Part shown: positions 1 through 64,000 of the stretch, one piece after another
Layout: each line of letters opens with the position of its first letter
Numbering within the stretch: position 1 is the first letter of the stretch
Source: an uncultured Aminicenantes bacterium
Lineage (GTDB): Bacteria > Acidobacteriota > Aminicenantia > UBA2199
Length of the DNA: 64,000 nucleotides
NCBI GenBank assembly: GCA_965195285.1
Contig: CBDAFS010000041.1
Span: 24,585 to 88,584 of the forward strand
Direction: 5' to 3'
Translations under genes and position numbers: made by a program
The notes under the pieces: generated by a model
The model's input: the letters and a program-made list of their open reading frames with translations, nothing else
Databases searched by the model: none
What the model was told of the DNA's origin: nothing

Positions 1-68
1 GATTTATACTTTTTATCTTTTGGTTTAACTGGGATAAGATATAATTGACTCGCTTTTCCGGTCATTTA

Positions 69-527
69 TCACTGCATGATTTCGGGCCGGTCGTCGGAAT
101 CATCTCCGTTCGTATCATCCGGGCCGTGGAACCGGCTGTTTTTAACCTGCCAGTGGCTGGATTGAATTTTATTTTTCATATAGGTTAGCAGCCAGCCCAC
201 AAACAGTTTTCGGGACTGGGGCAGGATCAAAGAGAATCCCAGTAGATCGGTGATGAATCCCGGGGTGATGAGCATCAGCCCGCCAACCAAAATCAGCAAT
301 CCCTGAATCAGTTCATCTCCGGGGATTTGACCCTGGTTCAGTGAATTTCTAATCCTGGATATAATACCGGCACCCTGGGATCGGGCAAATGCAGCTCCCA
401 GAATCCCGGTCAGGATGATAATCAGGATGGTGTTCAGGGTTCCCAGGACCTTTCCCAGCTTGATCAGAAGGGAGAGTTCGATGAGGGGAACAACTACAAA
501 CAGAAAGAGCAGCCTGGGAAATACCAT
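69..527 (-). CDS. fxsA: FxsA family membrane protein
   Basis: PLIELSLLIKLG...ARSQG...LMLITPGFITDLLG pattern typical of FxsA. Confidence 0.9.
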   Translation of the reverse strand: MVFPRLLFLFVVVPLIELSLLIKLGKVLGTLNTILIIILTGILGAAFARSQGAGIISRIRNSLNQGQIPGDELIQGLLILVGGLMLITPGFITDLLGFSLILPQSRKLFVGWLLTYMKNKIQSSHWQVKNSRFHGPDDTNGDDSDDRPEIMQ

Positions 528-599
528 GTTAGCGGTCCACCGTTTTAGAAATGCTCATCATGGAATTTATAACACAAAAGTTTTTAACAGTAAAGCGGT

Positions 600-800
600 T
601 CAGGCAATAGATGAAGCCTGGCTGCTGATATGATCCCGGGCAGCCTTAAGGGTTTTGAACTGGTATTTTTGACGGGAATCCCTGACCTCATATACAATCG
701 ATCTATTCTGAAAATCGGTTATTTTGGTTACCACCATGGATTCGTTGTGATTGATTTCCGAAATGATTTTTTCAAATTTCTTAATCGGTGTTGGTTGCAT
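600..800 (-). CDS. small hypothetical protein, divergent from repressor
   Basis: 66-aa ORF with AAGGAG RBS just upstream of ATG. Confidence 0.55.
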   Translation of the reverse strand: MQPTPIKKFEKIISEINHNESMVVTKITDFQNRSIVYEVRDSRQKYQFKTLKAARDHISSQASSIA

Positions 801-992
801 GTTGGCTCCTTGCTGATTTTTGACCGGATTTTACATGATACCGGTAATTTGGGAAATGGGTTACGAAAATAAACATCATATATAATTAATAATATAAAAT
901 GCAATATAAAGCAACAAAAAATATTAAAAAATATAATTTAATTGAAAAAATAAATAATTAATACAATATAATAATAGGGTCAAACAGTATAA

Positions 993-1703
993 ATGATATA
1001 TTCGGGGCTTCAGGATATTATCAAAGATAAAATCAGAAATATTATTGAGTCCCGATTTTCCAATAAAAAAGAGTTTGCCCAATTTGTGGGCATAAACAAG
1101 GCTACCATTTATCAGGCAGTGGATATACCCTCAAAAAAAGATTTTACCCTGAATCATTTGTTTTCCATTGCCGAACGAGTGAAGATCCCGGTTTACAATT
1201 TGCTTCATCCGGAATCACTGCTGCCCGGTTCCCGGGTTGATGAGTTGGTCAATAAAGCACAGGAATTCCGCGACCAATTCAGGATGGTACCGGAAATCGA
1301 AGCCGTGGCCTGCGGTCATCTGTCTAATATAGCGGCCGATCATATCATTCATTATAAGGTATTCAACCGCCAGTATCTGAAAGATACCTTCAAGCCCTTT
1401 ATCACCCGGGCCAGCGGTGATTCCATGTTTCCCACTTTTTCCGATGGGGACCTGATCCTGTTTGACCGGAACCCGGATAAATTGATTAATCCCCATGATG
1501 ATCATATTTATATAATCAACACCAGTCCTTTTTCCGAAGATTTAGCTTTGACCATTAAAAGGGCCATCATCAAGGAAAATGACCTGTGGCTAATTCCGGA
1601 TAATAACCAATACCGCACCGAGACCATTGAAATGGATGAAAAATCCTCGCCCCTGCAGTATATCCTGGGTGTGGCCATCTGGGTGGGCAAAGAGTTGAAG
1701 TAG
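993..1703 (+). CDS. XRE/LexA-type repressor with S24 peptidase domain
   Basis: N-terminal HTH-like KKEFAQFVGINKATI; ACG at cleavage-site position; SGDSMFP and TIKR catalytic Ser/Lys motifs. Confidence 0.88.
   Translation: MIYSGLQDIIKDKIRNIIESRFSNKKEFAQFVGINKATIYQAVDIPSKKDFTLNHLFSIAERVKIPVYNLLHPESLLPGSRVDELVNKAQEFRDQFRMVPEIEAVACGHLSNIAADHIIHYKVFNRQYLKDTFKPFITRASGDSMFPTFSDGDLILFDRNPDKLINPHDDHIYIINTSPFSEDLALTIKRAIIKENDLWLIPDNNQYRTETIEMDEKSSPLQYILGVAIWVGKELK
1620..1702 (+). repeat. 83-bp direct repeat copy 1 (3' end of repressor gene)
   Basis: matches 6537-6619 with one mismatch. Confidence 0.97.
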
Positions 1704-1760
1704 AATTAAGTTTAAAAAGTTAATAGCAGATAACAATCATTTTTATCAATCGTTTTAAAA

Positions 1761-1788
1761 TTGACAATTTTTTTATTTTTTGTATGAT
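1761..1788 (+). promoter_or_regulatory. sigma70-type promoter for S8 operon
   Basis: TTGACA-N16-TATGAT. Confidence 0.55.
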
Positions 1789-1834
1789 ATTTATATAATT
1801 CTCAGCATGTTTATTATATTTATAGAGAGGTAAA

Positions 1835-4723
1835 ATGAAAAAATTCATATGTTTTATGATTGCCCTTCTTATGACCTTTTTGTTTATATATTCAGATGTT
1901 GAGAACCGAAAAAGTGACAAATATCAACCAAAAATAGATAAAACAGATGAGATAAAGAGCAATAAACTTATTGGTCCTTTAAAAGAGGTGGTAAAGATCT
2001 ACCGGGAAGTTCCAAAATTGACCTGCTTGGATATTGCCAGATATCGAAGCAACAAGTTCGAAGCCTTAGGAAAAAAATCCGAGCTGTTGACTCAGGAGGA
2101 AATGGAAAGTTTGATATTTACATATCCGACATTAAAAAATCAAGGAAAAAAGGACATGGGGAAAAAAAGTGATCTTCTGATTAATGCCCTTATTCATCCA
2201 GAAATTCAGAAAAGATGGAAAAATCCTCCCTATGATGTTCTTAGATGCAACATTGAAGTTAAGGGGAATCCATATAATCTGGAGAATAGTTACTTAAAAA
2301 TCAGGAGTGTGTCCAGGATTGGGAATAAGACAATTGCCAATATTGAAGTCGCCGGAATAGAAATCGAAAATGTTGCTGAAAAGAATTCAGTAATCCGGAT
2401 TGAACCGATATTCAAGAATAAAACAAATAATAATATTGCTACCGTTGTAACCGGAGTTGCTCGAATCAGGAACGGTCTGTTCAATAACATCTATACCAAG
2501 GGATATACAGGCAGTGGAGTTATTGCAGGTATTATTGATACCGGAATTGACTGGAGTCATGAGGATTTTATTGATCCTTTGACCAATACCACCCGTATTT
2601 TATATATCTGGGATACCGAAGACTCAACCGGTCCGACACCATCCAGTGTATTTGGTGGAAGCTTATCAAGTCTGACTTATGGAACGGTCTGGACAAAAAA
2701 TGATATTGATGATGGGATGTGTACTTCAATAGATTCCTATGGACACGGTACCCATGTTGCCGGCAGTGTATCGGGAAATGGTTATGCTACCGGCAGATAT
2801 ACTGGTATGGCACCCAATGCGGATATTATTATTGTAAAAGGATTGGATAATAATGGCATCCTTTTTATATATGAAATTGCAGCATCACTGGGTCAGCCTT
2901 GTGTGGTGAATATGTCCTATGGGCCTGATTATCCTCTCCTCTACATATCTTATTGGCCTGAGCCCTGGCCGGCTGATGGAACCAGCCTGAGAGCTCAGAT
3001 GATAGATGGATGGAACAGTACTTACGGACCTGGTTGTATTCCGATTAAGGCAGCCGGGAATGAAGGGCACTGGAATACCTATTCCGATTTATCAGGAGGT
3101 AATTATCCATATATGGTCGGAGGATATCATTCCCAGGCTTCTCTGGCCGGCTTGGCCTCAAGTACCCATTATATGGAGGTTCCCGACTATGCAGCATTAT
3201 GGAATGGATGGGGATTAGGTACTCCGACTGCCAGCGACTGTCCATACATTCTTATCGGGATGTGGTATGAACAGCCGGTACAGATTACCATTATTTCTCC
3301 CAACGGACATACGATTGGACCGATGATTCATGGAAATACCGGGAGTGCACCCACAACCGGAGATGGCCGGTGCTATTTTAATCTGTCAAATACCACTGCT
3401 GCTGCCAATGGTTTTTTCTATGGTGCCCTGCAATTGTTATATAATACAGATCCAGCTACGGAGCCAGCACCCGGTACCTGGGAGATTCAGGTTGATCCGA
3501 TTCCAAACGGATCAATTGCAAATCCAATGATTGATATCTGGGTTAATGATATACGATATATAGGGGGGGTTTTTGGAATTTCCTGGTATCCGTCAAGAGT
3601 TAAATTTAATGGTCAGAATACCCATTCAAATTATATTATTGATGAAGGAGCATCTCCCTTTTTGTTATGTGTGGGTTCATGGACTACCCGAAACACCTGG
3701 ACCGATATTGATGGAAATCAAAATACTAATTTTACTCAATCCTGGTTGAATGACATCACCTATTTTTCTTCACCAGGGCCTTCGCGGGATAGAAGAATTA
3801 AGCCTGATATTGCTGCACCGGGAGATATTATTGTTTCTTCCCTTAGTAAAGATGCAGGCTGGACCAATGAATTTCTGGTGGACTCCCGTCATGGTGTTTA
3901 TTCAGGTACTTCAATGTCTACAGCCCAGGTTTCTGGAGGTGTGGCTTTGATTCTGGAAAAATATCCGGTTCAGGATGTGAATAGTATACGGGGCCTCATA
4001 TCTCAGTGGGCACTTAATGATAGTTATACGGCTCAGAGAGGCGAGAGTGCGTTTGGTTATGGAAAATTCAGTGTATTGGGGCTCAACGATCCCCCAATTG
4101 CGGTTTTAAAAAAGGATAAAGAGCAAATTTCTCTGGATAGTCAGGATAAAACAGTGGTTTTTGATGGATCTGATTCTTATGATCCCGAAACGTTCCCTCT
4201 GTCATACCGTTTTGCTTTAGAAACTGAAATCATAACATCCTATTCAAGATCTAAAGTTAAGGCAAATAATTTAAACTATAGTTTTGTGGAAAATGGCTCC
4301 ACAGCCACATTGGAACCGGATCCCTATGCAGAAGTAACCTATAAGGTTACCCTGGTTGTTAATGATACCATTGCAGATAGCAGTAGGGCCGTAACAACAA
4401 TTGAGGCCAGGTATTTTCCACTGTATCCACCCAGTAATGTATTTTTAGAAAAAATTGAAAATAATCTAATTTTTTATACGGAATATATAAATCGACTTGG
4501 CTGGCAACATAATCCAGCCAATAAGGGTGAGATAAAGAATTATAGAATTTACAGGAAGGAGAAAGGGCAGATTGATGATTTTTATCAGGTGCTTACCTCT
4601 GTGGAAGGTGATGTGTTGAATTTTGATGATAGAGGTTTAAGTATGGATGGATTTTATACTTATAAAATTACCTCAGTGAATTATGGAGATAAAGAGAGTG
4701 CTCCGGTTGTGGTGTCAAATTGA
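1835..4723 (+). CDS. secreted S8 (subtilisin-like) serine peptidase with C-terminal PKD/FN3-like domains
   Basis: signal peptide; IIDTG, HGTHVAG and SGTSMS triad motifs; FDGSDSYDP PKD-like motif. Confidence 0.9.
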   Translation: MKKFICFMIALLMTFLFIYSDVENRKSDKYQPKIDKTDEIKSNKLIGPLKEVVKIYREVPKLTCLDIARYRSNKFEALGKKSELLTQEEMESLIFTYPTLKNQGKKDMGKKSDLLINALIHPEIQKRWKNPPYDVLRCNIEVKGNPYNLENSYLKIRSVSRIGNKTIANIEVAGIEIENVAEKNSVIRIEPIFKNKTNNNIATVVTGVARIRNGLFNNIYTKGYTGSGVIAGIIDTGIDWSHEDFIDPLTNTTRILYIWDTEDSTGPTPSSVFGGSLSSLTYGTVWTKNDIDDGMCTSIDSYGHGTHVAGSVSGNGYATGRYTGMAPNADIIIVKGLDNNGILFIYEIAASLGQPCVVNMSYGPDYPLLYISYWPEPWPADGTSLRAQMIDGWNSTYGPGCIPIKAAGNEGHWNTYSDLSGGNYPYMVGGYHSQASLAGLASSTHYMEVPDYAALWNGWGLGTPTASDCPYILIGMWYEQPVQITIISPNGHTIGPMIHGNTGSAPTTGDGRCYFNLSNTTAAANGFFYGALQLLYNTDPATEPAPGTWEIQVDPIPNGSIANPMIDIWVNDIRYIGGVFGISWYPSRVKFNGQNTHSNYIIDEGASPFLLCVGSWTTRNTWTDIDGNQNTNFTQSWLNDITYFSSPGPSRDRRIKPDIAAPGDIIVSSLSKDAGWTNEFLVDSRHGVYSGTSMSTAQVSGGVALILEKYPVQDVNSIRGLISQWALNDSYTAQRGESAFGYGKFSVLGLNDPPIAVLKKDKEQISLDSQDKTVVFDGSDSYDPETFPLSYRFALETEIITSYSRSKVKANNLNYSFVENGSTATLEPDPYAEVTYKVTLVVNDTIADSSRAVTTIEARYFPLYPPSNVFLEKIENNLIFYTEYINRLGWQHNPANKGEIKNYRIYRKEKGQIDDFYQVLTSVEGDVLNFDDRGLSMDGFYTYKITSVNYGDKESAPVVVSN

Positions 4724-4736
4724 TCGGGAGAAAAAG

Positions 4737-5303
4737 ATGAAAAAAGTAATTGTATTGATACTGAGTCTGATATTATTGGGAAATATGGCCTATTCAATCG
4801 ATTTGGAATTCGGGATCGATTTTGGAGGAAGAACTGTATCTGAAAGTGAAATAAAAAATGTATATGGTGGAACCGAATTTATTTATTGTCCTTATATTTC
4901 AGCCAATATTACCAACCGGTTAACACTGGGTATTGGTTATGAGGGTGGTTCCAGGTCTGAAGGCAGTATCGGCATTTACAATGAAAAATCAACTTTTAAA
5001 ATATCTGGATTTGAAGTATTTATGGCCTACCGGATAAAATTAAAAAAGCTTACTCCCTTTGTTAAGCTGGGATATGGATTTTATACCTACCAGCAGGTGG
5101 TAGAGAGTGAATATGTCAATGAAATTGATGAGGGAAAATCCGCACTTTCACTGGCCGGAGGAGTTAAATATCATATTACTAAGAGATTGTTTGCCCGGGT
5201 GGAACTAAAATATGTTCCCATGAAAGTCATGCCTTTGGATGTTGAAGTGGATCTCAGCGGCTTGAGATATGCCATCGGACTTGGTTATCGGTTTGAACTT
5301 TAG
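4737..5303 (+). CDS. outer-membrane beta-barrel protein
   Basis: signal peptide from MKKVIVL; amphipathic strands; C-terminal GLGYRFEL. Confidence 0.75.
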   Translation: MKKVIVLILSLILLGNMAYSIDLEFGIDFGGRTVSESEIKNVYGGTEFIYCPYISANITNRLTLGIGYEGGSRSEGSIGIYNEKSTFKISGFEVFMAYRIKLKKLTPFVKLGYGFYTYQQVVESEYVNEIDEGKSALSLAGGVKYHITKRLFARVELKYVPMKVMPLDVEVDLSGLRYAIGLGYRFEL

Positions 5304-5356
5304 AGATCAAACCGGTTGGTTGATAAGATAATAAGGTGTGGTCGTAATAACATTCA

Positions 5357-6502
5357 ATGCCAGAGAATGTGATGAATTCAGATTTTATGCTTAATCCCCT
5401 GAAAAATAGGATCAAAACCATTTTATGGTTGATACTGCTGCTGGGAATCGATTTATGTTCAGTTGATTTACTATGGAAAAAACCGCTGAATAGTGAAATT
5501 TCAGGCTCCCCGGTATATTTTAGTAATCACATTGTTTTTACAACCAAATCCGGAGATCTCTTCTGTGTTAAACCGGATGGACACACAATATGGCAGAAGC
5601 AATTCAATCATTCGATCATGTCTGCTCCATCAATGGATGAAAATGGAGATATATTTGTTGGCACAACCGGAGCAAAGATATACTGTCTTTCTCTCGCAGG
5701 AGAAATAAAGTGGGAGGTTAAATTAAGTTCGGGAATCAGAACTACACCTCTGGTTTCAGAAGAGAAAATAATTGTTGCTGATGAATCGGGAATGGTATAT
5801 GCCTTGAACAAAAATAACCAAAAGATAGTTTGGCAGATCAATCTGAGCCTTCCCGTTTTTGCCTCGCCTGTTTTTCTCAGAGATAAAAAAAGTATAGTGG
5901 TCCCCACAAAAGATCACTATGTTTATGTTCTTGATGTGAATGGGTTTATCTGCTGGAAATTTAAAGCCCGGGGGGTCATATTTTCGTCTCCAGCTATCTC
6001 CAAGAATAATGAAATATATATTACCTCCATGGATCATCATATTTATAAGTTGTCTCCCGCGGGAGAGCTGTTATGGACGTTTAAGGCCCAGCGATGGATT
6101 ATTTCATCTCCGGTTATAGATCAAAATGGTAATGTATATTTTGGAAGTTATGATAACTATTTTTACTGCTTGTCTGGCAATGGAAAATTGAAATGGAAGC
6201 AAAAGGGAAAAGGTGGATTTAATGCATCTCCGGTCATTGATTCGGGGGGAAATATCTATACCGGAGATAGTTCTGGTACATTCTACGCTTTTAGTTCTCA
6301 GGGAAAAGTGTTCTGGACATATAAAATTGATGATTTTATCAGAAGCGGGTTTTCAATTTATTCTCCAAAGACAATATTAATAACAGGATCGCTTGATGGA
6401 TTTCTTTATGCATTTAAGATAAAAGGAGTACTTTCCGAATCGGCCTGGTGGCCGAAACACCTTGGAAATAATCGAAATTCAGGTCATAAAGAAATGAAGT
6501 GA
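5357..6502 (+). CDS. PQQ-like/BamB-like beta-propeller repeat protein
   Basis: repeated SSP-x-I...G-x-x-YA-x...G-x-x-x-W blades; start could be later. Confidence 0.85.
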   Translation: MPENVMNSDFMLNPLKNRIKTILWLILLLGIDLCSVDLLWKKPLNSEISGSPVYFSNHIVFTTKSGDLFCVKPDGHTIWQKQFNHSIMSAPSMDENGDIFVGTTGAKIYCLSLAGEIKWEVKLSSGIRTTPLVSEEKIIVADESGMVYALNKNNQKIVWQINLSLPVFASPVFLRDKKSIVVPTKDHYVYVLDVNGFICWKFKARGVIFSSPAISKNNEIYITSMDHHIYKLSPAGELLWTFKAQRWIISSPVIDQNGNVYFGSYDNYFYCLSGNGKLKWKQKGKGGFNASPVIDSGGNIYTGDSSGTFYAFSSQGKVFWTYKIDDFIRSGFSIYSPKTILITGSLDGFLYAFKIKGVLSESAWWPKHLGNNRNSGHKEMK

Positions 6503-6536
6503 TATTGTAATCATATAAAAAATACAGTCCCGGGCA

Positions 6537-6619
6537 GAGACCATTGAAATGGATGAAAAATCATCGCCCCTGCAGTATATCCTGGGTGTGGCCATCTGGG
6601 TGGGCAAAGAGTTGAAGTA
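6537..6619 (+). repeat. 83-bp direct repeat copy 2 (duplicated repressor 3' end)
   Basis: encodes ETIEMDEKSSPLQYILGVAIWVGKELK, followed by TAA. Confidence 0.97.
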
Positions 6620-6741
6620 AGTGTCCTGTTAAGATTCGGTTAAAAAAAAAATTATTTTGCTTGATTATATTTTTTTGTTTCATTACAATTTTTTCATTGC
6701 GATTCAAAACTGCATGTAAAAATTTTAGAAGAGGAGGAAGT

Positions 6742-7986
6742 ATGAAGAAATTTTCCACAGTTCTATTGGTTTCAATCCTAACCCTTATCTTTTCCATTTC
6801 TCTTTTCTCAAACGGTCTCAACCTGAACAGTATCGGATCACGAGCCAGTGCTATGGGGACAGCCTTTATCGGGCTGGCTGATGACTTCAGCGCGGTTTTC
6901 TTTAATCCCGCCGGCCTGACCCAGATGAAAAAGGCCAATCTGACCATTTTCGGTACCAATTTGATTCCCACCGGTACCTACCAGTTTGAAGCGGCTGGAA
7001 TTGATACCCAGACCGACAGCGAGATGCATCCCTCCGGTGCGCTGGCCTACTTCAATCCCGTATCGGATAAACTGGTACTGGGTTTGGCCGTTTATGTGCC
7101 CTCGGGCAGCGGCGGCTCCTGGAATGGGGACGACCTTGCTCCCTTGGCAGGAGGGATTTCTTACAATTGGTCAAGTAAGATCTTTGCCATTTCCCTTTCA
7201 CCGGTAATTGCCTATCAAATAACCGATAACTTCTCGGTTGGCGCCACCCTGAATATCAGTTATGGCATGTTGTCCACCGAATCACCCGGAGTCGGCCAGT
7301 ATTCCGAAGATTTATCCGGAATATCTTTCGGAGCCACATTGGGTGTGCTGTTTGCTCCCTCTGATTTTATCAGCATCGGGGCCTCTTTAAGAACAGCCTC
7401 CAAAATCAATTTTGAGGGTGATGCCGTCATGGAAGGTTTTGCTCTTTTAGGCCAGGAAACAACGGCCACTGCCTCCCGGGATGCCACCTGGCCTATGGTG
7501 GCCGGAATCGGTGTGGCCATAAAACCCATCGATAAATTGATTATTGTGATTGATGCCGTATGGACAAACTGGGCCAAGCTGGATATGATTGAGGTCGAGT
7601 ATGATGACCCCGGCTGGCAGCCCACTCTGGATGCAGTCAATGTGGATTATGATTATGATCTGAGATGGGAAGACACCTGGCAGATCAAATTGGGTCTGGA
7701 ATATCAGGTTTCCGAGTGTATTGCCCTAAGAGCAGGCTGGTATTCTGACCCGGCTCCCTCTCCCATTGCCACCCAGAATATCCTGCTTCCCAACATCGAT
7801 TACAATGCCATTACCGCCGGTATCGGCTATAAGAAGAACAAGATTGCCATTGATTTTGGTTTCGAATATATCATGGGTACAGACAGGGAGGTTCCGATAA
7901 CAGAACCGGATGCCATGCCCGGTACCCACGGTATGAAGGTATTGGTTCCCAATCTCACCTTCACCTATTATTTCGGAGGAGAATAG
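6742..7986 (+). CDS. OmpP1/FadL family outer-membrane transporter
   Basis: GGAGG RBS; GSRASAMGTAFIGLADDFSAVFFNPAGL hatch motif. Confidence 0.9.
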   Translation: MKKFSTVLLVSILTLIFSISLFSNGLNLNSIGSRASAMGTAFIGLADDFSAVFFNPAGLTQMKKANLTIFGTNLIPTGTYQFEAAGIDTQTDSEMHPSGALAYFNPVSDKLVLGLAVYVPSGSGGSWNGDDLAPLAGGISYNWSSKIFAISLSPVIAYQITDNFSVGATLNISYGMLSTESPGVGQYSEDLSGISFGATLGVLFAPSDFISIGASLRTASKINFEGDAVMEGFALLGQETTATASRDATWPMVAGIGVAIKPIDKLIIVIDAVWTNWAKLDMIEVEYDDPGWQPTLDAVNVDYDYDLRWEDTWQIKLGLEYQVSECIALRAGWYSDPAPSPIATQNILLPNIDYNAITAGIGYKKNKIAIDFGFEYIMGTDREVPITEPDAMPGTHGMKVLVPNLTFTYYFGGE

Positions 7987-7996
7987 AGTTAATTCA

Positions 7997-8776
7997 TTAG
8001 ACTATATTGATTTTTAATCCGATCGGACAGTGGTCCGAACCGTAGACACCGGAAAGTATATAGGAGTCGGCAATCCTGTCAACCAGATTGTCATTGACAA
8101 AAAAATAGTCGATCCGCCACCCGATATTCTTTTCCCGGGCCCTGAACCGGTAGGTCCACCAGGTATACTGTTCCGGCTCCTGATTGAAGAGCCGGAAGGT
8201 ATCCTGGTATCCGGAGGCGATCAGCTTGTCGATCCAGGCCCTTTCGATCGGTAAGAATCCCGATCGGTCTTCATTGTTCTTGGGATTTTTAAGGTCAATG
8301 GGTTTATGGGCTGTGTTGTAATCGCCCATGATGATCAGGTTTTTGCCGCTGTCTTTCAAGCGGTTGAAGTAATTCAGGCTCTCATCATAGAATTTCAATT
8401 TATACTGCAGCCGCTCCTCACTCATCTGGCCGTTGGGAAAATAGATGTTAAATACAGTAAATGTCTCATACTCCAGCTCGATAATCCGGCCTTCCTGGTT
8501 CAGGACTTCATGGGGGAAGCCGTGGGCCTTAATGGACAGGGGCGGGTTCCGGAAAAAGACCCCGGTGCCGCTGTAACCCTTGCGTTCGGCAAAATTCCAG
8601 GCGGTCCGGTAAGTCGAAGATTGATGGATCTCTTCGGGAAGCTGGTGTTCCTGGAGCTTGGTTTCCTGGATGCCCAGGATATCCGGTTTCTGCGCCTCCA
8701 GAAAATCCATAAAACCCTTATTGATGACCGCCCGCAATCCGTTTACATTCCAGCATAAAACATTGATGGTTTTCAT
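7997..8776 (-). CDS. xth: exodeoxyribonuclease III
   Basis: WNVNGLRA, QETK, GDYN, GWRIDYF and SDHCP motifs. Confidence 0.95.
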   Translation of the reverse strand: MKTINVLCWNVNGLRAVINKGFMDFLEAQKPDILGIQETKLQEHQLPEEIHQSSTYRTAWNFAERKGYSGTGVFFRNPPLSIKAHGFPHEVLNQEGRIIELEYETFTVFNIYFPNGQMSEERLQYKLKFYDESLNYFNRLKDSGKNLIIMGDYNTAHKPIDLKNPKNNEDRSGFLPIERAWIDKLIASGYQDTFRLFNQEPEQYTWWTYRFRAREKNIGWRIDYFFVNDNLVDRIADSYILSGVYGSDHCPIGLKINIV

Positions 8777-8827
8777 GAGGTTATTGTACCGGAATCCCGG
8801 GCGGACTTGCAAGGTCGTTTTCAACAC

Positions 8828-8856
8828 TTGACACTTGACTGGCTTTTTTTTATCAT
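8828..8856 (+). promoter_or_regulatory. sigma70-type promoter
   Basis: TTGACA-N17-TATCAT upstream of caspase gene. Confidence 0.5.
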
Positions 8857-8862
8857 TGGTTT

Positions 8863-10749
8863 ATGATGGGCATCAATTATTTCTCCAAAACCATCCTGTT
8901 CTATATGACGATGGTGCTGGTGGGTACCGGGGTTCTTTCCGCTCAACAGAGGGGCATAGAATTGTTGATCAAGGACAAATCCGGTAAAAAGGTTGGATTT
9001 TACCAGAAGAGCCATGCCCTGATCATCGGGGTGAGCGATTATACCGGAGGCTGGCCCGATATCGAAAGTATTCCGGATGAAATTAAAAAACTGAAGCGTT
9101 CACTGAGTGATCATGGTTTTAAGGTCCAGATCATCATGGACCCGGACAGTAAAAAATTATTTCAGGCCTACACCCTGTTTATCAACCAGCATGGTTACAA
9201 TCCGGATAACCGTCTGCTGTTTTTCTTCTCCGGCCATGGGTACTCCCGCCAGGCAGGGAAAAAGGGGTACCTGGTTCCCGCTGATGCGCCAGACCCCCGA
9301 AAAGATGAAATAGGCTTTCTCCGCAAGTCCCTGAGCATGACCCAGATCCTCACCTGGTCCCGCCAAATTGAATCAAGGCATGCCCTGTTTTTGTTTGATT
9401 CCTGCTTTTCCGGGACTATTTTTAAAACCCGGGCTCTGCCCAGTCAACCCCCGCATATTACCGATCTGACTTCCCGGCCGATCCGGCAGTTCATCTCTGC
9501 CGGAAGTGCGGGTGAAGAAGTGCCGGCCCGCAGTGTGTTTACTCCCTCGTTTATCCGGGGAATCAACGGTCAGGCTGATCTGAATAAAGACGGTTATGTA
9601 ACCGGTACCGAACTGGGAATTTTCCTGCACGATACCGTGGTGAATTACCAAAAAGGTCAGACCCCTCAGTACGGTAAGATCAAGGATCCGGATCTGGATG
9701 AGGGTGATTTTGTTTTTAAGATTCCCAAGCAGGTGTCTTCACCCAATCCGCCCCAGGCCAGAATCGTCAATGACCCGGAACTGGATTGCTGGATGCTGGT
9801 AAAAAACTCTGATGAAATCTCCGATGTCCAGTACTATTTGAAAAATTATCCCAAGGGAAAGTTTATGGTACCGGCCCGGTTGAAACTCAAACAGATCCGG
9901 CGACGGCAACAAGTACCCAGAGCTGATAAAGTCCGGAAACCAACCCGGAAAACCAATGCCGAATGGGTGAATGACAAGGGTGATTACTGGATATATGTCG
10001 ATGGAAAATCCTATGGTGCCAATACCAAAAGCGAATGGATTGACAATAACCTGCTGGTCTATGTGGAGGCCCTGAAGCAGTACTACATCATGAAGGATTA
10101 CAAGCACCGGGATGACAATACCCTGCGTCCGGCCCAGCCGGTTACTACGCCCAACCAGACCCTGTGGAGAAACGAGAACGGATTGTTCTGGCTCTATGTG
10201 GATGGTAAATCCTGCAGCAATATCAAGAGCGATTGGGCCGGTGATGACGTGCTGGCCTTTGTGCCCTCTCTCCAGTGGTATTACCTGATGGAGGATTACC
10301 GTCATCGAAATGATAATACCCTGAGACCGGCCGAGCCGATCTATTCACCCAACGGGACCCTGTGGCGGAACCAGAACCAGAATTTCTGGGTTTATGTCAA
10401 TGGTAAATCCTACGGATCGAGTACTCGCTGGGTATGGATCGATCAACATCTTCTGATCTATGTTCCGGAATTGCAACACTATTACCAGCTGGAGAATTAC
10501 AAAACCCGGGCGGATAATAAGCTCAGGCCGGCCCTGCCTCTGGTCAGTGGCAATAGAACACTGTGGAGACGAAAAGACAATCTCTACTGGCTGTATGTCG
10601 ATGGAAAACCGGTACACAAGGAATCCACCAGCAGCAGGCAGGGCAATGACCTGCTGGTGTCGGTATCCTCCCTGAATCAACAATTTGTATTGCAGAATTA
10701 CAAGAACCGGGACGATAACACACTGCGTCCGGCCCTGATCAAACGATGA
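8863..10749 (+). CDS. secreted caspase-like (peptidase C14) protein with four C-terminal 66-67 aa repeats
   Basis: ALIIG, FFSGHG and FDSCFSG dyad motifs; QTPQY; exact start uncertain. Confidence 0.88.
   Translation: MMGINYFSKTILFYMTMVLVGTGVLSAQQRGIELLIKDKSGKKVGFYQKSHALIIGVSDYTGGWPDIESIPDEIKKLKRSLSDHGFKVQIIMDPDSKKLFQAYTLFINQHGYNPDNRLLFFFSGHGYSRQAGKKGYLVPADAPDPRKDEIGFLRKSLSMTQILTWSRQIESRHALFLFDSCFSGTIFKTRALPSQPPHITDLTSRPIRQFISAGSAGEEVPARSVFTPSFIRGINGQADLNKDGYVTGTELGIFLHDTVVNYQKGQTPQYGKIKDPDLDEGDFVFKIPKQVSSPNPPQARIVNDPELDCWMLVKNSDEISDVQYYLKNYPKGKFMVPARLKLKQIRRRQQVPRADKVRKPTRKTNAEWVNDKGDYWIYVDGKSYGANTKSEWIDNNLLVYVEALKQYYIMKDYKHRDDNTLRPAQPVTTPNQTLWRNENGLFWLYVDGKSCSNIKSDWAGDDVLAFVPSLQWYYLMEDYRHRNDNTLRPAEPIYSPNGTLWRNQNQNFWVYVNGKSYGSSTRWVWIDQHLLIYVPELQHYYQLENYKTRADNKLRPALPLVSGNRTLWRRKDNLYWLYVDGKPVHKESTSSRQGNDLLVSVSSLNQQFVLQNYKNRDDNTLRPALIKR
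9964..10746 (+). repeat. four tandem intragenic repeats of 198-201 bp
   Basis: units start at 9964, 10165, 10363 and 10564; consensus W..N....W.YVDGK......W....L..V..L..YY....Y..R.DN.LRPA. Confidence 0.92.
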
Positions 10750-11288
10750 ACATGAAACGACAATCATATATTTTCAGAATTGTTATGGTGATCGGTGCGG
10801 CCTGCTGGATGGCGTTTTCAGGAATCGGATGGGCAGGGGATACCGCTCCGGAGGCCATGCAAAAAATGGCACCCTTTATTGGAAAATGGAAAACGGTCTC
10901 CCTGTATCCGGAGCGGGGCTTGATGGTCCCGGGTCAACTGGAATATCGCTGGGTACTGGGAAAAAATTGGGTGCTGGTCATCTTCGAGGGGCAGCACCCG
11001 GAACGAAAATACTGGGAAGCCATTGCCATGATCAGGTATGATCCCGAAAAAAAATGTTATATATCACATGATTATTTCAACGAAAGGGATCCCGTTCTGA
11101 TGACCGGTTTTTGGATCAATTCCCGCACGATTCGCTTCGAGATAAGGGATGATAACGGGTCATCCGGGATCGATTACACGGTCAACCCAGACGGAAGCAT
11201 CTATCAGGAAAACTGGATCCTGCCCAAGGGCAAAGAGAGGAAAGTCACCCTGAAAACAGACTATACTCGATGTTTGCCAGATAATTAA
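10746..11288 (+). CDS. exported protein, DUF1579-like beta-barrel
   Basis: signal peptide; FIGKWK...W.LG..W...YDP pattern. Confidence 0.6.
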   Translation: MNMKRQSYIFRIVMVIGAACWMAFSGIGWAGDTAPEAMQKMAPFIGKWKTVSLYPERGLMVPGQLEYRWVLGKNWVLVIFEGQHPERKYWEAIAMIRYDPEKKCYISHDYFNERDPVLMTGFWINSRTIRFEIRDDNGSSGIDYTVNPDGSIYQENWILPKGKERKVTLKTDYTRCLPDN

Positions 11289-11325
11289 TTGAGGTAAAGG
11301 TTAAGGTAGCGTAAAATGCATACAC

Positions 11326-11350
11326 GTAGGGGCAAACGGCGGTTTGCCCT
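11326..11350 (+). repeat. GTAG-type REP-like palindrome
   Basis: GTAG-GGGCAAAC-GGCG-GTTTGCCC-T; preceded by AGGT hexamer tract. Confidence 0.7.
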
Positions 11351-11709
11351 CTAATCGGATAATATTATTGAATTAATGATTACGGGCTTTCGCAAACATC
11401 TACTCCACTTTACCCAAAAATGCTCTCATTTTTGGGAGCGTTTCAGCATTTTTTGACATGCGAGAAAATGCTTTCACAAGCCGTTCCGGAGATGGTTTGC
11501 TACGCCCTGAATATATTTCTTTACCTTTTCCTCTATCTTTACCTAAGATTATGATCAATGAGCGTTGAACTGAATGTAAAGCCATGACCCCTATGAGGGA
11601 TGTTTCACATCACCCGGAGGGTGAAGGATTTCCAAAAAAACCTATAAAAAGGTTGAAATTATTATCTTGATCTTTATAATAATTGTATTGAGACTTGAGG
11701 AGGTCAAAT

Positions 11710-11880
11710 ATGAAGCTTAATGCACCCAAAAAAATGGTATGGTTTCTATCATTAATTTTAGCCATTATCAGTATTGTTGCTTATTTTGTGGTCATTCCGG
11801 TGATCACCGGAATTACCTTCTGGGTAATGGTTGCAGCCTGGCTCTTGCTGTTTCTGGCTACTTTTCTAAAAGGTTTTTAG
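11710..11880 (+). CDS. small two-TM membrane protein
   Basis: GGAGG RBS; MKLNAPKK followed by two hydrophobic helices; promoter-like TTGAAA-N16-TATAAT at 11653-11680. Confidence 0.75.
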   Translation: MKLNAPKKMVWFLSLILAIISIVAYFVVIPVITGITFWVMVAAWLLLFLATFLKGF

Positions 11881-12017
11881 CCTTGGATTTGTTTATTAAC
11901 CAAGTAACGTAACCAAACGATCCGGGGAAAAACGGAAAAAACCGAATTTCCCCGGAGTCCTTTTAATGGAGTTAATTCCCTGAAACCTGAACTGGGTTTC
12001 TGGCCGGGGAAAAACCA

Positions 12018-12215
12018 ATGAAAATCCTGATCAATGACCAGATGATTGAAATATTTGAAGGTGCCCGTCTGCAAGATGCGGTTCGCAAATATTCCGAAAC
12101 AGAATTGAAACTGATCGAAAAAGAAGACAGAAAAATTGTTGACAGAGAGGGAAATCCCTTGGCCCTGGACGGAGAACTCTCAGATGGAGAATATTTTTAT
12201 ATTATAGAATGTTAA
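12018..12215 (+). CDS. small hypothetical protein, ThiS/ubiquitin-like start
   Basis: MKILINDQ.IEI..G..L.D...LDGELSDG. Confidence 0.55.
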   Translation: MKILINDQMIEIFEGARLQDAVRKYSETELKLIEKEDRKIVDREGNPLALDGELSDGEYFYIIEC

Positions 12216-12364
12216 AAAACAAGCCTTTTATTGCCTTTTGATTCCTACCCTTCTTGTCTGTAATACCCCATAAGTTTTCGGCTTCCGAGCAATTATAATA
12301 AAACTGCTATGAAGACGATAACAATAAAGTGATCCAATACCGGATCATTCAGAAGGAGATAAAA

Positions 12365-12658
12365 TTATTTACTGACTCGATCCTTTAGGGTTTTTCCGGC
12401 TTTGAAGGTCACATAATTTTTGGCCGGAATCTGCATTTTCTGTCCGGTTTTTGGGTTAACTCCCATGCGGGCTTTCCGGGGAACAGTCTTAAAGGTTCCG
12501 AAACCGGGAATGGTGACTTTCTTTCCCGCATCAAGCTCAACCGCGATGATCCCTTTTCCGGATTTGGCATTAAAAATAGAATCAACGGCTGCCTCAGAAT
12601 CTTTTAAGGAAAGGCCGGTTTTTTTTGACAGTTTCTTAACAAGTTCTGTCTTGTTCAT
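12365..12658 (-). CDS. hup: HU family DNA-binding protein
   Basis: MNKTEL...GFGTF...ARMGVNPKTG...IPAK...FKAGKTLK; GGAGG RBS. Confidence 0.95.
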   Translation of the reverse strand: MNKTELVKKLSKKTGLSLKDSEAAVDSIFNAKSGKGIIAVELDAGKKVTIPGFGTFKTVPRKARMGVNPKTGQKMQIPAKNYVTFKAGKTLKDRVSK

Positions 12659-12859
12659 ATTTTTACCTCCGTGTATTTAAAAAAATAAAAAAAATCCTTA
12701 ACAATTGTCTTTCCCTGCTCCCCATGTTTCAATAAACAGGAAACAGTAAAATGTTTATTTTTACTTAATTCTTACTATAATAATAAAAGAAAAAACATTT
12801 TTTTCCAATAAAGAAAATTATTTTTTTAAAATTTTTAATGGGAAAAGGGATTATTCTTT

Positions 12860-13189
12860 CTATTTCTTGTCTTTTGTTTTCGTGTTGCAGATTTTGCAGG
12901 GGGTATAACCTTGCTTGATGGCCTCGGCAAGATTCATTTCCTTGGCATCTTTTTTGATCATATGGCAACCTTTCTTATGGTATTTTTTTTCGCTGGCATT
13001 GACCAACACTTTGGTTTCTTCCTGGGCAATGGGTTTGCAGACTTTGCAGGGGGTGTAGCCTTTCTTAACGGCCTCACTCAGAGTAACCCGGGTTTTCCCG
13101 GTTTTTACCAGGCTGCAATTTTTCTTGTGATATTTTTTTCCGCCCTCTTTTATATATACATAGGTTTCCGATGATTTTTTTAAAGCTGA
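12860..13189 (-). pseudogene. 5'-truncated protein with two tandem Ada-like metal-binding motifs
   Basis: own translation: KKYHKKNC..L.EAVKKGYTPCKVC and KKYHKKGC..LAEAIKQGYTPCKIC; no start codon before in-frame TAA at 13202-13204; absent from ORF track. Confidence 0.75.
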
Positions 13190-13213
13190 GGGGTCAAATC
13201 TTTATTATTGACA
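13190..13213 (+). repeat. GGGG(A/T)C boundary motif
   Basis: GGGGTCAAATCTTTATTATTGACA. Confidence 0.65.
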
Positions 13214-13231
13214 AATAGAAATGAATTAAGA

Positions 13232-13263
13232 CGCCTGGCAGGAGAACCATGGGTGACCCGGGA
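13232..13263 (-). repeat. tRNA-Arg 3' fragment, variant allele (copy A)
   Basis: + strand cgcctggcagg-agaaccatgggtga-cccggga. Confidence 0.85.
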
Positions 13264-13271
13264 ATAAAAAG

Positions 13272-14183
13272 TTACAGTCTCCTATTAATAACTTGAGCAA
13301 TGGCTTTGATATATTCAGGTCCCATCCGGCAACACCCGCCAATAATATCAGCCCCAAGATCCAGCCATTCATCAACCATCAATTGGCAAAATGATAAATC
13401 AGAAGAACCTGACCAGGTTTTACTGGCTGCATGGTATATTTCTCCGGAATTGGGATAAACCACCACTTTTTTATCACCCGATTTCTCTTTAATTGCCCTG
13501 ATCAATGGGGAAATTAAATTTGGTGCCGTACAATTGACACCAATAGCAAATACTCCTGGGTGAGAAGCAAAAAATGCAGCACAATCCTCTATGGGAGTTC
13601 CGTCATTCAGATGGCATTCATCTTTACAGGAGAAAGACACCCAGGCCTGTTTTTTGGTATTCTTCAGGATTTCCGCCAATACCCTGGCTTCCTGAAAGCT
13701 TGGCATGGTCTCACAGGCAAAAAAATCTGCTCCCGACGTATCCAACAACTCAATTCTCGGTTGGTGAAATTCTGTAAGTTCCTCATCGGATAAACCGTAA
13801 TGACCGCTATATTCCGAGCCATCAGACATAAAAGCGCCATATGGTCCAATACTGGCTGCCACCAGAGGCGAATAACTATTGGGTTGTGATGCCTCAAAAT
13901 CTTTTATTGCCTCCTGGGCAAGGGTAACCGATTTTAGAATTAATGTTTCGGCTGTAGCCCGATCATGACCCAGAGCCAAAAAACCCGGAATGCTGGCCTG
14001 GTAGCTGGAAGTGATGATGCATCGTGCACCCGTTTTTAGGTAAGCTAAATGGGCTTGCTTGATGGCCTCGGGATTAGAATCCAACAATCTGGCAGACCAT
14101 AACCAATGATTCAGGTCACATCCCTGACTTTCCAGCTGGTTTGAGAGACCACCGTCTATCAATAATGGATATTTGATGTTCAT
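13272..14183 (-). CDS. mmuM: homocysteine S-methyltransferase
   Basis: IDGGL, ASIGPYG, GVNC, VYPNSGE and IIGGCCR motifs. Confidence 0.93.
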   Translation of the reverse strand: MNIKYPLLIDGGLSNQLESQGCDLNHWLWSARLLDSNPEAIKQAHLAYLKTGARCIITSSYQASIPGFLALGHDRATAETLILKSVTLAQEAIKDFEASQPNSYSPLVAASIGPYGAFMSDGSEYSGHYGLSDEELTEFHQPRIELLDTSGADFFACETMPSFQEARVLAEILKNTKKQAWVSFSCKDECHLNDGTPIEDCAAFFASHPGVFAIGVNCTAPNLISPLIRAIKEKSGDKKVVVYPNSGEIYHAASKTWSGSSDLSFCQLMVDEWLDLGADIIGGCCRMGPEYIKAIAQVINRRL

Positions 14184-14221
14184 TTGATTACAAAGAGTTT
14201 ATTAAAATTTTTCAAAAATTT

Positions 14222-14273
14222 TTGACACAAATTTGACACAAATCAAAAATGTGGCAATGCAAGACCTGACCCC
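14222..14273. repeat. GACACAA doublet plus reverse GGGGTC boundary motif
   Basis: TTGACACAAATTTGACACAA (14222-14241); reverse GGGGTCAGGTCTTGCATTGCCACA (14250-14273); paralogous to 16269-16322. Confidence 0.8.
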
Positions 14274-14284
14274 ATTTATTTTTT

Positions 14285-14836
14285 TTAGTTGGGAACAGCT
14301 AATCCTCTTAACTTCCCTCCATTATCTCCCAGGATTATTGAAAAAAGAACACATATACCATTTAGGATCAAATACAACCATAAAGCCAAAGGAGCTTGGA
14401 ACATGATCAATAAGGCCAGGATTGAGGAGAGGAGAAAAAAGAGTATGGCTACGGTGATCTTTAATTTTAAAATAGGGGTGTTTAATTTTTTAAATTGGGT
14501 TTTACCAACCAATAATCCGGTTATTATTGCCCCTAATACCGATAAGGGTAAAAGAACTGAAAGAACCTGGCTGCACGATAAAAGATTGAATGGGCAAGGA
14601 AAAAACAAGATCAGGTGAAAGAACAGTAATCCCAAAATAATAACTGCAATTGCCTGGGGAAAATGAACCACCATAGAATGGAGATTTAAATCAAGAATTT
14701 TCCTCCTCTTTTCGGAAACTTTGTCATTATACCCTTCAAAGGCGTTTTTTGAAACTCCACAGGCAGGACAAAATTCCCCTAGTTTATGTTGATCAATAAT
14801 AAATCCGCAGACTTTACAAATAACTTTATTTTTCAT
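14285..14836 (-). CDS. rubredoxin-like CxxC domain fused to DUF2231-like membrane domain
   Basis: CKVCG...CPACG, then HSMVVHFP and four TM segments. Confidence 0.8.
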   Translation of the reverse strand: MKNKVICKVCGFIIDQHKLGEFCPACGVSKNAFEGYNDKVSEKRRKILDLNLHSMVVHFPQAIAVIILGLLFFHLILFFPCPFNLLSCSQVLSVLLPLSVLGAIITGLLVGKTQFKKLNTPILKLKITVAILFFLLSSILALLIMFQAPLALWLYLILNGICVLFSIILGDNGGKLRGLAVPN

Positions 14837-14932
14837 CTCTCCTCCTATTTATTGTCTGAAATAGTAAATGATTCAAGATTCTTTTGCAAGTAAGTAAAAG
14901 TAATAAGGGGTGTAAAATTTAGGAGTGTAAGG

Positions 14933-15028
14933 GGTGATATTGTTTGACAGTGTGACATTTATTTTTACAGCAGTTAGGAAAAGTAATTTAAAGGGTGAGG
15001 GAACCTGCACCTGGCAGGGATCGAACCT
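14933..15028 (+). repeat. about 100-bp spacer repeat ending in tRNA-Arg 3' fragment with native T-loop (copy B)
   Basis: TTGACAGTGTGACATTTATTTTTACAGCAGT...cctggcagggatcgaacct; paralogous to 16056-16171 and 24030-24140. Confidence 0.9.
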
Positions 15029-15066
15029 TTTTTTTATTTTTATTTAAAAAAAACGATAAGTGGATT

Positions 15067-15936
15067 TCAATACTTCAAAAGACCGTCCCTTTTTGTCCCT
15101 TTTTGTCTTTTTGTAATATGACGCTCTAGACTGGATATGAATTTTTGTAATCCTGCGATATAAAGTTGTTCTGAAAGGATAACCCCTTCATTGTGACTCC
15201 CTCTAATTGAGAGAAATTCTTTGGGGGAACGTGCAGAATCATAGAGTTTTTGACCGTTGCTATAGGAAATGATCTCATCATCCCGGCTATGAATAATCAG
15301 CACCGGGCAGTTGATTTTTTTTAAGTATTTTGATGTGTTATATTTAAAATGGGATAAAAGTTTAACTGGAAAAATCGGATATAGTTTTGCCCCCAACTCA
15401 GGGATTGAAGTAAAAGAAGATTCAACGATTAATCCTCTGGGATTATATTTTTGAGCTAGCCAGGCTGCTATTGATCCTCCCAGGGAGCGGCCAAAAACAA
15501 TTATTTTATTGTTTGAAATCTTTAATTCATTTACCAGATAATTCCAGGCTGCCTCTGCATCCAGATATGTGCCCTTTTCAGTGGTTCGACCTTCACTCTG
15601 ACCGTATCCTCGATAATCGAATATGAAGGTGTTTAATTGAAGATGATGAAAAATTTTAATAGATTCGAGTCGATGGGAAATATTCCCGGCATTTCCATGA
15701 CAGAATAAAATAGTTGCCTTTGGTTTTTTAGTGGGAATAAACCAGGCAGAAATTAACACATCATCAGAGGTTTTATAACATATTTCTTGATATTCCAGAT
15801 TAATGCTTTTTGGGGTTTGCAAAATATCTCTTTTTGGAAAATAAACAAACCTGGATTGAAAGAAAAAAAGGTAGGCAACTAATACTATGTATATAAAAGC
15901 TGCTGAGATTACAATAGTAAAAAAAAATCGGGACAT
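15067..15936 (-). CDS. alpha/beta hydrolase (ABHD13/YfhR-like)
   Basis: N-terminal TM; HGNAG, DYRGYG, GRSLGG, HSRDDEI and GSHN motifs. Confidence 0.9.
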   Translation of the reverse strand: MSRFFFTIVISAAFIYIVLVAYLFFFQSRFVYFPKRDILQTPKSINLEYQEICYKTSDDVLISAWFIPTKKPKATILFCHGNAGNISHRLESIKIFHHLQLNTFIFDYRGYGQSEGRTTEKGTYLDAEAAWNYLVNELKISNNKIIVFGRSLGGSIAAWLAQKYNPRGLIVESSFTSIPELGAKLYPIFPVKLLSHFKYNTSKYLKKINCPVLIIHSRDDEIISYSNGQKLYDSARSPKEFLSIRGSHNEGVILSEQLYIAGLQKFISSLERHITKRQKGTKRDGLLKY

Positions 15937-16055
15937 TGAATTTACCGTCAACTTAAAAAAATAATTTTACCAAATCAATAATAATAATATCTTTTGATAT
16001 TATATCAGGAAAAATGAGTTGTTGCCAAAGAAACATAGAAAAATCGAGAAAAATC

Positions 16056-16171
16056 GGGGACGTTGCTTGACAGTGTGACATTTGTTTTTACAGCAGTGAG
16101 GAAAAGGTGTTTTAAAGGGGTAGGGGAAAACGCGCCTGGCAGGGAAACCATGGGTGGACCGGGATTAGGAA
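16056..16171 (+). repeat. spacer repeat with variant tRNA-Arg 3' fragment (copy C)
   Basis: GGGGACGTTGCTTGACAGTGTGACA...cgcgcctggcagg-gaaaccatgggtgg-accgggattaggaa. Confidence 0.92.
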
Positions 16172-16268
16172 AACTATGTCCCAAAAAAAGAAAACCCTGA
16201 ATTATCAATACTATACAACGTTTTCAGGATTTCAAAGTTGAAAATTTGTGAAAAATTTTGTAAATATT

Positions 16269-16322
16269 TTGGCACAAATCTGGCACAATTATACAAAATG
16301 TAGCAATGCAAGTCTTGCCCTC
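16269..16322. repeat. GGCACAA doublet plus reverse boundary motif
   Basis: TTGGCACAAATCTGGCACAA; reverse GAGGGCAAGACTTGCATTGCTACA. Confidence 0.78.
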
Positions 16323-16448
16323 ATCGATTTTTTCTCCTGGATTGAAGGTAGATTTTTTTTTGGATTTATCATGAGAATTTTGTAAATTTACAATAAAAAT
16401 TCCAACTTTTTTAAGTTTTTTCGTAATAATAAATAGGGAAGAACCAAA

Positions 16449-17618
16449 ATGAAGTATCTATTTATGAAGAAGATAATGATGTTGATCATTTTTATTGTAA
16501 TGACCTCTGTTTCCTGTGATAAAACCAATGATGAATGGGTCTATTCAGTGCCGGTAAATCACAACGATGGCTGGGAGACCGCTTCTGTGGAGGATGTCGG
16601 AATCAGTCTACAACCTCTCACTTCAATGATGAATTATTACAACACAATAGAACACAAGATCCACTCCATCCTGATTGTTAAAAACGGCAAACTTGTTTTT
16701 GAAGAGTATTTTCCGGGATATACTGTTGGCAGCAGCAGTAATGATTTTGAGGGGGATTACGTCACTTTTTCCTGGGATAGGGTTCATATAACGTGTTCGG
16801 TCACCAAAAGTTTTACCTCTGCTCTGGTAGGGATCGCCATTGACAAAAAATTTATCAAAAATGAGAAGGTAACCATTTTTTCCTATTTCCCGGATTACAG
16901 CCACTTACAGGATAAGCAGAAAAACAAGATCACCATTGAACATCTGGTGACCATGACTGCAGGCCTGGAATGGGATGACAGTGAAGGCCCTGAATCAGAC
17001 AGGAACCAAATATGGCAGGAGTCAGATCCCATTGGATTCATTCTTGACCGGCCGGTGGTGGATGAACCAGGCACAGTTTATTTATATTCCGGTGGAAATA
17101 TCAACCTGGCCGGGGAGATCATTAAACGGGCCAGCGGGCTGGATGCTTCTGCCTTTTCCGGGGAACATCTGTTTAATCATCTGGGAGTTACCCAGTTCCA
17201 GTGGGGATATTATCAAAACAATGTTGTTCACTGCTCAGGTGACCTGTTTATCACCCCTCGCACTATGGCAAAATTCGGCACCCTTTTTCTCAATAAAGGG
17301 ATCTGGAAGAACACACGGATTATTTCAGAACAGTGGATAAACAAATCAGTATCCCCATATATTCAACTACCTCAGCCCAATAATTCTGTAACTCCTGCTG
17401 ACTCCTATGGTTATGCCTGGTGGATCTATGATTACGAATTGGATGGCGGTTATAAGGTCCATTCCTATTCAGCCCGGGGTAGGGGCGGGCAGGATATCAT
17501 CATGCTCCCGGTCCTGGATACAGTAGTTGTATTTACCCAGGGATATTACCTCACCCATTATCATCAGGCACAACATATTATGGATCGTTACATTCTGAAA
17601 GCAATTTTAAATATTTAG
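16449..17618 (+). CDS. serine hydrolase, beta-lactamase class C-like, probable lipoprotein
   Basis: lipobox-like SVSC; SVTK (SxxK); HLVTMTAG; YLYSG. Confidence 0.88.
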   Translation: MKYLFMKKIMMLIIFIVMTSVSCDKTNDEWVYSVPVNHNDGWETASVEDVGISLQPLTSMMNYYNTIEHKIHSILIVKNGKLVFEEYFPGYTVGSSSNDFEGDYVTFSWDRVHITCSVTKSFTSALVGIAIDKKFIKNEKVTIFSYFPDYSHLQDKQKNKITIEHLVTMTAGLEWDDSEGPESDRNQIWQESDPIGFILDRPVVDEPGTVYLYSGGNINLAGEIIKRASGLDASAFSGEHLFNHLGVTQFQWGYYQNNVVHCSGDLFITPRTMAKFGTLFLNKGIWKNTRIISEQWINKSVSPYIQLPQPNNSVTPADSYGYAWWIYDYELDGGYKVHSYSARGRGGQDIIMLPVLDTVVVFTQGYYLTHYHQAQHIMDRYILKAILNI

Positions 17619-17737
17619 CTTAATGAAGATGCGATGAAAAAGGGGTCATATGGTGAGGGACGGTGCCTGACTTTATGACTTTATTGTCCATTCGATTAAG
17701 CATCATAAAATGGGGGCAGGTCACTTTGATAAAAATA

Positions 17738-17810
17738 CGCGCCTGGCAGGGATCGAACCTGCGGCACCGGGATTAGGAATCCCGCGCTCTATCCTCTGAG
17801 CTACAGGCGC
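17738..17810 (-). tRNA. tRNA-Arg(CCT), intact
   Basis: GCGCCTGTAGCTCAGAGGATAGAGCG-CGGGA-TTCCTAA-TCCCG-GTGCC-GCAGGTTCGATCCCTGC-CAGGCGCG; extended -10 TGaTACAAT at 17819-17827. Confidence 0.96.
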
Positions 17811-17826
17811 ATGGAGAGATTGTATC

Positions 17827-17987
17827 AAAGGTAGAGGTAAAGGTAAAGGTTGAGGTTAAGGTTGAGGGGAAAACGTAAATCGTGAGTCGTAAGTCGTGAA
17901 TTGTAAGGCATTAGGGTAGGGGCGAATGGCAATTCGCCCTTTTTTATTGAATGGCTGTTATCCGGGCAAACCGTTGTTTGCCCCTAC
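17827..17987. repeat. hexamer/heptamer tandem tract followed by inverted pair of GTAG REP-like palindromes
   Basis: about 7 NNAGGT-type hexamers, AxxCGT(A/G) heptamers, GTAGGGGCGAATGGCAATTCGCCC at 17916 and reverse GTAGGGGCAAACAACGGTTTGCCC ending 17987. Confidence 0.75.
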
Positions 17988-18019
17988 ATGATTATAATTG
18001 TTTTGAGATTGATCAGCAC

Positions 18020-19279
18020 TTAAAAATAAAACCTGAATGATGTGTATACCATATCCGGGTAGGCGCCGAATTCAGAGTGGAGCAGGGGTGAATTCTCTTC
18101 AAGTGGGTTCGGAACATATTCGGGTTTTTTCCCCACTCCGATATAGGCCCCGGCAGCAATATAAATATTTTCGGCGATGTTGTATTCAACCTGAGGTGAA
18201 AATGAGAGGGACAAATCACTGAGATTGGCCAGCAGGAATCCGGTGGCGGTGATCAGCCCCGTGATCTGTTTGGTGATTCCCAGACCCAGATAGTGTTTTC
18301 CTAATAAATAAACCGCTCCGTCTCTGAATGCCGGTGAATCAAGGATGTTTAGATAGTTTTCGGCCTGATTTTCTCCGGCCGAACTGTAGTGGTATTCCAC
18401 AAATGTGTATACACCACCCCTGAAATTGAAATCAAGACCGAAAGAAGCTCTGAAGTACGGATCTTCCTTTTCCGGTTCCGAGTTGAAGAAATCCGGTGAC
18501 ACATAGGCCATCTCCAGCCAGATACTGGCGCCTCCGACTGCCCGTGACAGATCGAAACCGATCAGCAGGTTTTCTCTGAAGGACATCAGCAGCAGACTCA
18601 GGTCAGTCTTCAGCAGATAGGTCTTTCCCCTCAGGAAGAAGGCACTTTTATCGCCCCTGAAATCGTCACCGGCCACAAAGCCGATATCCAGTTCATCCAT
18701 CATGCCCAGCGGGATTCTCACCCTCAGGGCATCCACTCCGCGGCGTTCTTCGGTGTCCAGTTCGTTGAAGCTGAAGGGGGCTATAACATCTGTCGGATTG
18801 ATGATCCGGGCGCTTCCCCAGGCAATGGCCTGCCTCCCCAGAAAAATATCGCCGAATTTGAATTTAAGAGTAACATAAAAACGGTCCAGGTTTTGAAACA
18901 GCCCGAAACTTTCCGGAGTGATATCGGACCTGGGATAGATTTGAGAGGGAAAATCAGCAAACCGGTAGTCGAGCGGTTCGATTCCGAAGGAATAGATATC
19001 CTGATTGAAAAGACGTGAGTCCTGAATCCGGGGATAGATATCATAGGCCGTATGCAGCGAGAACCACTCGGCAGGTTTATACCTGATTTGAATCCGCAGC
19101 CGGTTATTGACCGCTCCCATATCCGGATCCTTCAGGCTTTCATCGCCCATCTGATAGCGGGGTTGAATAAGCAGGGTAGAAAAGTTTTTTACATAACCCG
19201 AAATTTCGAACGGATTTTCGGCTGAAGCAGGCAGGGCAATTAAAAGCAGGACAATCAGGATTTTCCAGGGACGTTGCAT
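18020..19279 (-). CDS. outer-membrane beta-barrel protein associated with LolCDE-like transporter
   Basis: signal peptide; LGRQAIAWG...NPTD..APF motif; C-terminal FRFYF. Confidence 0.7.
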   Translation of the reverse strand: MQRPWKILIVLLLIALPASAENPFEISGYVKNFSTLLIQPRYQMGDESLKDPDMGAVNNRLRIQIRYKPAEWFSLHTAYDIYPRIQDSRLFNQDIYSFGIEPLDYRFADFPSQIYPRSDITPESFGLFQNLDRFYVTLKFKFGDIFLGRQAIAWGSARIINPTDVIAPFSFNELDTEERRGVDALRVRIPLGMMDELDIGFVAGDDFRGDKSAFFLRGKTYLLKTDLSLLLMSFRENLLIGFDLSRAVGGASIWLEMAYVSPDFFNSEPEKEDPYFRASFGLDFNFRGGVYTFVEYHYSSAGENQAENYLNILDSPAFRDGAVYLLGKHYLGLGITKQITGLITATGFLLANLSDLSLSFSPQVEYNIAENIYIAAGAYIGVGKKPEYVPNPLEENSPLLHSEFGAYPDMVYTSFRFYF

Positions 19280-19289
19280 GTTGATCCGT

Positions 19290-19991
19290 CTATTTTTTGC
19301 GAATGTCCTCAGATATTTGACCGTCTTTCAGGGTGATCACCCGGGTGGCTTTTTCCATGACCATGGGGTCATGAGTGGAAAACAGAAAGGTCATTCCGGT
19401 GTTTTGATTCAGGGTGTGCATCATATCGATCAGGTTGGATCCGGTTTCCGAATCCAGATTGGCAGTCGGTTCATCAGCCAGAATAAGTGCTGGACGTGAG
19501 ACCATGGCCCGGGCGATGGCTACCCGCTGTTGTTGTCCGCCTGATAATTTGGGCGGGACTCGGCTCTCCATTTCAAGTAATCCTACCTGGTCCAGCATAT
19601 TCCTGACCCGTTCATGCCGTTCCTCTTTTTTTATCCCCTGCAGCATCATGATGTATTCAACATTTTCACGTACCGTGAGGACAGGGATAAGGTTGTAGGC
19701 CTGAAAAATAAATCCGATTTGATCCCGGCGAAAATCCGACAGCTGACGTCCGTTCATTTCAGATAGTGCATTTCCTTTCAACCATATTTTACCCGAGGTC
19801 GGGGTGTCCAATCCGGATATAATATTGAGCAGAGTGGTTTTTCCAGATCCGGAGGGTCCTACAATGGCCGTGAACTCACCGGGTCCTATGGTCAGATTGA
19901 CACCCCTGACCGCATGAACTTCCATGCCGTTATCCTGATAGGTTTTTTTCAGATCTTCTGTGATGATGATGAAATCATTTTGGCGATTCAT
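19290..19991 (-). CDS. ABC transporter ATP-binding protein (LolD/MacB-like)
   Basis: [16 protein letters not shown] and ADEPTANLD motifs. Confidence 0.95.
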
Positions 19992-20005
19992 GGTTGTTCC
20001 TCCTG

Positions 20006-21238
20006 TTATAGGCTACGACGGATGGCATCGGTTATTGACATGCGGGATGCCACTATTGCCGGATATATTCCCACCAGCAGGGTAAAAGCAAACAGCCCTG
20101 CGGGATAGATAATGAATTGATAGATTTTCATGACCGGATAGAGTAAATCATTGAAGGTGGTACCGGCAAATTCAATTCCCCGGTAATCGATTCCGGTCTG
20201 GGCCATGATTCCGGTAATAATCAGGCTTATAATAATGCCGATGACCGCACTGATTATTCCCAGAGAACCGGATTCGGCCAGCATCAGTTTAAACACTCCC
20301 CAGGGACGTGTTCCCACTGCTCTGAGAATACCGAATTCAAAGAGACGCTCATAAAGGGACATAAACAGGGTATTGATAATCCCGAATATGACCACGATAA
20401 TCAGCAGGAATGCCAGTATAACTTTGAATGCCCCGGTCATCTCAAACATGGTTTTGAGTTGGGGCAATAACTCCTCCCAGCTGATTGCTTTATTACCGTG
20501 ATCGGAGAAGGTTTTCCAGAAAGGGAGATCTTCTTGGGAGGCATATTTTAATTGGCTGAATTTTATAGCGATTTCGTGGACTTGGTCCCCGATTCCCAGC
20601 ATCTGCTGGGCAACTGGCAGGCGGATAAAGGCCATACCCTGGTCCATCTCTTTGATGGAAAAATGGTATATCCCGGAGACCCGGAACATTTCCTGGGAGA
20701 GATCTCCGCTGTGAGCGGTTGATACGGTTGCCACCAGTCGATCACCCAGTCCAATTTCAAGTATTTCAGCCAGTTTGCTGCCGATGACAATATCACGGGG
20801 ATTGGCTTCGGAGAAAAAATTTCCCTCTTTGATAGCGTCATCGATCTTGGAAATGGCTCTTTCTCTCTGGGGATCGATTCCCACCAGCAGAACGGAATTC
20901 ACATTGGCCGGAGAGGTGATCATGGCCATGGCCAGGGTGCGAGGACTGTAGCCTTCCACCAGGGGATCGGTTTTCAGGCCTTTGATCACCTCTTCTGATT
21001 GGTTGACGGTTAGAGTCGTATCGCGACTGGTTTGAAAACCCTCCCGGTGAATCTGGGCCTCTCCGATAAATGAATCGGTTGCCGAACGGATGGCCACATC
21101 TTCCATGCCGATAATCAGGCCGTCATAGAAGATCAGGCAGGCCAGGCCGATACCGATGGCAATTCCGGCGATGATGGTACGCCGCTTGTTGCGCAGAACG
21201 TTTCTCCAGGCAAGTTTGATATAAAACCACATAGTCAT
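20006..21238 (-). CDS. ABC transporter permease (LolE/FtsX-like)
   Basis: LAWRNVLRNKRRT; ERLFEFGILRAVG; AAGGAG RBS. Confidence 0.9.
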   Translation of the reverse strand: MTMWFYIKLAWRNVLRNKRRTIIAGIAIGIGLACLIFYDGLIIGMEDVAIRSATDSFIGEAQIHREGFQTSRDTTLTVNQSEEVIKGLKTDPLVEGYSPRTLAMAMITSPANVNSVLLVGIDPQRERAISKIDDAIKEGNFFSEANPRDIVIGSKLAEILEIGLGDRLVATVSTAHSGDLSQEMFRVSGIYHFSIKEMDQGMAFIRLPVAQQMLGIGDQVHEIAIKFSQLKYASQEDLPFWKTFSDHGNKAISWEELLPQLKTMFEMTGAFKVILAFLLIIVVIFGIINTLFMSLYERLFEFGILRAVGTRPWGVFKLMLAESGSLGIISAVIGIIISLIITGIMAQTGIDYRGIEFAGTTFNDLLYPVMKIYQFIIYPAGLFAFTLLVGIYPAIVASRMSITDAIRRSL

Positions 21239-21245
21239 TTCTCCT

Positions 21246-22466
21246 TTAATGTATCCGCATCGATTTTGCAGCATCGGTCCGGGCTGCTTTTAAAGCCGGA
21301 AGGAATCCCACCACAAGTGACGATATCAGGATGGTAATAGCCGGGATATAGAAGCTGCGGGCATTGATTTCCGCCTTGAAGGTGTCGAAGGTCATGCCGC
21401 CATAGGAAAACTCCATGCCCATATTGATGCCGTGGGTTGTCAGAATGCTGTTGATGATCCAGGCCATACCGAAACCGATAATGATCGAAAAGAAAGCCAT
21501 GATGTTGACCTCGGTCATGACCAGTTTAACGATTTGACTGGGCCGGGTGCCGATGGCTTTCAGTACCCCATACTCACGGGTTCGTTCCAGAACCGACATT
21601 AAAACCGTGTTCAATACGCCGACTGCCACGATCAATACGATGATCACCAGCGAGATCCACATACCTTCCATATCCGCCTTCATGGCCAGGTAGAAGGACC
21701 GGGCAAATACCTGCCAGGGATTGACCGACAGTTCAGGTCTGTTTATTAATGTTGAAATGGTATCGGTCATCGGTTTTACCTTATTCAGATGACCGATGTT
21801 AATGGCAATTTCATGGATCCGGTTTCCCAGTACCAGCAATTCCTGGGCATCTTGTATGTGTAGATAGAATGATATGCGATCTGACATCAGGTCGCCGGAA
21901 TCGACCAGACCTACTATGGTGTAGCGATCGTTGGCAATTGAACCATCGGCTCCCTGGGAGACAATGACAATGTCGTCCCGGACATCGGCATTGAGTAATT
22001 TGGCCAGCTCTTTTCCCAGCAGAACCTGATGGTCGGCACGGTTGGAGAAGTATTGTCCCTGGGAGACCTTTTTATGAAACTGGGTGGTCATTTGTTCGCG
22101 GGTTGGGTCGATACCGATGATGCGAACGCCGGCACTTTTTTCCTTGACCGAGACCAGACCGGCCGAATACACCCGGGGTGCAAACGAATCGATTTCAGTC
22201 AGTGTCTGAAGCTGATTTTGAATGCCTGAATAATCATTGATGGTTTTGTAGAGGGATGGACGGTCCAGGTAATGTTGTTCATGGATCTGGATGTGACCGA
22301 AGTTGTGGCGGGTAAAGTTATCGATGATATGGTTGTAGCTCCCATCGGCCCAGCCGATAAACACAGCAGCCATCACAAATCCGCCGAACATGCTCAAAAT
22401 GGTGAGAATGGTCCGGCGCTTCTGCCGAAAAATGTTGCGGAAAGCGATTTTAAGCAGCATGATCAA
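21246..22466 (-). CDS. ABC transporter permease (LolE/FtsX-like)
   Basis: IAFRNIFRQKRRT; ERTREYGVLKAIG. Confidence 0.9.
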   Translation of the reverse strand: MIMLLKIAFRNIFRQKRRTILTILSMFGGFVMAAVFIGWADGSYNHIIDNFTRHNFGHIQIHEQHYLDRPSLYKTINDYSGIQNQLQTLTEIDSFAPRVYSAGLVSVKEKSAGVRIIGIDPTREQMTTQFHKKVSQGQYFSNRADHQVLLGKELAKLLNADVRDDIVIVSQGADGSIANDRYTIVGLVDSGDLMSDRISFYLHIQDAQELLVLGNRIHEIAINIGHLNKVKPMTDTISTLINRPELSVNPWQVFARSFYLAMKADMEGMWISLVIIVLIVAVGVLNTVLMSVLERTREYGVLKAIGTRPSQIVKLVMTEVNIMAFFSIIIGFGMAWIINSILTTHGINMGMEFSYGGMTFDTFKAEINARSFYIPAITILISSLVVGFLPALKAARTDAAKSMRIH

Positions 22467-23227
22467 ATCCTTGAGCGCAGGTTTCTCAGACTAAAGGTGT
22501 CGTCCGGAATCTTGATGTCAAAGCGGGCTTCAATGTAGCGGACAAGCGTCCTGTTTCCCTCTTTATGGGTCGATATGAGTTCCATGACCGATGGTATGGT
22601 TCGGTCATCAAATGTTTTTATGCCCCGATAAACCATTTCTCGCATTAACTTTCCTCTTTCATCATAATATTTCTGCCAGACTGGAAGATAGTCATTTTTC
22701 CTGACAGCGATGATAACATATCCCCAAACGATTGGACGGTCCTTTTTGGGAATGCATTTGATATATATTTCCCCCGGCTTCGGATCGTCTATAGCTGTCA
22801 TTTCAAAATGGTAATCCTTGAGAAAGGTATATTCTTTAACCAGGTCGTCGTTGGTGAAATCCGAACCCATCCAGGAGCTCATCATCATCGAGGGTGGAAT
22901 TTTCATGACTTTATTGGTCTTGGGAAGAAAGTTCCACATTTCGTTTCCGATACGTAGTGTGGTCATGCCCTGTTCCTTTTTGGGTTCAAGAATGCGGATA
23001 AATGTATTTTCCGCTCCCTTACTCCAGATATTGATCTTTAGTGTCCGTTTCCAGTGGGGAGTAACGATTTCCATTTCAACCAGGGCCATGCTGGAATCAC
23101 TGCGATAAAGTTCATCTACTCTTCTCAATATTTCGATCGCATCCTGGGTTTGACCTGCACCCAGGGACGCCGAAGATATGAAACTGAAGAGGATGAAACA
23201 CAATATAACTGCGATCGATGCTTTCAT
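22463..23227 (-). CDS. outer-membrane lipoprotein-sorting protein (LolA-like)
   Basis: WMGSDFTNDDL; C-terminal FSLRNL. Confidence 0.88.
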   Translation of the reverse strand: MKASIAVILCFILFSFISSASLGAGQTQDAIEILRRVDELYRSDSSMALVEMEIVTPHWKRTLKINIWSKGAENTFIRILEPKKEQGMTTLRIGNEMWNFLPKTNKVMKIPPSMMMSSWMGSDFTNDDLVKEYTFLKDYHFEMTAIDDPKPGEIYIKCIPKKDRPIVWGYVIIAVRKNDYLPVWQKYYDERGKLMREMVYRGIKTFDDRTIPSVMELISTHKEGNRTLVRYIEARFDIKIPDDTFSLRNLRSRI

Positions 23228-23294
23228 GATTTTTCTCCTTGTAGATAAAATAAATTGAAAGGCAATCCTGATTTATATTTTTTTGACATTTGTT

Positions 23295-23912
23295 TCATCT
23301 TATGGAAATTCCCTCCAGAACCATACGAACCATCTCTTTCATGGTTTTGTCAAAATCAATGGTTTTATCCAAGAGCCACTGGACCATGATGCCATCATTC
23401 ATGCCCAGAATTATTATAGCCATGTTCTTGGCATCCAGGTCTTTTCTGAAACTGCCTTCTCTGATTCCATCTTTTATCAGGTCCTCACACAATTTTCTGT
23501 AGGCCTGGTAAAAGATGTTCATTTCCTTGAACAGGATGTTTTTTGCCTGAATGTTTTTGATGCTCTCCGCCCAGAAATCAAATATCAATTCCATGAGTTG
23601 CCTGTTTTCGGGTAATTGCATGGTTCGGGTAAAGGCATCGAAAACCTGCTTGAGTTTTTCAATGGAGGGGAGAGAGGATAGCAGGATCTCTTCAAAATCA
23701 AACTCGAGTTCTTTTATGAAAAAGTAAAAGGAATTATTAATGATTTCATCTTTGGTTTCGAAATAATCATAGATAGTACCCTTCCCGGTTCCGGCAGCTT
23801 CGGCAATATCACTGATAGTTGTGCGGGAAAATCCCTTTTGGGCAAATAATTTGATGGCTGCCCTGATAATCAATTCCTTTTTTTCTTTTTTATCAACAAT
23901 TTTTGCGCTCAT
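23295..23912 (-). CDS. TetR/AcrR family regulator
   Basis: AAIKLFAQKGF..TTISDIAEAAGTGKGTIYDYFETKDEI. Confidence 0.93.
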   Translation of the reverse strand: MSAKIVDKKEKKELIIRAAIKLFAQKGFSRTTISDIAEAAGTGKGTIYDYFETKDEIINNSFYFFIKELEFDFEEILLSSLPSIEKLKQVFDAFTRTMQLPENRQLMELIFDFWAESIKNIQAKNILFKEMNIFYQAYRKLCEDLIKDGIREGSFRKDLDAKNMAIIILGMNDGIMVQWLLDKTIDFDKTMKEMVRMVLEGISIR

Positions 23913-23922
23913 TGTATTTATT

Positions 23923-23942
23923 ATGACCGACTGGTCGGTCAT
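23923..23942. promoter_or_regulatory. probable TetR operator
   Basis: ATGACCGAC-TG-GTCGGTCAT, 9-bp perfect arms just upstream of the TetR start. Confidence 0.75.
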
Positions 23943-24029
23943 TTATACCATTGTGATATTAAATGTGAAATATTTCAAGTGAAAATTGAAAAAAAATATA
24001 TTTATTAGAAAAAGAAAATAAAAAAAGGA

Positions 24030-24172
24030 GTGGACGTTGCTTGACAGTGTGACATTTTGTTTTTTATTTGATTTAGGGAAAGAATTTAAAAGAGTAGGGG
24101 AAACGCGCCTGGCAGGAGAACCATGGGTGGCACCGGGATTCTTAATGAATGCAAAATATAAGACCTGATCCC
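24030..24172 (+). repeat. spacer repeat with variant tRNA-Arg fragment (copy D) and reverse GGGATCAGGTCT motif
   Basis: GTGGACGTTGCTTGACAGTGTGACA...cgcgcctggcagg-agaaccatgggtgg-caccgggatt...agacctgatccc. Confidence 0.9.
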
Positions 24173-24220
24173 AATATTACAATATTAACTAAATGTCGAG
24201 ATCAGATAAAAATATTTATT

Positions 24221-25768
24221 TTAAACTCTTTTTGGAAGTTTTTGTCCTGATGGAGTCATAGCCAGACCCCCAAGAGCCGTACAACGTAGCTCTGATGGCA
24301 ACATTTTCCCGACTGAATATACGGCATCAATGGTTTCATCCAGAGGAATGGGATTTATATATCCGCCTAAAATAAGGTCAGCACAAACAAATGCCGAAGA
24401 GGCAGCTACTGCATTTCGGGTATGGCAGGGTATCTCACAGATCCCCTGGACAAGATCACAGACGGAACCCATTGTATTCTGAAAAGCGATGGCTGCAGAA
24501 TCACAGGCTTGTTTGGCATTTCCGCCTGCACTTTCGATAACAGCAGCTGCAGCCATGGCGCCGGCTGTTCCGATTTCCACCTGACATCCGGCAATTTCAG
24601 CAGCAAAAGTGGCTCGCCTGGCAACAATTAAACCGATAGCAGAGGCGGCAAACAAAGCCCGGGCTATTTGTTTGGGTTTCATTTTTTTTTCATCAGCCAG
24701 AGAGGTGATCACTCCGGGGATAGTTCCTGCCGAGCCTCCGGTTGGGGCCGCACAAACAATTCCCATACTGTTATTAATATGCATCACGGCCATAGCTCTG
24801 GCTGCAGCCCGAGTATGAAGACCGCCTATGGCAAGGCCCCCCATATTCTCCTTTCTGATTATTTCAGAAGCAGTCGGTTGCAGGAGCTGCATCTGGACAT
24901 TATTTATATCAAGTCCCCGGTATACGGATTCCTGCATGATTCTATACCGGTAAATCATCTCGTCAAGAGCACTTTTTTTTGATATTCCGAGAAGATTCGC
25001 TTCATAAACCAGAGCAATTTCTCCCAATGATTGAGCTTGTTTTTCGGCCGTGCGGATCATTTCGCGGGCACTTACAAACAATTCTTTGCCTTTTTTGACT
25101 TTGAAAACTGGAGAAGTTGTCCAAATTTTTTTGATCCCTTCTAATGAATCTATTTTAATTTTATCTTTTTGGGATATTCGATTTTCAAATCGAGCTACAA
25201 TAACTTTCTCATTTTTCTGATCAGAAATATCAGGAGAATCTATTAGACCAGCCATTTTTTTTATTCGTGATATCAATTTCCTGGAATCTTTGTGGCAAAT
25301 AATTACATATTCTACTGCTTTGCCAGAGAGGAGGACGTTATAACCATTGAGACGGGTAATTTTGATCATTCCTCCTCCGATTGATTGGGCTTCGACAGTG
25401 AGTTTTTGATTGCTTTTTCCGGTTATTTCTATCAGTACAAAGTTGGGATGACTGGCCTGTTTCAATTCGGATATCTTGAAATTAATTTTCCAGCCTTTTT
25501 TTTCTGCTATTTTAAGGGCCTGAAAAAAAAGATCATCCGTTAAGGATAAACCAAGAAGCCCGCTTATCAGAGCAAGATCAACACCCTGTTCCCGGAAAAC
25601 CCGGGCATAAGAACTGTCGGGATCAAAAGTAAATTCAATTGCTGTTGGATCCTCTTCAATCATAGAATAAACCAGTCGGCCGATATGATAGGATCCGGCT
25701 GTATGAGAACTTGAAGGTCCCCGCATTACCGGACCCATTACATCATTGAAGATACTGATAAATACCAT
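24221..25768 (-). CDS. Fe-S L-serine dehydratase, fused beta and alpha subunits
   Basis: GPVMRGPSSSHTAG (beta); CAAPTGGSAG, GCQVEIG, CDLVQGICEIPC and ELRCTALGGLA (alpha). Confidence 0.88.
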   Translation of the reverse strand: MVFISIFNDVMGPVMRGPSSSHTAGSYHIGRLVYSMIEEDPTAIEFTFDPDSSYARVFREQGVDLALISGLLGLSLTDDLFFQALKIAEKKGWKINFKISELKQASHPNFVLIEITGKSNQKLTVEAQSIGGGMIKITRLNGYNVLLSGKAVEYVIICHKDSRKLISRIKKMAGLIDSPDISDQKNEKVIVARFENRISQKDKIKIDSLEGIKKIWTTSPVFKVKKGKELFVSAREMIRTAEKQAQSLGEIALVYEANLLGISKKSALDEMIYRYRIMQESVYRGLDINNVQMQLLQPTASEIIRKENMGGLAIGGLHTRAAARAMAVMHINNSMGIVCAAPTGGSAGTIPGVITSLADEKKMKPKQIARALFAASAIGLIVARRATFAAEIAGCQVEIGTAGAMAAAAVIESAGGNAKQACDSAAIAFQNTMGSVCDLVQGICEIPCHTRNAVAASSAFVCADLILGGYINPIPLDETIDAVYSVGKMLPSELRCTALGGLAMTPSGQKLPKRV

Positions 25769-25827
25769 GCTTTTGCCCGATAACAAGTTATCACAAAAGG
25801 ATTAAAAAGGAAATTAGTAAAAAAATC

Positions 25828-25919
25828 GGGATCAGGTCTCTTCATGACAAAAAAATGAAAAAATGAAAAAATGAAAAAATGGGGACGAAAAAATGGGGAC
25901 GGTGCTTGACTATTTGACT
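25828..25919 (+). repeat. GGGATCAGGTCT and GGGGACGGTGCTTGAC boundary motifs with AAAAAATG stutter
   Basis: 25828-25839 is the exact inverse of 24161-24172. Confidence 0.75.
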
Positions 25920-26052
25920 TTTTCAAATCTTCTTCCTGCTTCTGAAAAAGAACCTGTAAAAAAGTGGGGTGGATGCTTTAAAACCTGTTAATATCGAATA
26001 TTATGATTAAATAATCAACGTTGAACCTTGAACATTGAATGTGGAACTTAAA

Positions 26053-26124
26053 CGCGCCTGGCAGGAAAACCATGGGTGGACCGGGATTAGGGATCCCGCG
26101 CTCTATCCTCTGAGCTACAGGCGC
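26053..26124 (-). pseudogene. tRNA-Arg(CCT) near-full-length copy with disrupted T-arm (copy E)
   Basis: acceptor, D and anticodon stems identical to 17738-17810; U33 changed to C; T-arm replaced by CCACCCATGGTTTT. Confidence 0.85.
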
Positions 26125-26257
26125 AAGGGGATATTATAGCAAAATTTCCCTTCCAAGTCACGGCAGGCATTACGAAATACTACCATTCTGGTAGCATATT
26201 GTGTTATAATAGCGGGAAGTTGTTTTGAAAATACCATTTTCGCCAGAGGAGGTTAGA

Positions 26258-26809
26258 ATGCTCAAAAGGATTTTTATTTTAATATTGATTGTGTTATTCA
26301 TTTTGGTCATGTTCTCTTGCAAGACCGGGAGTGATGTTGACAACCAGGATGATCAGGATACCGATCCGGTGATCGGGGTTTATCTCAATAACATTACCGT
26401 AAATTTCATTGAGAACGATCAAAACGGAGGCAGTTTTAACCTGGAATCTTTGAAGGGCAAAGTCATTATGCTGGTATTCAGTGCCATGTGGTGCAGCCCC
26501 TGCCGTACGGAGGCTTCAAAATTAATGGAATTGTACAATACCTATAAGGAAAGGGGACTGGAGGTTGTGCAGTGTATTTACCAGGATGAAGATTCCAATC
26601 CTGCTGACCTGAGTGATATCAAACGCTGGGTTCAGGAATTCAATATCGGTTTTATTGTGGTCAATGATCCGGACTATTCAACCGTTAACACCTATAATTT
26701 CAGTTCCATTCCTTTCAATGTCATCGTTGACCGGGACTTTATCATCAGATACCGGGTTTCCGGATTTAATGAACAGGCGGTTAAAAACGTTATCGAAGAC
26801 TATCTCTGA
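26258..26809 (+). CDS. TlpA-like thioredoxin-fold lipoprotein
   Basis: lipobox MFSC; AMWCSPC; IPFNVIVDR. Confidence 0.85.
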   Translation: MLKRIFILILIVLFILVMFSCKTGSDVDNQDDQDTDPVIGVYLNNITVNFIENDQNGGSFNLESLKGKVIMLVFSAMWCSPCRTEASKLMELYNTYKERGLEVVQCIYQDEDSNPADLSDIKRWVQEFNIGFIVVNDPDYSTVNTYNFSSIPFNVIVDRDFIIRYRVSGFNEQAVKNVIEDYL

Positions 26810-26811
26810 AA

Positions 26812-27300
26812 ATGAAAAGAATCGGTTTTTTCCTTCTGGTATTCTGGCTGTTTGGTTCTCAAATCCAGGCCGTGACTGTAACCGATTTCAGCCTGAAAAA
26901 AATGGATGGTGATTTTTTTAAACTAAGCGAGCACCTGGGCAGTAAGATCATTGTCATTGATTTCTGGGCCTTCTGGTGCAAACCCTGCAAGAAGTTGTTA
27001 AAACGATTGAACACCATCCAGAAACAATACCGGGGACAGGTTGAGGTACTGGCCATTTCAATAGATGAGGCCTCGGCTTTTTCCACGGTTGAGAGTTACA
27101 TCAAGGCCAGGAGATTTGAATTTACGGTGTTGTTTGATGCGGAAAACAAAGTGGCTCGCTTGTACAATCCCACCCTGAAAATCCCCTTTACCATGATTGT
27201 AGACTATCAGGGCAATATTGTCTATGTCCATACCGGGTACATTCCCGGAGTGGAAAGTGAGATTGAAGATAAAATAAAGAATATTCTCAGTTCAAAGTAA
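26812..27300 (+). CDS. TlpA family disulfide reductase
   Basis: DFWAFWCKPC; IPFTMIVD. Confidence 0.88.
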   Translation: MKRIGFFLLVFWLFGSQIQAVTVTDFSLKKMDGDFFKLSEHLGSKIIVIDFWAFWCKPCKKLLKRLNTIQKQYRGQVEVLAISIDEASAFSTVESYIKARRFEFTVLFDAENKVARLYNPTLKIPFTMIVDYQGNIVYVHTGYIPGVESEIEDKIKNILSSK

Positions 27301-27301
27301 C

Positions 27302-28702
27302 TTGAAGAAAACCATATCATTTTACCTTGTGGTCCTGGTATTGCTGGGGCTGCCTCTCGGGCTGGCTGCATTTTCGGTTAGGAGCCTGCAGTTTCTGGTG
27401 ACCAATGAGTTGATCTATCAATATAATGAGGTTGCCGAGGAGAAACACTAATATCACGAGTTAATTTCCCTTTCCGCCAGTTTAAAGAACTGGTCGCTGG
27501 GTCTCACCCTGAGGGGATTTAATTTCTACAAACAAACCCCCAATAACACCCTGGACAACCTGAAAGTGGATATCTACCGGTTTTATATCCGTTATCAGAA
27601 GTCCCACTGGAAAGTCAATGCCGGTGATTTCTATGCTTTACTGGGTCGGGGAATGGTTTTATCGGTTTTAAAAAACGAGGATGTACTGAGAGAGCGAACC
27701 ATTACCGGCGGTGATATTGGCTACCACCGGGGGAGACTCGACTTCAGGATACTGGCCGGAGTGGTCAAGGATGAGACCGAGGATCAAAAGTGGGCCCTGG
27801 TTGGTGGCGAAACCAGCCTGGAATGGCTTGAAGACAACTATCTGGGCTTGCATTTCAGTTATATCAATGATATGGATTCCCGGCTCCAGCTGGGTCAACG
27901 GTTGACATATTCCCTCAGCGCCAGCGGTAATAAGCTTTTAAAACATTTTAGTTATTACGCCGAATTTGCCAGGCTGGACTTTCTGGAAAACGGTTTATTG
28001 GCCGAGAACGGGTATGGCCTTTATTCGAGCCTGACCTTTAATTATGCCCCTGTCACCTGTTTGGTTGAATATAAAAAATACCATCATTTCAACAATGAAA
28101 TGAACAATCCCCCGGTTGCTGACCGGGAGGATGAAGTCTCATCCATTTCAGATACCGATGGGGTCAGGTTTCAGGTGCAGTATGCCCTGTTCAACCCGGA
28201 TCTGATATTTTTTGTCAACCACGGGCGCTACCGGGAGTATGAAGATAAGGGAGATCATACCTATGGGGGACTGATTCTTGAGGATCTCTGGGATCGTCTG
28301 GATGTTTCAGTGTCCTATGGGATCAAGGATATACTTTATCCCATAAAGAAATTTAAATTTGACCTGGTTTATCAGATTTCCAACCGCTGGAGCCTTGAAT
28401 TTTCAGCCCGGAATAAACATTACCGGGACGGGGAATTTGTCTTCAAGGAGCAGGATCATTCCCTTCAGGTATCCCTGGCACCTGTTTTATCGTTTTATTT
28501 TCTGCATCAATACTCCCATAACCGGATCATGGATCTTAATCATTTTTATAGCGGGGGGATCAAGCTGATTCTGAAGGGAATCACGGTTATCGAACTCTCT
28601 CTGGGCACGGTCCGGGGGGGGCAGATGTGCAGTGGAGGCCAGTGTTTTGTGGTTCCGCCCTTCAAGGGAGTCAAGTTTTCAATTTTCCATATATTCAAAT
28701 AA
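27302..28702 (+). pseudogene. outer-membrane protein (DUF6029-like) interrupted by in-frame TAA
   Basis: TTG start with signal peptide, in frame with 27566 ORF; TAA at 27449-27451; GDFYALLGRGMVL and C-terminal GGQMCSGGQC motifs. Confidence 0.75.
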
Positions 28703-28785
28703 TGTGACCATCATTCAATTGATATCTGAATATTGGTTTGTCAATGGATTTGAAAAAAATGTTGGAATGATGTATAAATCGGATT

Positions 28786-30477
28786 ATGGAAAAACACAAT
28801 GATATCCCTCAAACCCTGAATGATTTTTTGGATTCATCAGTCGAAAAGTTTGCCGACCGCCCGGCTCTGGGTTTTGCCAACCAGACCCCGATAACCTACC
28901 GGGAATTTCTGAATAAAGTGATTGCCGTGGCCGGCCTTCTGGAGAAAAAAGGCGTCCTGAAAGGGGACCGTGTGGCTATTCTGGGTGATAATTCTCCCAA
29001 CTGGGGAATCAGTTATTTTGCTATTCTACGGGCCGGGGCCATTGCGGTCCCCATTCTACCCAATTTGCCGGAATCCGATATTCGGCATATTTTGGTCGAT
29101 TCCGAAGTCCAGGTGCTTTTCACCACTCAGAAGCAACTGGAAAAAGCAGGAGACCTGGGAAAGGGGAAGCTGAAACACATCATCACCCTGGATGATTTCC
29201 TGACCGATGACCAGACTCTGACCGTGGAACCGATATCCGATCTTCTGGACCGGGCCATTGATTTTATAAAAAAAATCCCACGGACCATCGGATTGCAATC
29301 CGGGAAAGTCAGTGCTGAAGATCTGGCCTCAATCATCTATACGTCGGGAACATCCGGTCATTCAAAAGCGGTCATGCTGACCCATCATAATCTGATTTCC
29401 AATGTTATGACCATGCCAATCCTGATAAATATCCAGGTTGGCTGGACTTTTCTTTCCCTCATCACCTTGGCCCATTCCCTTGAGTTCACCACCGGTTTTT
29501 TATTTCCGATTTGGAGTGGCGCCCGCATTGTCTACCTGGGCAAAACCCCGACTCCCCCGCTAATCGAAAAAGCCTGCCAGGCTGAAAAACCCCAGGTGAT
29601 TTGTGCCGTGCCCATAATTCTGGAAAAAATCTACAAGAAAAAAGTACTGACTGTTCTGGAAAAAAACCTATTAATCAAGATGTTAACCCGCCTACCCGGA
29701 ATAAAGAGTAAGATATATAAAAAAATAAATAAGAAAGTGATGGAGTTCTTCGGTGGAGAGTTGGTTGTCATGGCCATTGGCGGGGCCTCTTTTAATCTGG
29801 AAGCCGAACAATTTTTCCACAGAGCCGGTTTTCCCTACATGGTGGGATACGGATTAACCGAAACCTCGCCTTTGCTGGCCGGTGGTCCGTTCGAAGACAA
29901 AACCATTAAAATTTCTTCGACCGGAAAACCCATACCAGGTGTGGAAATCCGAATTTTAAATACAAACCCGAAAACCGGGATCGGGGAGATTGTTGCCCGG
30001 GGACCCAATATCATGAAAGGGTATTACAAGAATCCCGAATTGACCCGGGAGGTTCTGGATGAACAGGGCTGGTTCAAGACCGGAGACCTGGGTCGGTTGG
30101 ATAAATACAATAACCTTTACATTACCGGAAGATCCAAGAATATGATCCTGATGTCCAATGGAGAGAATATATATCCGGAGGCCATTGAAGGAAAAATCAA
30201 TTCCAGCTTTTTTATCATAGAATCTCTGGTTATTGAGAACAACGGGCTGTTGGAGGCCTGGGTGTACCCGGATTATGATCTGATTGATCAGGAAACCAAG
30301 GGAAAGACCGAGAAGCAGAAAGGGGAATTCATCGTTAATGTGCTGGACCAGTTGAAAGTGGAGATCAATTCTCAAGTGTCTTCGTTTTCAAGGCTTTCCC
30401 GGGTAATTGAACAGAAAGAGCCCTTTGAAAAAACCGCTACTTTGAAGATAAAACGTTACCTGTATTCCCATGGGTGA
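28786..30477 (+). CDS. long-chain acyl-CoA synthetase (AMP-binding)
   Basis: IYTSGTSGHSKAV, GYGLTETSP, WFKTGDLG and GENIYPE motifs. Confidence 0.92.
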   Translation: MEKHNDIPQTLNDFLDSSVEKFADRPALGFANQTPITYREFLNKVIAVAGLLEKKGVLKGDRVAILGDNSPNWGISYFAILRAGAIAVPILPNLPESDIRHILVDSEVQVLFTTQKQLEKAGDLGKGKLKHIITLDDFLTDDQTLTVEPISDLLDRAIDFIKKIPRTIGLQSGKVSAEDLASIIYTSGTSGHSKAVMLTHHNLISNVMTMPILINIQVGWTFLSLITLAHSLEFTTGFLFPIWSGARIVYLGKTPTPPLIEKACQAEKPQVICAVPIILEKIYKKKVLTVLEKNLLIKMLTRLPGIKSKIYKKINKKVMEFFGGELVVMAIGGASFNLEAEQFFHRAGFPYMVGYGLTETSPLLAGGPFEDKTIKISSTGKPIPGVEIRILNTNPKTGIGEIVARGPNIMKGYYKNPELTREVLDEQGWFKTGDLGRLDKYNNLYITGRSKNMILMSNGENIYPEAIEGKINSSFFIIESLVIENNGLLEAWVYPDYDLIDQETKGKTEKQKGEFIVNVLDQLKVEINSQVSSFSRLSRVIEQKEPFEKTATLKIKRYLYSHG

Positions 30478-30524
30478 TACATTGAAAGCCTGGCCAGCCC
30501 GTTCGGTTTTTCGTCCAATTTGCC

Positions 30525-31427
30525 ATGACCGGAAATAGTCGTTTGAATGAAGCCCTGCGGATAACCCGGATCGGGATTGTTGCCAATATAACCCTGATCA
30601 TACTTAAATTTACCGGTGGAATCATCGGGAGAAGCGGGGCGGTTATTGCCGATGCGGTGCACTCTTTTGCGGACTTTGCCACAGATATCATTGTGATTAT
30701 CGGATTGAAACTATCCGATAAACCTGCCGATAACACCCATCGCTACGGGCATGGCAAATTCGAGACCCTTTCCTCACTGATCCTGGGTGTTATTTTACTG
30801 GCCACCGGTATCGGTATTTGCTGGTCCGGAATCGGAAACATCATTCATTTTATTGGAAAAGAATCCATATACCGGCCAACCTGGATTGCATTTGTGGCGG
30901 CACTGATATCGGTAATCATAAAGGAATGGCTTTATATCATTACCATTCGAAGCGGGAAAAAATTGAACAGCCAGTCCCTGATTGCCAATGCCATCAACCA
31001 CCGCTCGGATGCCTTATCATCCATCGGTGTTATGATCGGAATTGCCGGAGCAGTTTTTCTGGGGGAAAAATGGAGTGTGCTGGATCCTGTGGCCGCTGTC
31101 ATCGTGGGGATTTTCATTTTCAAGGCTTCATTTTCAATTATCCGAAGCAGTATTGATGAGTTTCTGGAGGCATCGCTGGGAGATCAGATTGAAAGTGAAA
31201 TTCTGGACATAAGCGGACGGATTTCAGGTGTCCGTAATCCCCATAACCTTAAAACCCGAAAAGTCGGGAAAAATATGGTAATCGATATTCATATCGAGGT
31301 AGATCCCCGGCTGAATATCAAAACGGCCCATGATATTTCCGACCGGATGGAAGAAGAGCTGAAACGTCGATACGGTTCCGAGACTGTGATCTCGGTTCAT
31401 ATAGAACCGGGCCAGACAAGTCAGTAA
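30525..31427 (+). CDS. cation diffusion facilitator transporter (FieF-like)
   Basis: ADAVHSFAD, HRYGHGKFE, HRSD and VHIEP motifs. Confidence 0.92.
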   Translation: MTGNSRLNEALRITRIGIVANITLIILKFTGGIIGRSGAVIADAVHSFADFATDIIVIIGLKLSDKPADNTHRYGHGKFETLSSLILGVILLATGIGICWSGIGNIIHFIGKESIYRPTWIAFVAALISVIIKEWLYIITIRSGKKLNSQSLIANAINHRSDALSSIGVMIGIAGAVFLGEKWSVLDPVAAVIVGIFIFKASFSIIRSSIDEFLEASLGDQIESEILDISGRISGVRNPHNLKTRKVGKNMVIDIHIEVDPRLNIKTAHDISDRMEEELKRRYGSETVISVHIEPGQTSQ

Positions 31428-31436
31428 ACGGAGGAT

Positions 31437-32681
31437 GTGATGAAAAAAATATTGATTTTCAACGTGATCATTTTATTCCTGATTGGGGCAGGTTTGTTTT
31501 CCGATTCCCATCAGGATACCCTTCCAATCGGGCCTTCCCCATATAAGTATGATCTGGGAAAAATTGAAAAAAATCAGATCTATAAAACCGGGTCCGGTAA
31601 AATTGTCAATCTTTCAGATCTGGTTCTGGCTGCCGGTTCAACGGACCTGATTGTCATCGGGGAATCTCATGATAATTATGACTGTCATGTATTCCAGAGG
31701 GATTTGATTGAAGCCCTGTACCGGAAATATCCCCGAATAATTGTGGGCTTTGAGTTTTTTAAAAGAGAAGATGATGAAGCCCTGGAATTGTGGCGGAATG
31801 GACAGATTTCGGAATCGGAACTAATCCGGAAAACCGGCTGGTATCAAAAAACCTCTTATAATTTCGGATATACCCGTTTGATCATGGATGTCCTGAAAAA
31901 ATACCGGATCAAAACCATTGGCCTCAATGTATCGCGAGATATCCTGCGTAAGGTTTCCAGAAAGGGATTCGATTCACTGAGCCCTGATGAAAAAAAATTG
32001 TTTCCCGGCATTAAGGTTTCTCATCCCCAGCACCGCTATTTGATCAAGACCATTTTCGGGGATTTTGCCCTGCAAGTTCCGTTCTGGTTTGAAAATGTCT
32101 ATGATTCCCAGAAATGCTGGGATGTGGTGATGGCTGAATCCATGAGACAGACACTGGCCAAAAGGGAATTCAGAGGGTACAAAGGGATTATCATTGCCGG
32201 CAGTTTTCATGTGGCCTACCATCTGGGCATACCCTTCCGGTTTCAACGCTCAGACAAAAGGGCCCGGCTCACCACTATTATGCCGGTACTGATTCCAACC
32301 AAAGATAAGGAATCCGACCCTGAGGAACATCCCATGAAAAAAATGTTTGCCAAGAACTTGCCAGCGGTCGCTGTATTTTCACGCGGAATTGGGGATTATG
32401 TTTTTTCAATAACCAAGCCCCAGCATTCCCATTTTCCGGAATGGGGATTCTCCTGTAAAAAAATCAACGATACCATTCAAATTACTGCCATCAAAAAAAA
32501 GGGCCTGGCCGAGAAATACGGACTCAAAAAGGGTGATATCATTGTGATGGCCGATGGAGAGAACCTGAAAACCATGGAACAGTTGCGATTCATTCTGGCC
32601 TCCAAAGAGTGGGGGGGTGATATTAGACTCCGGCTGGATCGGAAAATTGAGTTAAAAAAAAATGAAAGCAAACGGCCTTGA
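31437..32681 (+). CDS. ChaN family (heme-binding-like) protein with C-terminal PDZ-like domain
   Basis: IGESHD, GFEFF, WDVVMAES and IAGSFHV motifs; AEKYGLKKGDII. Confidence 0.78.
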   Translation: MMKKILIFNVIILFLIGAGLFSDSHQDTLPIGPSPYKYDLGKIEKNQIYKTGSGKIVNLSDLVLAAGSTDLIVIGESHDNYDCHVFQRDLIEALYRKYPRIIVGFEFFKREDDEALELWRNGQISESELIRKTGWYQKTSYNFGYTRLIMDVLKKYRIKTIGLNVSRDILRKVSRKGFDSLSPDEKKLFPGIKVSHPQHRYLIKTIFGDFALQVPFWFENVYDSQKCWDVVMAESMRQTLAKREFRGYKGIIIAGSFHVAYHLGIPFRFQRSDKRARLTTIMPVLIPTKDKESDPEEHPMKKMFAKNLPAVAVFSRGIGDYVFSITKPQHSHFPEWGFSCKKINDTIQITAIKKKGLAEKYGLKKGDIIVMADGENLKTMEQLRFILASKEWGGDIRLRLDRKIELKKNESKRP

Positions 32682-32726
32682 TGGCAAGATCGGGTTGTCC
32701 ATAAGAAGCTGGACTCCGGTCATGGT

Positions 32727-32756
32727 TTGACTTTTGGTTTTGCTTATCTGTATAAT
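32727..32756 (+). promoter_or_regulatory. sigma70-type promoter
   Basis: TTGACT-N18-TATAAT. Confidence 0.5.
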
Positions 32757-32793
32757 ATTTTTTTATTTTGAATCTGGATAAAAGGAGAAATGC

Positions 32794-34902
32794 ATGAGCA
32801 AAGAATTTAAACCCTACGTACCTGTTGAAAGTACAATGAAGGAGTTTACATTTAAAGCGATCTTCCTGGGTATTATTTTGGCCATTGTGCTTGGTGCTGC
32901 CAATGCCTATCTGGGCTTGAAAGCCGGTATGACGGTGGCAGCCACTTTTCCGGCAGCGGTTATTGCCATGGCGGTTCTCAGGATTTTCAAGGGAACCATC
33001 CTGGAAGAAAACCTGGCCAGGACCACCGGCGCGGTCGGAGAGGCACTGGCGGCCGGTGCCATTTTTACCATTCCGGCTTTTGTCATGACCGGGGTTTGGG
33101 ACAGCTTCAGTTATGTCAAAGCCACAGTCCTGATGCTGGTGGGTGGTGTCTTGGGTGTTCTTTTTGTGATCATTTTGAGAAGAACCATGATCGAAGATCA
33201 GACCTTGCCCTATCCAGAGAGCAAGGCCTGTGCCCAGATTGTCAAGAGCGGTCAGAGTGGTGCTACCGGAGCCGGGTTGGTATTCGGTACCATGGGATTG
33301 GCCGGTTTAATTGAATTGCTCCGGCATGACCAGGGGTTTTCACTGATAAAAAGATACTTCCAGGGTTTCTTGAAACTGGGAAAATCGAAGATTTCTCTGC
33401 TGGATGGCAACAGCAATGTGATTGAATCCGGAGCCGGGCAGGCAGCTGAATTCGGCAAAGACGGGGGGCTGCTATTGATCAGCCCGGAAGCCTCACCCGC
33501 TTTTCTGGGTGTGGGATACATTATCGGTTTCAGACTGGCGGCTATTACTTTTTCCGGTGGAGTGTTCGGATGGCTGTTTTTGATGCCCGTGGTATTGTTT
33601 TTAATGAGCGGGGATCTATTGCCCTTTGGTGCGGGCGGCGACTGGATTGCTATTGCCAAGTCCGCCTACAATTCAACCGTGAAACCCATTGCTGTGGGAG
33701 GCATGCTGGTGGGTGCATTTTATACCCTTTTCTCCATGCGTAAAAACCTGATCGGGGGAATTTCCAGAGGGATAGCGGATATTAAAAAAGTCGGAAAATC
33801 GGATGAGACGGTTTCCCGGGTTGATAAAGATTTACCTTTCGGAATGGTTATTGTTGCCATACTCATCATTGTGGTGGTCATGATCGGAATCTTCCAGCAG
33901 TTTATCAAAACTCCGGAGAGTTCAGGGTGGGGTGGCGCCATTGGTTCGGCTCTGGTCATGGCTCTGGCCGGGTTTTTGTTTGCCGCAGTGGCCGGCTATC
34001 TGGTGGGGATCATCGGTTCTTCATCCAATCCCATTTCGGGTTTAACCCTGACCACTCTGTTGATTGCTGCGCTTTTGATGGTGGTCCTGGGACTGAAAGG
34101 AGATCCGGGTGTGGCGGCAACACTGGCCGTGGCCACTATTGTTTGCTGTGTGGCGGGTGTGGCCGGTGATATGATGCAGGATTGGAAAGTCGGTCATATA
34201 TTAGGTGGTACTCCCTGGAAAATGCAGATCGGCGGAATGATCGGTGTGGTTGCGGCTGCCCTGTTTTTGATTTTTCCCATCATGCTGCTGGATAAAGTTC
34301 CCGGAGATCCGACCGCTCATGCCATTGGTTCTGATGCCCTTCCCGCACCCCAAGCTGGTTTAATGGCCATGATGTCCAAGGGTATCGTGGGCGGTGAAAT
34401 GGCCTGGCCCCTGGTAATAGCGGGTATGTTATTTGCCATGGGACTGATTTTAATCAAATCGCCTTCTCCCATGCTTATTGCAGTAGGCATGTATCTGCCC
34501 TTCAGAACCACAGCAGCTATTTTCATTGGCGGTATCATCAAGTATTTTGTCGAGAAAAAAACCAATAAATATGCTGAAGTCAAATCAGCCCATAAGAAAT
34601 TAGCCGGAGAGGAAAAGGCCGGTTTTATTGAAAGCATCAGGGAAAAATCCGAAAATATTGGTTTGTTGCTAGCCTCGGGCTTGGTGGCGGGTGAGGCGCT
34701 GACCGGAATTTTACTGGCTGCATTTGTATCCATCAAGGAGGATTTCCTGAATAAATTAATCGGAAACCTGACCCCGGACAAAGAAGCCATTGTGGCCAAT
34801 GGAGTTGTCGGAACTATTTTGTATTTTGGAACGCTGGCTTTTCTGGCCTACATGATGATTCAGATACCGCTGAAGAAAATCCGGGAAAATAATAACAGTT
34901 GA
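32794..34902 (+). CDS. OPT family oligopeptide transporter
   Basis: ANAYLGLKAGMT, LPYPES, SSSNPISG and PAPQA motifs. Confidence 0.93.
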   Translation: MSKEFKPYVPVESTMKEFTFKAIFLGIILAIVLGAANAYLGLKAGMTVAATFPAAVIAMAVLRIFKGTILEENLARTTGAVGEALAAGAIFTIPAFVMTGVWDSFSYVKATVLMLVGGVLGVLFVIILRRTMIEDQTLPYPESKACAQIVKSGQSGATGAGLVFGTMGLAGLIELLRHDQGFSLIKRYFQGFLKLGKSKISLLDGNSNVIESGAGQAAEFGKDGGLLLISPEASPAFLGVGYIIGFRLAAITFSGGVFGWLFLMPVVLFLMSGDLLPFGAGGDWIAIAKSAYNSTVKPIAVGGMLVGAFYTLFSMRKNLIGGISRGIADIKKVGKSDETVSRVDKDLPFGMVIVAILIIVVVMIGIFQQFIKTPESSGWGGAIGSALVMALAGFLFAAVAGYLVGIIGSSSNPISGLTLTTLLIAALLMVVLGLKGDPGVAATLAVATIVCCVAGVAGDMMQDWKVGHILGGTPWKMQIGGMIGVVAAALFLIFPIMLLDKVPGDPTAHAIGSDALPAPQAGLMAMMSKGIVGGEMAWPLVIAGMLFAMGLILIKSPSPMLIAVGMYLPFRTTAAIFIGGIIKYFVEKKTNKYAEVKSAHKKLAGEEKAGFIESIREKSENIGLLLASGLVAGEALTGILLAAFVSIKEDFLNKLIGNLTPDKEAIVANGVVGTILYFGTLAFLAYMMIQIPLKKIRENNNS

Positions 34903-35252
34903 AAAATAAAGAAGAGAACTTATTAGATCTGATTCCAGAAATCATTTGCCAATGGGGAAAAAACCAGGAGGGTAAAATTTACATCCTGGTTCCCCGGTTC
35001 AGGAGTCCTCTGCTCAGAAAGATAGGAATGAAGTTTGGGCGGTCCGAATGGGTCAGGATTATTTTAGATGAAAAAGGAACCAAATCCTGGAGGTTGATAA
35101 ATGGCAAACGGAGTGTTCACGAAATCGGAGAATTGCTGGAAAAGGAAATGGGAGACTCGGTAAAGCCGGTTTATGACCGGTTATCCCAGTTCATAACCAT
35201 CCTGTTCAAGAATAAATTCATTGTCTTTAAAAATTACCATCCCAAGAATTGA
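34899..35252 (+). CDS. PqqD-like small protein
   Basis: LDEKG...W.LING.RSV.EI...L pattern; overlaps OPT stop. Confidence 0.7.
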   Translation: MKNKEENLLDLIPEIICQWGKNQEGKIYILVPRFRSPLLRKIGMKFGRSEWVRIILDEKGTKSWRLINGKRSVHEIGELLEKEMGDSVKPVYDRLSQFITILFKNKFIVFKNYHPKN

Positions 35253-35278
35253 ATAACCAGTAGTTTTTTTTTCTTTTC

Positions 35279-35344
35279 TTAACCTTAACCTCAACCTGAG
35301 GAGTCAGGAGTCAGAAGCCAGGAGACAGAAGATAGAAGCCAGAA
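35279..35344 (+). repeat. hexamer plus heptamer short tandem repeat tract
   Basis: aacctt aacctc aacct, then about 6 (C/T)AG(G/A)AG(T/C/A) units. Confidence 0.75.
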
Positions 35345-35411
35345 ATTTTTACTTAACCTGGAATTAATTCTGACGAGTTGCTCTTGCTCCTGCGAGCTAC
35401 CTGACCATTCA

Positions 35412-36797
35412 TTACGAATCTTTGATTTCGGGTATTTCCAGCCCGTACTGGGGGTTCTTTTTATCTTCCTGCTTCAGCAACAGGGCAAACAGGAATCCAA
35501 ATAGACCCAGTCCGGCAAACATGAGTATGGTATAGGTATAGTTCAGGTTGGCGGTTCCGTCCCTGAGCATTTCAATGGTGATTCCGGGATTGACCAGGTC
35601 GGTGATTTTGCCGGCCAGAATGGGAAAGGCGAAAAGACCCAGATTCTGAATGGATGTCATGATTCCATAGGCGGTTCCCAGTCGCTTCTCTTCCACCAGT
35701 CGAGCCACGGCTGGCCACATGGCTGCTGGGACCAGTGAAAGGGAGATGCCCAGAATAAACATGGATATGAAGGGAGTCACATGAGTCAGAGCCAGGGTTA
35801 AATGGGTCACCAGGATCATCCCTGACCCGAAGGTCATCAGTGTCGCCCGTTTACCCTTTCGGTCCACAAACAACCCGAAGATAGGCGTGAACACAATAGT
35901 TCCCCATATGATCAAACTGGTTAGCATGCCGCTGAGTTTTAAAGAGAAATTGAATTTGTTGTGCAGGAAATCCGGACAAAACGCCTGAAAGGGGAAAACC
36001 GCCGAATAAAAGGTGAGGCAGAGCAGGGAGATCAAGATAAATGATCTGTTTTTCAATATTTCAACGATGTCTCTGAAATGAAACTTTTCATCAGCCTCTA
36101 ACATAGACTTGGATCGGGTGTTTTTTTCGTATTTTTTATCGTAAAAATTGTATATCAGGAAGAATAGAAATCCCACTCCCATGAAAACCGAGGCCACCCA
36201 GAGGGCGGTGGTCCAGCCTGACTTGGTTTCAATGAGAATGGGTGAGAAAATAAGTGCCGCTGCAGTTCCAAGCCGGGCGATGGCTAGGTTTACGGCAAAG
36301 CCAAAGGCCAGTTCCTTGCCCCGAAACCATTTGACTATTATCTTGTTGATGACCACGATACTGGTTTCGGCACCGAGACCGTACAGCAACCGGCCTAATA
36401 TCATCATTTTTAGTTCAGGTGAATACTGGGGAAGAAAAGAGTTGAACAAAACATATCCGAATCCATTATCCCTGAAAAGGTCGCTGGCCCCATAGGCTGT
36501 TATCAATGCACCCATGGCACAAAATAGGGTGAATAATGCCCCTGTCTTCCGGATGCCGAAACGATCCAGAAATATCCCCCCAAAAACAGCCATTAACAGA
36601 AAGGTATTGGGGAATGAGTAGAATGAAACCAACATTCCGTACTCGGTAGAGCTGAAACCCAGCTGAATCTGCATGGTTTCCTTTATGGAAGACATGGCAT
36701 CATAAACATAATAATTGGTCATGATTACTATGCTAACCAGAAATAAGAATCCCCATCTCAGCAATCGCTGGTTGGTTGATTTTTGTGTATCGGTCAT
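35412..36797 (-). CDS. MFS transporter (MFSD1-like)
   Basis: GIFLDRFGIRK motif A; WFRGKELAF; about 12 TM segments. Confidence 0.9.
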   Translation of the reverse strand: MTDTQKSTNQRLLRWGFLFLVSIVIMTNYYVYDAMSSIKETMQIQLGFSSTEYGMLVSFYSFPNTFLLMAVFGGIFLDRFGIRKTGALFTLFCAMGALITAYGASDLFRDNGFGYVLFNSFLPQYSPELKMMILGRLLYGLGAETSIVVINKIIVKWFRGKELAFGFAVNLAIARLGTAAALIFSPILIETKSGWTTALWVASVFMGVGFLFFLIYNFYDKKYEKNTRSKSMLEADEKFHFRDIVEILKNRSFILISLLCLTFYSAVFPFQAFCPDFLHNKFNFSLKLSGMLTSLIIWGTIVFTPIFGLFVDRKGKRATLMTFGSGMILVTHLTLALTHVTPFISMFILGISLSLVPAAMWPAVARLVEEKRLGTAYGIMTSIQNLGLFAFPILAGKITDLVNPGITIEMLRDGTANLNYTYTILMFAGLGLFGFLFALLLKQEDKKNPQYGLEIPEIKDS

Positions 36798-36874
36798 GAG
36801 AATCTCCAGGAAAAGAAGTCATTATAAATAAGATTATTTCAAAAAGCAAATGGTTGAAACCCGGTGAGGGAGCC

Positions 36875-36903
36875 TTGACAATAAAAAATCAAATTTATAC
36901 AAT
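36875..36903 (+). promoter_or_regulatory. sigma70-type promoter
   Basis: TTGACA-N17-TACAAT. Confidence 0.65.
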
Positions 36904-36930
36904 TATTGTATTGATAACGGGAGGTTATAA

Positions 36931-37377
36931 ATGAGTAAAAAATTGTTGATTGTTTTATTTGTGGCATTGTGTTTTATTTTTTCTGCATCCCTTTCTTTTG
37001 GTATTGATGATGACGCCAAAAAAGAGGAAAAGACAACCGAGGCCAATACCAAGGCCGAGAAGAGCAAGGCTGAGGCTAAAGATGAGAATATTAAAGAAGA
37101 TGTCCAGCTCAATGATCCCAGCAAGGAAATTGAAAAGAAAAGAGGCGGTTGCGGGATTCAATACAGGAATCATACTCCATGGACAATAAAAGTCTATGCC
37201 AACGGCTACTATCGCGGAACTGTTTATGGCTACAGTACGCTGAGTGTCTATACCAGTTGTAAAACAAGATTGGTTCTGTATGGACGCGCTGATTTTACCA
37301 ATGGAACCTATTTGAAATGGGGTCCCTATGTTTACTATACCCGCCATGCCTGGTTTACCTGGAATCTGTGGCGGTAA
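36931..37377 (+). CDS. small secreted hypothetical protein
   Basis: GGAGG RBS; signal peptide, charged linker, then aromatic-rich beta domain. Confidence 0.8.
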   Translation: MSKKLLIVLFVALCFIFSASLSFGIDDDAKKEEKTTEANTKAEKSKAEAKDENIKEDVQLNDPSKEIEKKRGGCGIQYRNHTPWTIKVYANGYYRGTVYGYSTLSVYTSCKTRLVLYGRADFTNGTYLKWGPYVYYTRHAWFTWNLWR

Positions 37378-37413
37378 TCCGGTCAACCCATTCTCAAGTA
37401 AATCATTGTATCG

Positions 37414-37433
37414 TTTCCCCCGGAGGGGGGAAA
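37414..37433 (+). terminator. hairpin between secreted protein and caspase genes
   Basis: TTTCCCCC-GGAG-GGGGGAAA with a T-run shortly downstream. Confidence 0.4.
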
Positions 37434-37447
37434 GAGTATATTTTTTT

Positions 37448-39796
37448 ATGAAAAAAAGTGCATCCCGAAATAGGGGCCTCGACAAGTATTGGTTTTGTTT
37501 AATATCGTTACTGATGATTTTGAGTCTTGAACTTGTCCCTCAGACCAGAAGGGCGCTGTTGGTCGGTATTGATATTTATCGGCCCAATCTGACTTCGGTT
37601 CAAGAAAATCAGAAAATGCTCTCCCAACTCAAAGGCCGCGGATCCTGGGACAATCTGAACGGGGCGGTCAATGACATGAAAGCCATGCGGGATATTTTAA
37701 TTGCCCGTTTTGGTTTCAAACCGGGTTTCATCCGGGTTTTGCAAAATGAGTCGGCTACCCGGGAAAATATCATTTCAACCTTCAAAACCCATCTGATCGA
37801 TTCAGCCTCACCCGGTGATATCTGCCTGTTTTTCTATGCGGGTCACGGTTCCCAGGTTGCCAATTCCTCAACCAGAGAGGAGGATGGCCTGGATGAAAGT
37901 CTGGTACCCTCCGATTCGTATCGGGGAGCAAGGGATATCAGGGATAAGGAATTGTGGAAACTATACAATGCGGTTCAGGAAAAAGGGGCATGTCTGACCG
38001 CTATCGTTGATTCCTGTCACAGCGGATCCATATCCAGAGGACTGAAAATTCAGGTTAAATACCGATATCTATCTCCGGATTTACGGGATGCTGCCGATTC
38101 CACCTGGTTTGAACAGACTCCTGCCGAAAAAGGCGCACTCATCATTTCAGCTGCCCAGGATTTTGAACAGGCATCTGAAATTATCGATGAAGACAATCAC
38201 AAACACGGTCTTTTTACATGGGCTTTGCTGAAAACATTGAGAAGCGTTTCAGTTAGTGAACCTGCCAATCGCATTCTCCTCAGGGTAAAAGCCTTAATGC
38301 GGGCCCAGGGTAAAATCCAGGAACCCAATATTGAAGCCACTCCGGAGCGAAAAAAAGCCCCGCTGTTTGGGATTCGGTCCGGGGAAATTTCAGGACAGAC
38401 TATCATTGCGGTTCAAAAGGTATTCAAAGATAAAAACCGGGTCTCGTTTCTGGGAGGGATGGCCGCGGGTATCAGAAAAGGTTGCGAGTTGAAGCGTTTC
38501 AAAAATCCAAAGGCTGCCCGGGTTCGAATTACCGAGGTCAGGGGATTAAGTCTTAGTTTCGGAGATGTCATCCAGGGAGATATCAACCGGATCGCCTCCG
38601 GGGATCTCTTTGAAATTGACAGATGGGTGATTGCCAACGAATTAAGATTGCGATTGTATATACCAAAGACCGGCTCCGGGTATTCTGCCTTAAAACGGCT
38701 GGCTCAGCAGGTATATCAGGCGATCAGAGCCAAAGGGATAGTCTGGGTAAGCGATCCCACAGCTGAATCGCCGTCCCATATCATGTTCTGGGAGAATCAG
38801 GTCTGGAAACTTAAACTGGACGGGGCCGGAACTAAAAACCTGGGTGTCAATCCCCTTGGCAAATTACTTAAAATCATATCGGTCCCCAAACCAACCGAAA
38901 TCCGTTTTTTCCTCAGCTTGCCGCCTCCGATTGATCTGTATAATCGGATGGTATCTGAAATTGATGGGGATAACTCCCTGTTAAAATCCGTTGATTCTGC
39001 CCCAAGTGCCCACTACATCCTGACCGGGCAGTACCGGGATGGGCTCATCGGCTATGCCCTGTTGCTCCCCAATGTGTCCGGAGATCAGTCAGAGTATCTT
39101 CCCCTGCCCACGCGGACGGATTGGGTGGAGCTGGAAGGTTCTCAGGGGAATCTGGCCGGGGTTGTGGGAAAACTGAAGCATTACACCGGGCAGATCATGA
39201 AGATAAAAGCCTGGCTGGAAATTGATTCTCCTCCGGATGAATCCAGGTTTCCCTACCATCTGGCCCTGAAGAATACCCGAACCGGAAGATTAAAAACCGA
39301 AGGAATTGCCTATCAGGGTGAAATCTACGGCCTGGTTTTAAAAACCGATAACACCGAAATTTGCCCCAATTTTGATTTTCATTATGTCTATGTATTCTCG
39401 ATTGACAAATTTGGCAGGATCAACCTACTGTTCCCCAACCGGCTTTTGGGAGGCATCGAAAACAAGCTGCCGGCAAAATTTACCGATAGGGGCAAATTGC
39501 CCGCTGAGATTCAGCTCGGCAACCGGGAGATCTTCAGCATCAGCGGAGACGCATTTGGAATTAATACTTTCATTCTTTTAACCTGCCTGAAGCCCATTCC
39601 GGATCCTGAAGTCCTCCATTCGGAGGGTGTCAGAACACGTGGAATGGGGAAAGGTCGAAAGGTCGGAGAACCGATGAATCCCTTGCGGAAATTGCTCAAT
39701 TTTATGACAGCTCCCAAAAGGGGAATATCTATCATTTCGCCCGGCAACTGGTCTATTGAACGCATTTCTATTTTGAGCAATCCGAAGCAGAAATAG
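37448..39796 (+). CDS. caspase-like (peptidase C14, metacaspase-type) multidomain protein
   Basis: RALLVGID, FYAGHGSQ, DESLVPSD, VDSCHSGS and HGLFT motifs; C-terminal DUF4384-like segment. Confidence 0.88.
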   Translation: MKKSASRNRGLDKYWFCLISLLMILSLELVPQTRRALLVGIDIYRPNLTSVQENQKMLSQLKGRGSWDNLNGAVNDMKAMRDILIARFGFKPGFIRVLQNESATRENIISTFKTHLIDSASPGDICLFFYAGHGSQVANSSTREEDGLDESLVPSDSYRGARDIRDKELWKLYNAVQEKGACLTAIVDSCHSGSISRGLKIQVKYRYLSPDLRDAADSTWFEQTPAEKGALIISAAQDFEQASEIIDEDNHKHGLFTWALLKTLRSVSVSEPANRILLRVKALMRAQGKIQEPNIEATPERKKAPLFGIRSGEISGQTIIAVQKVFKDKNRVSFLGGMAAGIRKGCELKRFKNPKAARVRITEVRGLSLSFGDVIQGDINRIASGDLFEIDRWVIANELRLRLYIPKTGSGYSALKRLAQQVYQAIRAKGIVWVSDPTAESPSHIMFWENQVWKLKLDGAGTKNLGVNPLGKLLKIISVPKPTEIRFFLSLPPPIDLYNRMVSEIDGDNSLLKSVDSAPSAHYILTGQYRDGLIGYALLLPNVSGDQSEYLPLPTRTDWVELEGSQGNLAGVVGKLKHYTGQIMKIKAWLEIDSPPDESRFPYHLALKNTRTGRLKTEGIAYQGEIYGLVLKTDNTEICPNFDFHYVYVFSIDKFGRINLLFPNRLLGGIENKLPAKFTDRGKLPAEIQLGNREIFSISGDAFGINTFILLTCLKPIPDPEVLHSEGVRTRGMGKGRKVGEPMNPLRKLLNFMTAPKRGISIISPGNWSIERISILSNPKQK

Positions 39797-39883
39797 CGGC
39801 GATTCTGAGGGGTTGTTTTGCCTGAGTGAATTTTTCAGAAGATAATTTTTGAAATGATGACCGGTTTGTAATATAATTCAGTC

Positions 39884-40639
39884 ATGCTGCTGACCATTGA
39901 TACCGGTAATACATGTGTGGGTATTGCCCTGTTTTCCGGGGACCGGATTGTTTTTAAAAACAAGCTCATTACCCCGGACCGGATCACAGTTCGTTTTTTG
40001 AAAAATCTGGTTGGAGAGGCCCACCTGGATAAAATAAGTTCAATCATCATTTCGTCTGTGGTTCCCTATATAGATCAATCGCTTTCTACTGCTATAGAGA
40101 GTCTATTCGGAAAAAAGGCCATGTTTATTGATCATCGTACCCGAACCGGTATCACCATCAAGGTGGACACACCTCAGGAACTCGGGGCCGACCGGATTGC
40201 CGATAGCGTTGGTGGGATTCACTTCTCCAAACCACCCCTGATCGTCATTGATTCAGGGACTGCCACCACCTTCGACATTATCAGTGAGAATTATGAATAT
40301 ATCGGCGGGTGCATTTTTCCGGGTATAGAATTATCCATCAAAAGCCTGGCCAGTAATACGGCAAAATTAGACCGTATTGCCTTTACCATACCGGATTCTA
40401 TTCTGGGGACCAGTACCGAAGGCAATATCCGTTCAGGTATTTATTACAGCTGTGTCGGTGGCCTGGAGTTCATGATCAATGAGTATAAGAAAATTATTGG
40501 TCCGGGGGCCACGGTTATTGCCACCGGAGGGGTAAGTTTTTATTTCCTGAATAAAATAAAAAATATAGATCTCTACGAACCCAATTTGATTTATTATGGC
40601 TTGAAATTAATTCATGAAAATCAAGGCCTGAAAAAGTGA
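39884..40639 (+). CDS. coaX: type III pantothenate kinase
   Basis: IDTGNT, LGADR, IDSGTATTFD and IATGG motifs. Confidence 0.95.
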   Translation: MLLTIDTGNTCVGIALFSGDRIVFKNKLITPDRITVRFLKNLVGEAHLDKISSIIISSVVPYIDQSLSTAIESLFGKKAMFIDHRTRTGITIKVDTPQELGADRIADSVGGIHFSKPPLIVIDSGTATTFDIISENYEYIGGCIFPGIELSIKSLASNTAKLDRIAFTIPDSILGTSTEGNIRSGIYYSCVGGLEFMINEYKKIIGPGATVIATGGVSFYFLNKIKNIDLYEPNLIYYGLKLIHENQGLKK

Positions 40640-41253
40640 TCAATGAAAGGTCCGGGAAAATAAATATCCCGAAAGACAGCACGGCAGATTATGACTATAT
40701 TATCCGAATCATTCAATATCTCGATTATCACTTCGATATTCATTTTATTATCACCACCAGGGATTTTGACATCCTTTTTCGCTGGTGGGAGAAACAGATT
40801 CCTTTAGAGGTTATTACCGATTCCATTCGCAATGTGGTTCTTCGTTGGCAGGTCAAAAAAAAAAGTATCAATGGTTTTTCCAATTTTTCTTATGAGGTCA
40901 AAAAAAATTTCAGGCTGTTTATGGAGTTAAACGTTGGAGATAGCCAGAGAACTGAGAAGAACGAATTATTTGATATACAGCAATTCCTGAAAAAATTTCC
41001 CCGGGAATTGTCCGGATTGAAATCTGACTTTGAAGGAATTTATCAGAGATTGGTAAGTAAAAAATCAATTGACCTGAATCCGATTCATGAAAAATTGCTG
41101 GCACTATTCGAATCGGACCCGGACTTGAAGCTCAAGACCCGTTTTTTCATGAACAATCTTGCCAAGGGTTTGCGGAAACCTGAAATTGAAAAGACCTATC
41201 GAATCAATTATTTATACCACAAGTATGGCATACCGAATGTTGAAGTCTATTGA
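40636..41253 (+). CDS. hypothetical protein
   Basis: 205-aa ORF overlapping the coaX stop. Confidence 0.65.
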   Translation: MINERSGKINIPKDSTADYDYIIRIIQYLDYHFDIHFIITTRDFDILFRWWEKQIPLEVITDSIRNVVLRWQVKKKSINGFSNFSYEVKKNFRLFMELNVGDSQRTEKNELFDIQQFLKKFPRELSGLKSDFEGIYQRLVSKKSIDLNPIHEKLLALFESDPDLKLKTRFFMNNLAKGLRKPEIEKTYRINYLYHKYGIPNVEVY

Positions 41254-41314
41254 CCATGAAGATTGAACCCAGAATGACACAGATCAGTTTCGGGGATCGT
41301 GATCGGGAAAACAG

Positions 41315-42091
41315 ATGAGTAAGGATAAGGCGAGATTGGATCTTGAGCTGGTCAAAAGAGAAATGGCCCCATCCAAGGAAAAGGCCCGGGCTCTGGTCAT
41401 GGCCGGTGAGGTGGCAGTGGATGGCCAGATTGTGATGAAATCGGATAAACAAGTTTCCCGGGAATCCAAAATAGAAATAAAACAGCGCTATCCCTTTGTT
41501 TCACGGGCCGCATTTAAAATACAGAAGGCAATTGAGATCTTTGATATCGAGCCCAGAGGCATGAAAATAGTAGACATCGGCATTTCTACCGGCGGTTTCA
41601 GCGACTTACTCTTAAAACGGGGAGCGGATTCGATCATCGGTATCGATGTCAATATTGAGCAGGTGGATTATAAACTGAGACAGAACAGCCGCTTGAAATT
41701 GTTGAAGAAGAATGCCCGCTATTTAAGCCGGTCAGATATTCAGGCGGATCCGGATTTGATCACCATAGATGTTTCATTTATCTCTCTCACTAAAATAATA
41801 CCGGCTTTGAAGGTTTTCAAACAGTCCCGTATCCTGGCCCTGGTGAAACCACAATTTGAAGTTGAAAAAACAGAAGTCAGCAAGGGAGGAGTGATTAAAA
41901 ACCGGACGGCCATTGTCAGGGCCATTCTCAAGGTTAAAAGTATAATCGAACAAACCGGTTTTGCTGTTAAGGGATTTACTCCGGCAGGGCTTAAAGGAAA
42001 AAAAGGAAACCAGGAGTATTTTTTTCTTCTGGTGTATGGAAATAAAAATACTATTAGTGATACAATAATAGACGATGAAATTGAAATTTAA
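41315..42091 (+). CDS. tlyA: TlyA family RNA methyltransferase
   Basis: S4 domain RLD...; DIGISTGGF, DVSFISL and LVKPQFE motifs. Confidence 0.93.
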   Translation: MSKDKARLDLELVKREMAPSKEKARALVMAGEVAVDGQIVMKSDKQVSRESKIEIKQRYPFVSRAAFKIQKAIEIFDIEPRGMKIVDIGISTGGFSDLLLKRGADSIIGIDVNIEQVDYKLRQNSRLKLLKKNARYLSRSDIQADPDLITIDVSFISLTKIIPALKVFKQSRILALVKPQFEVEKTEVSKGGVIKNRTAIVRAILKVKSIIEQTGFAVKGFTPAGLKGKKGNQEYFFLLVYGNKNTISDTIIDDEIEI

Positions 42092-42920
42092 AAAGGTGGG
42101 CCTGGTGGTCAAACCCCATCCCGACGTGGTTCCGTACCTGAAAAAAACCACTGATATCTTGAAAGAGATGAAAGTCGAGATTGTCCTGGAGGATATTGCG
42201 GCCAAGCTGATCCATATGAAAAGTGATATCCCCCGTAAGCGAATCGGTGATCAGGTTGACATTATCATTCTGATAGGCGGTGACGGAACCCTGTTATCGG
42301 TGGCCAAGCAGGCAGTTAACAACAATATCCCCATTGCCGGTTTTAATCTGGGCTCACTGGGTTTTTTGACCGAACTGTGCATAGACAACCTAGAAAGCAG
42401 TATTGTGGAAATTTTCACCTCGGAAGCCAAGGTGTCCGAGAGGAAATTGCTGGAACTGAATTTCAAGGATGATGAATATCTTGCCCTGAATGATATCGTG
42501 ACCAGTAAGGGATATATAGCCAGAATTATTAACCTGATGTTGAGTATAAACGGGGATGAAGTGGCTGAAATAAGATCCGATGGGCTCATTATTTCCACGC
42601 CCACCGGTTCAACGGCCTATTCCTTATCCGCCGGCGGGCCGATTGTGGCTCCTGATGTCAACGGGATGGTCATCACACCACAATGTCCTCATTCTTTAAC
42701 CCTGAGACCCTTTGTCATTCCGGATTCCTCTACAATCAGGGTAAAACTGACTTCAGAATCCCAGAAAGTATTTATTACTGTTGATGGACAAACGGCGATT
42801 CCGATTACCACCGGAGATTATTTTGATGTTTGTATTTACAGGAAAAAATTGAAAATCATTGGTTCCAAGGACATGAACTATTTTAGATTGCTTTCGGAAA
42901 AGTTGAAATGGGCCCTGTAA
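42075..42920 (+). CDS. nadK: NAD kinase
   Basis: GGDGT, GSLGFL, ALND and STPTGSTAYSLSAGGP motifs. Confidence 0.95.
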   Translation: MKLKFKKVGLVVKPHPDVVPYLKKTTDILKEMKVEIVLEDIAAKLIHMKSDIPRKRIGDQVDIIILIGGDGTLLSVAKQAVNNNIPIAGFNLGSLGFLTELCIDNLESSIVEIFTSEAKVSERKLLELNFKDDEYLALNDIVTSKGYIARIINLMLSINGDEVAEIRSDGLIISTPTGSTAYSLSAGGPIVAPDVNGMVITPQCPHSLTLRPFVIPDSSTIRVKLTSESQKVFITVDGQTAIPITTGDYFDVCIYRKKLKIIGSKDMNYFRLLSEKLKWAL

Positions 42921-42921
42921 A

Positions 42922-43890
42922 ATGCTTTTAGTCTGGACAAAGTTTGTCATTCTGCTCATACTGATTTTTATTTTCGGAACCCGTGCCACCAAGAGTGCGG
43001 ATATTATCGCTGAAAAAAAGAAACTGTCCCGGGCTTTCATGGGAGTTGTTTTTATATCCATGATCACGTCCTTTCCTGAATTGTTCACCGGTATTTCGGC
43101 GGCGGCAATTGTAAAATCTGCGGATCTGGCAGTGGGGGAGATTATCGGCAGTTGCGTGTTCAACCTGCTTATCATTGCCCTGATTGAAGGTGTTTTCAGA
43201 AAGCAAAAATTGTATATTCATCAAAAAAAGGGTGATATCATGCCCCTGGGCTTCAGCTTCATCATGGTGGGTTTGCTGACCCTGTTCCTGTCCCTGAATT
43301 TCAGTGTCACCATTTTCAATGTGGGAATTTCCTCATTAATGATATTTGTCTTTTATATTGTCTTTCTACGAATTCTGTTTAAAGAGAGAAAAATTTCCAT
43401 TAAAATTGAATTGTATAACAACAAAAGTTTAAAGACGGAAATTATCAATTTTATAATTTCCGCACTGGTTATCATCGGAATCGGGATTTATCTGCCAGTG
43501 ATCGGAAAAGAAATAGCGGTAGTCATGAACTGGAGTGAGTCCTTTGTGGGGGTCATCTTTCTGGCCTTTGTCACTTCATTTCCAGAACTGGTGGTTTCAA
43601 TCTCCAGTGCCAGAATTGGAGCCTTTGACATGTTTCTGGGAAATATTGCCGGCAGTAACCTGTTTAACATCGCCATTATTTTTCTGATTGATATTTTCTA
43701 CCTGAAAGGGGATGTTTTAGTCGATTCATCACCTGTCAATATGACCTGTGGCATTATTGTCATGATGATGAATTTCATTGTTATCTTTGCCCTGGTCAGA
43801 AAATCATCCTACAAAGTATTTAATCTGATTTCCATTAATGCGCTGTTACTGGTCGTATTGTATATGTTGAATTTGATTATTTTGATTTAA
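42922..43890 (+). CDS. sodium/calcium exchanger family antiporter
   Basis: duplicated TSFPEL...G..(I/A)GS..FN alpha repeats. Confidence 0.88.
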   Translation: MLLVWTKFVILLILIFIFGTRATKSADIIAEKKKLSRAFMGVVFISMITSFPELFTGISAAAIVKSADLAVGEIIGSCVFNLLIIALIEGVFRKQKLYIHQKKGDIMPLGFSFIMVGLLTLFLSLNFSVTIFNVGISSLMIFVFYIVFLRILFKERKISIKIELYNNKSLKTEIINFIISALVIIGIGIYLPVIGKEIAVVMNWSESFVGVIFLAFVTSFPELVVSISSARIGAFDMFLGNIAGSNLFNIAIIFLIDIFYLKGDVLVDSSPVNMTCGIIVMMMNFIVIFALVRKSSYKVFNLISINALLLVVLYMLNLIILI

Positions 43891-43990
43891 ATTTTCGGAT
43901 TCTTTCCGGAATCAACGGGTAGGGAAATGAAGGGTTCGGTTTTGATATTAAATCCAAAAAATGATAGACTTAGGGTGAGGTGAGGTTAAG

Positions 43991-46261
43991 ATGAAAAAAT
44001 ATATTTTTGTAATTTCATTTTTTCTGCTGGTTTCCTTCCTGGTTGGCCAAGCGGGAGAACTTCATTTTAATAGAGGGATTACCTATTACCTCCTGGATGA
44101 TATTGCCATGGCCAAGAAGCAGATGGAACTGTATTTTTTAAATAGATCCGAATACCAATTGAGAAACGGTTTCATGCGATTGTTGCAGGGAAAGAGCTGG
44201 GATGCAACCTCAGAATTCAGAGCTTATCTGGGGATTAATCACCGGTCTCAGGTCGCTCTGATTGGGATTGCCCTGTCAACGGTGGAAATGAAAAATACCG
44301 CCACCATTGAAAACCTGGAAAGGGCGATCAGGCTGAATCCTAGACTGCCTTCCCCTTATATATGTCTGGGTTTTGAGTATACAAAGAAAAAAAATTATCC
44401 CCGGGCTGAGTTTTATTTCAACCGGGCCCTGAAGTTTTCCCATGTTCCGGAATTCAAGATTCTTCTGGCAAAATTGTATTTGATGACTTCCCGGCCTAAA
44501 CTGGCCCTGAACCTTATGAAACCGGAAGCGGATAAAAAAGCGAGTAACTTCTATTTTAATTTTTTTACGGCTCAGGCCTATTATAATTTGAACAACCTGG
44601 AATCAATCGGTCAATATATTGAATTGGCCCTGGAGAACAAACCCCAGAGTTCCGAGGCCAAACTGTTGAAGGCAAAATATCTCATGGCCAGGGGAAATTA
44701 CAAAGATGCCAAAGCCATATTAATTAATTTGAAATTCGACCACTACAACGATGATTATACCAAGACCCTGGCCAGAGTTCTTTTGGAGTTGAAGGACCGC
44801 CGTGCATTGAATCAGCTTTATAAATATTTTTCAAAAAACAAGTGGGACAGGGATATCAACCGGTTAATGGGACAATATTTTTTAAAATTTCAGGACAAGT
44901 TCAATGTCCAGAACTGGATATACCGTTCCATATTGAGCGGAAACGATACAGAAGGATTGAAACAGTTGTTCCCAGACAAATATCAATTTCCCGAATACCC
45001 CAACTTTTCTTTTTTTGAGGTGAAAAGAATTAAATGGATATCGGACACGCTATTGTTGGCTGTAGCCATTATGAGGAGCGGTGATCCGGAAAAAATTTAT
45101 ATCATCGATATTGAAAAAATGAAGGTTTCGAATACCATGAAATATCAGGGAGTCATCCAGGAGATTTTCACATCAACGGATTTAAGCAGAATTGTTTTTT
45201 CTACTGTCGCAGCTGAAAATGAGCGGATCTATCTATACACCATTGAAAAAATAGGCTCACGTTTTGTTTTCAAGGCAGCTTACCGCCGCTCAATTAATAT
45301 ACCATCCGCACTGGTGGGATTCAATCAGGATGGCACACTTGCCTATATCACAGATGCCCAAATAGCGTCGCTGGCATTTGAATCCCCTTTCTCTAATGTA
45401 TCTCTCTACGATCAAAAGCGGCTCATATATCCAGTTTTTCCCTTTCGTATATATCGTTACAATTTTAAGACCAGCCGGTTTTCCCAGATTCAGAATACCA
45501 ATCAGGTTGAAGTTTTGGAAAATATTCCAATCCGGGAGATCCAAAGATATGCCTTTGTCAGCCGTGCCTTTCAGGCAAATTCCCAGATCAATAAACTCAT
45601 CCAAAGAGGCCAAAAATTGGATCTGACCTCTTCCCAGGTGATCAAAATTCATTTCAGTGACGATCCATCTGCTTTCATTATTTACCTTTCAGATTTGAAT
45701 AATGCTTTCCAGGCCTTGATATATGATGATCGGAATAACCGGGTAACCCGGGTTGATGCAACCATGTTCCTGGGTAAGGAAAGGTATGCTGAAGTGGAAA
45801 TATTGGCTTTTCATCCGCAGAAAAATGAAATTCTGATCAAAACAAAAGATAAGCAGAAAAACCTGATTGAGTTCAATTATCATTCCTACCTATATAGTGA
45901 TCTGACCAAGAATGTGAATGATTTCTGCTTCAATACCCAGCTGAATTTAACGGTGGCATTGACCGAGAGAAGCAACAACATCCATTATTCGGATACTTAT
46001 CTGGAGTTGATTTTTCGCAACCCATTTGTGAGGGAAATAATAACGACCCGACGGGATTTAAATAGAGTGACCTGTTGTAAAGATTCAAATCGGATTTGTT
46101 TCACTTCCTATAACGGGGAACGGGTTTACATGGATGATCAATACCGATTTCATTATAGAGGTGTTTCACTGGAAGATGCCCCGCACGATATATCCCCGAC
46201 TGCCCTGAAAGCGGCTGTTTTTGTAAACGGTCGGTTGTTTATTATGGATTGGACCCGGTAA
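43991..46261 (+). CDS. exported TPR-containing protein
   Basis: signal peptide; TPR-like LERAIRLNP and ALENKP segments; beta-rich C-terminus. Confidence 0.7.
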   Translation: MKKYIFVISFFLLVSFLVGQAGELHFNRGITYYLLDDIAMAKKQMELYFLNRSEYQLRNGFMRLLQGKSWDATSEFRAYLGINHRSQVALIGIALSTVEMKNTATIENLERAIRLNPRLPSPYICLGFEYTKKKNYPRAEFYFNRALKFSHVPEFKILLAKLYLMTSRPKLALNLMKPEADKKASNFYFNFFTAQAYYNLNNLESIGQYIELALENKPQSSEAKLLKAKYLMARGNYKDAKAILINLKFDHYNDDYTKTLARVLLELKDRRALNQLYKYFSKNKWDRDINRLMGQYFLKFQDKFNVQNWIYRSILSGNDTEGLKQLFPDKYQFPEYPNFSFFEVKRIKWISDTLLLAVAIMRSGDPEKIYIIDIEKMKVSNTMKYQGVIQEIFTSTDLSRIVFSTVAAENERIYLYTIEKIGSRFVFKAAYRRSINIPSALVGFNQDGTLAYITDAQIASLAFESPFSNVSLYDQKRLIYPVFPFRIYRYNFKTSRFSQIQNTNQVEVLENIPIREIQRYAFVSRAFQANSQINKLIQRGQKLDLTSSQVIKIHFSDDPSAFIIYLSDLNNAFQALIYDDRNNRVTRVDATMFLGKERYAEVEILAFHPQKNEILIKTKDKQKNLIEFNYHSYLYSDLTKNVNDFCFNTQLNLTVALTERSNNIHYSDTYLELIFRNPFVREIITTRRDLNRVTCCKDSNRICFTSYNGERVYMDDQYRFHYRGVSLEDAPHDISPTALKAAVFVNGRLFIMDWTR

Positions 46262-46271
46262 ATCTGAAGCC

Positions 46272-46799
46272 GTGGGTGTTGAGAGGGAGTTTAACAAAGT
46301 AAAACTTTTCACCGGGATTATTTTTAAAGACAGGATCCAGTTGAACAAAGTAATAGAGATATTTTCCGATCGGTTTTCTGCGGTAGATTCAGAGTCAGAT
46401 ATCATTCCATTTGATATGACCTCCTACTACCATCCGGAGATGGGATCACCGTTGTTCAGGAAATTTATCAGCTTTCAACAACTTATAGATCCCTCCCAAT
46501 TATCGGGTATAAAAATTATTTCAAACCAGTTAGAAGCACAATTTTCTGACCGGGGCAAACGACGTTTTAATATTGATCCGGGTTTTGTATCTGAAGCAAA
46601 CGTGATCCTTGCCACCACCAAGAACCACTATCATCGGGTTCCCCTTCAGGAGGGTGTTTATGCCCATATGGAATACACGATACAAAAAAAGACAGTTGCG
46701 CCGCTGGAATGGACCTATCCTGATTTCAGAAAACCGGAATACATGGATTTTTTTAATCAGTTGATTGTTTTATACAAGCAACAGGTTCAACAGCCATAG
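46272..46799 (+). CDS. DUF4416 family protein
   Basis: TSYYHPEMG, RRFNIDPG, LATTKNHYHR and WTYPDF motifs. Confidence 0.85.
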   Translation: MGVEREFNKVKLFTGIIFKDRIQLNKVIEIFSDRFSAVDSESDIIPFDMTSYYHPEMGSPLFRKFISFQQLIDPSQLSGIKIISNQLEAQFSDRGKRRFNIDPGFVSEANVILATTKNHYHRVPLQEGVYAHMEYTIQKKTVAPLEWTYPDFRKPEYMDFFNQLIVLYKQQVQQP

Positions 46800-46964
46800 G
46801 GACGGTCCATGCTTTCCCGGGCATTGACAAAATTAGAGTGAAATGTTATTTTTCAATTGGCAATGCGATGACTCGTTTATTCAATGGCAATTCATTCCCT
46901 TTATGGATGAGTAGGCTAAATTTGATTTTATCATTTCAGGCATGGATATACCAAGGAGATTAAA

Positions 46965-47516
46965 ATGGAAGAAAAAATAAAAGCAAAAATTATGGATGAA
47001 AAAAAGATGAAGCGAACTTTTTCCAGAATTGCCATGGAAATTCTTGAGCGCAATAGAGAAATCTCCAACCTGGTTTTGATTGGGATTCAGAAAAAAGGAG
47101 TATTTGTGGCCAAACGTATCAGAAAGGAAATCAAGAAAATTGAATCCATTGATTTACCGCTGGGTATACTGGATATCACCCTGTTCCGGGACGACTTGCA
47201 TAAACAAGAAACCCTTCCGGTGGTACAGAAGACTGAAATCAAGTTTTCAATTGAAGACAAGGATATCATTCTGATCGATGATGTCGTCTTTACGGGCCGT
47301 ACCATCCGGGCCGCCATGGACTCACTTTTTGAGCTGGGAAGACCGGCCAGTATTCAGCTGGCCGTGTTTATTGACCGTGGCCATCGTGAACTACCCATAT
47401 GTCCGGATTTCCGGGGTAAAGATCTTCCCACTTCCAGGCGGGAGCGGGTGAATGTGAAGTTGAAGGAGATTGAGAAGGAGGACCTGGTACTCATCATGGA
47501 GCCGGTGAGGTTTTAA
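46965..47516 (+). CDS. pyrR: pyrimidine regulator / uracil phosphoribosyltransferase
   Basis: LDITLFRDD, IDDVVFTGRTIRAA and DRGHRELPI motifs. Confidence 0.96.
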   Translation: MEEKIKAKIMDEKKMKRTFSRIAMEILERNREISNLVLIGIQKKGVFVAKRIRKEIKKIESIDLPLGILDITLFRDDLHKQETLPVVQKTEIKFSIEDKDIILIDDVVFTGRTIRAAMDSLFELGRPASIQLAVFIDRGHRELPICPDFRGKDLPTSRRERVNVKLKEIEKEDLVLIMEPVRF

Positions 47517-48461
47517 ATGAAGGTAAAAACATTCAAGCAGGATCATTTGCTGGGTATTGAGCAATTAAGTGTGGAGGACATCGAATTAATCCTGGAAACA
47601 GCAGAATCATTCGTTGAAATATCCACCCGGGATATTAAAAAAGTACCGGCTTTGAAGGGAAAAACCGTTGTCAATCTCTTCTGTGAAGATTCAACCCGTA
47701 CCCGGAGTTCTTTTGAAATTGCGGCCAAGCGGTTGAGTGCCGATTTGATCAATTTTAGTGCTCCCTCTTCCAGCCTGACAAAAGGTGAATCATTAAAAGA
47801 TACGGTTTTAACCCTGGAAGCCATGAATCCACACATCATCGTGTTGAGGCATTCATCATCCGGTGCAGCCAAATATTTGACCACCTTTGCCCGTTCCTCG
47901 ATCATCAATGCCGGAGATGGATTTCATGAGCATCCTACCCAGGCTCTGCTGGATGCGCTCACCATGAAGCAAAGATTTAAGACCCTGAGAAATCTGAAGA
48001 TCTCCATCGTCGGGGATATGTTGCATTCACGGGTTGCCCGCTCAAATATCCTGCTTCATCATAAACTGGGGAATGATATTTCCCTGATCGGCCCGCCCTC
48101 TCTGGTTCCCGATGAATTTGAAGAAATGGGCACGAAAATTTATTATAACCTAAAAGAGGGAATCAAAGGTTCGGATGTTGTGATGATGTTAAGGGTCCAG
48201 AAGGAGAGGGGAGCACGGAATTATTTCCCCTCGATCAGAGAGTATCGAAAATTCTTTGAGATCAATGAAGAGGTCTTTTCTTATGCCAAGAAGACAGCAA
48301 TTTTAATGCATCCTGGTCCCATGAACAGGGGTGTGGAAATCGAGACCTCTCTGGCCGATTCTGAAAAATCGGTTATTCTCCAGCAGGTCACCAATGGTAT
48401 CGCGGTCAGGATGGCAGTTTTATATTTGTTGAAAGGAGAGATAGATGAAGTTGTTGATTAA
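47517..48461 (+). CDS. pyrB: aspartate carbamoyltransferase
   Basis: STRTRSSF, HPTQALLD, HSRVARS and HPGP motifs. Confidence 0.97.
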   Translation: MKVKTFKQDHLLGIEQLSVEDIELILETAESFVEISTRDIKKVPALKGKTVVNLFCEDSTRTRSSFEIAAKRLSADLINFSAPSSSLTKGESLKDTVLTLEAMNPHIIVLRHSSSGAAKYLTTFARSSIINAGDGFHEHPTQALLDALTMKQRFKTLRNLKISIVGDMLHSRVARSNILLHHKLGNDISLIGPPSLVPDEFEEMGTKIYYNLKEGIKGSDVVMMLRVQKERGARNYFPSIREYRKFFEINEEVFSYAKKTAILMHPGPMNRGVEIETSLADSEKSVILQQVTNGIAVRMAVLYLLKGEIDEVVD

Positions 48462-49731
48462 GGACGGTCAGGTTATCGATCCGGCATCCGGGATAAATGA
48501 CAGAATCGATATCGCCATTGAAAACGGGGTAATCGTAAAAATTGGTTCCGGGCTGAAAGGAGAAAAGAATACCGAAATTATTGATGCCAGGGGATTGATA
48601 GTAAGCCCGGGTTTTATTGACATGCATGTTCATTTGCGTGAGCCGGGCCATGAAAACAAGGAAACCATAGAAAGCGGTTCAAGAGCTGCAGTTCATGGCG
48701 GCTTTACCTCAATTGTCTGTATGCCCAATACCTCCCCGGTGAACGACAACCGGTCGGTTACCGAATATATTATTGCCCGGTCAAAGAAAGTCGGATTACT
48801 GAATGTTTTTCCAGTGGCTTCTATTTCAAAAAACCTGGAAGGGGAACAAATTACCGAAATGGCTGATCTGGTTGAGGGCGGGGCCGTGGGTTTCAGCGAT
48901 GACGGACATTGTGTGATGAGTGCGGATTTAATCCGAAAAGCCCTCGAATATTCCAAGATGTGCAAGGTTCCCATCATTGAACATCCCGAAGATCATTCGA
49001 TTTCGGGGGATGGACTGGTCAATGAAGGATTTATCTCTTATAAATATGGCTTGAGGGGGATTCTCAACGCCAGCGAAGAGGTCATTGTGGCCCGGGATAT
49101 TATCCTCCAGGAGAGAATCAAATCACAACTTCATTTAACCCATATCTCTACGGCTGGTTCCGTAGATCTCATTAGAAATGCCAAGAATAAAAATATCATG
49201 GTGACTGCTGATGCCACCCCCCATCATATACTGCTGAATGAAGAGTCCATCACCAGTTTTGATACGGTTTACAAAGTAAAGCCACCTTTGCGAACCGAGA
49301 AAGACCGGGATGCCTTGATCAAAGGTCTCCAGGATGGCACCATTGATTGTATCGCCTCTGATCATGCCCCCCACAGCCGGGATGAAAAAGACCGTGAATT
49401 TGAAATGGCGCCTTTTGGAGTGGTGGGAATGGAGAGTTCTTTTTCGGTGACATATGATAAACTGGTCAAATCAAAAATAATCGATATGTACCGGTTGATC
49501 GAACTGTTTTCCACAAATCCCGCCAAAATACTTCACTTAAAGGACAAGGGACAGTTGAAAACCGGCAAGCCCGCTGACATAACCTTACTCAACCTCAAAC
49601 GGTCTTTTACCATAAATCCGGATGCCTTTCATTCCAAGGCCAATAACTGTCCTTTCAGGGGCTGGAAGGGTCAGGGTGTGATTGAATATACCATTGTCAA
49701 TGGAAAAGTGGTCTATCACCGGAAAAAGTAA
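48445..49731 (+). CDS. pyrC: dihydroorotase
   Basis: DMHVHLREPG, MPNT, KPPLR and SDHAPH motifs. Confidence 0.96.
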   Translation: MKLLIKDGQVIDPASGINDRIDIAIENGVIVKIGSGLKGEKNTEIIDARGLIVSPGFIDMHVHLREPGHENKETIESGSRAAVHGGFTSIVCMPNTSPVNDNRSVTEYIIARSKKVGLLNVFPVASISKNLEGEQITEMADLVEGGAVGFSDDGHCVMSADLIRKALEYSKMCKVPIIEHPEDHSISGDGLVNEGFISYKYGLRGILNASEEVIVARDIILQERIKSQLHLTHISTAGSVDLIRNAKNKNIMVTADATPHHILLNEESITSFDTVYKVKPPLRTEKDRDALIKGLQDGTIDCIASDHAPHSRDEKDREFEMAPFGVVGMESSFSVTYDKLVKSKIIDMYRLIELFSTNPAKILHLKDKGQLKTGKPADITLLNLKRSFTINPDAFHSKANNCPFRGWKGQGVIEYTIVNGKVVYHRKK

Positions 49732-49733
49732 CA

Positions 49734-51197
49734 TTAGAGAGTTTTTGAAAAATTTTTCTGCAGGTTAAAAGGATCTTTGATCTGCTGATCTTTCTTATAC
49801 TTTAATTTCTTTTGACCTCTGTTATTCAGGTATTGGAGTAGGTTTAAATTGATCTTTTCCGCAACCTGAATCCCAGCCTGGGTAAGCATCTGCCTCAGTA
49901 ATGATTCGGCTTTTCCGGCAAAGGCAATGGCATCTCCCAGTATTCGTCCGGATTCGGACGGATTATGAAAACCGGTGGAATTTTCCGCGCTGATAAAAAC
50001 GAGTCTCAGAAATGCATTTTTGTATAAATATTTGGATTTTTCATACAGGGTTTGGGGCGGTTTCCATCCCTTTTTTTGTTCATTGTGGAGCATTTCGAAC
50101 AGAATGGCATCGGTTGCCGTGGCATATCCAGCCCTGATAATCAGTGAGGCAATGCGGTCCTGAATGATAAATACCTGTTTTCCCAGCCAATCGGCTGATT
50201 CGGTATGACACTGTATACAGGCTTTTAAATTGGTTTTTAGTGGACTGGTGACATCATGATCGGATATTTTATAGGATCCGACCCGGGTATATGGCATATG
50301 ACAATCAGCACAGCCAACACCGGCGTTCCAGTGTACACTGTTTTTGCTGAAAAGTTCAAATTCAGGATGACGGATATAGGGCATCCTGAAACCGGTTGTT
50401 TTTTGAGTCCATTCTTCCCTCTGGAAGTCACTCAATAGGTCTTTAACGATATTTTCAATTGAAATGTTTCCCCAGGAACTTCCCTTCCAGGGAGGGCGGA
50501 TATCACCGGCAACTTTTCCTGCTTTATCGCGGGGAACGTAATAAGTCATGTGACACTGCCCGCAGGAAATACTCCGTAACTCCTGGCGGCTGAGCTGGTT
50601 TTTCCCAATCATCTTCAGCCCTTTTTCAATATGAAATTTATTGGTGACCAGCGACATATCCCCGGGCTGGTGGCAGTCAATACAGGACGGACCCAGTTTG
50701 CGATTTTCCGGGGGAATCATGTCGATCGCATCCTGGAATTTAGCGGTTAAATATTTCATGCCATACTTTTCTGTGAATGATTTATGGTAAGGCGTTTTGC
50801 AGGCCAGGCATACACCACCCGGAGAAGTTCTCGAAGGATCAATTTCAATCTGGTCAATTATTGCATAATGATGTCCGCGGGGCTCGTTATATTCAATTCC
50901 AAAGCCCCATCCGTTGTACAACAGTGCCGAGAATGGGTATTCGCTCAATCGATCGTAAATCACCTTATCGGTATCCCAACCTTTTCGGTATTGGCTTTTT
51001 CCAGTCGGCTTGGGTTGTTCGGTTTGAAGCCATGATTCGTAGTGAAATGGGTAGACTTTTCCCCATTTTTCGGGGGTAAATTCATTGGCTGAAATGGTAC
51101 CCACAAGGACCGGTTCTGGTTTCTCCGGTGCGCAATTTATCAAGAAACAGGTTAAAAAAGAACCCATAACCAAAACGATTAAAATTTTAACTTTCAT
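49734..51197 (-). CDS. nrfA: cytochrome c552 nitrite reductase (pentaheme)
   Basis: CLACK plus four CxxCH motifs; EPRGH; ENSTGFHNP. Confidence 0.95.
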   Translation of the reverse strand: MKVKILIVLVMGSFLTCFLINCAPEKPEPVLVGTISANEFTPEKWGKVYPFHYESWLQTEQPKPTGKSQYRKGWDTDKVIYDRLSEYPFSALLYNGWGFGIEYNEPRGHHYAIIDQIEIDPSRTSPGGVCLACKTPYHKSFTEKYGMKYLTAKFQDAIDMIPPENRKLGPSCIDCHQPGDMSLVTNKFHIEKGLKMIGKNQLSRQELRSISCGQCHMTYYVPRDKAGKVAGDIRPPWKGSSWGNISIENIVKDLLSDFQREEWTQKTTGFRMPYIRHPEFELFSKNSVHWNAGVGCADCHMPYTRVGSYKISDHDVTSPLKTNLKACIQCHTESADWLGKQVFIIQDRIASLIIRAGYATATDAILFEMLHNEQKKGWKPPQTLYEKSKYLYKNAFLRLVFISAENSTGFHNPSESGRILGDAIAFAGKAESLLRQMLTQAGIQVAEKINLNLLQYLNNRGQKKLKYKKDQQIKDPFNLQKNFSKTL

Positions 51198-51208
51198 TTA
51201 AACCCTCC

Positions 51209-51679
51209 TCATAAATGACTCATTCCGGATGTAGGGAAAGTATGGCTGATTCTGCGATGACAAGACCAGCAGTTTCGTTCTTTTTCTATTGACAATCTGG
51301 AAACCATTTCGGTGTGACAGCGGATACAGTTGGATTGTATGGTGGTTGCTCCGTGTGGGGAAATGGTAATATGATCAGAATAGAGGCGTCCGTAGAATGA
51401 GATAACATCTTTGGTGCCATCCAGGGCTTTCCATATCAAATGATTGAAAATATTATCATTGGGTAAATGACAATCCACGCATTTGATATTCCTATGAAGA
51501 CCTGATTTAAACCAGTCCTCATGTTCATTTTCCATCACATGACAGCTGGCGCAAAAATTCGGACTTGATGTCTCTTTCAGTATCTTTGGGCTTATCGATA
51601 ATAATATGATGAAAATAAGGCCCAGCAAAAATATGATTTTTTTCTTCCAGAGTTTTTTCAAATTCATGTTTAAATACAA
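51209..51679 (-). CDS. nrfH: tetraheme NapC/NirT-type nitrite reductase small subunit
   Basis: N-terminal TM; CASCH, CVDCH, CIRCH and CWSCH. Confidence 0.92.
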   Translation of the reverse strand: MYLNMNLKKLWKKKIIFLLGLIFIILLSISPKILKETSSPNFCASCHVMENEHEDWFKSGLHRNIKCVDCHLPNDNIFNHLIWKALDGTKDVISFYGRLYSDHITISPHGATTIQSNCIRCHTEMVSRLSIEKERNCWSCHRRISHTFPTSGMSHL

Positions 51680-51762
51680 CCGGATTTGTTATACTGAATT
51701 ATAGTATAAATATTGAAATATTTCATTAATGGAAATAATTAATAATACCTTGAAGGATAATG

Positions 51763-53112
51763 CTAATAATATGAGATTTTAACAAACCGGGTTTCTTTTT
51801 TGCCTTTAACTTTGAAAGCATCTGCGATCGGTGAGCCTACCACCCAGATTGGTTTTCCGGTGGCATCCAATAAAAGCGGGTAATAGTTTCTCAAATCTGC
51901 CGGTATTCCGGAAGAACGGATCATTTCATAGACACTTTGATTTATCCCGGAATTGATTTTGATGTATTTATCGCTTCTCCTGGAGCTCCTGGCCTGTAAA
52001 GGGAATTGGATAGATGATTGGGGAGTGACTATTTCAAAGTTATTTTTGGGATTTCTGAAGGTTTTAATTATTTTAACGTCGATTTTCTTTCCGATTTCCC
52101 TCAGGGGAATGAAACCGGGTGAAGCCATGCTATAGCTATAGGGCGGGATGACAAATTTATCAGGATAAAGATAGCCCTTGCGGCATCGCAGGGCCAGCCC
52201 GGGAATGAAACTTGATTTTTGGCAAGAACTGTTTTTCAATATATTTTCAATGTGACTGAAGTTGATATTCAGCAAATCACCCTTTATCCGTTTGATATAC
52301 TCCCTTAAAACAAAACGCTGCAGGGCTAGGGGATACTTTTTTAAAAGGTCAAGTGAAAGCACCTGATTCAAAATCAGGTTTTTTTTCAAGAAATCCTGGC
52401 TCTGGTGGGTAAGGTAATCATGCTCATCTTGAATAATTGTGGCCGTATTGAATATGTGCTCTTCAATTTTGGGTTCTATTTTTTTCATTGCCGGAAGCAG
52501 TATATTTCTGATCCGGTTGCGCAGGAGTGTATTGTCCCTGTTGGTGTAATCCCGGTAGAAGCGGATATGATTCCGATCTAAAAAAGTCCGAATTTCCAGA
52601 CTGGAAAAAACCAGCAAAGGCCGGATGATATGGGAACCCTTCTGAATGAATATGGCGCTGAGCCCCCTGGAGCCACTGCCTCTCATGAGTTTGATTAGAA
52701 AAGTTTCGGCCAGATCGGACCGTGTGTGGCCGGTGGCAATTTTTGCTGATTGGTGGTTCCGGCTCACTTTGGTTAGGAACAGGTATCTCAGCAGGGAGGC
52801 GGCATGCTCAAGATTCAAGCTGTTTTTTTCTTGAAACGCGATGACATTTTCACTTTTCACAATCAGTTGAATGTTCATCGAGCCGCAGATTTTTTCGACA
52901 AATTGCTGTTCCTCCAAATGGTCTTTTCTGATTCGATGGTTAAAATAGGCGGCAATCATTTGAATGGGAATATCCTGTTTCAGCCTTTTTAGCAGGTGGA
53001 GAAGGGTCAGGGAGTCTTTCCCCCCGGAAAAAGCAGCAATGATGGTGTCACCCGCTTGGATGAGGTTATGATCGCTGATATGTTTGAAAAATAAAGGATA
53101 AATAAATTTCAT
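51763..53112 (-). CDS. tilS: tRNA(Ile)-lysidine synthetase
   Basis: SGGKDS PP-loop; NHRIR; HTRSDLAET; IRPLL; RNRIR. Confidence 0.93.
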   Translation of the reverse strand: MKFIYPLFFKHISDHNLIQAGDTIIAAFSGGKDSLTLLHLLKRLKQDIPIQMIAAYFNHRIRKDHLEEQQFVEKICGSMNIQLIVKSENVIAFQEKNSLNLEHAASLLRYLFLTKVSRNHQSAKIATGHTRSDLAETFLIKLMRGSGSRGLSAIFIQKGSHIIRPLLVFSSLEIRTFLDRNHIRFYRDYTNRDNTLLRNRIRNILLPAMKKIEPKIEEHIFNTATIIQDEHDYLTHQSQDFLKKNLILNQVLSLDLLKKYPLALQRFVLREYIKRIKGDLLNINFSHIENILKNSSCQKSSFIPGLALRCRKGYLYPDKFVIPPYSYSMASPGFIPLREIGKKIDVKIIKTFRNPKNNFEIVTPQSSIQFPLQARSSRRSDKYIKINSGINQSVYEMIRSSGIPADLRNYYPLLLDATGKPIWVVGSPIADAFKVKGKKETRFVKISYY

Positions 53113-53144
53113 TACCTTTTTTGCTTCGAATGAGGAATATCAAG

Positions 53145-53217
53145 TAGCGGCGGAGGGACTTGAACCCCCGACATAACGGATATGAGCCGTCTGCTCTACC
53201 GACTGAGCTACGCCGCC
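53145..53217 (-). tRNA. tRNA with CAT anticodon, most likely elongator Met
   Basis: GGCGGCGTAGCTCAGTCGGTAGAGCA-GACGG-CTCATAT-CCGTT-ATGTC-GGGGGTTCAAGTCCCTC-CGCCGCTA. Confidence 0.92.
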
Positions 53218-53281
53218 ATAAAATAATATTATACTTCAAAATAGGGGTTTAATCAATAAATACCAGTAAATAGTGAATTCT

Positions 53282-54172
53282 CTATCTTAGAACTTTTTTG
53301 ATTAATTCTCCATATTTATAATCATCTGGCCGTGCCAAAAGGTTGGCTGCATTTTCTCTGGTTATTCTGGTAAAAAAATTCTTTGCCTTCCCGATATGGA
53401 ACTTGAATACTTTATCCTGCTCAAACAGGCTGGCCAGGATACTATCTAGAGTTAAAAACGGCTGCAACATTTTTTTTTTTGCACTATAGTGAAATAACAA
53501 CCTGTCAAAGTTGAGGATTTCATTGTAACAAAACAAACTAAAATAGATAAGATATGCAGCCAGTTCTTTTTTATTAAAATATTTTTCCACCATTTGGACA
53601 TCTGTTTGTGATATAAGATACAGCATGGTTTTTATTTTTTCGGTGTTACTTCCAAGAGTAATAAAATAATCGCCTCGGTTGTCTTTTATTTTTTCATATA
53701 TTTTTTTTTCCATTATATAGACGCCGAACAGGATTTCATTTAATTTTACTTTTACCAGTTGAGGATTGGTGGACCTCAGCCCCCAGTTTTCTGCCGTTTT
53801 AAAAAATGAAAAAATATATTTTCTTGAATTTTCAAAACGGTACAAATTATAGACATCACCGTCACAATAAAATTGAAGATCGAGAATCGAATTGGATTTG
53901 TGTTTAAGTTTTACACTGTGAATTATTTGTTTACTTTCAATGAGCTTGACAGAAACCCACTTTTTGGTATTGAAACTTTCATTCAGATTTACGATATCAT
54001 CAGCTGATAGTTTAAAATCAAGGCTATTTTGTATCTTACTTTCGATGGAGATGGGATTTTTTTCATATTGCTCGGCAATGTAGAGAAAAACTGTGGACAA
54101 AAGAATGAATACTGCAAAAATGATATAGTTTAGTTTTTTATTCTTCTGTTCGAGAGGTTCAATTGTAAGCAT
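53282..54172 (-). CDS. membrane-anchored protein with degenerate CotH-like segment
   Basis: N-terminal TM; LVKVKLNEILFGVYIMEK resembles the CotH V.LNG.Y.GLY...E motif. Confidence 0.55.
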   Translation of the reverse strand: MLTIEPLEQKNKKLNYIIFAVFILLSTVFLYIAEQYEKNPISIESKIQNSLDFKLSADDIVNLNESFNTKKWVSVKLIESKQIIHSVKLKHKSNSILDLQFYCDGDVYNLYRFENSRKYIFSFFKTAENWGLRSTNPQLVKVKLNEILFGVYIMEKKIYEKIKDNRGDYFITLGSNTEKIKTMLYLISQTDVQMVEKYFNKKELAAYLIYFSLFCYNEILNFDRLLFHYSAKKKMLQPFLTLDSILASLFEQDKVFKFHIGKAKNFFTRITRENAANLLARPDDYKYGELIKKVLR

Positions 54173-54180
54173 CTAATGAA

Positions 54181-54849
54181 TTATCCTGCAACTTCTCCTT
54201 TATAGGAAATTATATTTACTGATGATACTTCATCCATTTCAGATATGTTTTTCAACAGTATATCGTCTTGACCGTGTTTAAATCGGATTTCAAAGACGAT
54301 TTCCGAACCCAACTTGTCCTTATTCTTCATTCGAAGGTTGCTTTTATGGACACTCTTTTTTATGATTTCCCCCAGATTATTCTCATCAATATCAGATCCT
54401 TTTATAATCAATAGATAGGGGAAAATTTCAGTGGCACCTTTCTCAAAGACAAATAATATGATGGCAATGATAATCGAACCAATGAGGGCAATTAAATATG
54501 ATCCCGTTCCTGCCGATAAACCCGCTCCTATACCCCAGAATAAAAAGCCTATATCTCGGGGATCTTTTATGGCTGAGCGAAAACGAACAATGGATAATGC
54601 ACCGACCATTCCGAGTGATAGAGCGAGGTTGGTCCCGATTACCATCATCACCATGGCGGTTACCATTGAGGTTAGCACTAAGGTTACATTAAAATTTTTG
54701 GAGTACATCACTCCGGTATAGGTTTTTTTATAAACCCAGTAGATAAAAGATGCTATCAGAAAGGTAACAAACATGTTAATGATGACCAATCCAGCAGTTA
54801 ATACTGCGTTTGATTTTTGAATATAATCAAATAAATCTACATTGGGCAT
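54181..54849 (-). CDS. DUF4956 family membrane protein
   Basis: NLALSLGMVGALSIVRFRSAIKDPRD. Confidence 0.92.
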   Translation of the reverse strand: MPNVDLFDYIQKSNAVLTAGLVIINMFVTFLIASFIYWVYKKTYTGVMYSKNFNVTLVLTSMVTAMVMMVIGTNLALSLGMVGALSIVRFRSAIKDPRDIGFLFWGIGAGLSAGTGSYLIALIGSIIIAIILFVFEKGATEIFPYLLIIKGSDIDENNLGEIIKKSVHKSNLRMKNKDKLGSEIVFEIRFKHGQDDILLKNISEMDEVSSVNIISYKGEVAG

Positions 54850-54861
54850 TTTTTTCTCCTT

Positions 54862-55581
54862 TTAGTATTGAATTCTTGATATACAATATTTGCTTATAGC
54901 CTGTCTATTTCCCTGACAGTTGGATATTATTTTTTTAATATATTGGGGTAAAAGCTGATGAAATTTAATTTCCAGGACAATTATTTCATGATCAAATATG
55001 GGTATTAAATGGGCATTTTTGTTAAATATATTAAAATCTATGGTGCTGGCCCGGATATTTTTATCAAAGGTTATTCTGATATTTTGGATTTCGCTGAGAT
55101 AGGCTTCCCGTTCATAGTCAATTAATACGGTGGGGCGGTAGAAATCTCGGGTCAGATAATAGTAAACCCTGTTTAGGGTGGTATTGTTCTTTTTCAAAAG
55201 AAAATCCCGATCCCCCTTAATTAATTGATGAACTTCCTTTTTTTCCAAAAAAGCAGTTTCCTTCATCATGTATTCATTATAGCGATTTTTGATTTCAATT
55301 TTTACCTGCTGCTGATCGAGATCATACAATCGCAGTCGGATTTTTTTTCTGCGGTTAACGCCGATTATTTTATCGTAAAAATCATTGTTATCCAGGGTAT
55401 CAAAGTAGAGACTCCTTATCCAGTACTGAAAATTTTCTTTGCAGTTTGGATCCATTCTCATGGTCTTACGAAATACTTCTGAAAATATGGTATATTCCTT
55501 TTTGCTGAGAAAATATTTGAGTTCATGCCGGTAGGTTTTTAATTGCCTACTGCCCGGTTGGGTAGATTTCTTTTCACTCAT
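54862..55581 (-). CDS. VTC (polyphosphate polymerase) domain protein
   Basis: RHELKY, IRSLYFD, RKKIRLRLY, YEREAY, RITFD, LEIKF and ISKY motifs; start at MSEKK. Confidence 0.9.
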   Translation of the reverse strand: MSEKKSTQPGSRQLKTYRHELKYFLSKKEYTIFSEVFRKTMRMDPNCKENFQYWIRSLYFDTLDNNDFYDKIIGVNRRKKIRLRLYDLDQQQVKIEIKNRYNEYMMKETAFLEKKEVHQLIKGDRDFLLKKNNTTLNRVYYYLTRDFYRPTVLIDYEREAYLSEIQNIRITFDKNIRASTIDFNIFNKNAHLIPIFDHEIIVLEIKFHQLLPQYIKKIISNCQGNRQAISKYCISRIQY

Positions 55582-56194
55582 CTGTCGTATTTTGTAAGTT
55601 TTTCGATTGATTGGATACGGGTAAATAGGCAACGGCTTTCCTGTTTCTAAAATATAAATAGTAACGGTCATTGAATTTTTTGAAGTAATAACTGAGATTT
55701 TCATTTTTCTCGAAATTTGTTCTGATTACCTGGATCTTTAAAAATTCGATTTTCTGATTTTTACTGGATATCGGTTTTGAGACTTCATATTTTTGATATT
55801 GGATTTCCAGATTTCTTTTCCTTCTTAAATATCTTTTAATTTCATAGCTATATTTTTCTTTTTCCTTTAATTCAATACGCTGGGACGGAAGTAAAATGAG
55901 GCTAATAAAATCGTAAAATCGGTTTTCACTCATCTTATTGGCATAGAGTAAAAAGTGATTACATTCAATGGCATTTACCAGTGAACGTATCTGGGTATTG
56001 TTTTTTTCCGAGCTCAGGTAGTCGTTTAATGCATTTTCAGCAAAATTTTTTATTTGTTGGATTGTTTTTGATTCGAAGGTAAATTCAAAATCTTTTGTAA
56101 ATTGAACCTCTTTTTTTATTATTACATCAAATATTATCCAGATCAAAAGAACCATAATTATCAAAACAGTAATGATGCGATACTCGAATTTCAT
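55574..56194 (-). CDS. membrane-anchored hypothetical protein
   Basis: N-terminal TM; overlaps both neighbours in the operon. Confidence 0.65.
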   Translation of the reverse strand: MKFEYRIITVLIIMVLLIWIIFDVIIKKEVQFTKDFEFTFESKTIQQIKNFAENALNDYLSSEKNNTQIRSLVNAIECNHFLLYANKMSENRFYDFISLILLPSQRIELKEKEKYSYEIKRYLRRKRNLEIQYQKYEVSKPISSKNQKIEFLKIQVIRTNFEKNENLSYYFKKFNDRYYLYFRNRKAVAYLPVSNQSKNLQNTTDE

Positions 56195-59100
56195 TCCACT
56201 TTTTCCTTTGCCAATTCATTAAGGTATTGATCCAGCCATTTAATTCTTTTTCCTATCCAGGTTTTCAGGAAATCGATCTCCTGGTCAAAATCCAGACTGT
56301 CCGGATAAACAGTATCATGGGCCGGCCACTTCTGGAAATTTCGCTGCCAGCAGTCTTTTAATCTTTCTTTGTTGGTTTTGATCATTTTAAATATATTATC
56401 CGTTGAAATAATACCAGTATTGGTTAATTCTTCCCACCTCTTAATAAAAGAATTTTTAAAGATATCCAGTTTCATACATCTTTCAAATAATGGACTGGTG
56501 AGCCATTCATTATAAGGCCGTTTTTCCATTTTGTAATTTCTTCCCAATACACCATCTTTATCCCAGGGGATAAAAATCCATTTTGTCTTGTTACCTTTGG
56601 ATCTGGCCATATAGCGGTTCTGAAAAATCCCATCGGTATCATCGGTTAACTGGATGAGTATCCACAGGTTTATATAACTGTTCATATCCAGGACATTAAA
56701 TACCTCTGACTGAAACAGTTCATCTGGAGCAAGGGCTAAGAATTTTGATAAATCTTCGATGGCTTCCCAGTGTTCTCCATATTGATCCGGATCTGGATGG
56801 CGCTGGGCAAAACCACTGTGCCATCCCCGGATGGGATCATCCGCCTTTGATACAGGCTGTTTTTCCCCGGGAAAATAACTATAAATATTATCTTTGACAG
56901 GTTCAAAATTATTAGAAGTAAAGTTGGCATTCCGGTTTTTTGCTCGATACAGAAAGGCGTTGTATTTTTCATTTTTATCAAAGTCTTCCAGGTCAATAAA
57001 ATTTTTATTGATATGTTCGGTAAGAAGATAAATTCCATTGTATTTTTGATTGAGAATAACTTCGACAAATGTACTTCTGGGGGATATTCTGGTCTGATCA
57101 GAGCCAGATTGGAATTGCCTTAGAAGATCAAATGTTATCTTACTTCTCATTAGCGATTTTTCCACAAAAGAACTCTCAAGCACCCATTTTTTTGCTCTGG
57201 CCATATCCTCGAGTCTTACCGTCCGGTCCAGAATAAAACCGTATTTCCATTTTGGCCATTTCTGGCCACGCCCTTCTATTCTGCCGAAGAATTTTTGGAA
57301 GGCAACAGGGGAATTGTTTTTGGGATTCGACGGTAAATATCCAATGGTACAGGGGATTTTGGGTTCATTCTTGATCTCATTTATTTGGCCACTCTTATTG
57401 CGTGTATTTATGGTTATGAGTGCCAGATTGCTGTTGGTTATATAAAGGTCATATTCTTTGGATAGATATTTGTTTTTTAAACTTATCTTTCCAAGAAAAA
57501 TAAATGCACCGAAATCATAAGTTGAATGGTTTTTAATTATTTCTTCTGTTTTTTCTTTGTTTTCCTGAATTCCTTGCAGGAGAGGTGTTATATAAATATG
57601 GGTATTTTTTAGTTTACATTCAAAGCTGATTTTCTGGTTTGGCGGTGAATTAAAGGGAAGTCGAACAAAAATTGTTTTCTCTCGTTCATTGATATTTGCC
57701 GGGTGATCACCGATCTGCAGGCTCTGGATCTGGTTATTTTGGAAAGGGAATTGATGTTTCAAGTGATTAAATACTGAGGAGAGGCGAAAATGTTTCTGAT
57801 CTTCTATGGATTTTGATATTTTAATTTTTAAACTGAGTGATTTTGGGGGTAAAAAAACAAAGCTGTGCCTGTCATGGGTGAGATTGGTGTTATTATTTTC
57901 AAAGGTATTGTCAAGTATATATAATCGCCCTCCTTCAAAAGCAGGATTTTTTTGGTATGATGATATCCCTATACGGTTATTAAAAAAGGAGTTTGAAAAG
58001 ATAAGGGCGCTGGAAGAGTCTTTAACAGCCAAACCCGTCACATTAAATCTAAAATCATTCTTAAAAAAAATACAGTGTGAATTCTGGCTGATGATTATTC
58101 CCTTATCTTGAAATTTTTCAAATTGATTGTTCTTTACCAGCAAATCTGAATGAACAATCTTCAGGCCATCGATCCCGGATTCTTCTCCATTATAAAAAAA
58201 TATATTTTCCTCAATAGTCCCTTGACAATTTTCAAGGTAAAGGTGATCGGAAAAAATTGGTTGAAACTGGTTGTTTTTCAAAAATATTGAACAACCATTC
58301 GCTTTAATTCCTGAGGAAGAGTGAATGTGGTGTATCTTAGAATTAAATATTTTTACATCCATATCCTGGAAATAAATACCTCCGGTAAAAGAAGATCCTG
58401 AAATGGAAGCTGTACTGGAACCTGAATAGTCTAAAAAATAAATCTCACTCTGGCTATGGTTGTGGCCAATAAAAGCAAATACACCAAAGGGATCATTGTT
58501 TTCGAATGCCTCAATGACCACGGGTTCCTCTCTGGACCCGTTGATAAGGACCGGGCTGTAGCAGATGAGAGAAACCTGAGGTAAAACCTTTATCCTGGCT
58601 CCGGCTGAAATTTTGAGAACAGTCCCATAGGGAATGATGAGGGATCTTTTAAGAATATGAATCCCGGGAGATAAAACAATTTCATTTTTTTCTAATTCAA
58701 GGTTAAAATCCGGATCATTTTTTACAATAAAATCCGTGGTAAGAAGCTGTTGATCAAGATAATATTTAACCGATTTTAATGGGTGATTATAGGGGAGAGA
58801 TTTTTTAGTGATTCTGTATTTGGGAAAAGAGTCAGTAAGAATTTTTTTATATATATTTTTTGAGAAAAATTCAGAAACCAGATTGATCTTCAAACGGTAG
58901 ATTATATGCCGCATTAGTCCTCTGAATTTTTTCTCACTTTTGTTATGGAATTGAATGATTTCCTTAGACTGGTTCGACAATCGGGTTATGATGGTATCGG
59001 TTCTTTGTTGAAATACCGGATCATTTTTTATAAGATGGGTTAGTTTTTTCAGTTCTTGATTTTTACTCTTACACCTCATATTCAGAATATTGGCTTCATC

Positions 59101-59979
59101 CAGGATTGGATACAGTTTACCCCGGCTTTTGCTGTAGATGTACCTCAAATTTTCAGCGATAACAAAGTTCATTCTGGCCTTTAGTAATCTTCTTAAGGCT
59201 TCAAACCGGGTTAGATAATCTAAATCAAAATACTTTATTAATAGATTTTTATCACCAATCTCCAGAAGTTTCAAGAATTGTTCCAGATGGATTCTGGTCT
59301 CTTCATCTAATTGCTCATCATATAGATATGAAAGAGAATATTTATCTTTTTCACTTTTATTAAACCTGAATATGATGGAATCATCCAGATGGTGCTGATC
59401 AAGAAAGACTTTATCAAAAGCCTGTTTTAAGGTGTAAAGGCCATAACAAGAATAATCAAAAAGAATCTGGACAACTTGGGTCTTTGGAATATATAAATGT
59501 AGCCTTTTACCGAGATCATACACCAGCTCCTGTTCAAACAGATCAATTTCCTGCAATTGAAACAAATCGTACTGACGGACCTGATTAAAACAATTGTTAG
59601 CCGGGAATCGAATTGAGAGGGGTTGTTTTGTCTGAATCGGTTGAAACTTTTTAAAGTAGTTCTCAAAATGGGAAATTTCGACTCTGTATTTTTTATTATT
59701 AATATTAAGATTCACCTCTTGCCAGATTTTGATATCATAAGATGAACCCTTCTCATTGCTATTCAGAAACTGCATGTCATTTATGGATAATTGAAAATTA
59801 AAAATGTTAACATTATCTGCCAATTTTATCTGTAATTTATTAAATGAGTGGTGGAAAAAATCACTGTGGCATAAAAGGGTAATGATATTCCTTTTCAGCA
59901 AAATCAGGATAATCAATAACAGTCCAATAATGCCTGAAACCAAAAGAATTTTATTCGTTGATTTTTTCAATTCATGCAC
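56191..59979 (-). CDS. large CotH kinase family protein with right-handed beta-helix
   Basis: C-terminal VEVILNQKYNGIYLLTE...DD.D...N.Y...FIPWDKDG; central N..F..N repeats; degenerate N-terminal CotH-like part. Confidence 0.82.
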   Translation of the reverse strand: MHELKKSTNKILLVSGIIGLLLIILILLKRNIITLLCHSDFFHHSFNKLQIKLADNVNIFNFQLSINDMQFLNSNEKGSSYDIKIWQEVNLNINNKKYRVEISHFENYFKKFQPIQTKQPLSIRFPANNCFNQVRQYDLFQLQEIDLFEQELVYDLGKRLHLYIPKTQVVQILFDYSCYGLYTLKQAFDKVFLDQHHLDDSIIFRFNKSEKDKYSLSYLYDEQLDEETRIHLEQFLKLLEIGDKNLLIKYFDLDYLTRFEALRRLLKARMNFVIAENLRYIYSKSRGKLYPILDEANILNMRCKSKNQELKKLTHLIKNDPVFQQRTDTIITRLSNQSKEIIQFHNKSEKKFRGLMRHIIYRLKINLVSEFFSKNIYKKILTDSFPKYRITKKSLPYNHPLKSVKYYLDQQLLTTDFIVKNDPDFNLELEKNEIVLSPGIHILKRSLIIPYGTVLKISAGARIKVLPQVSLICYSPVLINGSREEPVVIEAFENNDPFGVFAFIGHNHSQSEIYFLDYSGSSTASISGSSFTGGIYFQDMDVKIFNSKIHHIHSSSGIKANGCSIFLKNNQFQPIFSDHLYLENCQGTIEENIFFYNGEESGIDGLKIVHSDLLVKNNQFEKFQDKGIIISQNSHCIFFKNDFRFNVTGLAVKDSSSALIFSNSFFNNRIGISSYQKNPAFEGGRLYILDNTFENNNTNLTHDRHSFVFLPPKSLSLKIKISKSIEDQKHFRLSSVFNHLKHQFPFQNNQIQSLQIGDHPANINEREKTIFVRLPFNSPPNQKISFECKLKNTHIYITPLLQGIQENKEKTEEIIKNHSTYDFGAFIFLGKISLKNKYLSKEYDLYITNSNLALITINTRNKSGQINEIKNEPKIPCTIGYLPSNPKNNSPVAFQKFFGRIEGRGQKWPKWKYGFILDRTVRLEDMARAKKWVLESSFVEKSLMRSKITFDLLRQFQSGSDQTRISPRSTFVEVILNQKYNGIYLLTEHINKNFIDLEDFDKNEKYNAFLYRAKNRNANFTSNNFEPVKDNIYSYFPGEKQPVSKADDPIRGWHSGFAQRHPDPDQYGEHWEAIEDLSKFLALAPDELFQSEVFNVLDMNSYINLWILIQLTDDTDGIFQNRYMARSKGNKTKWIFIPWDKDGVLGRNYKMEKRPYNEWLTSPLFERCMKLDIFKNSFIKRWEELTNTGIISTDNIFKMIKTNKERLKDCWQRNFQKWPAHDTVYPDSLDFDQEIDFLKTWIGKRIKWLDQYLNELAKEKVE

Positions 59980-60176
59980 CCTTAAATTTTTTATTAAATC
60001 CCGCTCCTCTATTAAATAATACGAATAAAGAACAGTTCCGGGTGAAATATTTTAGCAAAATATAGATAACATATAAAATTTAATTTGTCTAAAACATTTT
60101 TTATGATAAAAAAATAAACTGGAATTTTATCATTTTTTTTATTTACTAATTCACATTTTTTTTTTACAATATAGCC

Positions 60177-61241
60177 ATGGGAAAAAAAAGATTTTGGGGC
60201 AAGATTATTTTGATTTTAATATTTTATTGTTTGAATTCTTATATTTTCCCCGGTCAACTTACAGCAAAAAAATTATTGTTTGAGAATGATAAGATCTTAG
60301 AGGTTCAGATTGTGGGTAATATTGGGAAAATATCCAATGACAGAGGAAAGAATAAGGCCTATCACCCGGCCAAAATTATTTATCTAAAAAATAACGGCGA
60401 TCAAATAACCGTAGATGTTTTGCTGAAAACCCGGGGCATTTTCAGGTTAAATCCGAGAATCTGCAATTTCCCCCCTCTGAGGCTGAAGTTTAAAAAACAA
60501 GATGTTAAAAATACTATTTTTAAAGGGATAAAAAAATTAAAGATGGTTACCCATTGCCAGAATAAGAAAAAATTGTACCAACAATATCTGTTTCGTGAGT
60601 ATCTGGCATATAGATTGTTTAATCTGTTTACGGAAATGAGCTTCCGGGTCAGACTTGTCCATGTTACCTATATAAACAGTGGCCGAAAAAACAAAAAACT
60701 AAAAAAATATGGGTTTTTTATTGAACCGGTGGAGATGATGGCTGCTCGAAACCAGTGCAAATATTTGAAGATTGATGATAGTACTTTATACACCCTGGAT
60801 TCCAAACAGAGTTCATTTTTATCGGTTTTTCAATTTATGATTGGAAATACAGACTGGTCATACATAGCAGATCACAATGTAAAACGGATTATACCAGAAT
60901 CAGGGGGAGCAAGCCTGGGCGTACCCTATGATTTTGATTTTTCCGGGATTGTGGATACACTGTATGCAGTCCCCACTGAACGGGCAAAAAGTACTTCAAC
61001 CAAGGACCGATTTTTCCAGGGTTTTTGCCAGCCCCAAGCCGTATTTGACCAAATATTTGTTCGTTTTGAAAATCATAAGAAAGAGATATATTCACTGTAT
61101 GAAAACTTTCCTTTAATTGATAAGAAATATAAAAAAGCAACCCTTAAGTTTTTAGATAAATTTTATAAAATCATCAATACCCCTCGCTTGGTAACGCATT
61201 ACATCTATAAAAATTGTGTTGAAAAGACCATTAAAAAATGA
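60177..61241 (+). CDS. exported protein with CotH-like/atypical kinase motifs
   Basis: TRG..R...C.FPPL; EYLAY; IGNTDW...HN...PYDFDFSG. Confidence 0.6.
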   Translation: MGKKRFWGKIILILIFYCLNSYIFPGQLTAKKLLFENDKILEVQIVGNIGKISNDRGKNKAYHPAKIIYLKNNGDQITVDVLLKTRGIFRLNPRICNFPPLRLKFKKQDVKNTIFKGIKKLKMVTHCQNKKKLYQQYLFREYLAYRLFNLFTEMSFRVRLVHVTYINSGRKNKKLKKYGFFIEPVEMMAARNQCKYLKIDDSTLYTLDSKQSSFLSVFQFMIGNTDWSYIADHNVKRIIPESGGASLGVPYDFDFSGIVDTLYAVPTERAKSTSTKDRFFQGFCQPQAVFDQIFVRFENHKKEIYSLYENFPLIDKKYKKATLKFLDKFYKIINTPRLVTHYIYKNCVEKTIKK

Positions 61242-62296
61242 TAATTGAACAATTTTTGCCTGCATTTCATTATGGAGATGCCATTGGAAATTCCACACTT
61301 CGGTTTCATGAATATTTATTGAGCCAGGGAATCAACAGCCGAATTATTGCCCTTTCCATCGATGAAAACATGAGGGATAAGGCTGTTTTCTATAGAGACT
61401 ACCGGGAAGATCCGGATTCTCTCAAAATCCTTCATTTTGCCATTCCCTCGGAATTGTCCGATTTTTTTAATCGGGTGAGCGGAAAGAAAGTCATGATCTA
61501 CCATAACATCACTCCGCCTCATTTTTTTATTGATTTTTCGGATGAACTGGTGAGATTCACCCAGGAGGGCCGCAATCAACTGAAAAGGTTAAACAACAGT
61601 TTTGATCTGGTCATAGCGGATTCCCAATACAATGCGGATGAACTGCGGGAATACGATTTTAAGAATATTCAGGTATTTCCCATCATGATCAATCTGGATG
61701 ATTTTTCCCAACCCTATACCCGGGCTTTTTTAAATCTTTTCAAGGACGAACGCAAAAATATCATTTTTGTGGGTCGGATTTCTCCCAATAAAAAAATCGA
61801 GCACCTGATCAAGATCCTGTTTTTTTATAAAAAGTATATTTCTCCATCCATTCGCCTGATTGTTTCCGGAAAAACCGATTCGCTCCCAAAATATTTTTAC
61901 TCGCTAAAGGATCTGGCGGCCCGGTTTCTCCTGACTTCCGAGGATATTGTATTTACCGGCCATGTTCCTTTCGGGGAGCTGCTGGCTATCTACAAGCTCG
62001 GGGATGTGTTTGTTTCCATGAGCGAACATGAAGGGTTTTGTTTGCCTTTGATCGAGAGCTGTTTTTTTCAGGTTCCGGTCATTGCTTACGGAGCCGGAGC
62101 GGTTTCGGAAACCCTGGGAGGAGCCGGAATTGTATTCAATGAAAAAAATTACCCATACCTGGCCGCCACGATTGAAAGGGTGCTGGTCGATGAGCAGCTT
62201 AATATACGCTTAAAAGATTTGCAAAAAAACAGAATTCAACAATATCGTAAACAGTCGAATCCGGCGTACCTGCTGACTGAATTGAAAAAGTTATGA
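61238..62296 (+). CDS. glycosyltransferase family 4
   Basis: YHNITPP, FVGRISPNK and SEHEGFCLPLIES motifs. Confidence 0.9.
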   Translation: MIIEQFLPAFHYGDAIGNSTLRFHEYLLSQGINSRIIALSIDENMRDKAVFYRDYREDPDSLKILHFAIPSELSDFFNRVSGKKVMIYHNITPPHFFIDFSDELVRFTQEGRNQLKRLNNSFDLVIADSQYNADELREYDFKNIQVFPIMINLDDFSQPYTRAFLNLFKDERKNIIFVGRISPNKKIEHLIKILFFYKKYISPSIRLIVSGKTDSLPKYFYSLKDLAARFLLTSEDIVFTGHVPFGELLAIYKLGDVFVSMSEHEGFCLPLIESCFFQVPVIAYGAGAVSETLGGAGIVFNEKNYPYLAATIERVLVDEQLNIRLKDLQKNRIQQYRKQSNPAYLLTELKKL

Positions 62297-63459
62297 AAAA
62301 GATTGGGGTTGTGGTTCAGCGTTATGGCAGTGAGGTGGTGGGTGGAGCCGAAACCCTGGCTCGCAATGTCGCCGAACGGCTCAACTCCAGTGGTTTTGAT
62401 GTGACTGTCTTTACCACCACGGCCTGTGATTACATTACCTGGGGAAATCATTATCCTTCCGGCGATTCTGTGCTGAAAGGGGTAATCATAAAGAGATTCC
62501 AGGTGAAGCGGGAACGAAATATTGAAAAATTCAATGCTTACTCGGAAACATTTTTTCATTCCGATCCGGATGACCGCGATGAAGGGAAATGGATCAATGA
62601 GCAGGGCCCACAGTGTCCGGATCTGATTGAGGCACTGGAGCGGGATCAGGAATCTTTCGATGTTTTTATTTTTTTTACTTATCTTTACTATACAACCATC
62701 AGAGGACTTGGAGTTATTAAAAAACCGGTGGTATTGTTCCCCACTGCCCATGATGAACCACCCATTTACCTGAAATTGATGAAAACGGTATTTCAACGGC
62801 CAGAAGCCCTCTTCTTTCTGACCCGGGCCGAGATGGATTTTGTATCCCTGCAATTCAAACCGAAAAACCGGATGGATCTGGTCAGGACCGGGGTTGATAT
62901 CGATTCGCGGAACCGTCTGGATCTGTTCAGGGAGACTTTCATGCTCTATACGCCCTTTTTGCTGTATGCGGGAAGGATAGAGAAGGGCAAGGGACTCGAA
63001 TTGGTTTTTCAGGCTATTGAGGAACTCAAGAAGACCTGCCTGCTTGATCTGGTATTGATAGGCAAGCAATTAATGGATATCCCTCCCATCCGGGGGGTGA
63101 GATATCTGGGCTATATTTCCGAGAATGAGAAGATGCTGGCCTTCAAACATGCCCTCCTCTCGGTGCAGCCATCTTCTCTGGAGAGTTTGTCCATTACTAC
63201 CCTGGAATCCTTCTCTCAGAAAACACCGGTGCTGGTAAACCGCCGATCTGCTGTTCTGGAGGAGCATGTGAAGCTATCCGGCGGGGGCCTGACCTATGAA
63301 TCGGTAAATGAATTCGTTGATCAGCTCAAAATCGTATACCATCGACCCGGATTGAGAAAAAGACTGGGCGAAAAGGGCTATGATTATTTGATTAAATACT
63401 ATTCCTGGGATGTGGTGATGGAAAAAATAAAAAAAGGCATTTTATCACTCCTCTCCTGA
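62293..63459 (+). CDS. glycosyltransferase family 4
   Basis: QRYG..VVGGAE, PTAHDE, YAGRIEKGKG and ESLSITTLES motifs. Confidence 0.9.
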   Translation: MKKIGVVVQRYGSEVVGGAETLARNVAERLNSSGFDVTVFTTTACDYITWGNHYPSGDSVLKGVIIKRFQVKRERNIEKFNAYSETFFHSDPDDRDEGKWINEQGPQCPDLIEALERDQESFDVFIFFTYLYYTTIRGLGVIKKPVVLFPTAHDEPPIYLKLMKTVFQRPEALFFLTRAEMDFVSLQFKPKNRMDLVRTGVDIDSRNRLDLFRETFMLYTPFLLYAGRIEKGKGLELVFQAIEELKKTCLLDLVLIGKQLMDIPPIRGVRYLGYISENEKMLAFKHALLSVQPSSLESLSITTLESFSQKTPVLVNRRSAVLEEHVKLSGGGLTYESVNEFVDQLKIVYHRPGLRKRLGEKGYDYLIKYYSWDVVMEKIKKGILSLLS

Positions 63460-63504
63460 TCGGTTGATTTAACCGGTAAAATATGGTATAAACTGTTTTC
63501 GAAT

Positions 63505-63577
<73 letters not shown>

Positions 63578-63631
63578 TATTCTCTTCCTACCTTCTTCCC
63601 CGGGGAATTTGGGGAAATCAATCAGCAGGCC

Positions 63632-63651
63632 TTGTGTCAGATTTGTGTCAA
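63632..63651 (-). repeat. GACACAA doublet downstream of tRNA-Ala
   Basis: reverse TTGACACAAATCTGACACAA; one mismatch to 14222-14241. Confidence 0.7.
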
Positions 63652-64000
63652 CCTCTAAGGATTTCCGTGTCCAATTAAAGCTTACCCTCACAATTAAGGA
63701 AATGTGGAGAGATAATTTTTTCCGGGAGCGAGTATTTGACTTTTTGCATGGCCAAGGCTACTTAGGCTTTGGTTTAGGATTTGGAAAGAAAATAAAACTC
63801 AGGCTCTTTTAGAACTAAGCTCCTTATTATGGGGTTTACTTATCTCCTATAAATTGCCCCCCTCGGGGCCCTGTTTTATGGCTCAAATATGATTTATTTC
63901 TGAAAAGTCTAAAACCTGGTGGGCATGTACACCTGGTGACCTCATACATCAGGGGCGAATTGATTCAGGAGTAAGAGATTTTTTAAAATTAGAGTCTAAC

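Follow-up and report, generated by a model that had tools for sequence, protein, structure and literature searches.

Small gene blocks divided by tRNA-Arg(CCT) remnants in a variable stretch of a Candidatus Aminicenantes genome

The locus reported here belongs to a Candidatus Aminicenantes genome from an uncultured sediment bacterium. It is an array of about 13 kb (13232-26124) in the window, that is, the whole stretch of 64,000 nucleotides that was analysed, which lies on an 88.6-kb contig. The initial annotation had listed six co-oriented copies of tRNA-Arg(CCT), and these were confirmed by ARAGORN, the Rfam tRNA model, a direct-repeat search and alignment as one intact gene, a pseudo-copy of full length and four fragments of the 3' part, every one on the minus strand. 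The intact gene, copy D (17737-17811; ARAGORN; Rfam, 67.6 bits), is the sole CCT isoacceptor among the 47 tRNAs that ARAGORN finds in the assembly, and its 5' flank resembles flanks in genomes G011 and G009. Copy F (26053-26124) is the pseudo-tRNA, for which the Rfam tRNA model gives 33.2 bits and skips the T-arm region; it carries a variant T-arm and C at loop position 33 and occupies, beside tlpA, exactly the site that the working tRNA has in the closest relative. Copy A (13232-13268) is a variant 3' fragment located 3 nt past the stop codon of mmuM. Copy B (15007-15030; alignment) is short and comprises the native T-loop and the 3' strand of the acceptor; 19 of its nucleotides are identical to positions 52-70 of the tRNA. 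Copies C (16131-16169) and E (24104-24142), identified by repeat search and alignment, are variant 3' fragments that start from the anticodon loop and the anticodon stem, respectively. The 11-nt acceptor block CGCCTGGCAGG, allowing at most one mismatch, gave eight matches against 0.29 expected, and six of them are the copies.

The flanks of these copies are also repeated. As annotated, three of them share a flank, namely B, C and E: B and C are 83% identical in a stretch of 63 nt, and for family D2 the identity is 76-85% across 41 nt. The 3' flanks of copies C and E match that of the working tRNA of G010, and the 3' flank of copy F equals that of the tRNA of G011. A flank with GTTCAA repeats is found at about 25990-26052, between copy F and a family-1 repeat; the same flank together with the family-1 motif also follows pieces of tRNA-Arg in G011 and in the metagenome contig L085.

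The gene blocks between the copies are small. On the minus strand, a homocysteine S-methyltransferase gene (mmuM, 13272-14183; Pfam, 2.9e-76), of which a 92% identical copy without a tRNA fragment after it is present on G010:C368, is accompanied by the gene of a membrane protein with an N-terminal rubredoxin-like zinc ribbon (14285-14836; RUBY_RBDX, 1.6e-7). An alpha/beta hydrolase (15067-15951, minus strand; Hydrolase_4, 1.9e-19) is encoded in a stretch of low G+C content (34%). The gene for a beta-lactamase-fold serine hydrolase (16449-17618, plus strand; Beta-lactamase, 4.2e-29) is the sole ORF opposed to the tRNA pieces, whose direction is shared by 10 of the 11 ORFs of the array. The minus-strand block at 18020-23942 encodes, according to Pfam, a TetR regulator, a LolA-like protein, two MacB/FtsX permeases and an ABC ATPase, together with a 419-aa protein that matched no Pfam family. 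The last block is an L-serine dehydratase gene with fused alpha and beta domains (24221-25786, minus strand; SDH_alpha, 1.2e-56); it was found in none of three same-genus genomes (70-91% complete), and its best family matches are 50-55% identical over the full length.

Copies A, C, E and F carry a T-arm variant (plus strand CCTGGCAGGRRAACCATGGGTG) with four matches in the window against none expected (0 of 100 shuffles). The search of the 3.28-Mb assembly that had been proposed for this allele also gave four matches, every one in the array. The shared substitution had been described as having the native length, which holds for copy E but not for C and F, where the stretch is one base shorter. 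The variant is also present in three outside metagenome contigs. In related genera, the T-loops of tRNA fragments contain a structured insert of about 65-70 nt, and the variant looks like a collapsed form of it. Two hairpins of the insert are kept across genera, with both partners changed in 4 of 30 predicted pairs; the set comprises only five sequences from three genomes, and its outer pairs come from the T-stem of the tRNA. In G064, three tandem units without cargo lie directly after the tRNA. Both flank types occur with native and with variant T-arms, as expected if exchange occurs between them. The variant would be a derived trait common to the element-side copy of the tRNA.

Directly 5' of copy C there is a conserved arm of about 120 nt, the P-arm (16174-16292, minus strand; nhmmer E=8e-23 with a profile built from 10 copies), which consists of a doublet (TTGTGCCA-N-TTGTGCCAAA), a stretch rich in A+T and a TGATAAT box that resembles a promoter; a family-2-like repeat is located nearby (16303-16320). 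At 14197-14271, also on the minus strand, a family-2 repeat (14254-14271) is followed by a partial P-arm (14197-14245; E=5e-8) that stops 13 nt short of the mmuM start codon. The arm is likewise found 5' of tRNA-Arg fragments in G009, G010 and G011. On G010:C268, it precedes, with a tRNA-Arg(CCG) fragment, the sulfatase gene that in G000 comes after the intact tRNA, an arrangement that, judged from the sequence, would be the layout of a plain attR. In addition, the genome contains 3' halves that start from the anticodon stem or loop and are 100% identical to their tRNA (Arg-TCG, in four copies, Thr-CGT, Glu, Ala, Val and His), which makes such integration a common event in this genome.

The boundary motif of the common flank is not specific to the array. 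It is a genome-wide repeat, family 1 (GGGGACGGTGC plus a direct-repeat doublet), with 41 nhmmer matches, and inverted pairs of it flank six IS200/RAYT-like Y1 transposase genes; the genome has 17 Y1_Tnp matches, 16 of them above the Pfam cut-off. Five family-1 repeats are situated in the 13 kb of the array, all on the plus strand and each 42-127 nt from a tRNA piece. Three lie 42 nt 3' of copies B (14930-14965; E=0.049; in a stretch 83% identical to the copy C flank), C (16052-16089; E=9.9e-8) and E (24026-24062; E=3.9e-7), a weak one of the CTGAC subtype lies 50 nt 3' of the intact tRNA (17655-17686; E=0.0017), and the last lies 127 nt 3' of copy F (25891-25926; E=3e-8). A family-2-like repeat read from the alignment (GGGATCAGGTCTT..., 24147-24172, minus strand) abuts copy E on its 5' side, where copy C has the conserved arm. 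The family-3 repeat GGGGTCAAATCTTTATTATTGACAA (13187-13217) has identical copies on G009:C195, where in inverted orientation they flank a Y1 transposase gene. The junction motifs of families 1-3 are solo repeats of multicopy IS200/RAYT-like Y1 transposases, and we read them as later colonisers. The single composite spacer proposed in the initial annotation is a mixture of att-type remains, Y1-associated solo repeats and the T-arm variant.

The content of the array differs from that of three same-genus genomes and from sample to sample, and the description of the locus as a cassette-like array anchored at a tRNA was borne out. Record 6 of run X2, from a different study, is unbroken over 17782-26122 and record 8 of run X3 over 11800-14269. 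Junction A is present in X3, whereas in X2 about 3.8 kb occupies the place of 13181-13267, a difference that is strain variation. The long-range joints in the runs of the other study had sides of 21-39 letters, at repeats. The reported lack of a recombinase in cis was also upheld, given that none of the genome's 17 Y1 matches is on the 88.6-kb contig and serine recombinases have no match in the whole genome.

From the observed anatomy, repeat families, synteny and variation of the array, we infer a recombination event, its site and its enzyme. The best reading, to which we give slightly better than even credence, is a tRNA-anchored accretion island formed by site-specific integration, with an integrase lost or acting in trans and REP-like repeats added later. 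It would most likely have been built by repeated tyrosine-integrase-type recombination in the 3' portion of tRNA-Arg(CCT), each event adding one block and leaving between blocks an att-type module, in which the conserved arm with its direct-repeat doublet is joined to a partial tRNA and a flank. The recombinase would have gone from the array either through loss of each block's own integrase or by the movement of integrase-less blocks by one encoded elsewhere, for example on contig C43, and the chances of these two are about even. Copy F would be the old resident tRNA, broken by the integration process, and copy D would now supply the function. The conserved acceptor block CCTGCCAGG(C/T)G is a candidate crossover region because it is the sole stretch common to all six copies; the anticodon loop is an alternative candidate.

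Several results argue for this accretion. The G+C content is 34-37% at 14-17 kb against 45-50% in the surroundings, and the hydrolase was found in none of the three same-genus genomes (70-91% complete), its best matches being 55% identical and from other genera. The 5' flank and tlpA side of copy F are 94% identical to G010:C185, where the tRNA is intact. The P-arm lies 5' of all four tRNA-Arg(TCG) fragments in the genome (nhmmer E 2e-26 to 6e-24). On C43, a 10.2-kb unit that encodes a 354-aa Phage_integrase protein (tyrosine integrase) starts at tRNA-Arg(TCG) and is closed by an arm-plus-fragment module, and two such modules on C32 have a lone kinase gene (984 aa) exactly between them. Additionally, all junction flanks recur with even depth in X2 and X3. 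It must be noted that other results speak against it. None of the six tyrosine integrase matches of the genome, nor any fragment, is on the contig, and neither a circle nor an empty site nor an excision joint was seen in the X2 and X3 contigs. The full arm is kept at one junction only (C), and another partial arm, on C15, precedes a GIY-YIG gene and is promoter-like there. On C43, two modules enclose typA, a housekeeping gene present in a single copy, so a module pair is not always a marker of foreign DNA. Three same-genus MAGs have several arm-plus-fragment modules, yet only two Xer-like recombinases each, and integrases of the C43 type occur in only 3 of 71 other genomes of the family, with 33-36% identity. 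The TetR-ABC block is syntenic with G011:C71 (76% DNA identity), where it also precedes tRNA-Arg(CCT), and on this comparison the block and its tRNA may be native rather than cargo. The five family-1 repeats are more than random colonisation predicts, and neither of the two crossover sites accounts for both F and C in one step.

It is unlikely, although worth weighing, that no mobile element is active at present and that mostly native genes were arranged by duplication of segments, deletions across short homologies and exchange with related strains by homologous recombination, all between the repeated tRNA and REP-like sequences. The tlpA-tRNA and TetR-ABC-tRNA contexts are each native in a relative, mmuM is common to G010, copy F can result from a deletion across the 15-17 nt that the tRNA has in common with a fragment downstream, and the position of typA and the dense repeats of the locus agree with this. 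However, it leaves unaccounted the conserved arm beside fragments of three different tRNA-Arg genes across four genomes, the unit that has this arm and bears an integrase, and the low G+C content and patchy spread of the hydrolase and serine dehydratase.

We give a rather small probability to a dedicated capture platform, in which the tRNA-Arg site would be attI-like and a recombinase encoded elsewhere would add single promoterless genes one by one, each with a copied composite site and expressed from the tRNA or an arm promoter. Each block is indeed a single gene or one operon, nearly all ORFs are co-oriented with the tRNA pieces, the kinase on C32 and the sulfatase on G010:C268 form comparable one-gene units, the three outside contigs conserve the variant module, the promoter-like box of the arm points into the fragment and downstream gene, and an RNA-library contig (14830-15699) runs across the hydrolase and copy B into the beginning of the following gene. 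Nevertheless, DNA may be present in that library, the spacers are heterogeneous (the arm at one of six, three different flank types), much of the 'site' consists of transposase-associated repeats, and ordinary tandem accretion fits every feature too. The integron-like character first suggested was not supported: no integron-type integrase was found beside the array, and no shared imperfect palindrome of the attC kind was found in the six spacers.

An equally slender chance is left for Y1 (HUH) transposases as drivers, with the motifs of families 1-3 as their recognition ends and the tRNA pieces and neighbouring genes carried or duplicated by single-strand transposition or one-ended events. The abundance of Y1_Tnp matches, the six genes within inverted family-1 pairs, the placement of the five array copies, the family-1 copies that also abut tRNA-Val and tRNA-His fragments and an arm cut by a family-3 element in G009 are in its favour. 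On the other hand, the Arg-TCG modules have no family-1 motif in a fixed position, the motif is absent from the otherwise homologous flank of the G010 tRNA, the contig has no Y1 gene, and the motifs at B, C and E are one duplicated unit, which reduces five placements to three independent ones. No IS200/IS605-type element is known that duplicates flanking tRNA segments or uses tRNA 3' ends.

Less probable still is that the modules are working RNA signals, with the arm acting as promoter and the partial tRNA serving the neighbouring genes as leader, processing site or terminator. Partial arms stand directly ahead of the mmuM and GIY-YIG start codons, fragments share the direction of the downstream genes, the T-loop hairpins show paired changes and the G064 units are free of cargo; against this, no Rfam family matched, single-sequence folds of leader plus fragment share no structure, the covariation has the narrow basis given above, and no RNA contig covers copy C. 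Finally, a chimeric contig joined via tRNA repeats is very improbable: the genome of the window was assembled from a metagenome, other runs have contigs that break within a shared 27-nt tRNA 5' half and the block order across the D/F repeat is the one given by the source assembly, but the copies differ from one another and so are not collapsed repeats, and the unbroken records and recurrent flanks come from a different study.

Tandem islands at tRNA or tmRNA genes, including units without integration genes, have already been described, as passages of two sources attest: one reports tandem islands at ssrA with 15 units without integration modules (PMC3146451), the other, on tycheposons, tRNA-anchored islands strewn with partial tRNAs (10.1101/2020.12.28.424599). 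The reading of the array as an 'undescribed integron-like system' is borne out only in part. Variable islands built at tRNA genes are a known route, here unusually compact and without a recombinase gene, and the 13-kb stretch is a gene-swapping hotspot at tRNA-Arg, in which small gene blocks are divided by tRNA remnants.

The assembly of the uncultured Aminicenantes bacterium (3.28 Mb, 62 contigs) contains 47 tRNAs, and its sole CCT isoacceptor, according to ARAGORN, is the intact tRNA-Arg(CCT) at 17737-17811 on the minus strand (copy D). All other copies of this gene in the window lie on the same strand. Copy F (26053-26124) is a full-length pseudo-copy which scored 33.2 bits with the Rfam tRNA model, the T-arm being skipped. 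Copies A (13232-13268), B (15007-15030, with a native T-loop), C (16131-16169) and E (24104-24142) are 3' fragments, delimited by repeat search, reading of the stretches and alignment. The six co-oriented tRNA-Arg copies described in the initial annotation are thus real. The acceptor block is the only stretch common to all of them, and Rfam searches of the array at permissive E-values gave nothing beyond two tRNA matches and one spurious antisense match. The blocks between copies hold mmuM, genes for a rubredoxin-like membrane protein and for two hydrolases (one alpha/beta, the other with a beta-lactamase fold), a TetR/LolA-like/MacB-type ABC operon and a serine dehydratase gene, and the Pfam matches of this cargo are metabolic or transport genes only. 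Direct repeats of the tRNA 3' part separate the blocks and the RNA gene stands at one end, as in islands; the G+C content drops to 34-37% at 14-17 kb. An open frame at 12880-13150, on the minus strand, with two Cys-rich repeats (YHKK..C...PCK.C) and no evident start codon, is possibly a gene truncated at junction A. Between hup and the gene ending at 11288 there is an intergenic repeat of ~125-150 nt (11383-11508) with no Rfam match, which occurs in about 10 copies in this genome and in dozens in two same-genus genomes (G009 and G011). Two neighbouring G+C-rich hairpins follow the ABC operon at 17916-17987, and a similar hairpin is found at about 11330.

Three same-genus genomes (G009, G010 and G011) were available for comparison; they are fragmented and 70-91% complete, and absences in them are reported as "not found". 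In G010 (contig C185) the working tRNA adjoins tlpA, its 5' flank is 94% identical to that of copy F, and a Ser/Thr kinase gene follows. The tRNA of G011 (C71) comes after TetR-ABC, has a 5' flank like that of copy D and is again accompanied by a kinase gene. That of G009 adjoins a homolog of the window gene at 28786, followed by small genes, the arm described below and a Y1 element. The 3' flank of copies C and E is that of the G010 tRNA, and the 3' flank of F is that of the G011 tRNA. Furthermore, mmuM is present in G010 at 92% without fragment A. Neither the hydrolase nor the serine dehydratase was found in these relatives, which are 70-91% complete; the top full-length matches of both, in other genera, are about 50-55% identical. 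More distant homologs of both (30-37% identity) neighbour each other in genus g17 (G065:C3:522956-525446, G062:C128 and G060:C53). The far border of the array could not be fixed from left-flank synteny, given the fragmentation of the relatives' assemblies.

In contigs from another study the flanks of all junctions were reproduced at even depth, and these contigs break only in 27 nt common to the 5' halves of D and F. One contig of sequencing run X2 carries about 3.8 kb in place of 13181-13267 (fragment A plus a family-3 repeat), whereas run X3 agrees with the window there. Since the flanks recur at even depth and X2 and X3 differ, misassembly is unlikely and junction A varies in nature; uncovered stretches in runs X4 and X5 are excluded from this evidence. 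Gene content, for which a comparison across relatives had been proposed, differs both from that of the relatives (G009-G011) and between samples (X2 vs X3). Joints linking distant repeats in X5 and X3 (sides of 21-39 letters at repeats, min_likeness 90) were distrusted as evidence of excision. An RNA library, which may hold DNA, yielded contigs over hup, 14830-15699, 17554-18040 and several stretches of the ABC operon; as contigs, these do not show transcript ends.

The initial annotation counted the boundary motif, which lies beside copies B, C and E, as part of a composite spacer copied at each gene capture. The motif (family 1) is not specific to the array: it is also present on other contigs of the genome, its profile gave 41 matches at E<=0.05 in the assembly, and pairs of it surround Y1 transposase genes. 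After a conserved head (GGGGACGGTGC) it has a direct doublet, the word of which varies by subfamily, and by inspection it is not an obvious palindrome. On contigs C12, C21, C26, C27, C49 and C50, genes of 300 aa stand between inverted family-1 copies spaced about 1 kb; one such protein matches Pfam Y1_Tnp (9e-8) and also the NCBIfam REP-associated tyrosine transposase model (REP_Tyr_transpos), the latter at 62.6 bits. The assembly-wide Pfam search yielded 17 Y1_Tnp matches, 16 over the cut-off, and none on the contig of the array (C41). These matches are spread over C3, C8, C9, C12, C14, C15, C21, C26, C27, C30, C31, C46, C47, C49, C50 and C61. The Y1 genes of ~300 aa appear to carry a C-terminal extension, and their flanking repeats combine a common head with a doublet word that differs from one gene copy to the next, a pattern suggestive of matched transposase-repeat subfamilies. 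Family 2 (GGGGTCAGGTCTTGCATTGC) is found around another Y1 gene, on C3, and as an inverted pair at C31:81039; the window has one copy at 14254-14271, with weaker forms near copies C and E. Family 3, at 13187-13217 beside copy A, flanks a Y1 gene in inverted orientation on G009:C195. Each of the three families is tied to Y1 genes, and therefore three transposase-associated repeat families are present at the array junctions. The five family-1 copies of the array are all on the plus strand, at 42-127 nt from a tRNA piece, and the ones beside B, C and E represent a single duplicated unit.

REP/REPIN sequences are described, in the available part of the account, as short extragenic repeats placed inverted around a Y1 (HUH) transposase gene and as solo copies between genes (PMC5581495). 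Family 1 is likewise inverted around Y1 genes and scattered singly between genes. However, the transposase here is multicopy, with 16 genes over the cut-off, whereas RAYTs are typically single-copy according to the same partial source (PMC5581495), and the 62.6 bits of the Y1 protein fall below the NCBIfam RAYT cut-off of 80 bits. The motif thus has the flanking arrangement of REP/RAYT systems and differs from them in copy number and score.

Copy C is immediately preceded on its 5' side by an arm of ~120 nt, in which the doublet TTGTGCCA-N-TTGTGCCAAA is accompanied by an A+T-rich stretch and a TGATAAT box. In the studied genome this arm is also found 5' of all four tRNA-Arg(TCG) fragments; among the relatives it precedes tRNA-Arg(CCT) 3' halves on several contigs of G011, occurs on G009:C195 and, on G010:C268, is fused to a tRNA-Arg(CCG) fragment. 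Its profile retrieved five full copies (E 2e-26 to 8e-23); partial arms precede mmuM and a GIY-YIG gene on C15, and another is on C31. Modules of one design, consisting of the arm and a partial tRNA, are present at three tRNA-Arg genes and in four genomes. Moreover, tRNA 3' halves identical to their own tRNA and starting at the anticodon stem/loop were also found for Thr, Glu, Ala, Val and His. The arm scan of the genome collection gave five stretches, three of them in the same-genus MAGs and two in Pseudolactococcus, the latter being taken as chance; the scan of viral contigs gave none. Single-sequence folds of leader plus fragment had no shape in common.

A 10.2-kb unit on contig C43 contains a tRNA-Arg(TCG), an ORF of 357 aa that belongs to no family, a Phage_integrase protein of 354 aa, further genes, and the arm with a tRNA fragment, and by its layout it has the anatomy of a putative integrated element. 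Because the arm is common to this integrase-bearing unit, the modules of the CCT array belong to a family with at least one integrase-bearing element. As had been annotated initially, no recombinase is present in cis: none of the six PF00589 matches of the whole assembly is on C41, so that there is no intI-type gene beside the array, and C41 is also free of Y1_Tnp and serine recombinase matches, no serine recombinase having been found in the assembly. The C43-type integrase occurs in 3 of the 71 other family genomes, at 33-36% identity, and was not found in the same-genus genomes; G009-G011 have only two Xer-like recombinases each. A viral protein scan with this integrase gave three pattern matches, none of which was confirmed. 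On C32 two arm-fragment modules enclose a lone kinase gene. Ser/Thr kinases form a family of at least 10 paralogs (C32:26034-28988, C55:75572, C3:36277, C12, C15, C19, C25, C40 and C11, as well as G010:C185 and G011:C71), several directly downstream of a tRNA gene or fragment and one exactly between two such modules. The single-copy housekeeping gene typA is located between two arm plus tRNA-Arg(TCG)-fragment modules at C43:59497-62395 (locus L076), with a chimeric tRNA-like 3' piece after the second.

Copies A, C, E and the full-length F have one T-arm replacement in common, so the substitution that had been attributed to four copies is confirmed, with 4 matches of the variant pattern in the window vs 0 in 100 shuffles. 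No further match was found in the 3.28-Mb assembly, none in viral contigs, and none in the other 71 family genomes except for one with 2 mismatches, taken as chance. The metagenome scan located the variant in three related contigs, besides one unrelated coding match. In the three contigs the arm is 5' of the variant and a GTTCAA-repeat flank is 3'; the variant is therefore a conserved allele, as opposed to private decay.

Three of the four arm-linked fragments of G011 have an insert of ~70 nt in the T-loop (loci L060, L061 and L063). In G064, which belongs to another genus, the insert occurs three times, in cargo-free tandem units of 112 nt directly after an intact tRNA-Arg(CCT) (G064:C1:389383-392407, positions 1448-1862 of locus L111), and one copy is in a tRNA-Lys-like fragment on G062:C131 (L115). 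The T-loop insert, of ~65-70 nt, has two predicted hairpins, both kept by paired changes across genera: at 4 of the 30 predicted pairs both partners have changed and can still pair, among five sequences whose outer pairs are inherited from the T-stem. One variant-bearing contig aligns along arm and flank with an insert-bearing G011 unit, the variant lining up with sub-blocks of the insert; the longest word common to both is 7 nt, a length reached by 548 of 20000 shuffles (p about 0.03). With moderate confidence, we regard the variant as a probable collapsed insert. A different insert of ~85 nt is found in the anticodon loop of three of the four Arg-TCG fragments of the studied genome (C32:25830-25918, C32:29203-29302 and C43:62258-62357; L075, L076), and its copies are nearly identical (97-100%). 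Neither insert had a relevant Rfam match at permissive E-values in six insert-holding loci, and a hammerhead reading was rejected, by eye only. BLAST against the genome and all fetched loci detected the inserts only inside tRNA fragments, and therefore the idea of free-standing miniature elements was dropped. The phylum-wide pattern scan had matches, each with 2 mismatches, in 8 of 401 genomes, besides three control matches; only the G062 match proved related.

The best account of the array is a probable tandem accretion through site-specific recombination in the 3' part of the tRNA, the integrase having been lost or acting in trans, with later colonisation by Y1-associated repeats. If the crossover took place in the acceptor block, the region 5' of it would be free to carry variants and inserts, and native and variant T-arms with both flank types would be accounted for; copy F would then call for a further step, either a deletion at short homology or a conversion. 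With the crossover in the anticodon loop, the other candidate, copy F would arise directly, and copy C would need a resident site already bearing the variant. Against accretion it must be noted that there is no recombinase in cis or in the bins of the relatives, that a full arm is present at only one junction, that the partial arms look like promoters, that typA stands between two C43 modules, and that the family-1 copies are strikingly regular in position.

The closest described cases, as far as the available parts of both sources go, are the tandem ssrA islands of Dehalococcoides (PMC3146451) and the tRNA-anchored islands of Prochlorococcus (10.1101/2020.12.28.424599). The former are inserted in tandem at the tmRNA gene; 16 units have a serine recombinase, and 15 lack integration modules and were read as cis-mobilizable elements (PMC3146451, in part). 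As in that partial account, islands follow one another at a single anchoring RNA gene, whose 3' end is directly repeated at the boundary of each; a short conserved motif, unlike the RNA gene, lies beside the repeat; insertion is near the T-loop; many units have no recombinase; and the islands are low in G+C and variable between strains (PMC3146451). In contrast to them, the present array has no recombinase, the only candidate family being tyrosine-type and located elsewhere; its units are much smaller, often of one gene; its repeat bears the T-arm variant; and its junctions have additional repeats of the transposase-associated kind (PMC3146451). A site-specific recombinase was not found in any unit of this array but is present in the sister tRNA-Arg(TCG) array on C43, with which the arm is shared.

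Tycheposons, which remodel the Prochlorococcus islands, are defined in the part of the report available by a recombinase and a replication module, and successive integrations push older material inward (10.1101/2020.12.28.424599). Those islands, like the array, stand beside tRNA genes, one of them a tRNA-Arg, have metabolic cargo, and contain partial tRNAs and decayed remains throughout (10.1101/2020.12.28.424599). The array differs in phylum, in having no recombinase on the contig and in its exclusively metabolic or transport Pfam matches, so that by Pfam it has none of the tycheposon hallmark genes; within the same part of that source, the tycheposon account has nothing comparable to the conserved arm or the T-loop insert (10.1101/2020.12.28.424599).

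The integron-like reading of the initial annotation stands in part. The array is a co-oriented row of small, mostly single-gene cassettes (10 of the 11 ORFs at 13272-25786 share the minus-strand orientation of the tRNA pieces), which are set apart by recurrent sites of recombination type, and its anchor may supply a promoter. However, the anchor is a tRNA gene, neither intI nor attI was found, and C41 has no intI-type gene in the PF00589 search. An inverted-repeat scan of the six spacers gave only A+T-rich or unrelated pairs with no shared design. A broader proposal, which we consider improbable, is that Aminicenantes of this family would have a trans-driven cassette system at tRNA genes, with integrase-less single-gene units. 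Its portable module would be the doublet arm with an outward promoter plus a tRNA 3' half whose T-loop or anticodon loop holds a conserved structured element of 65-85 nt; this would be a folded recognition or regulatory part with an attC-like role, the window variant being its minimal form.

In the tandem accretion account, the array would represent a tRNA hotspot at which uncultured sediment Aminicenantes shuffle small metabolic genes, among them those for homocysteine methyltransferase, serine dehydratase, hydrolases and an efflux-type ABC system, with no recombinase on site. Should its units be mobile in trans, the array would offer a compact path for gene flow in a phylum whose mobile elements are poorly known. 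The structured insert, confined to tRNA fragments and with paired changes across genera, is a concrete lead to a possible new RNA or DNA motif, and the inserts of the tRNA fragments deserve follow-up more than any other part of the finding.
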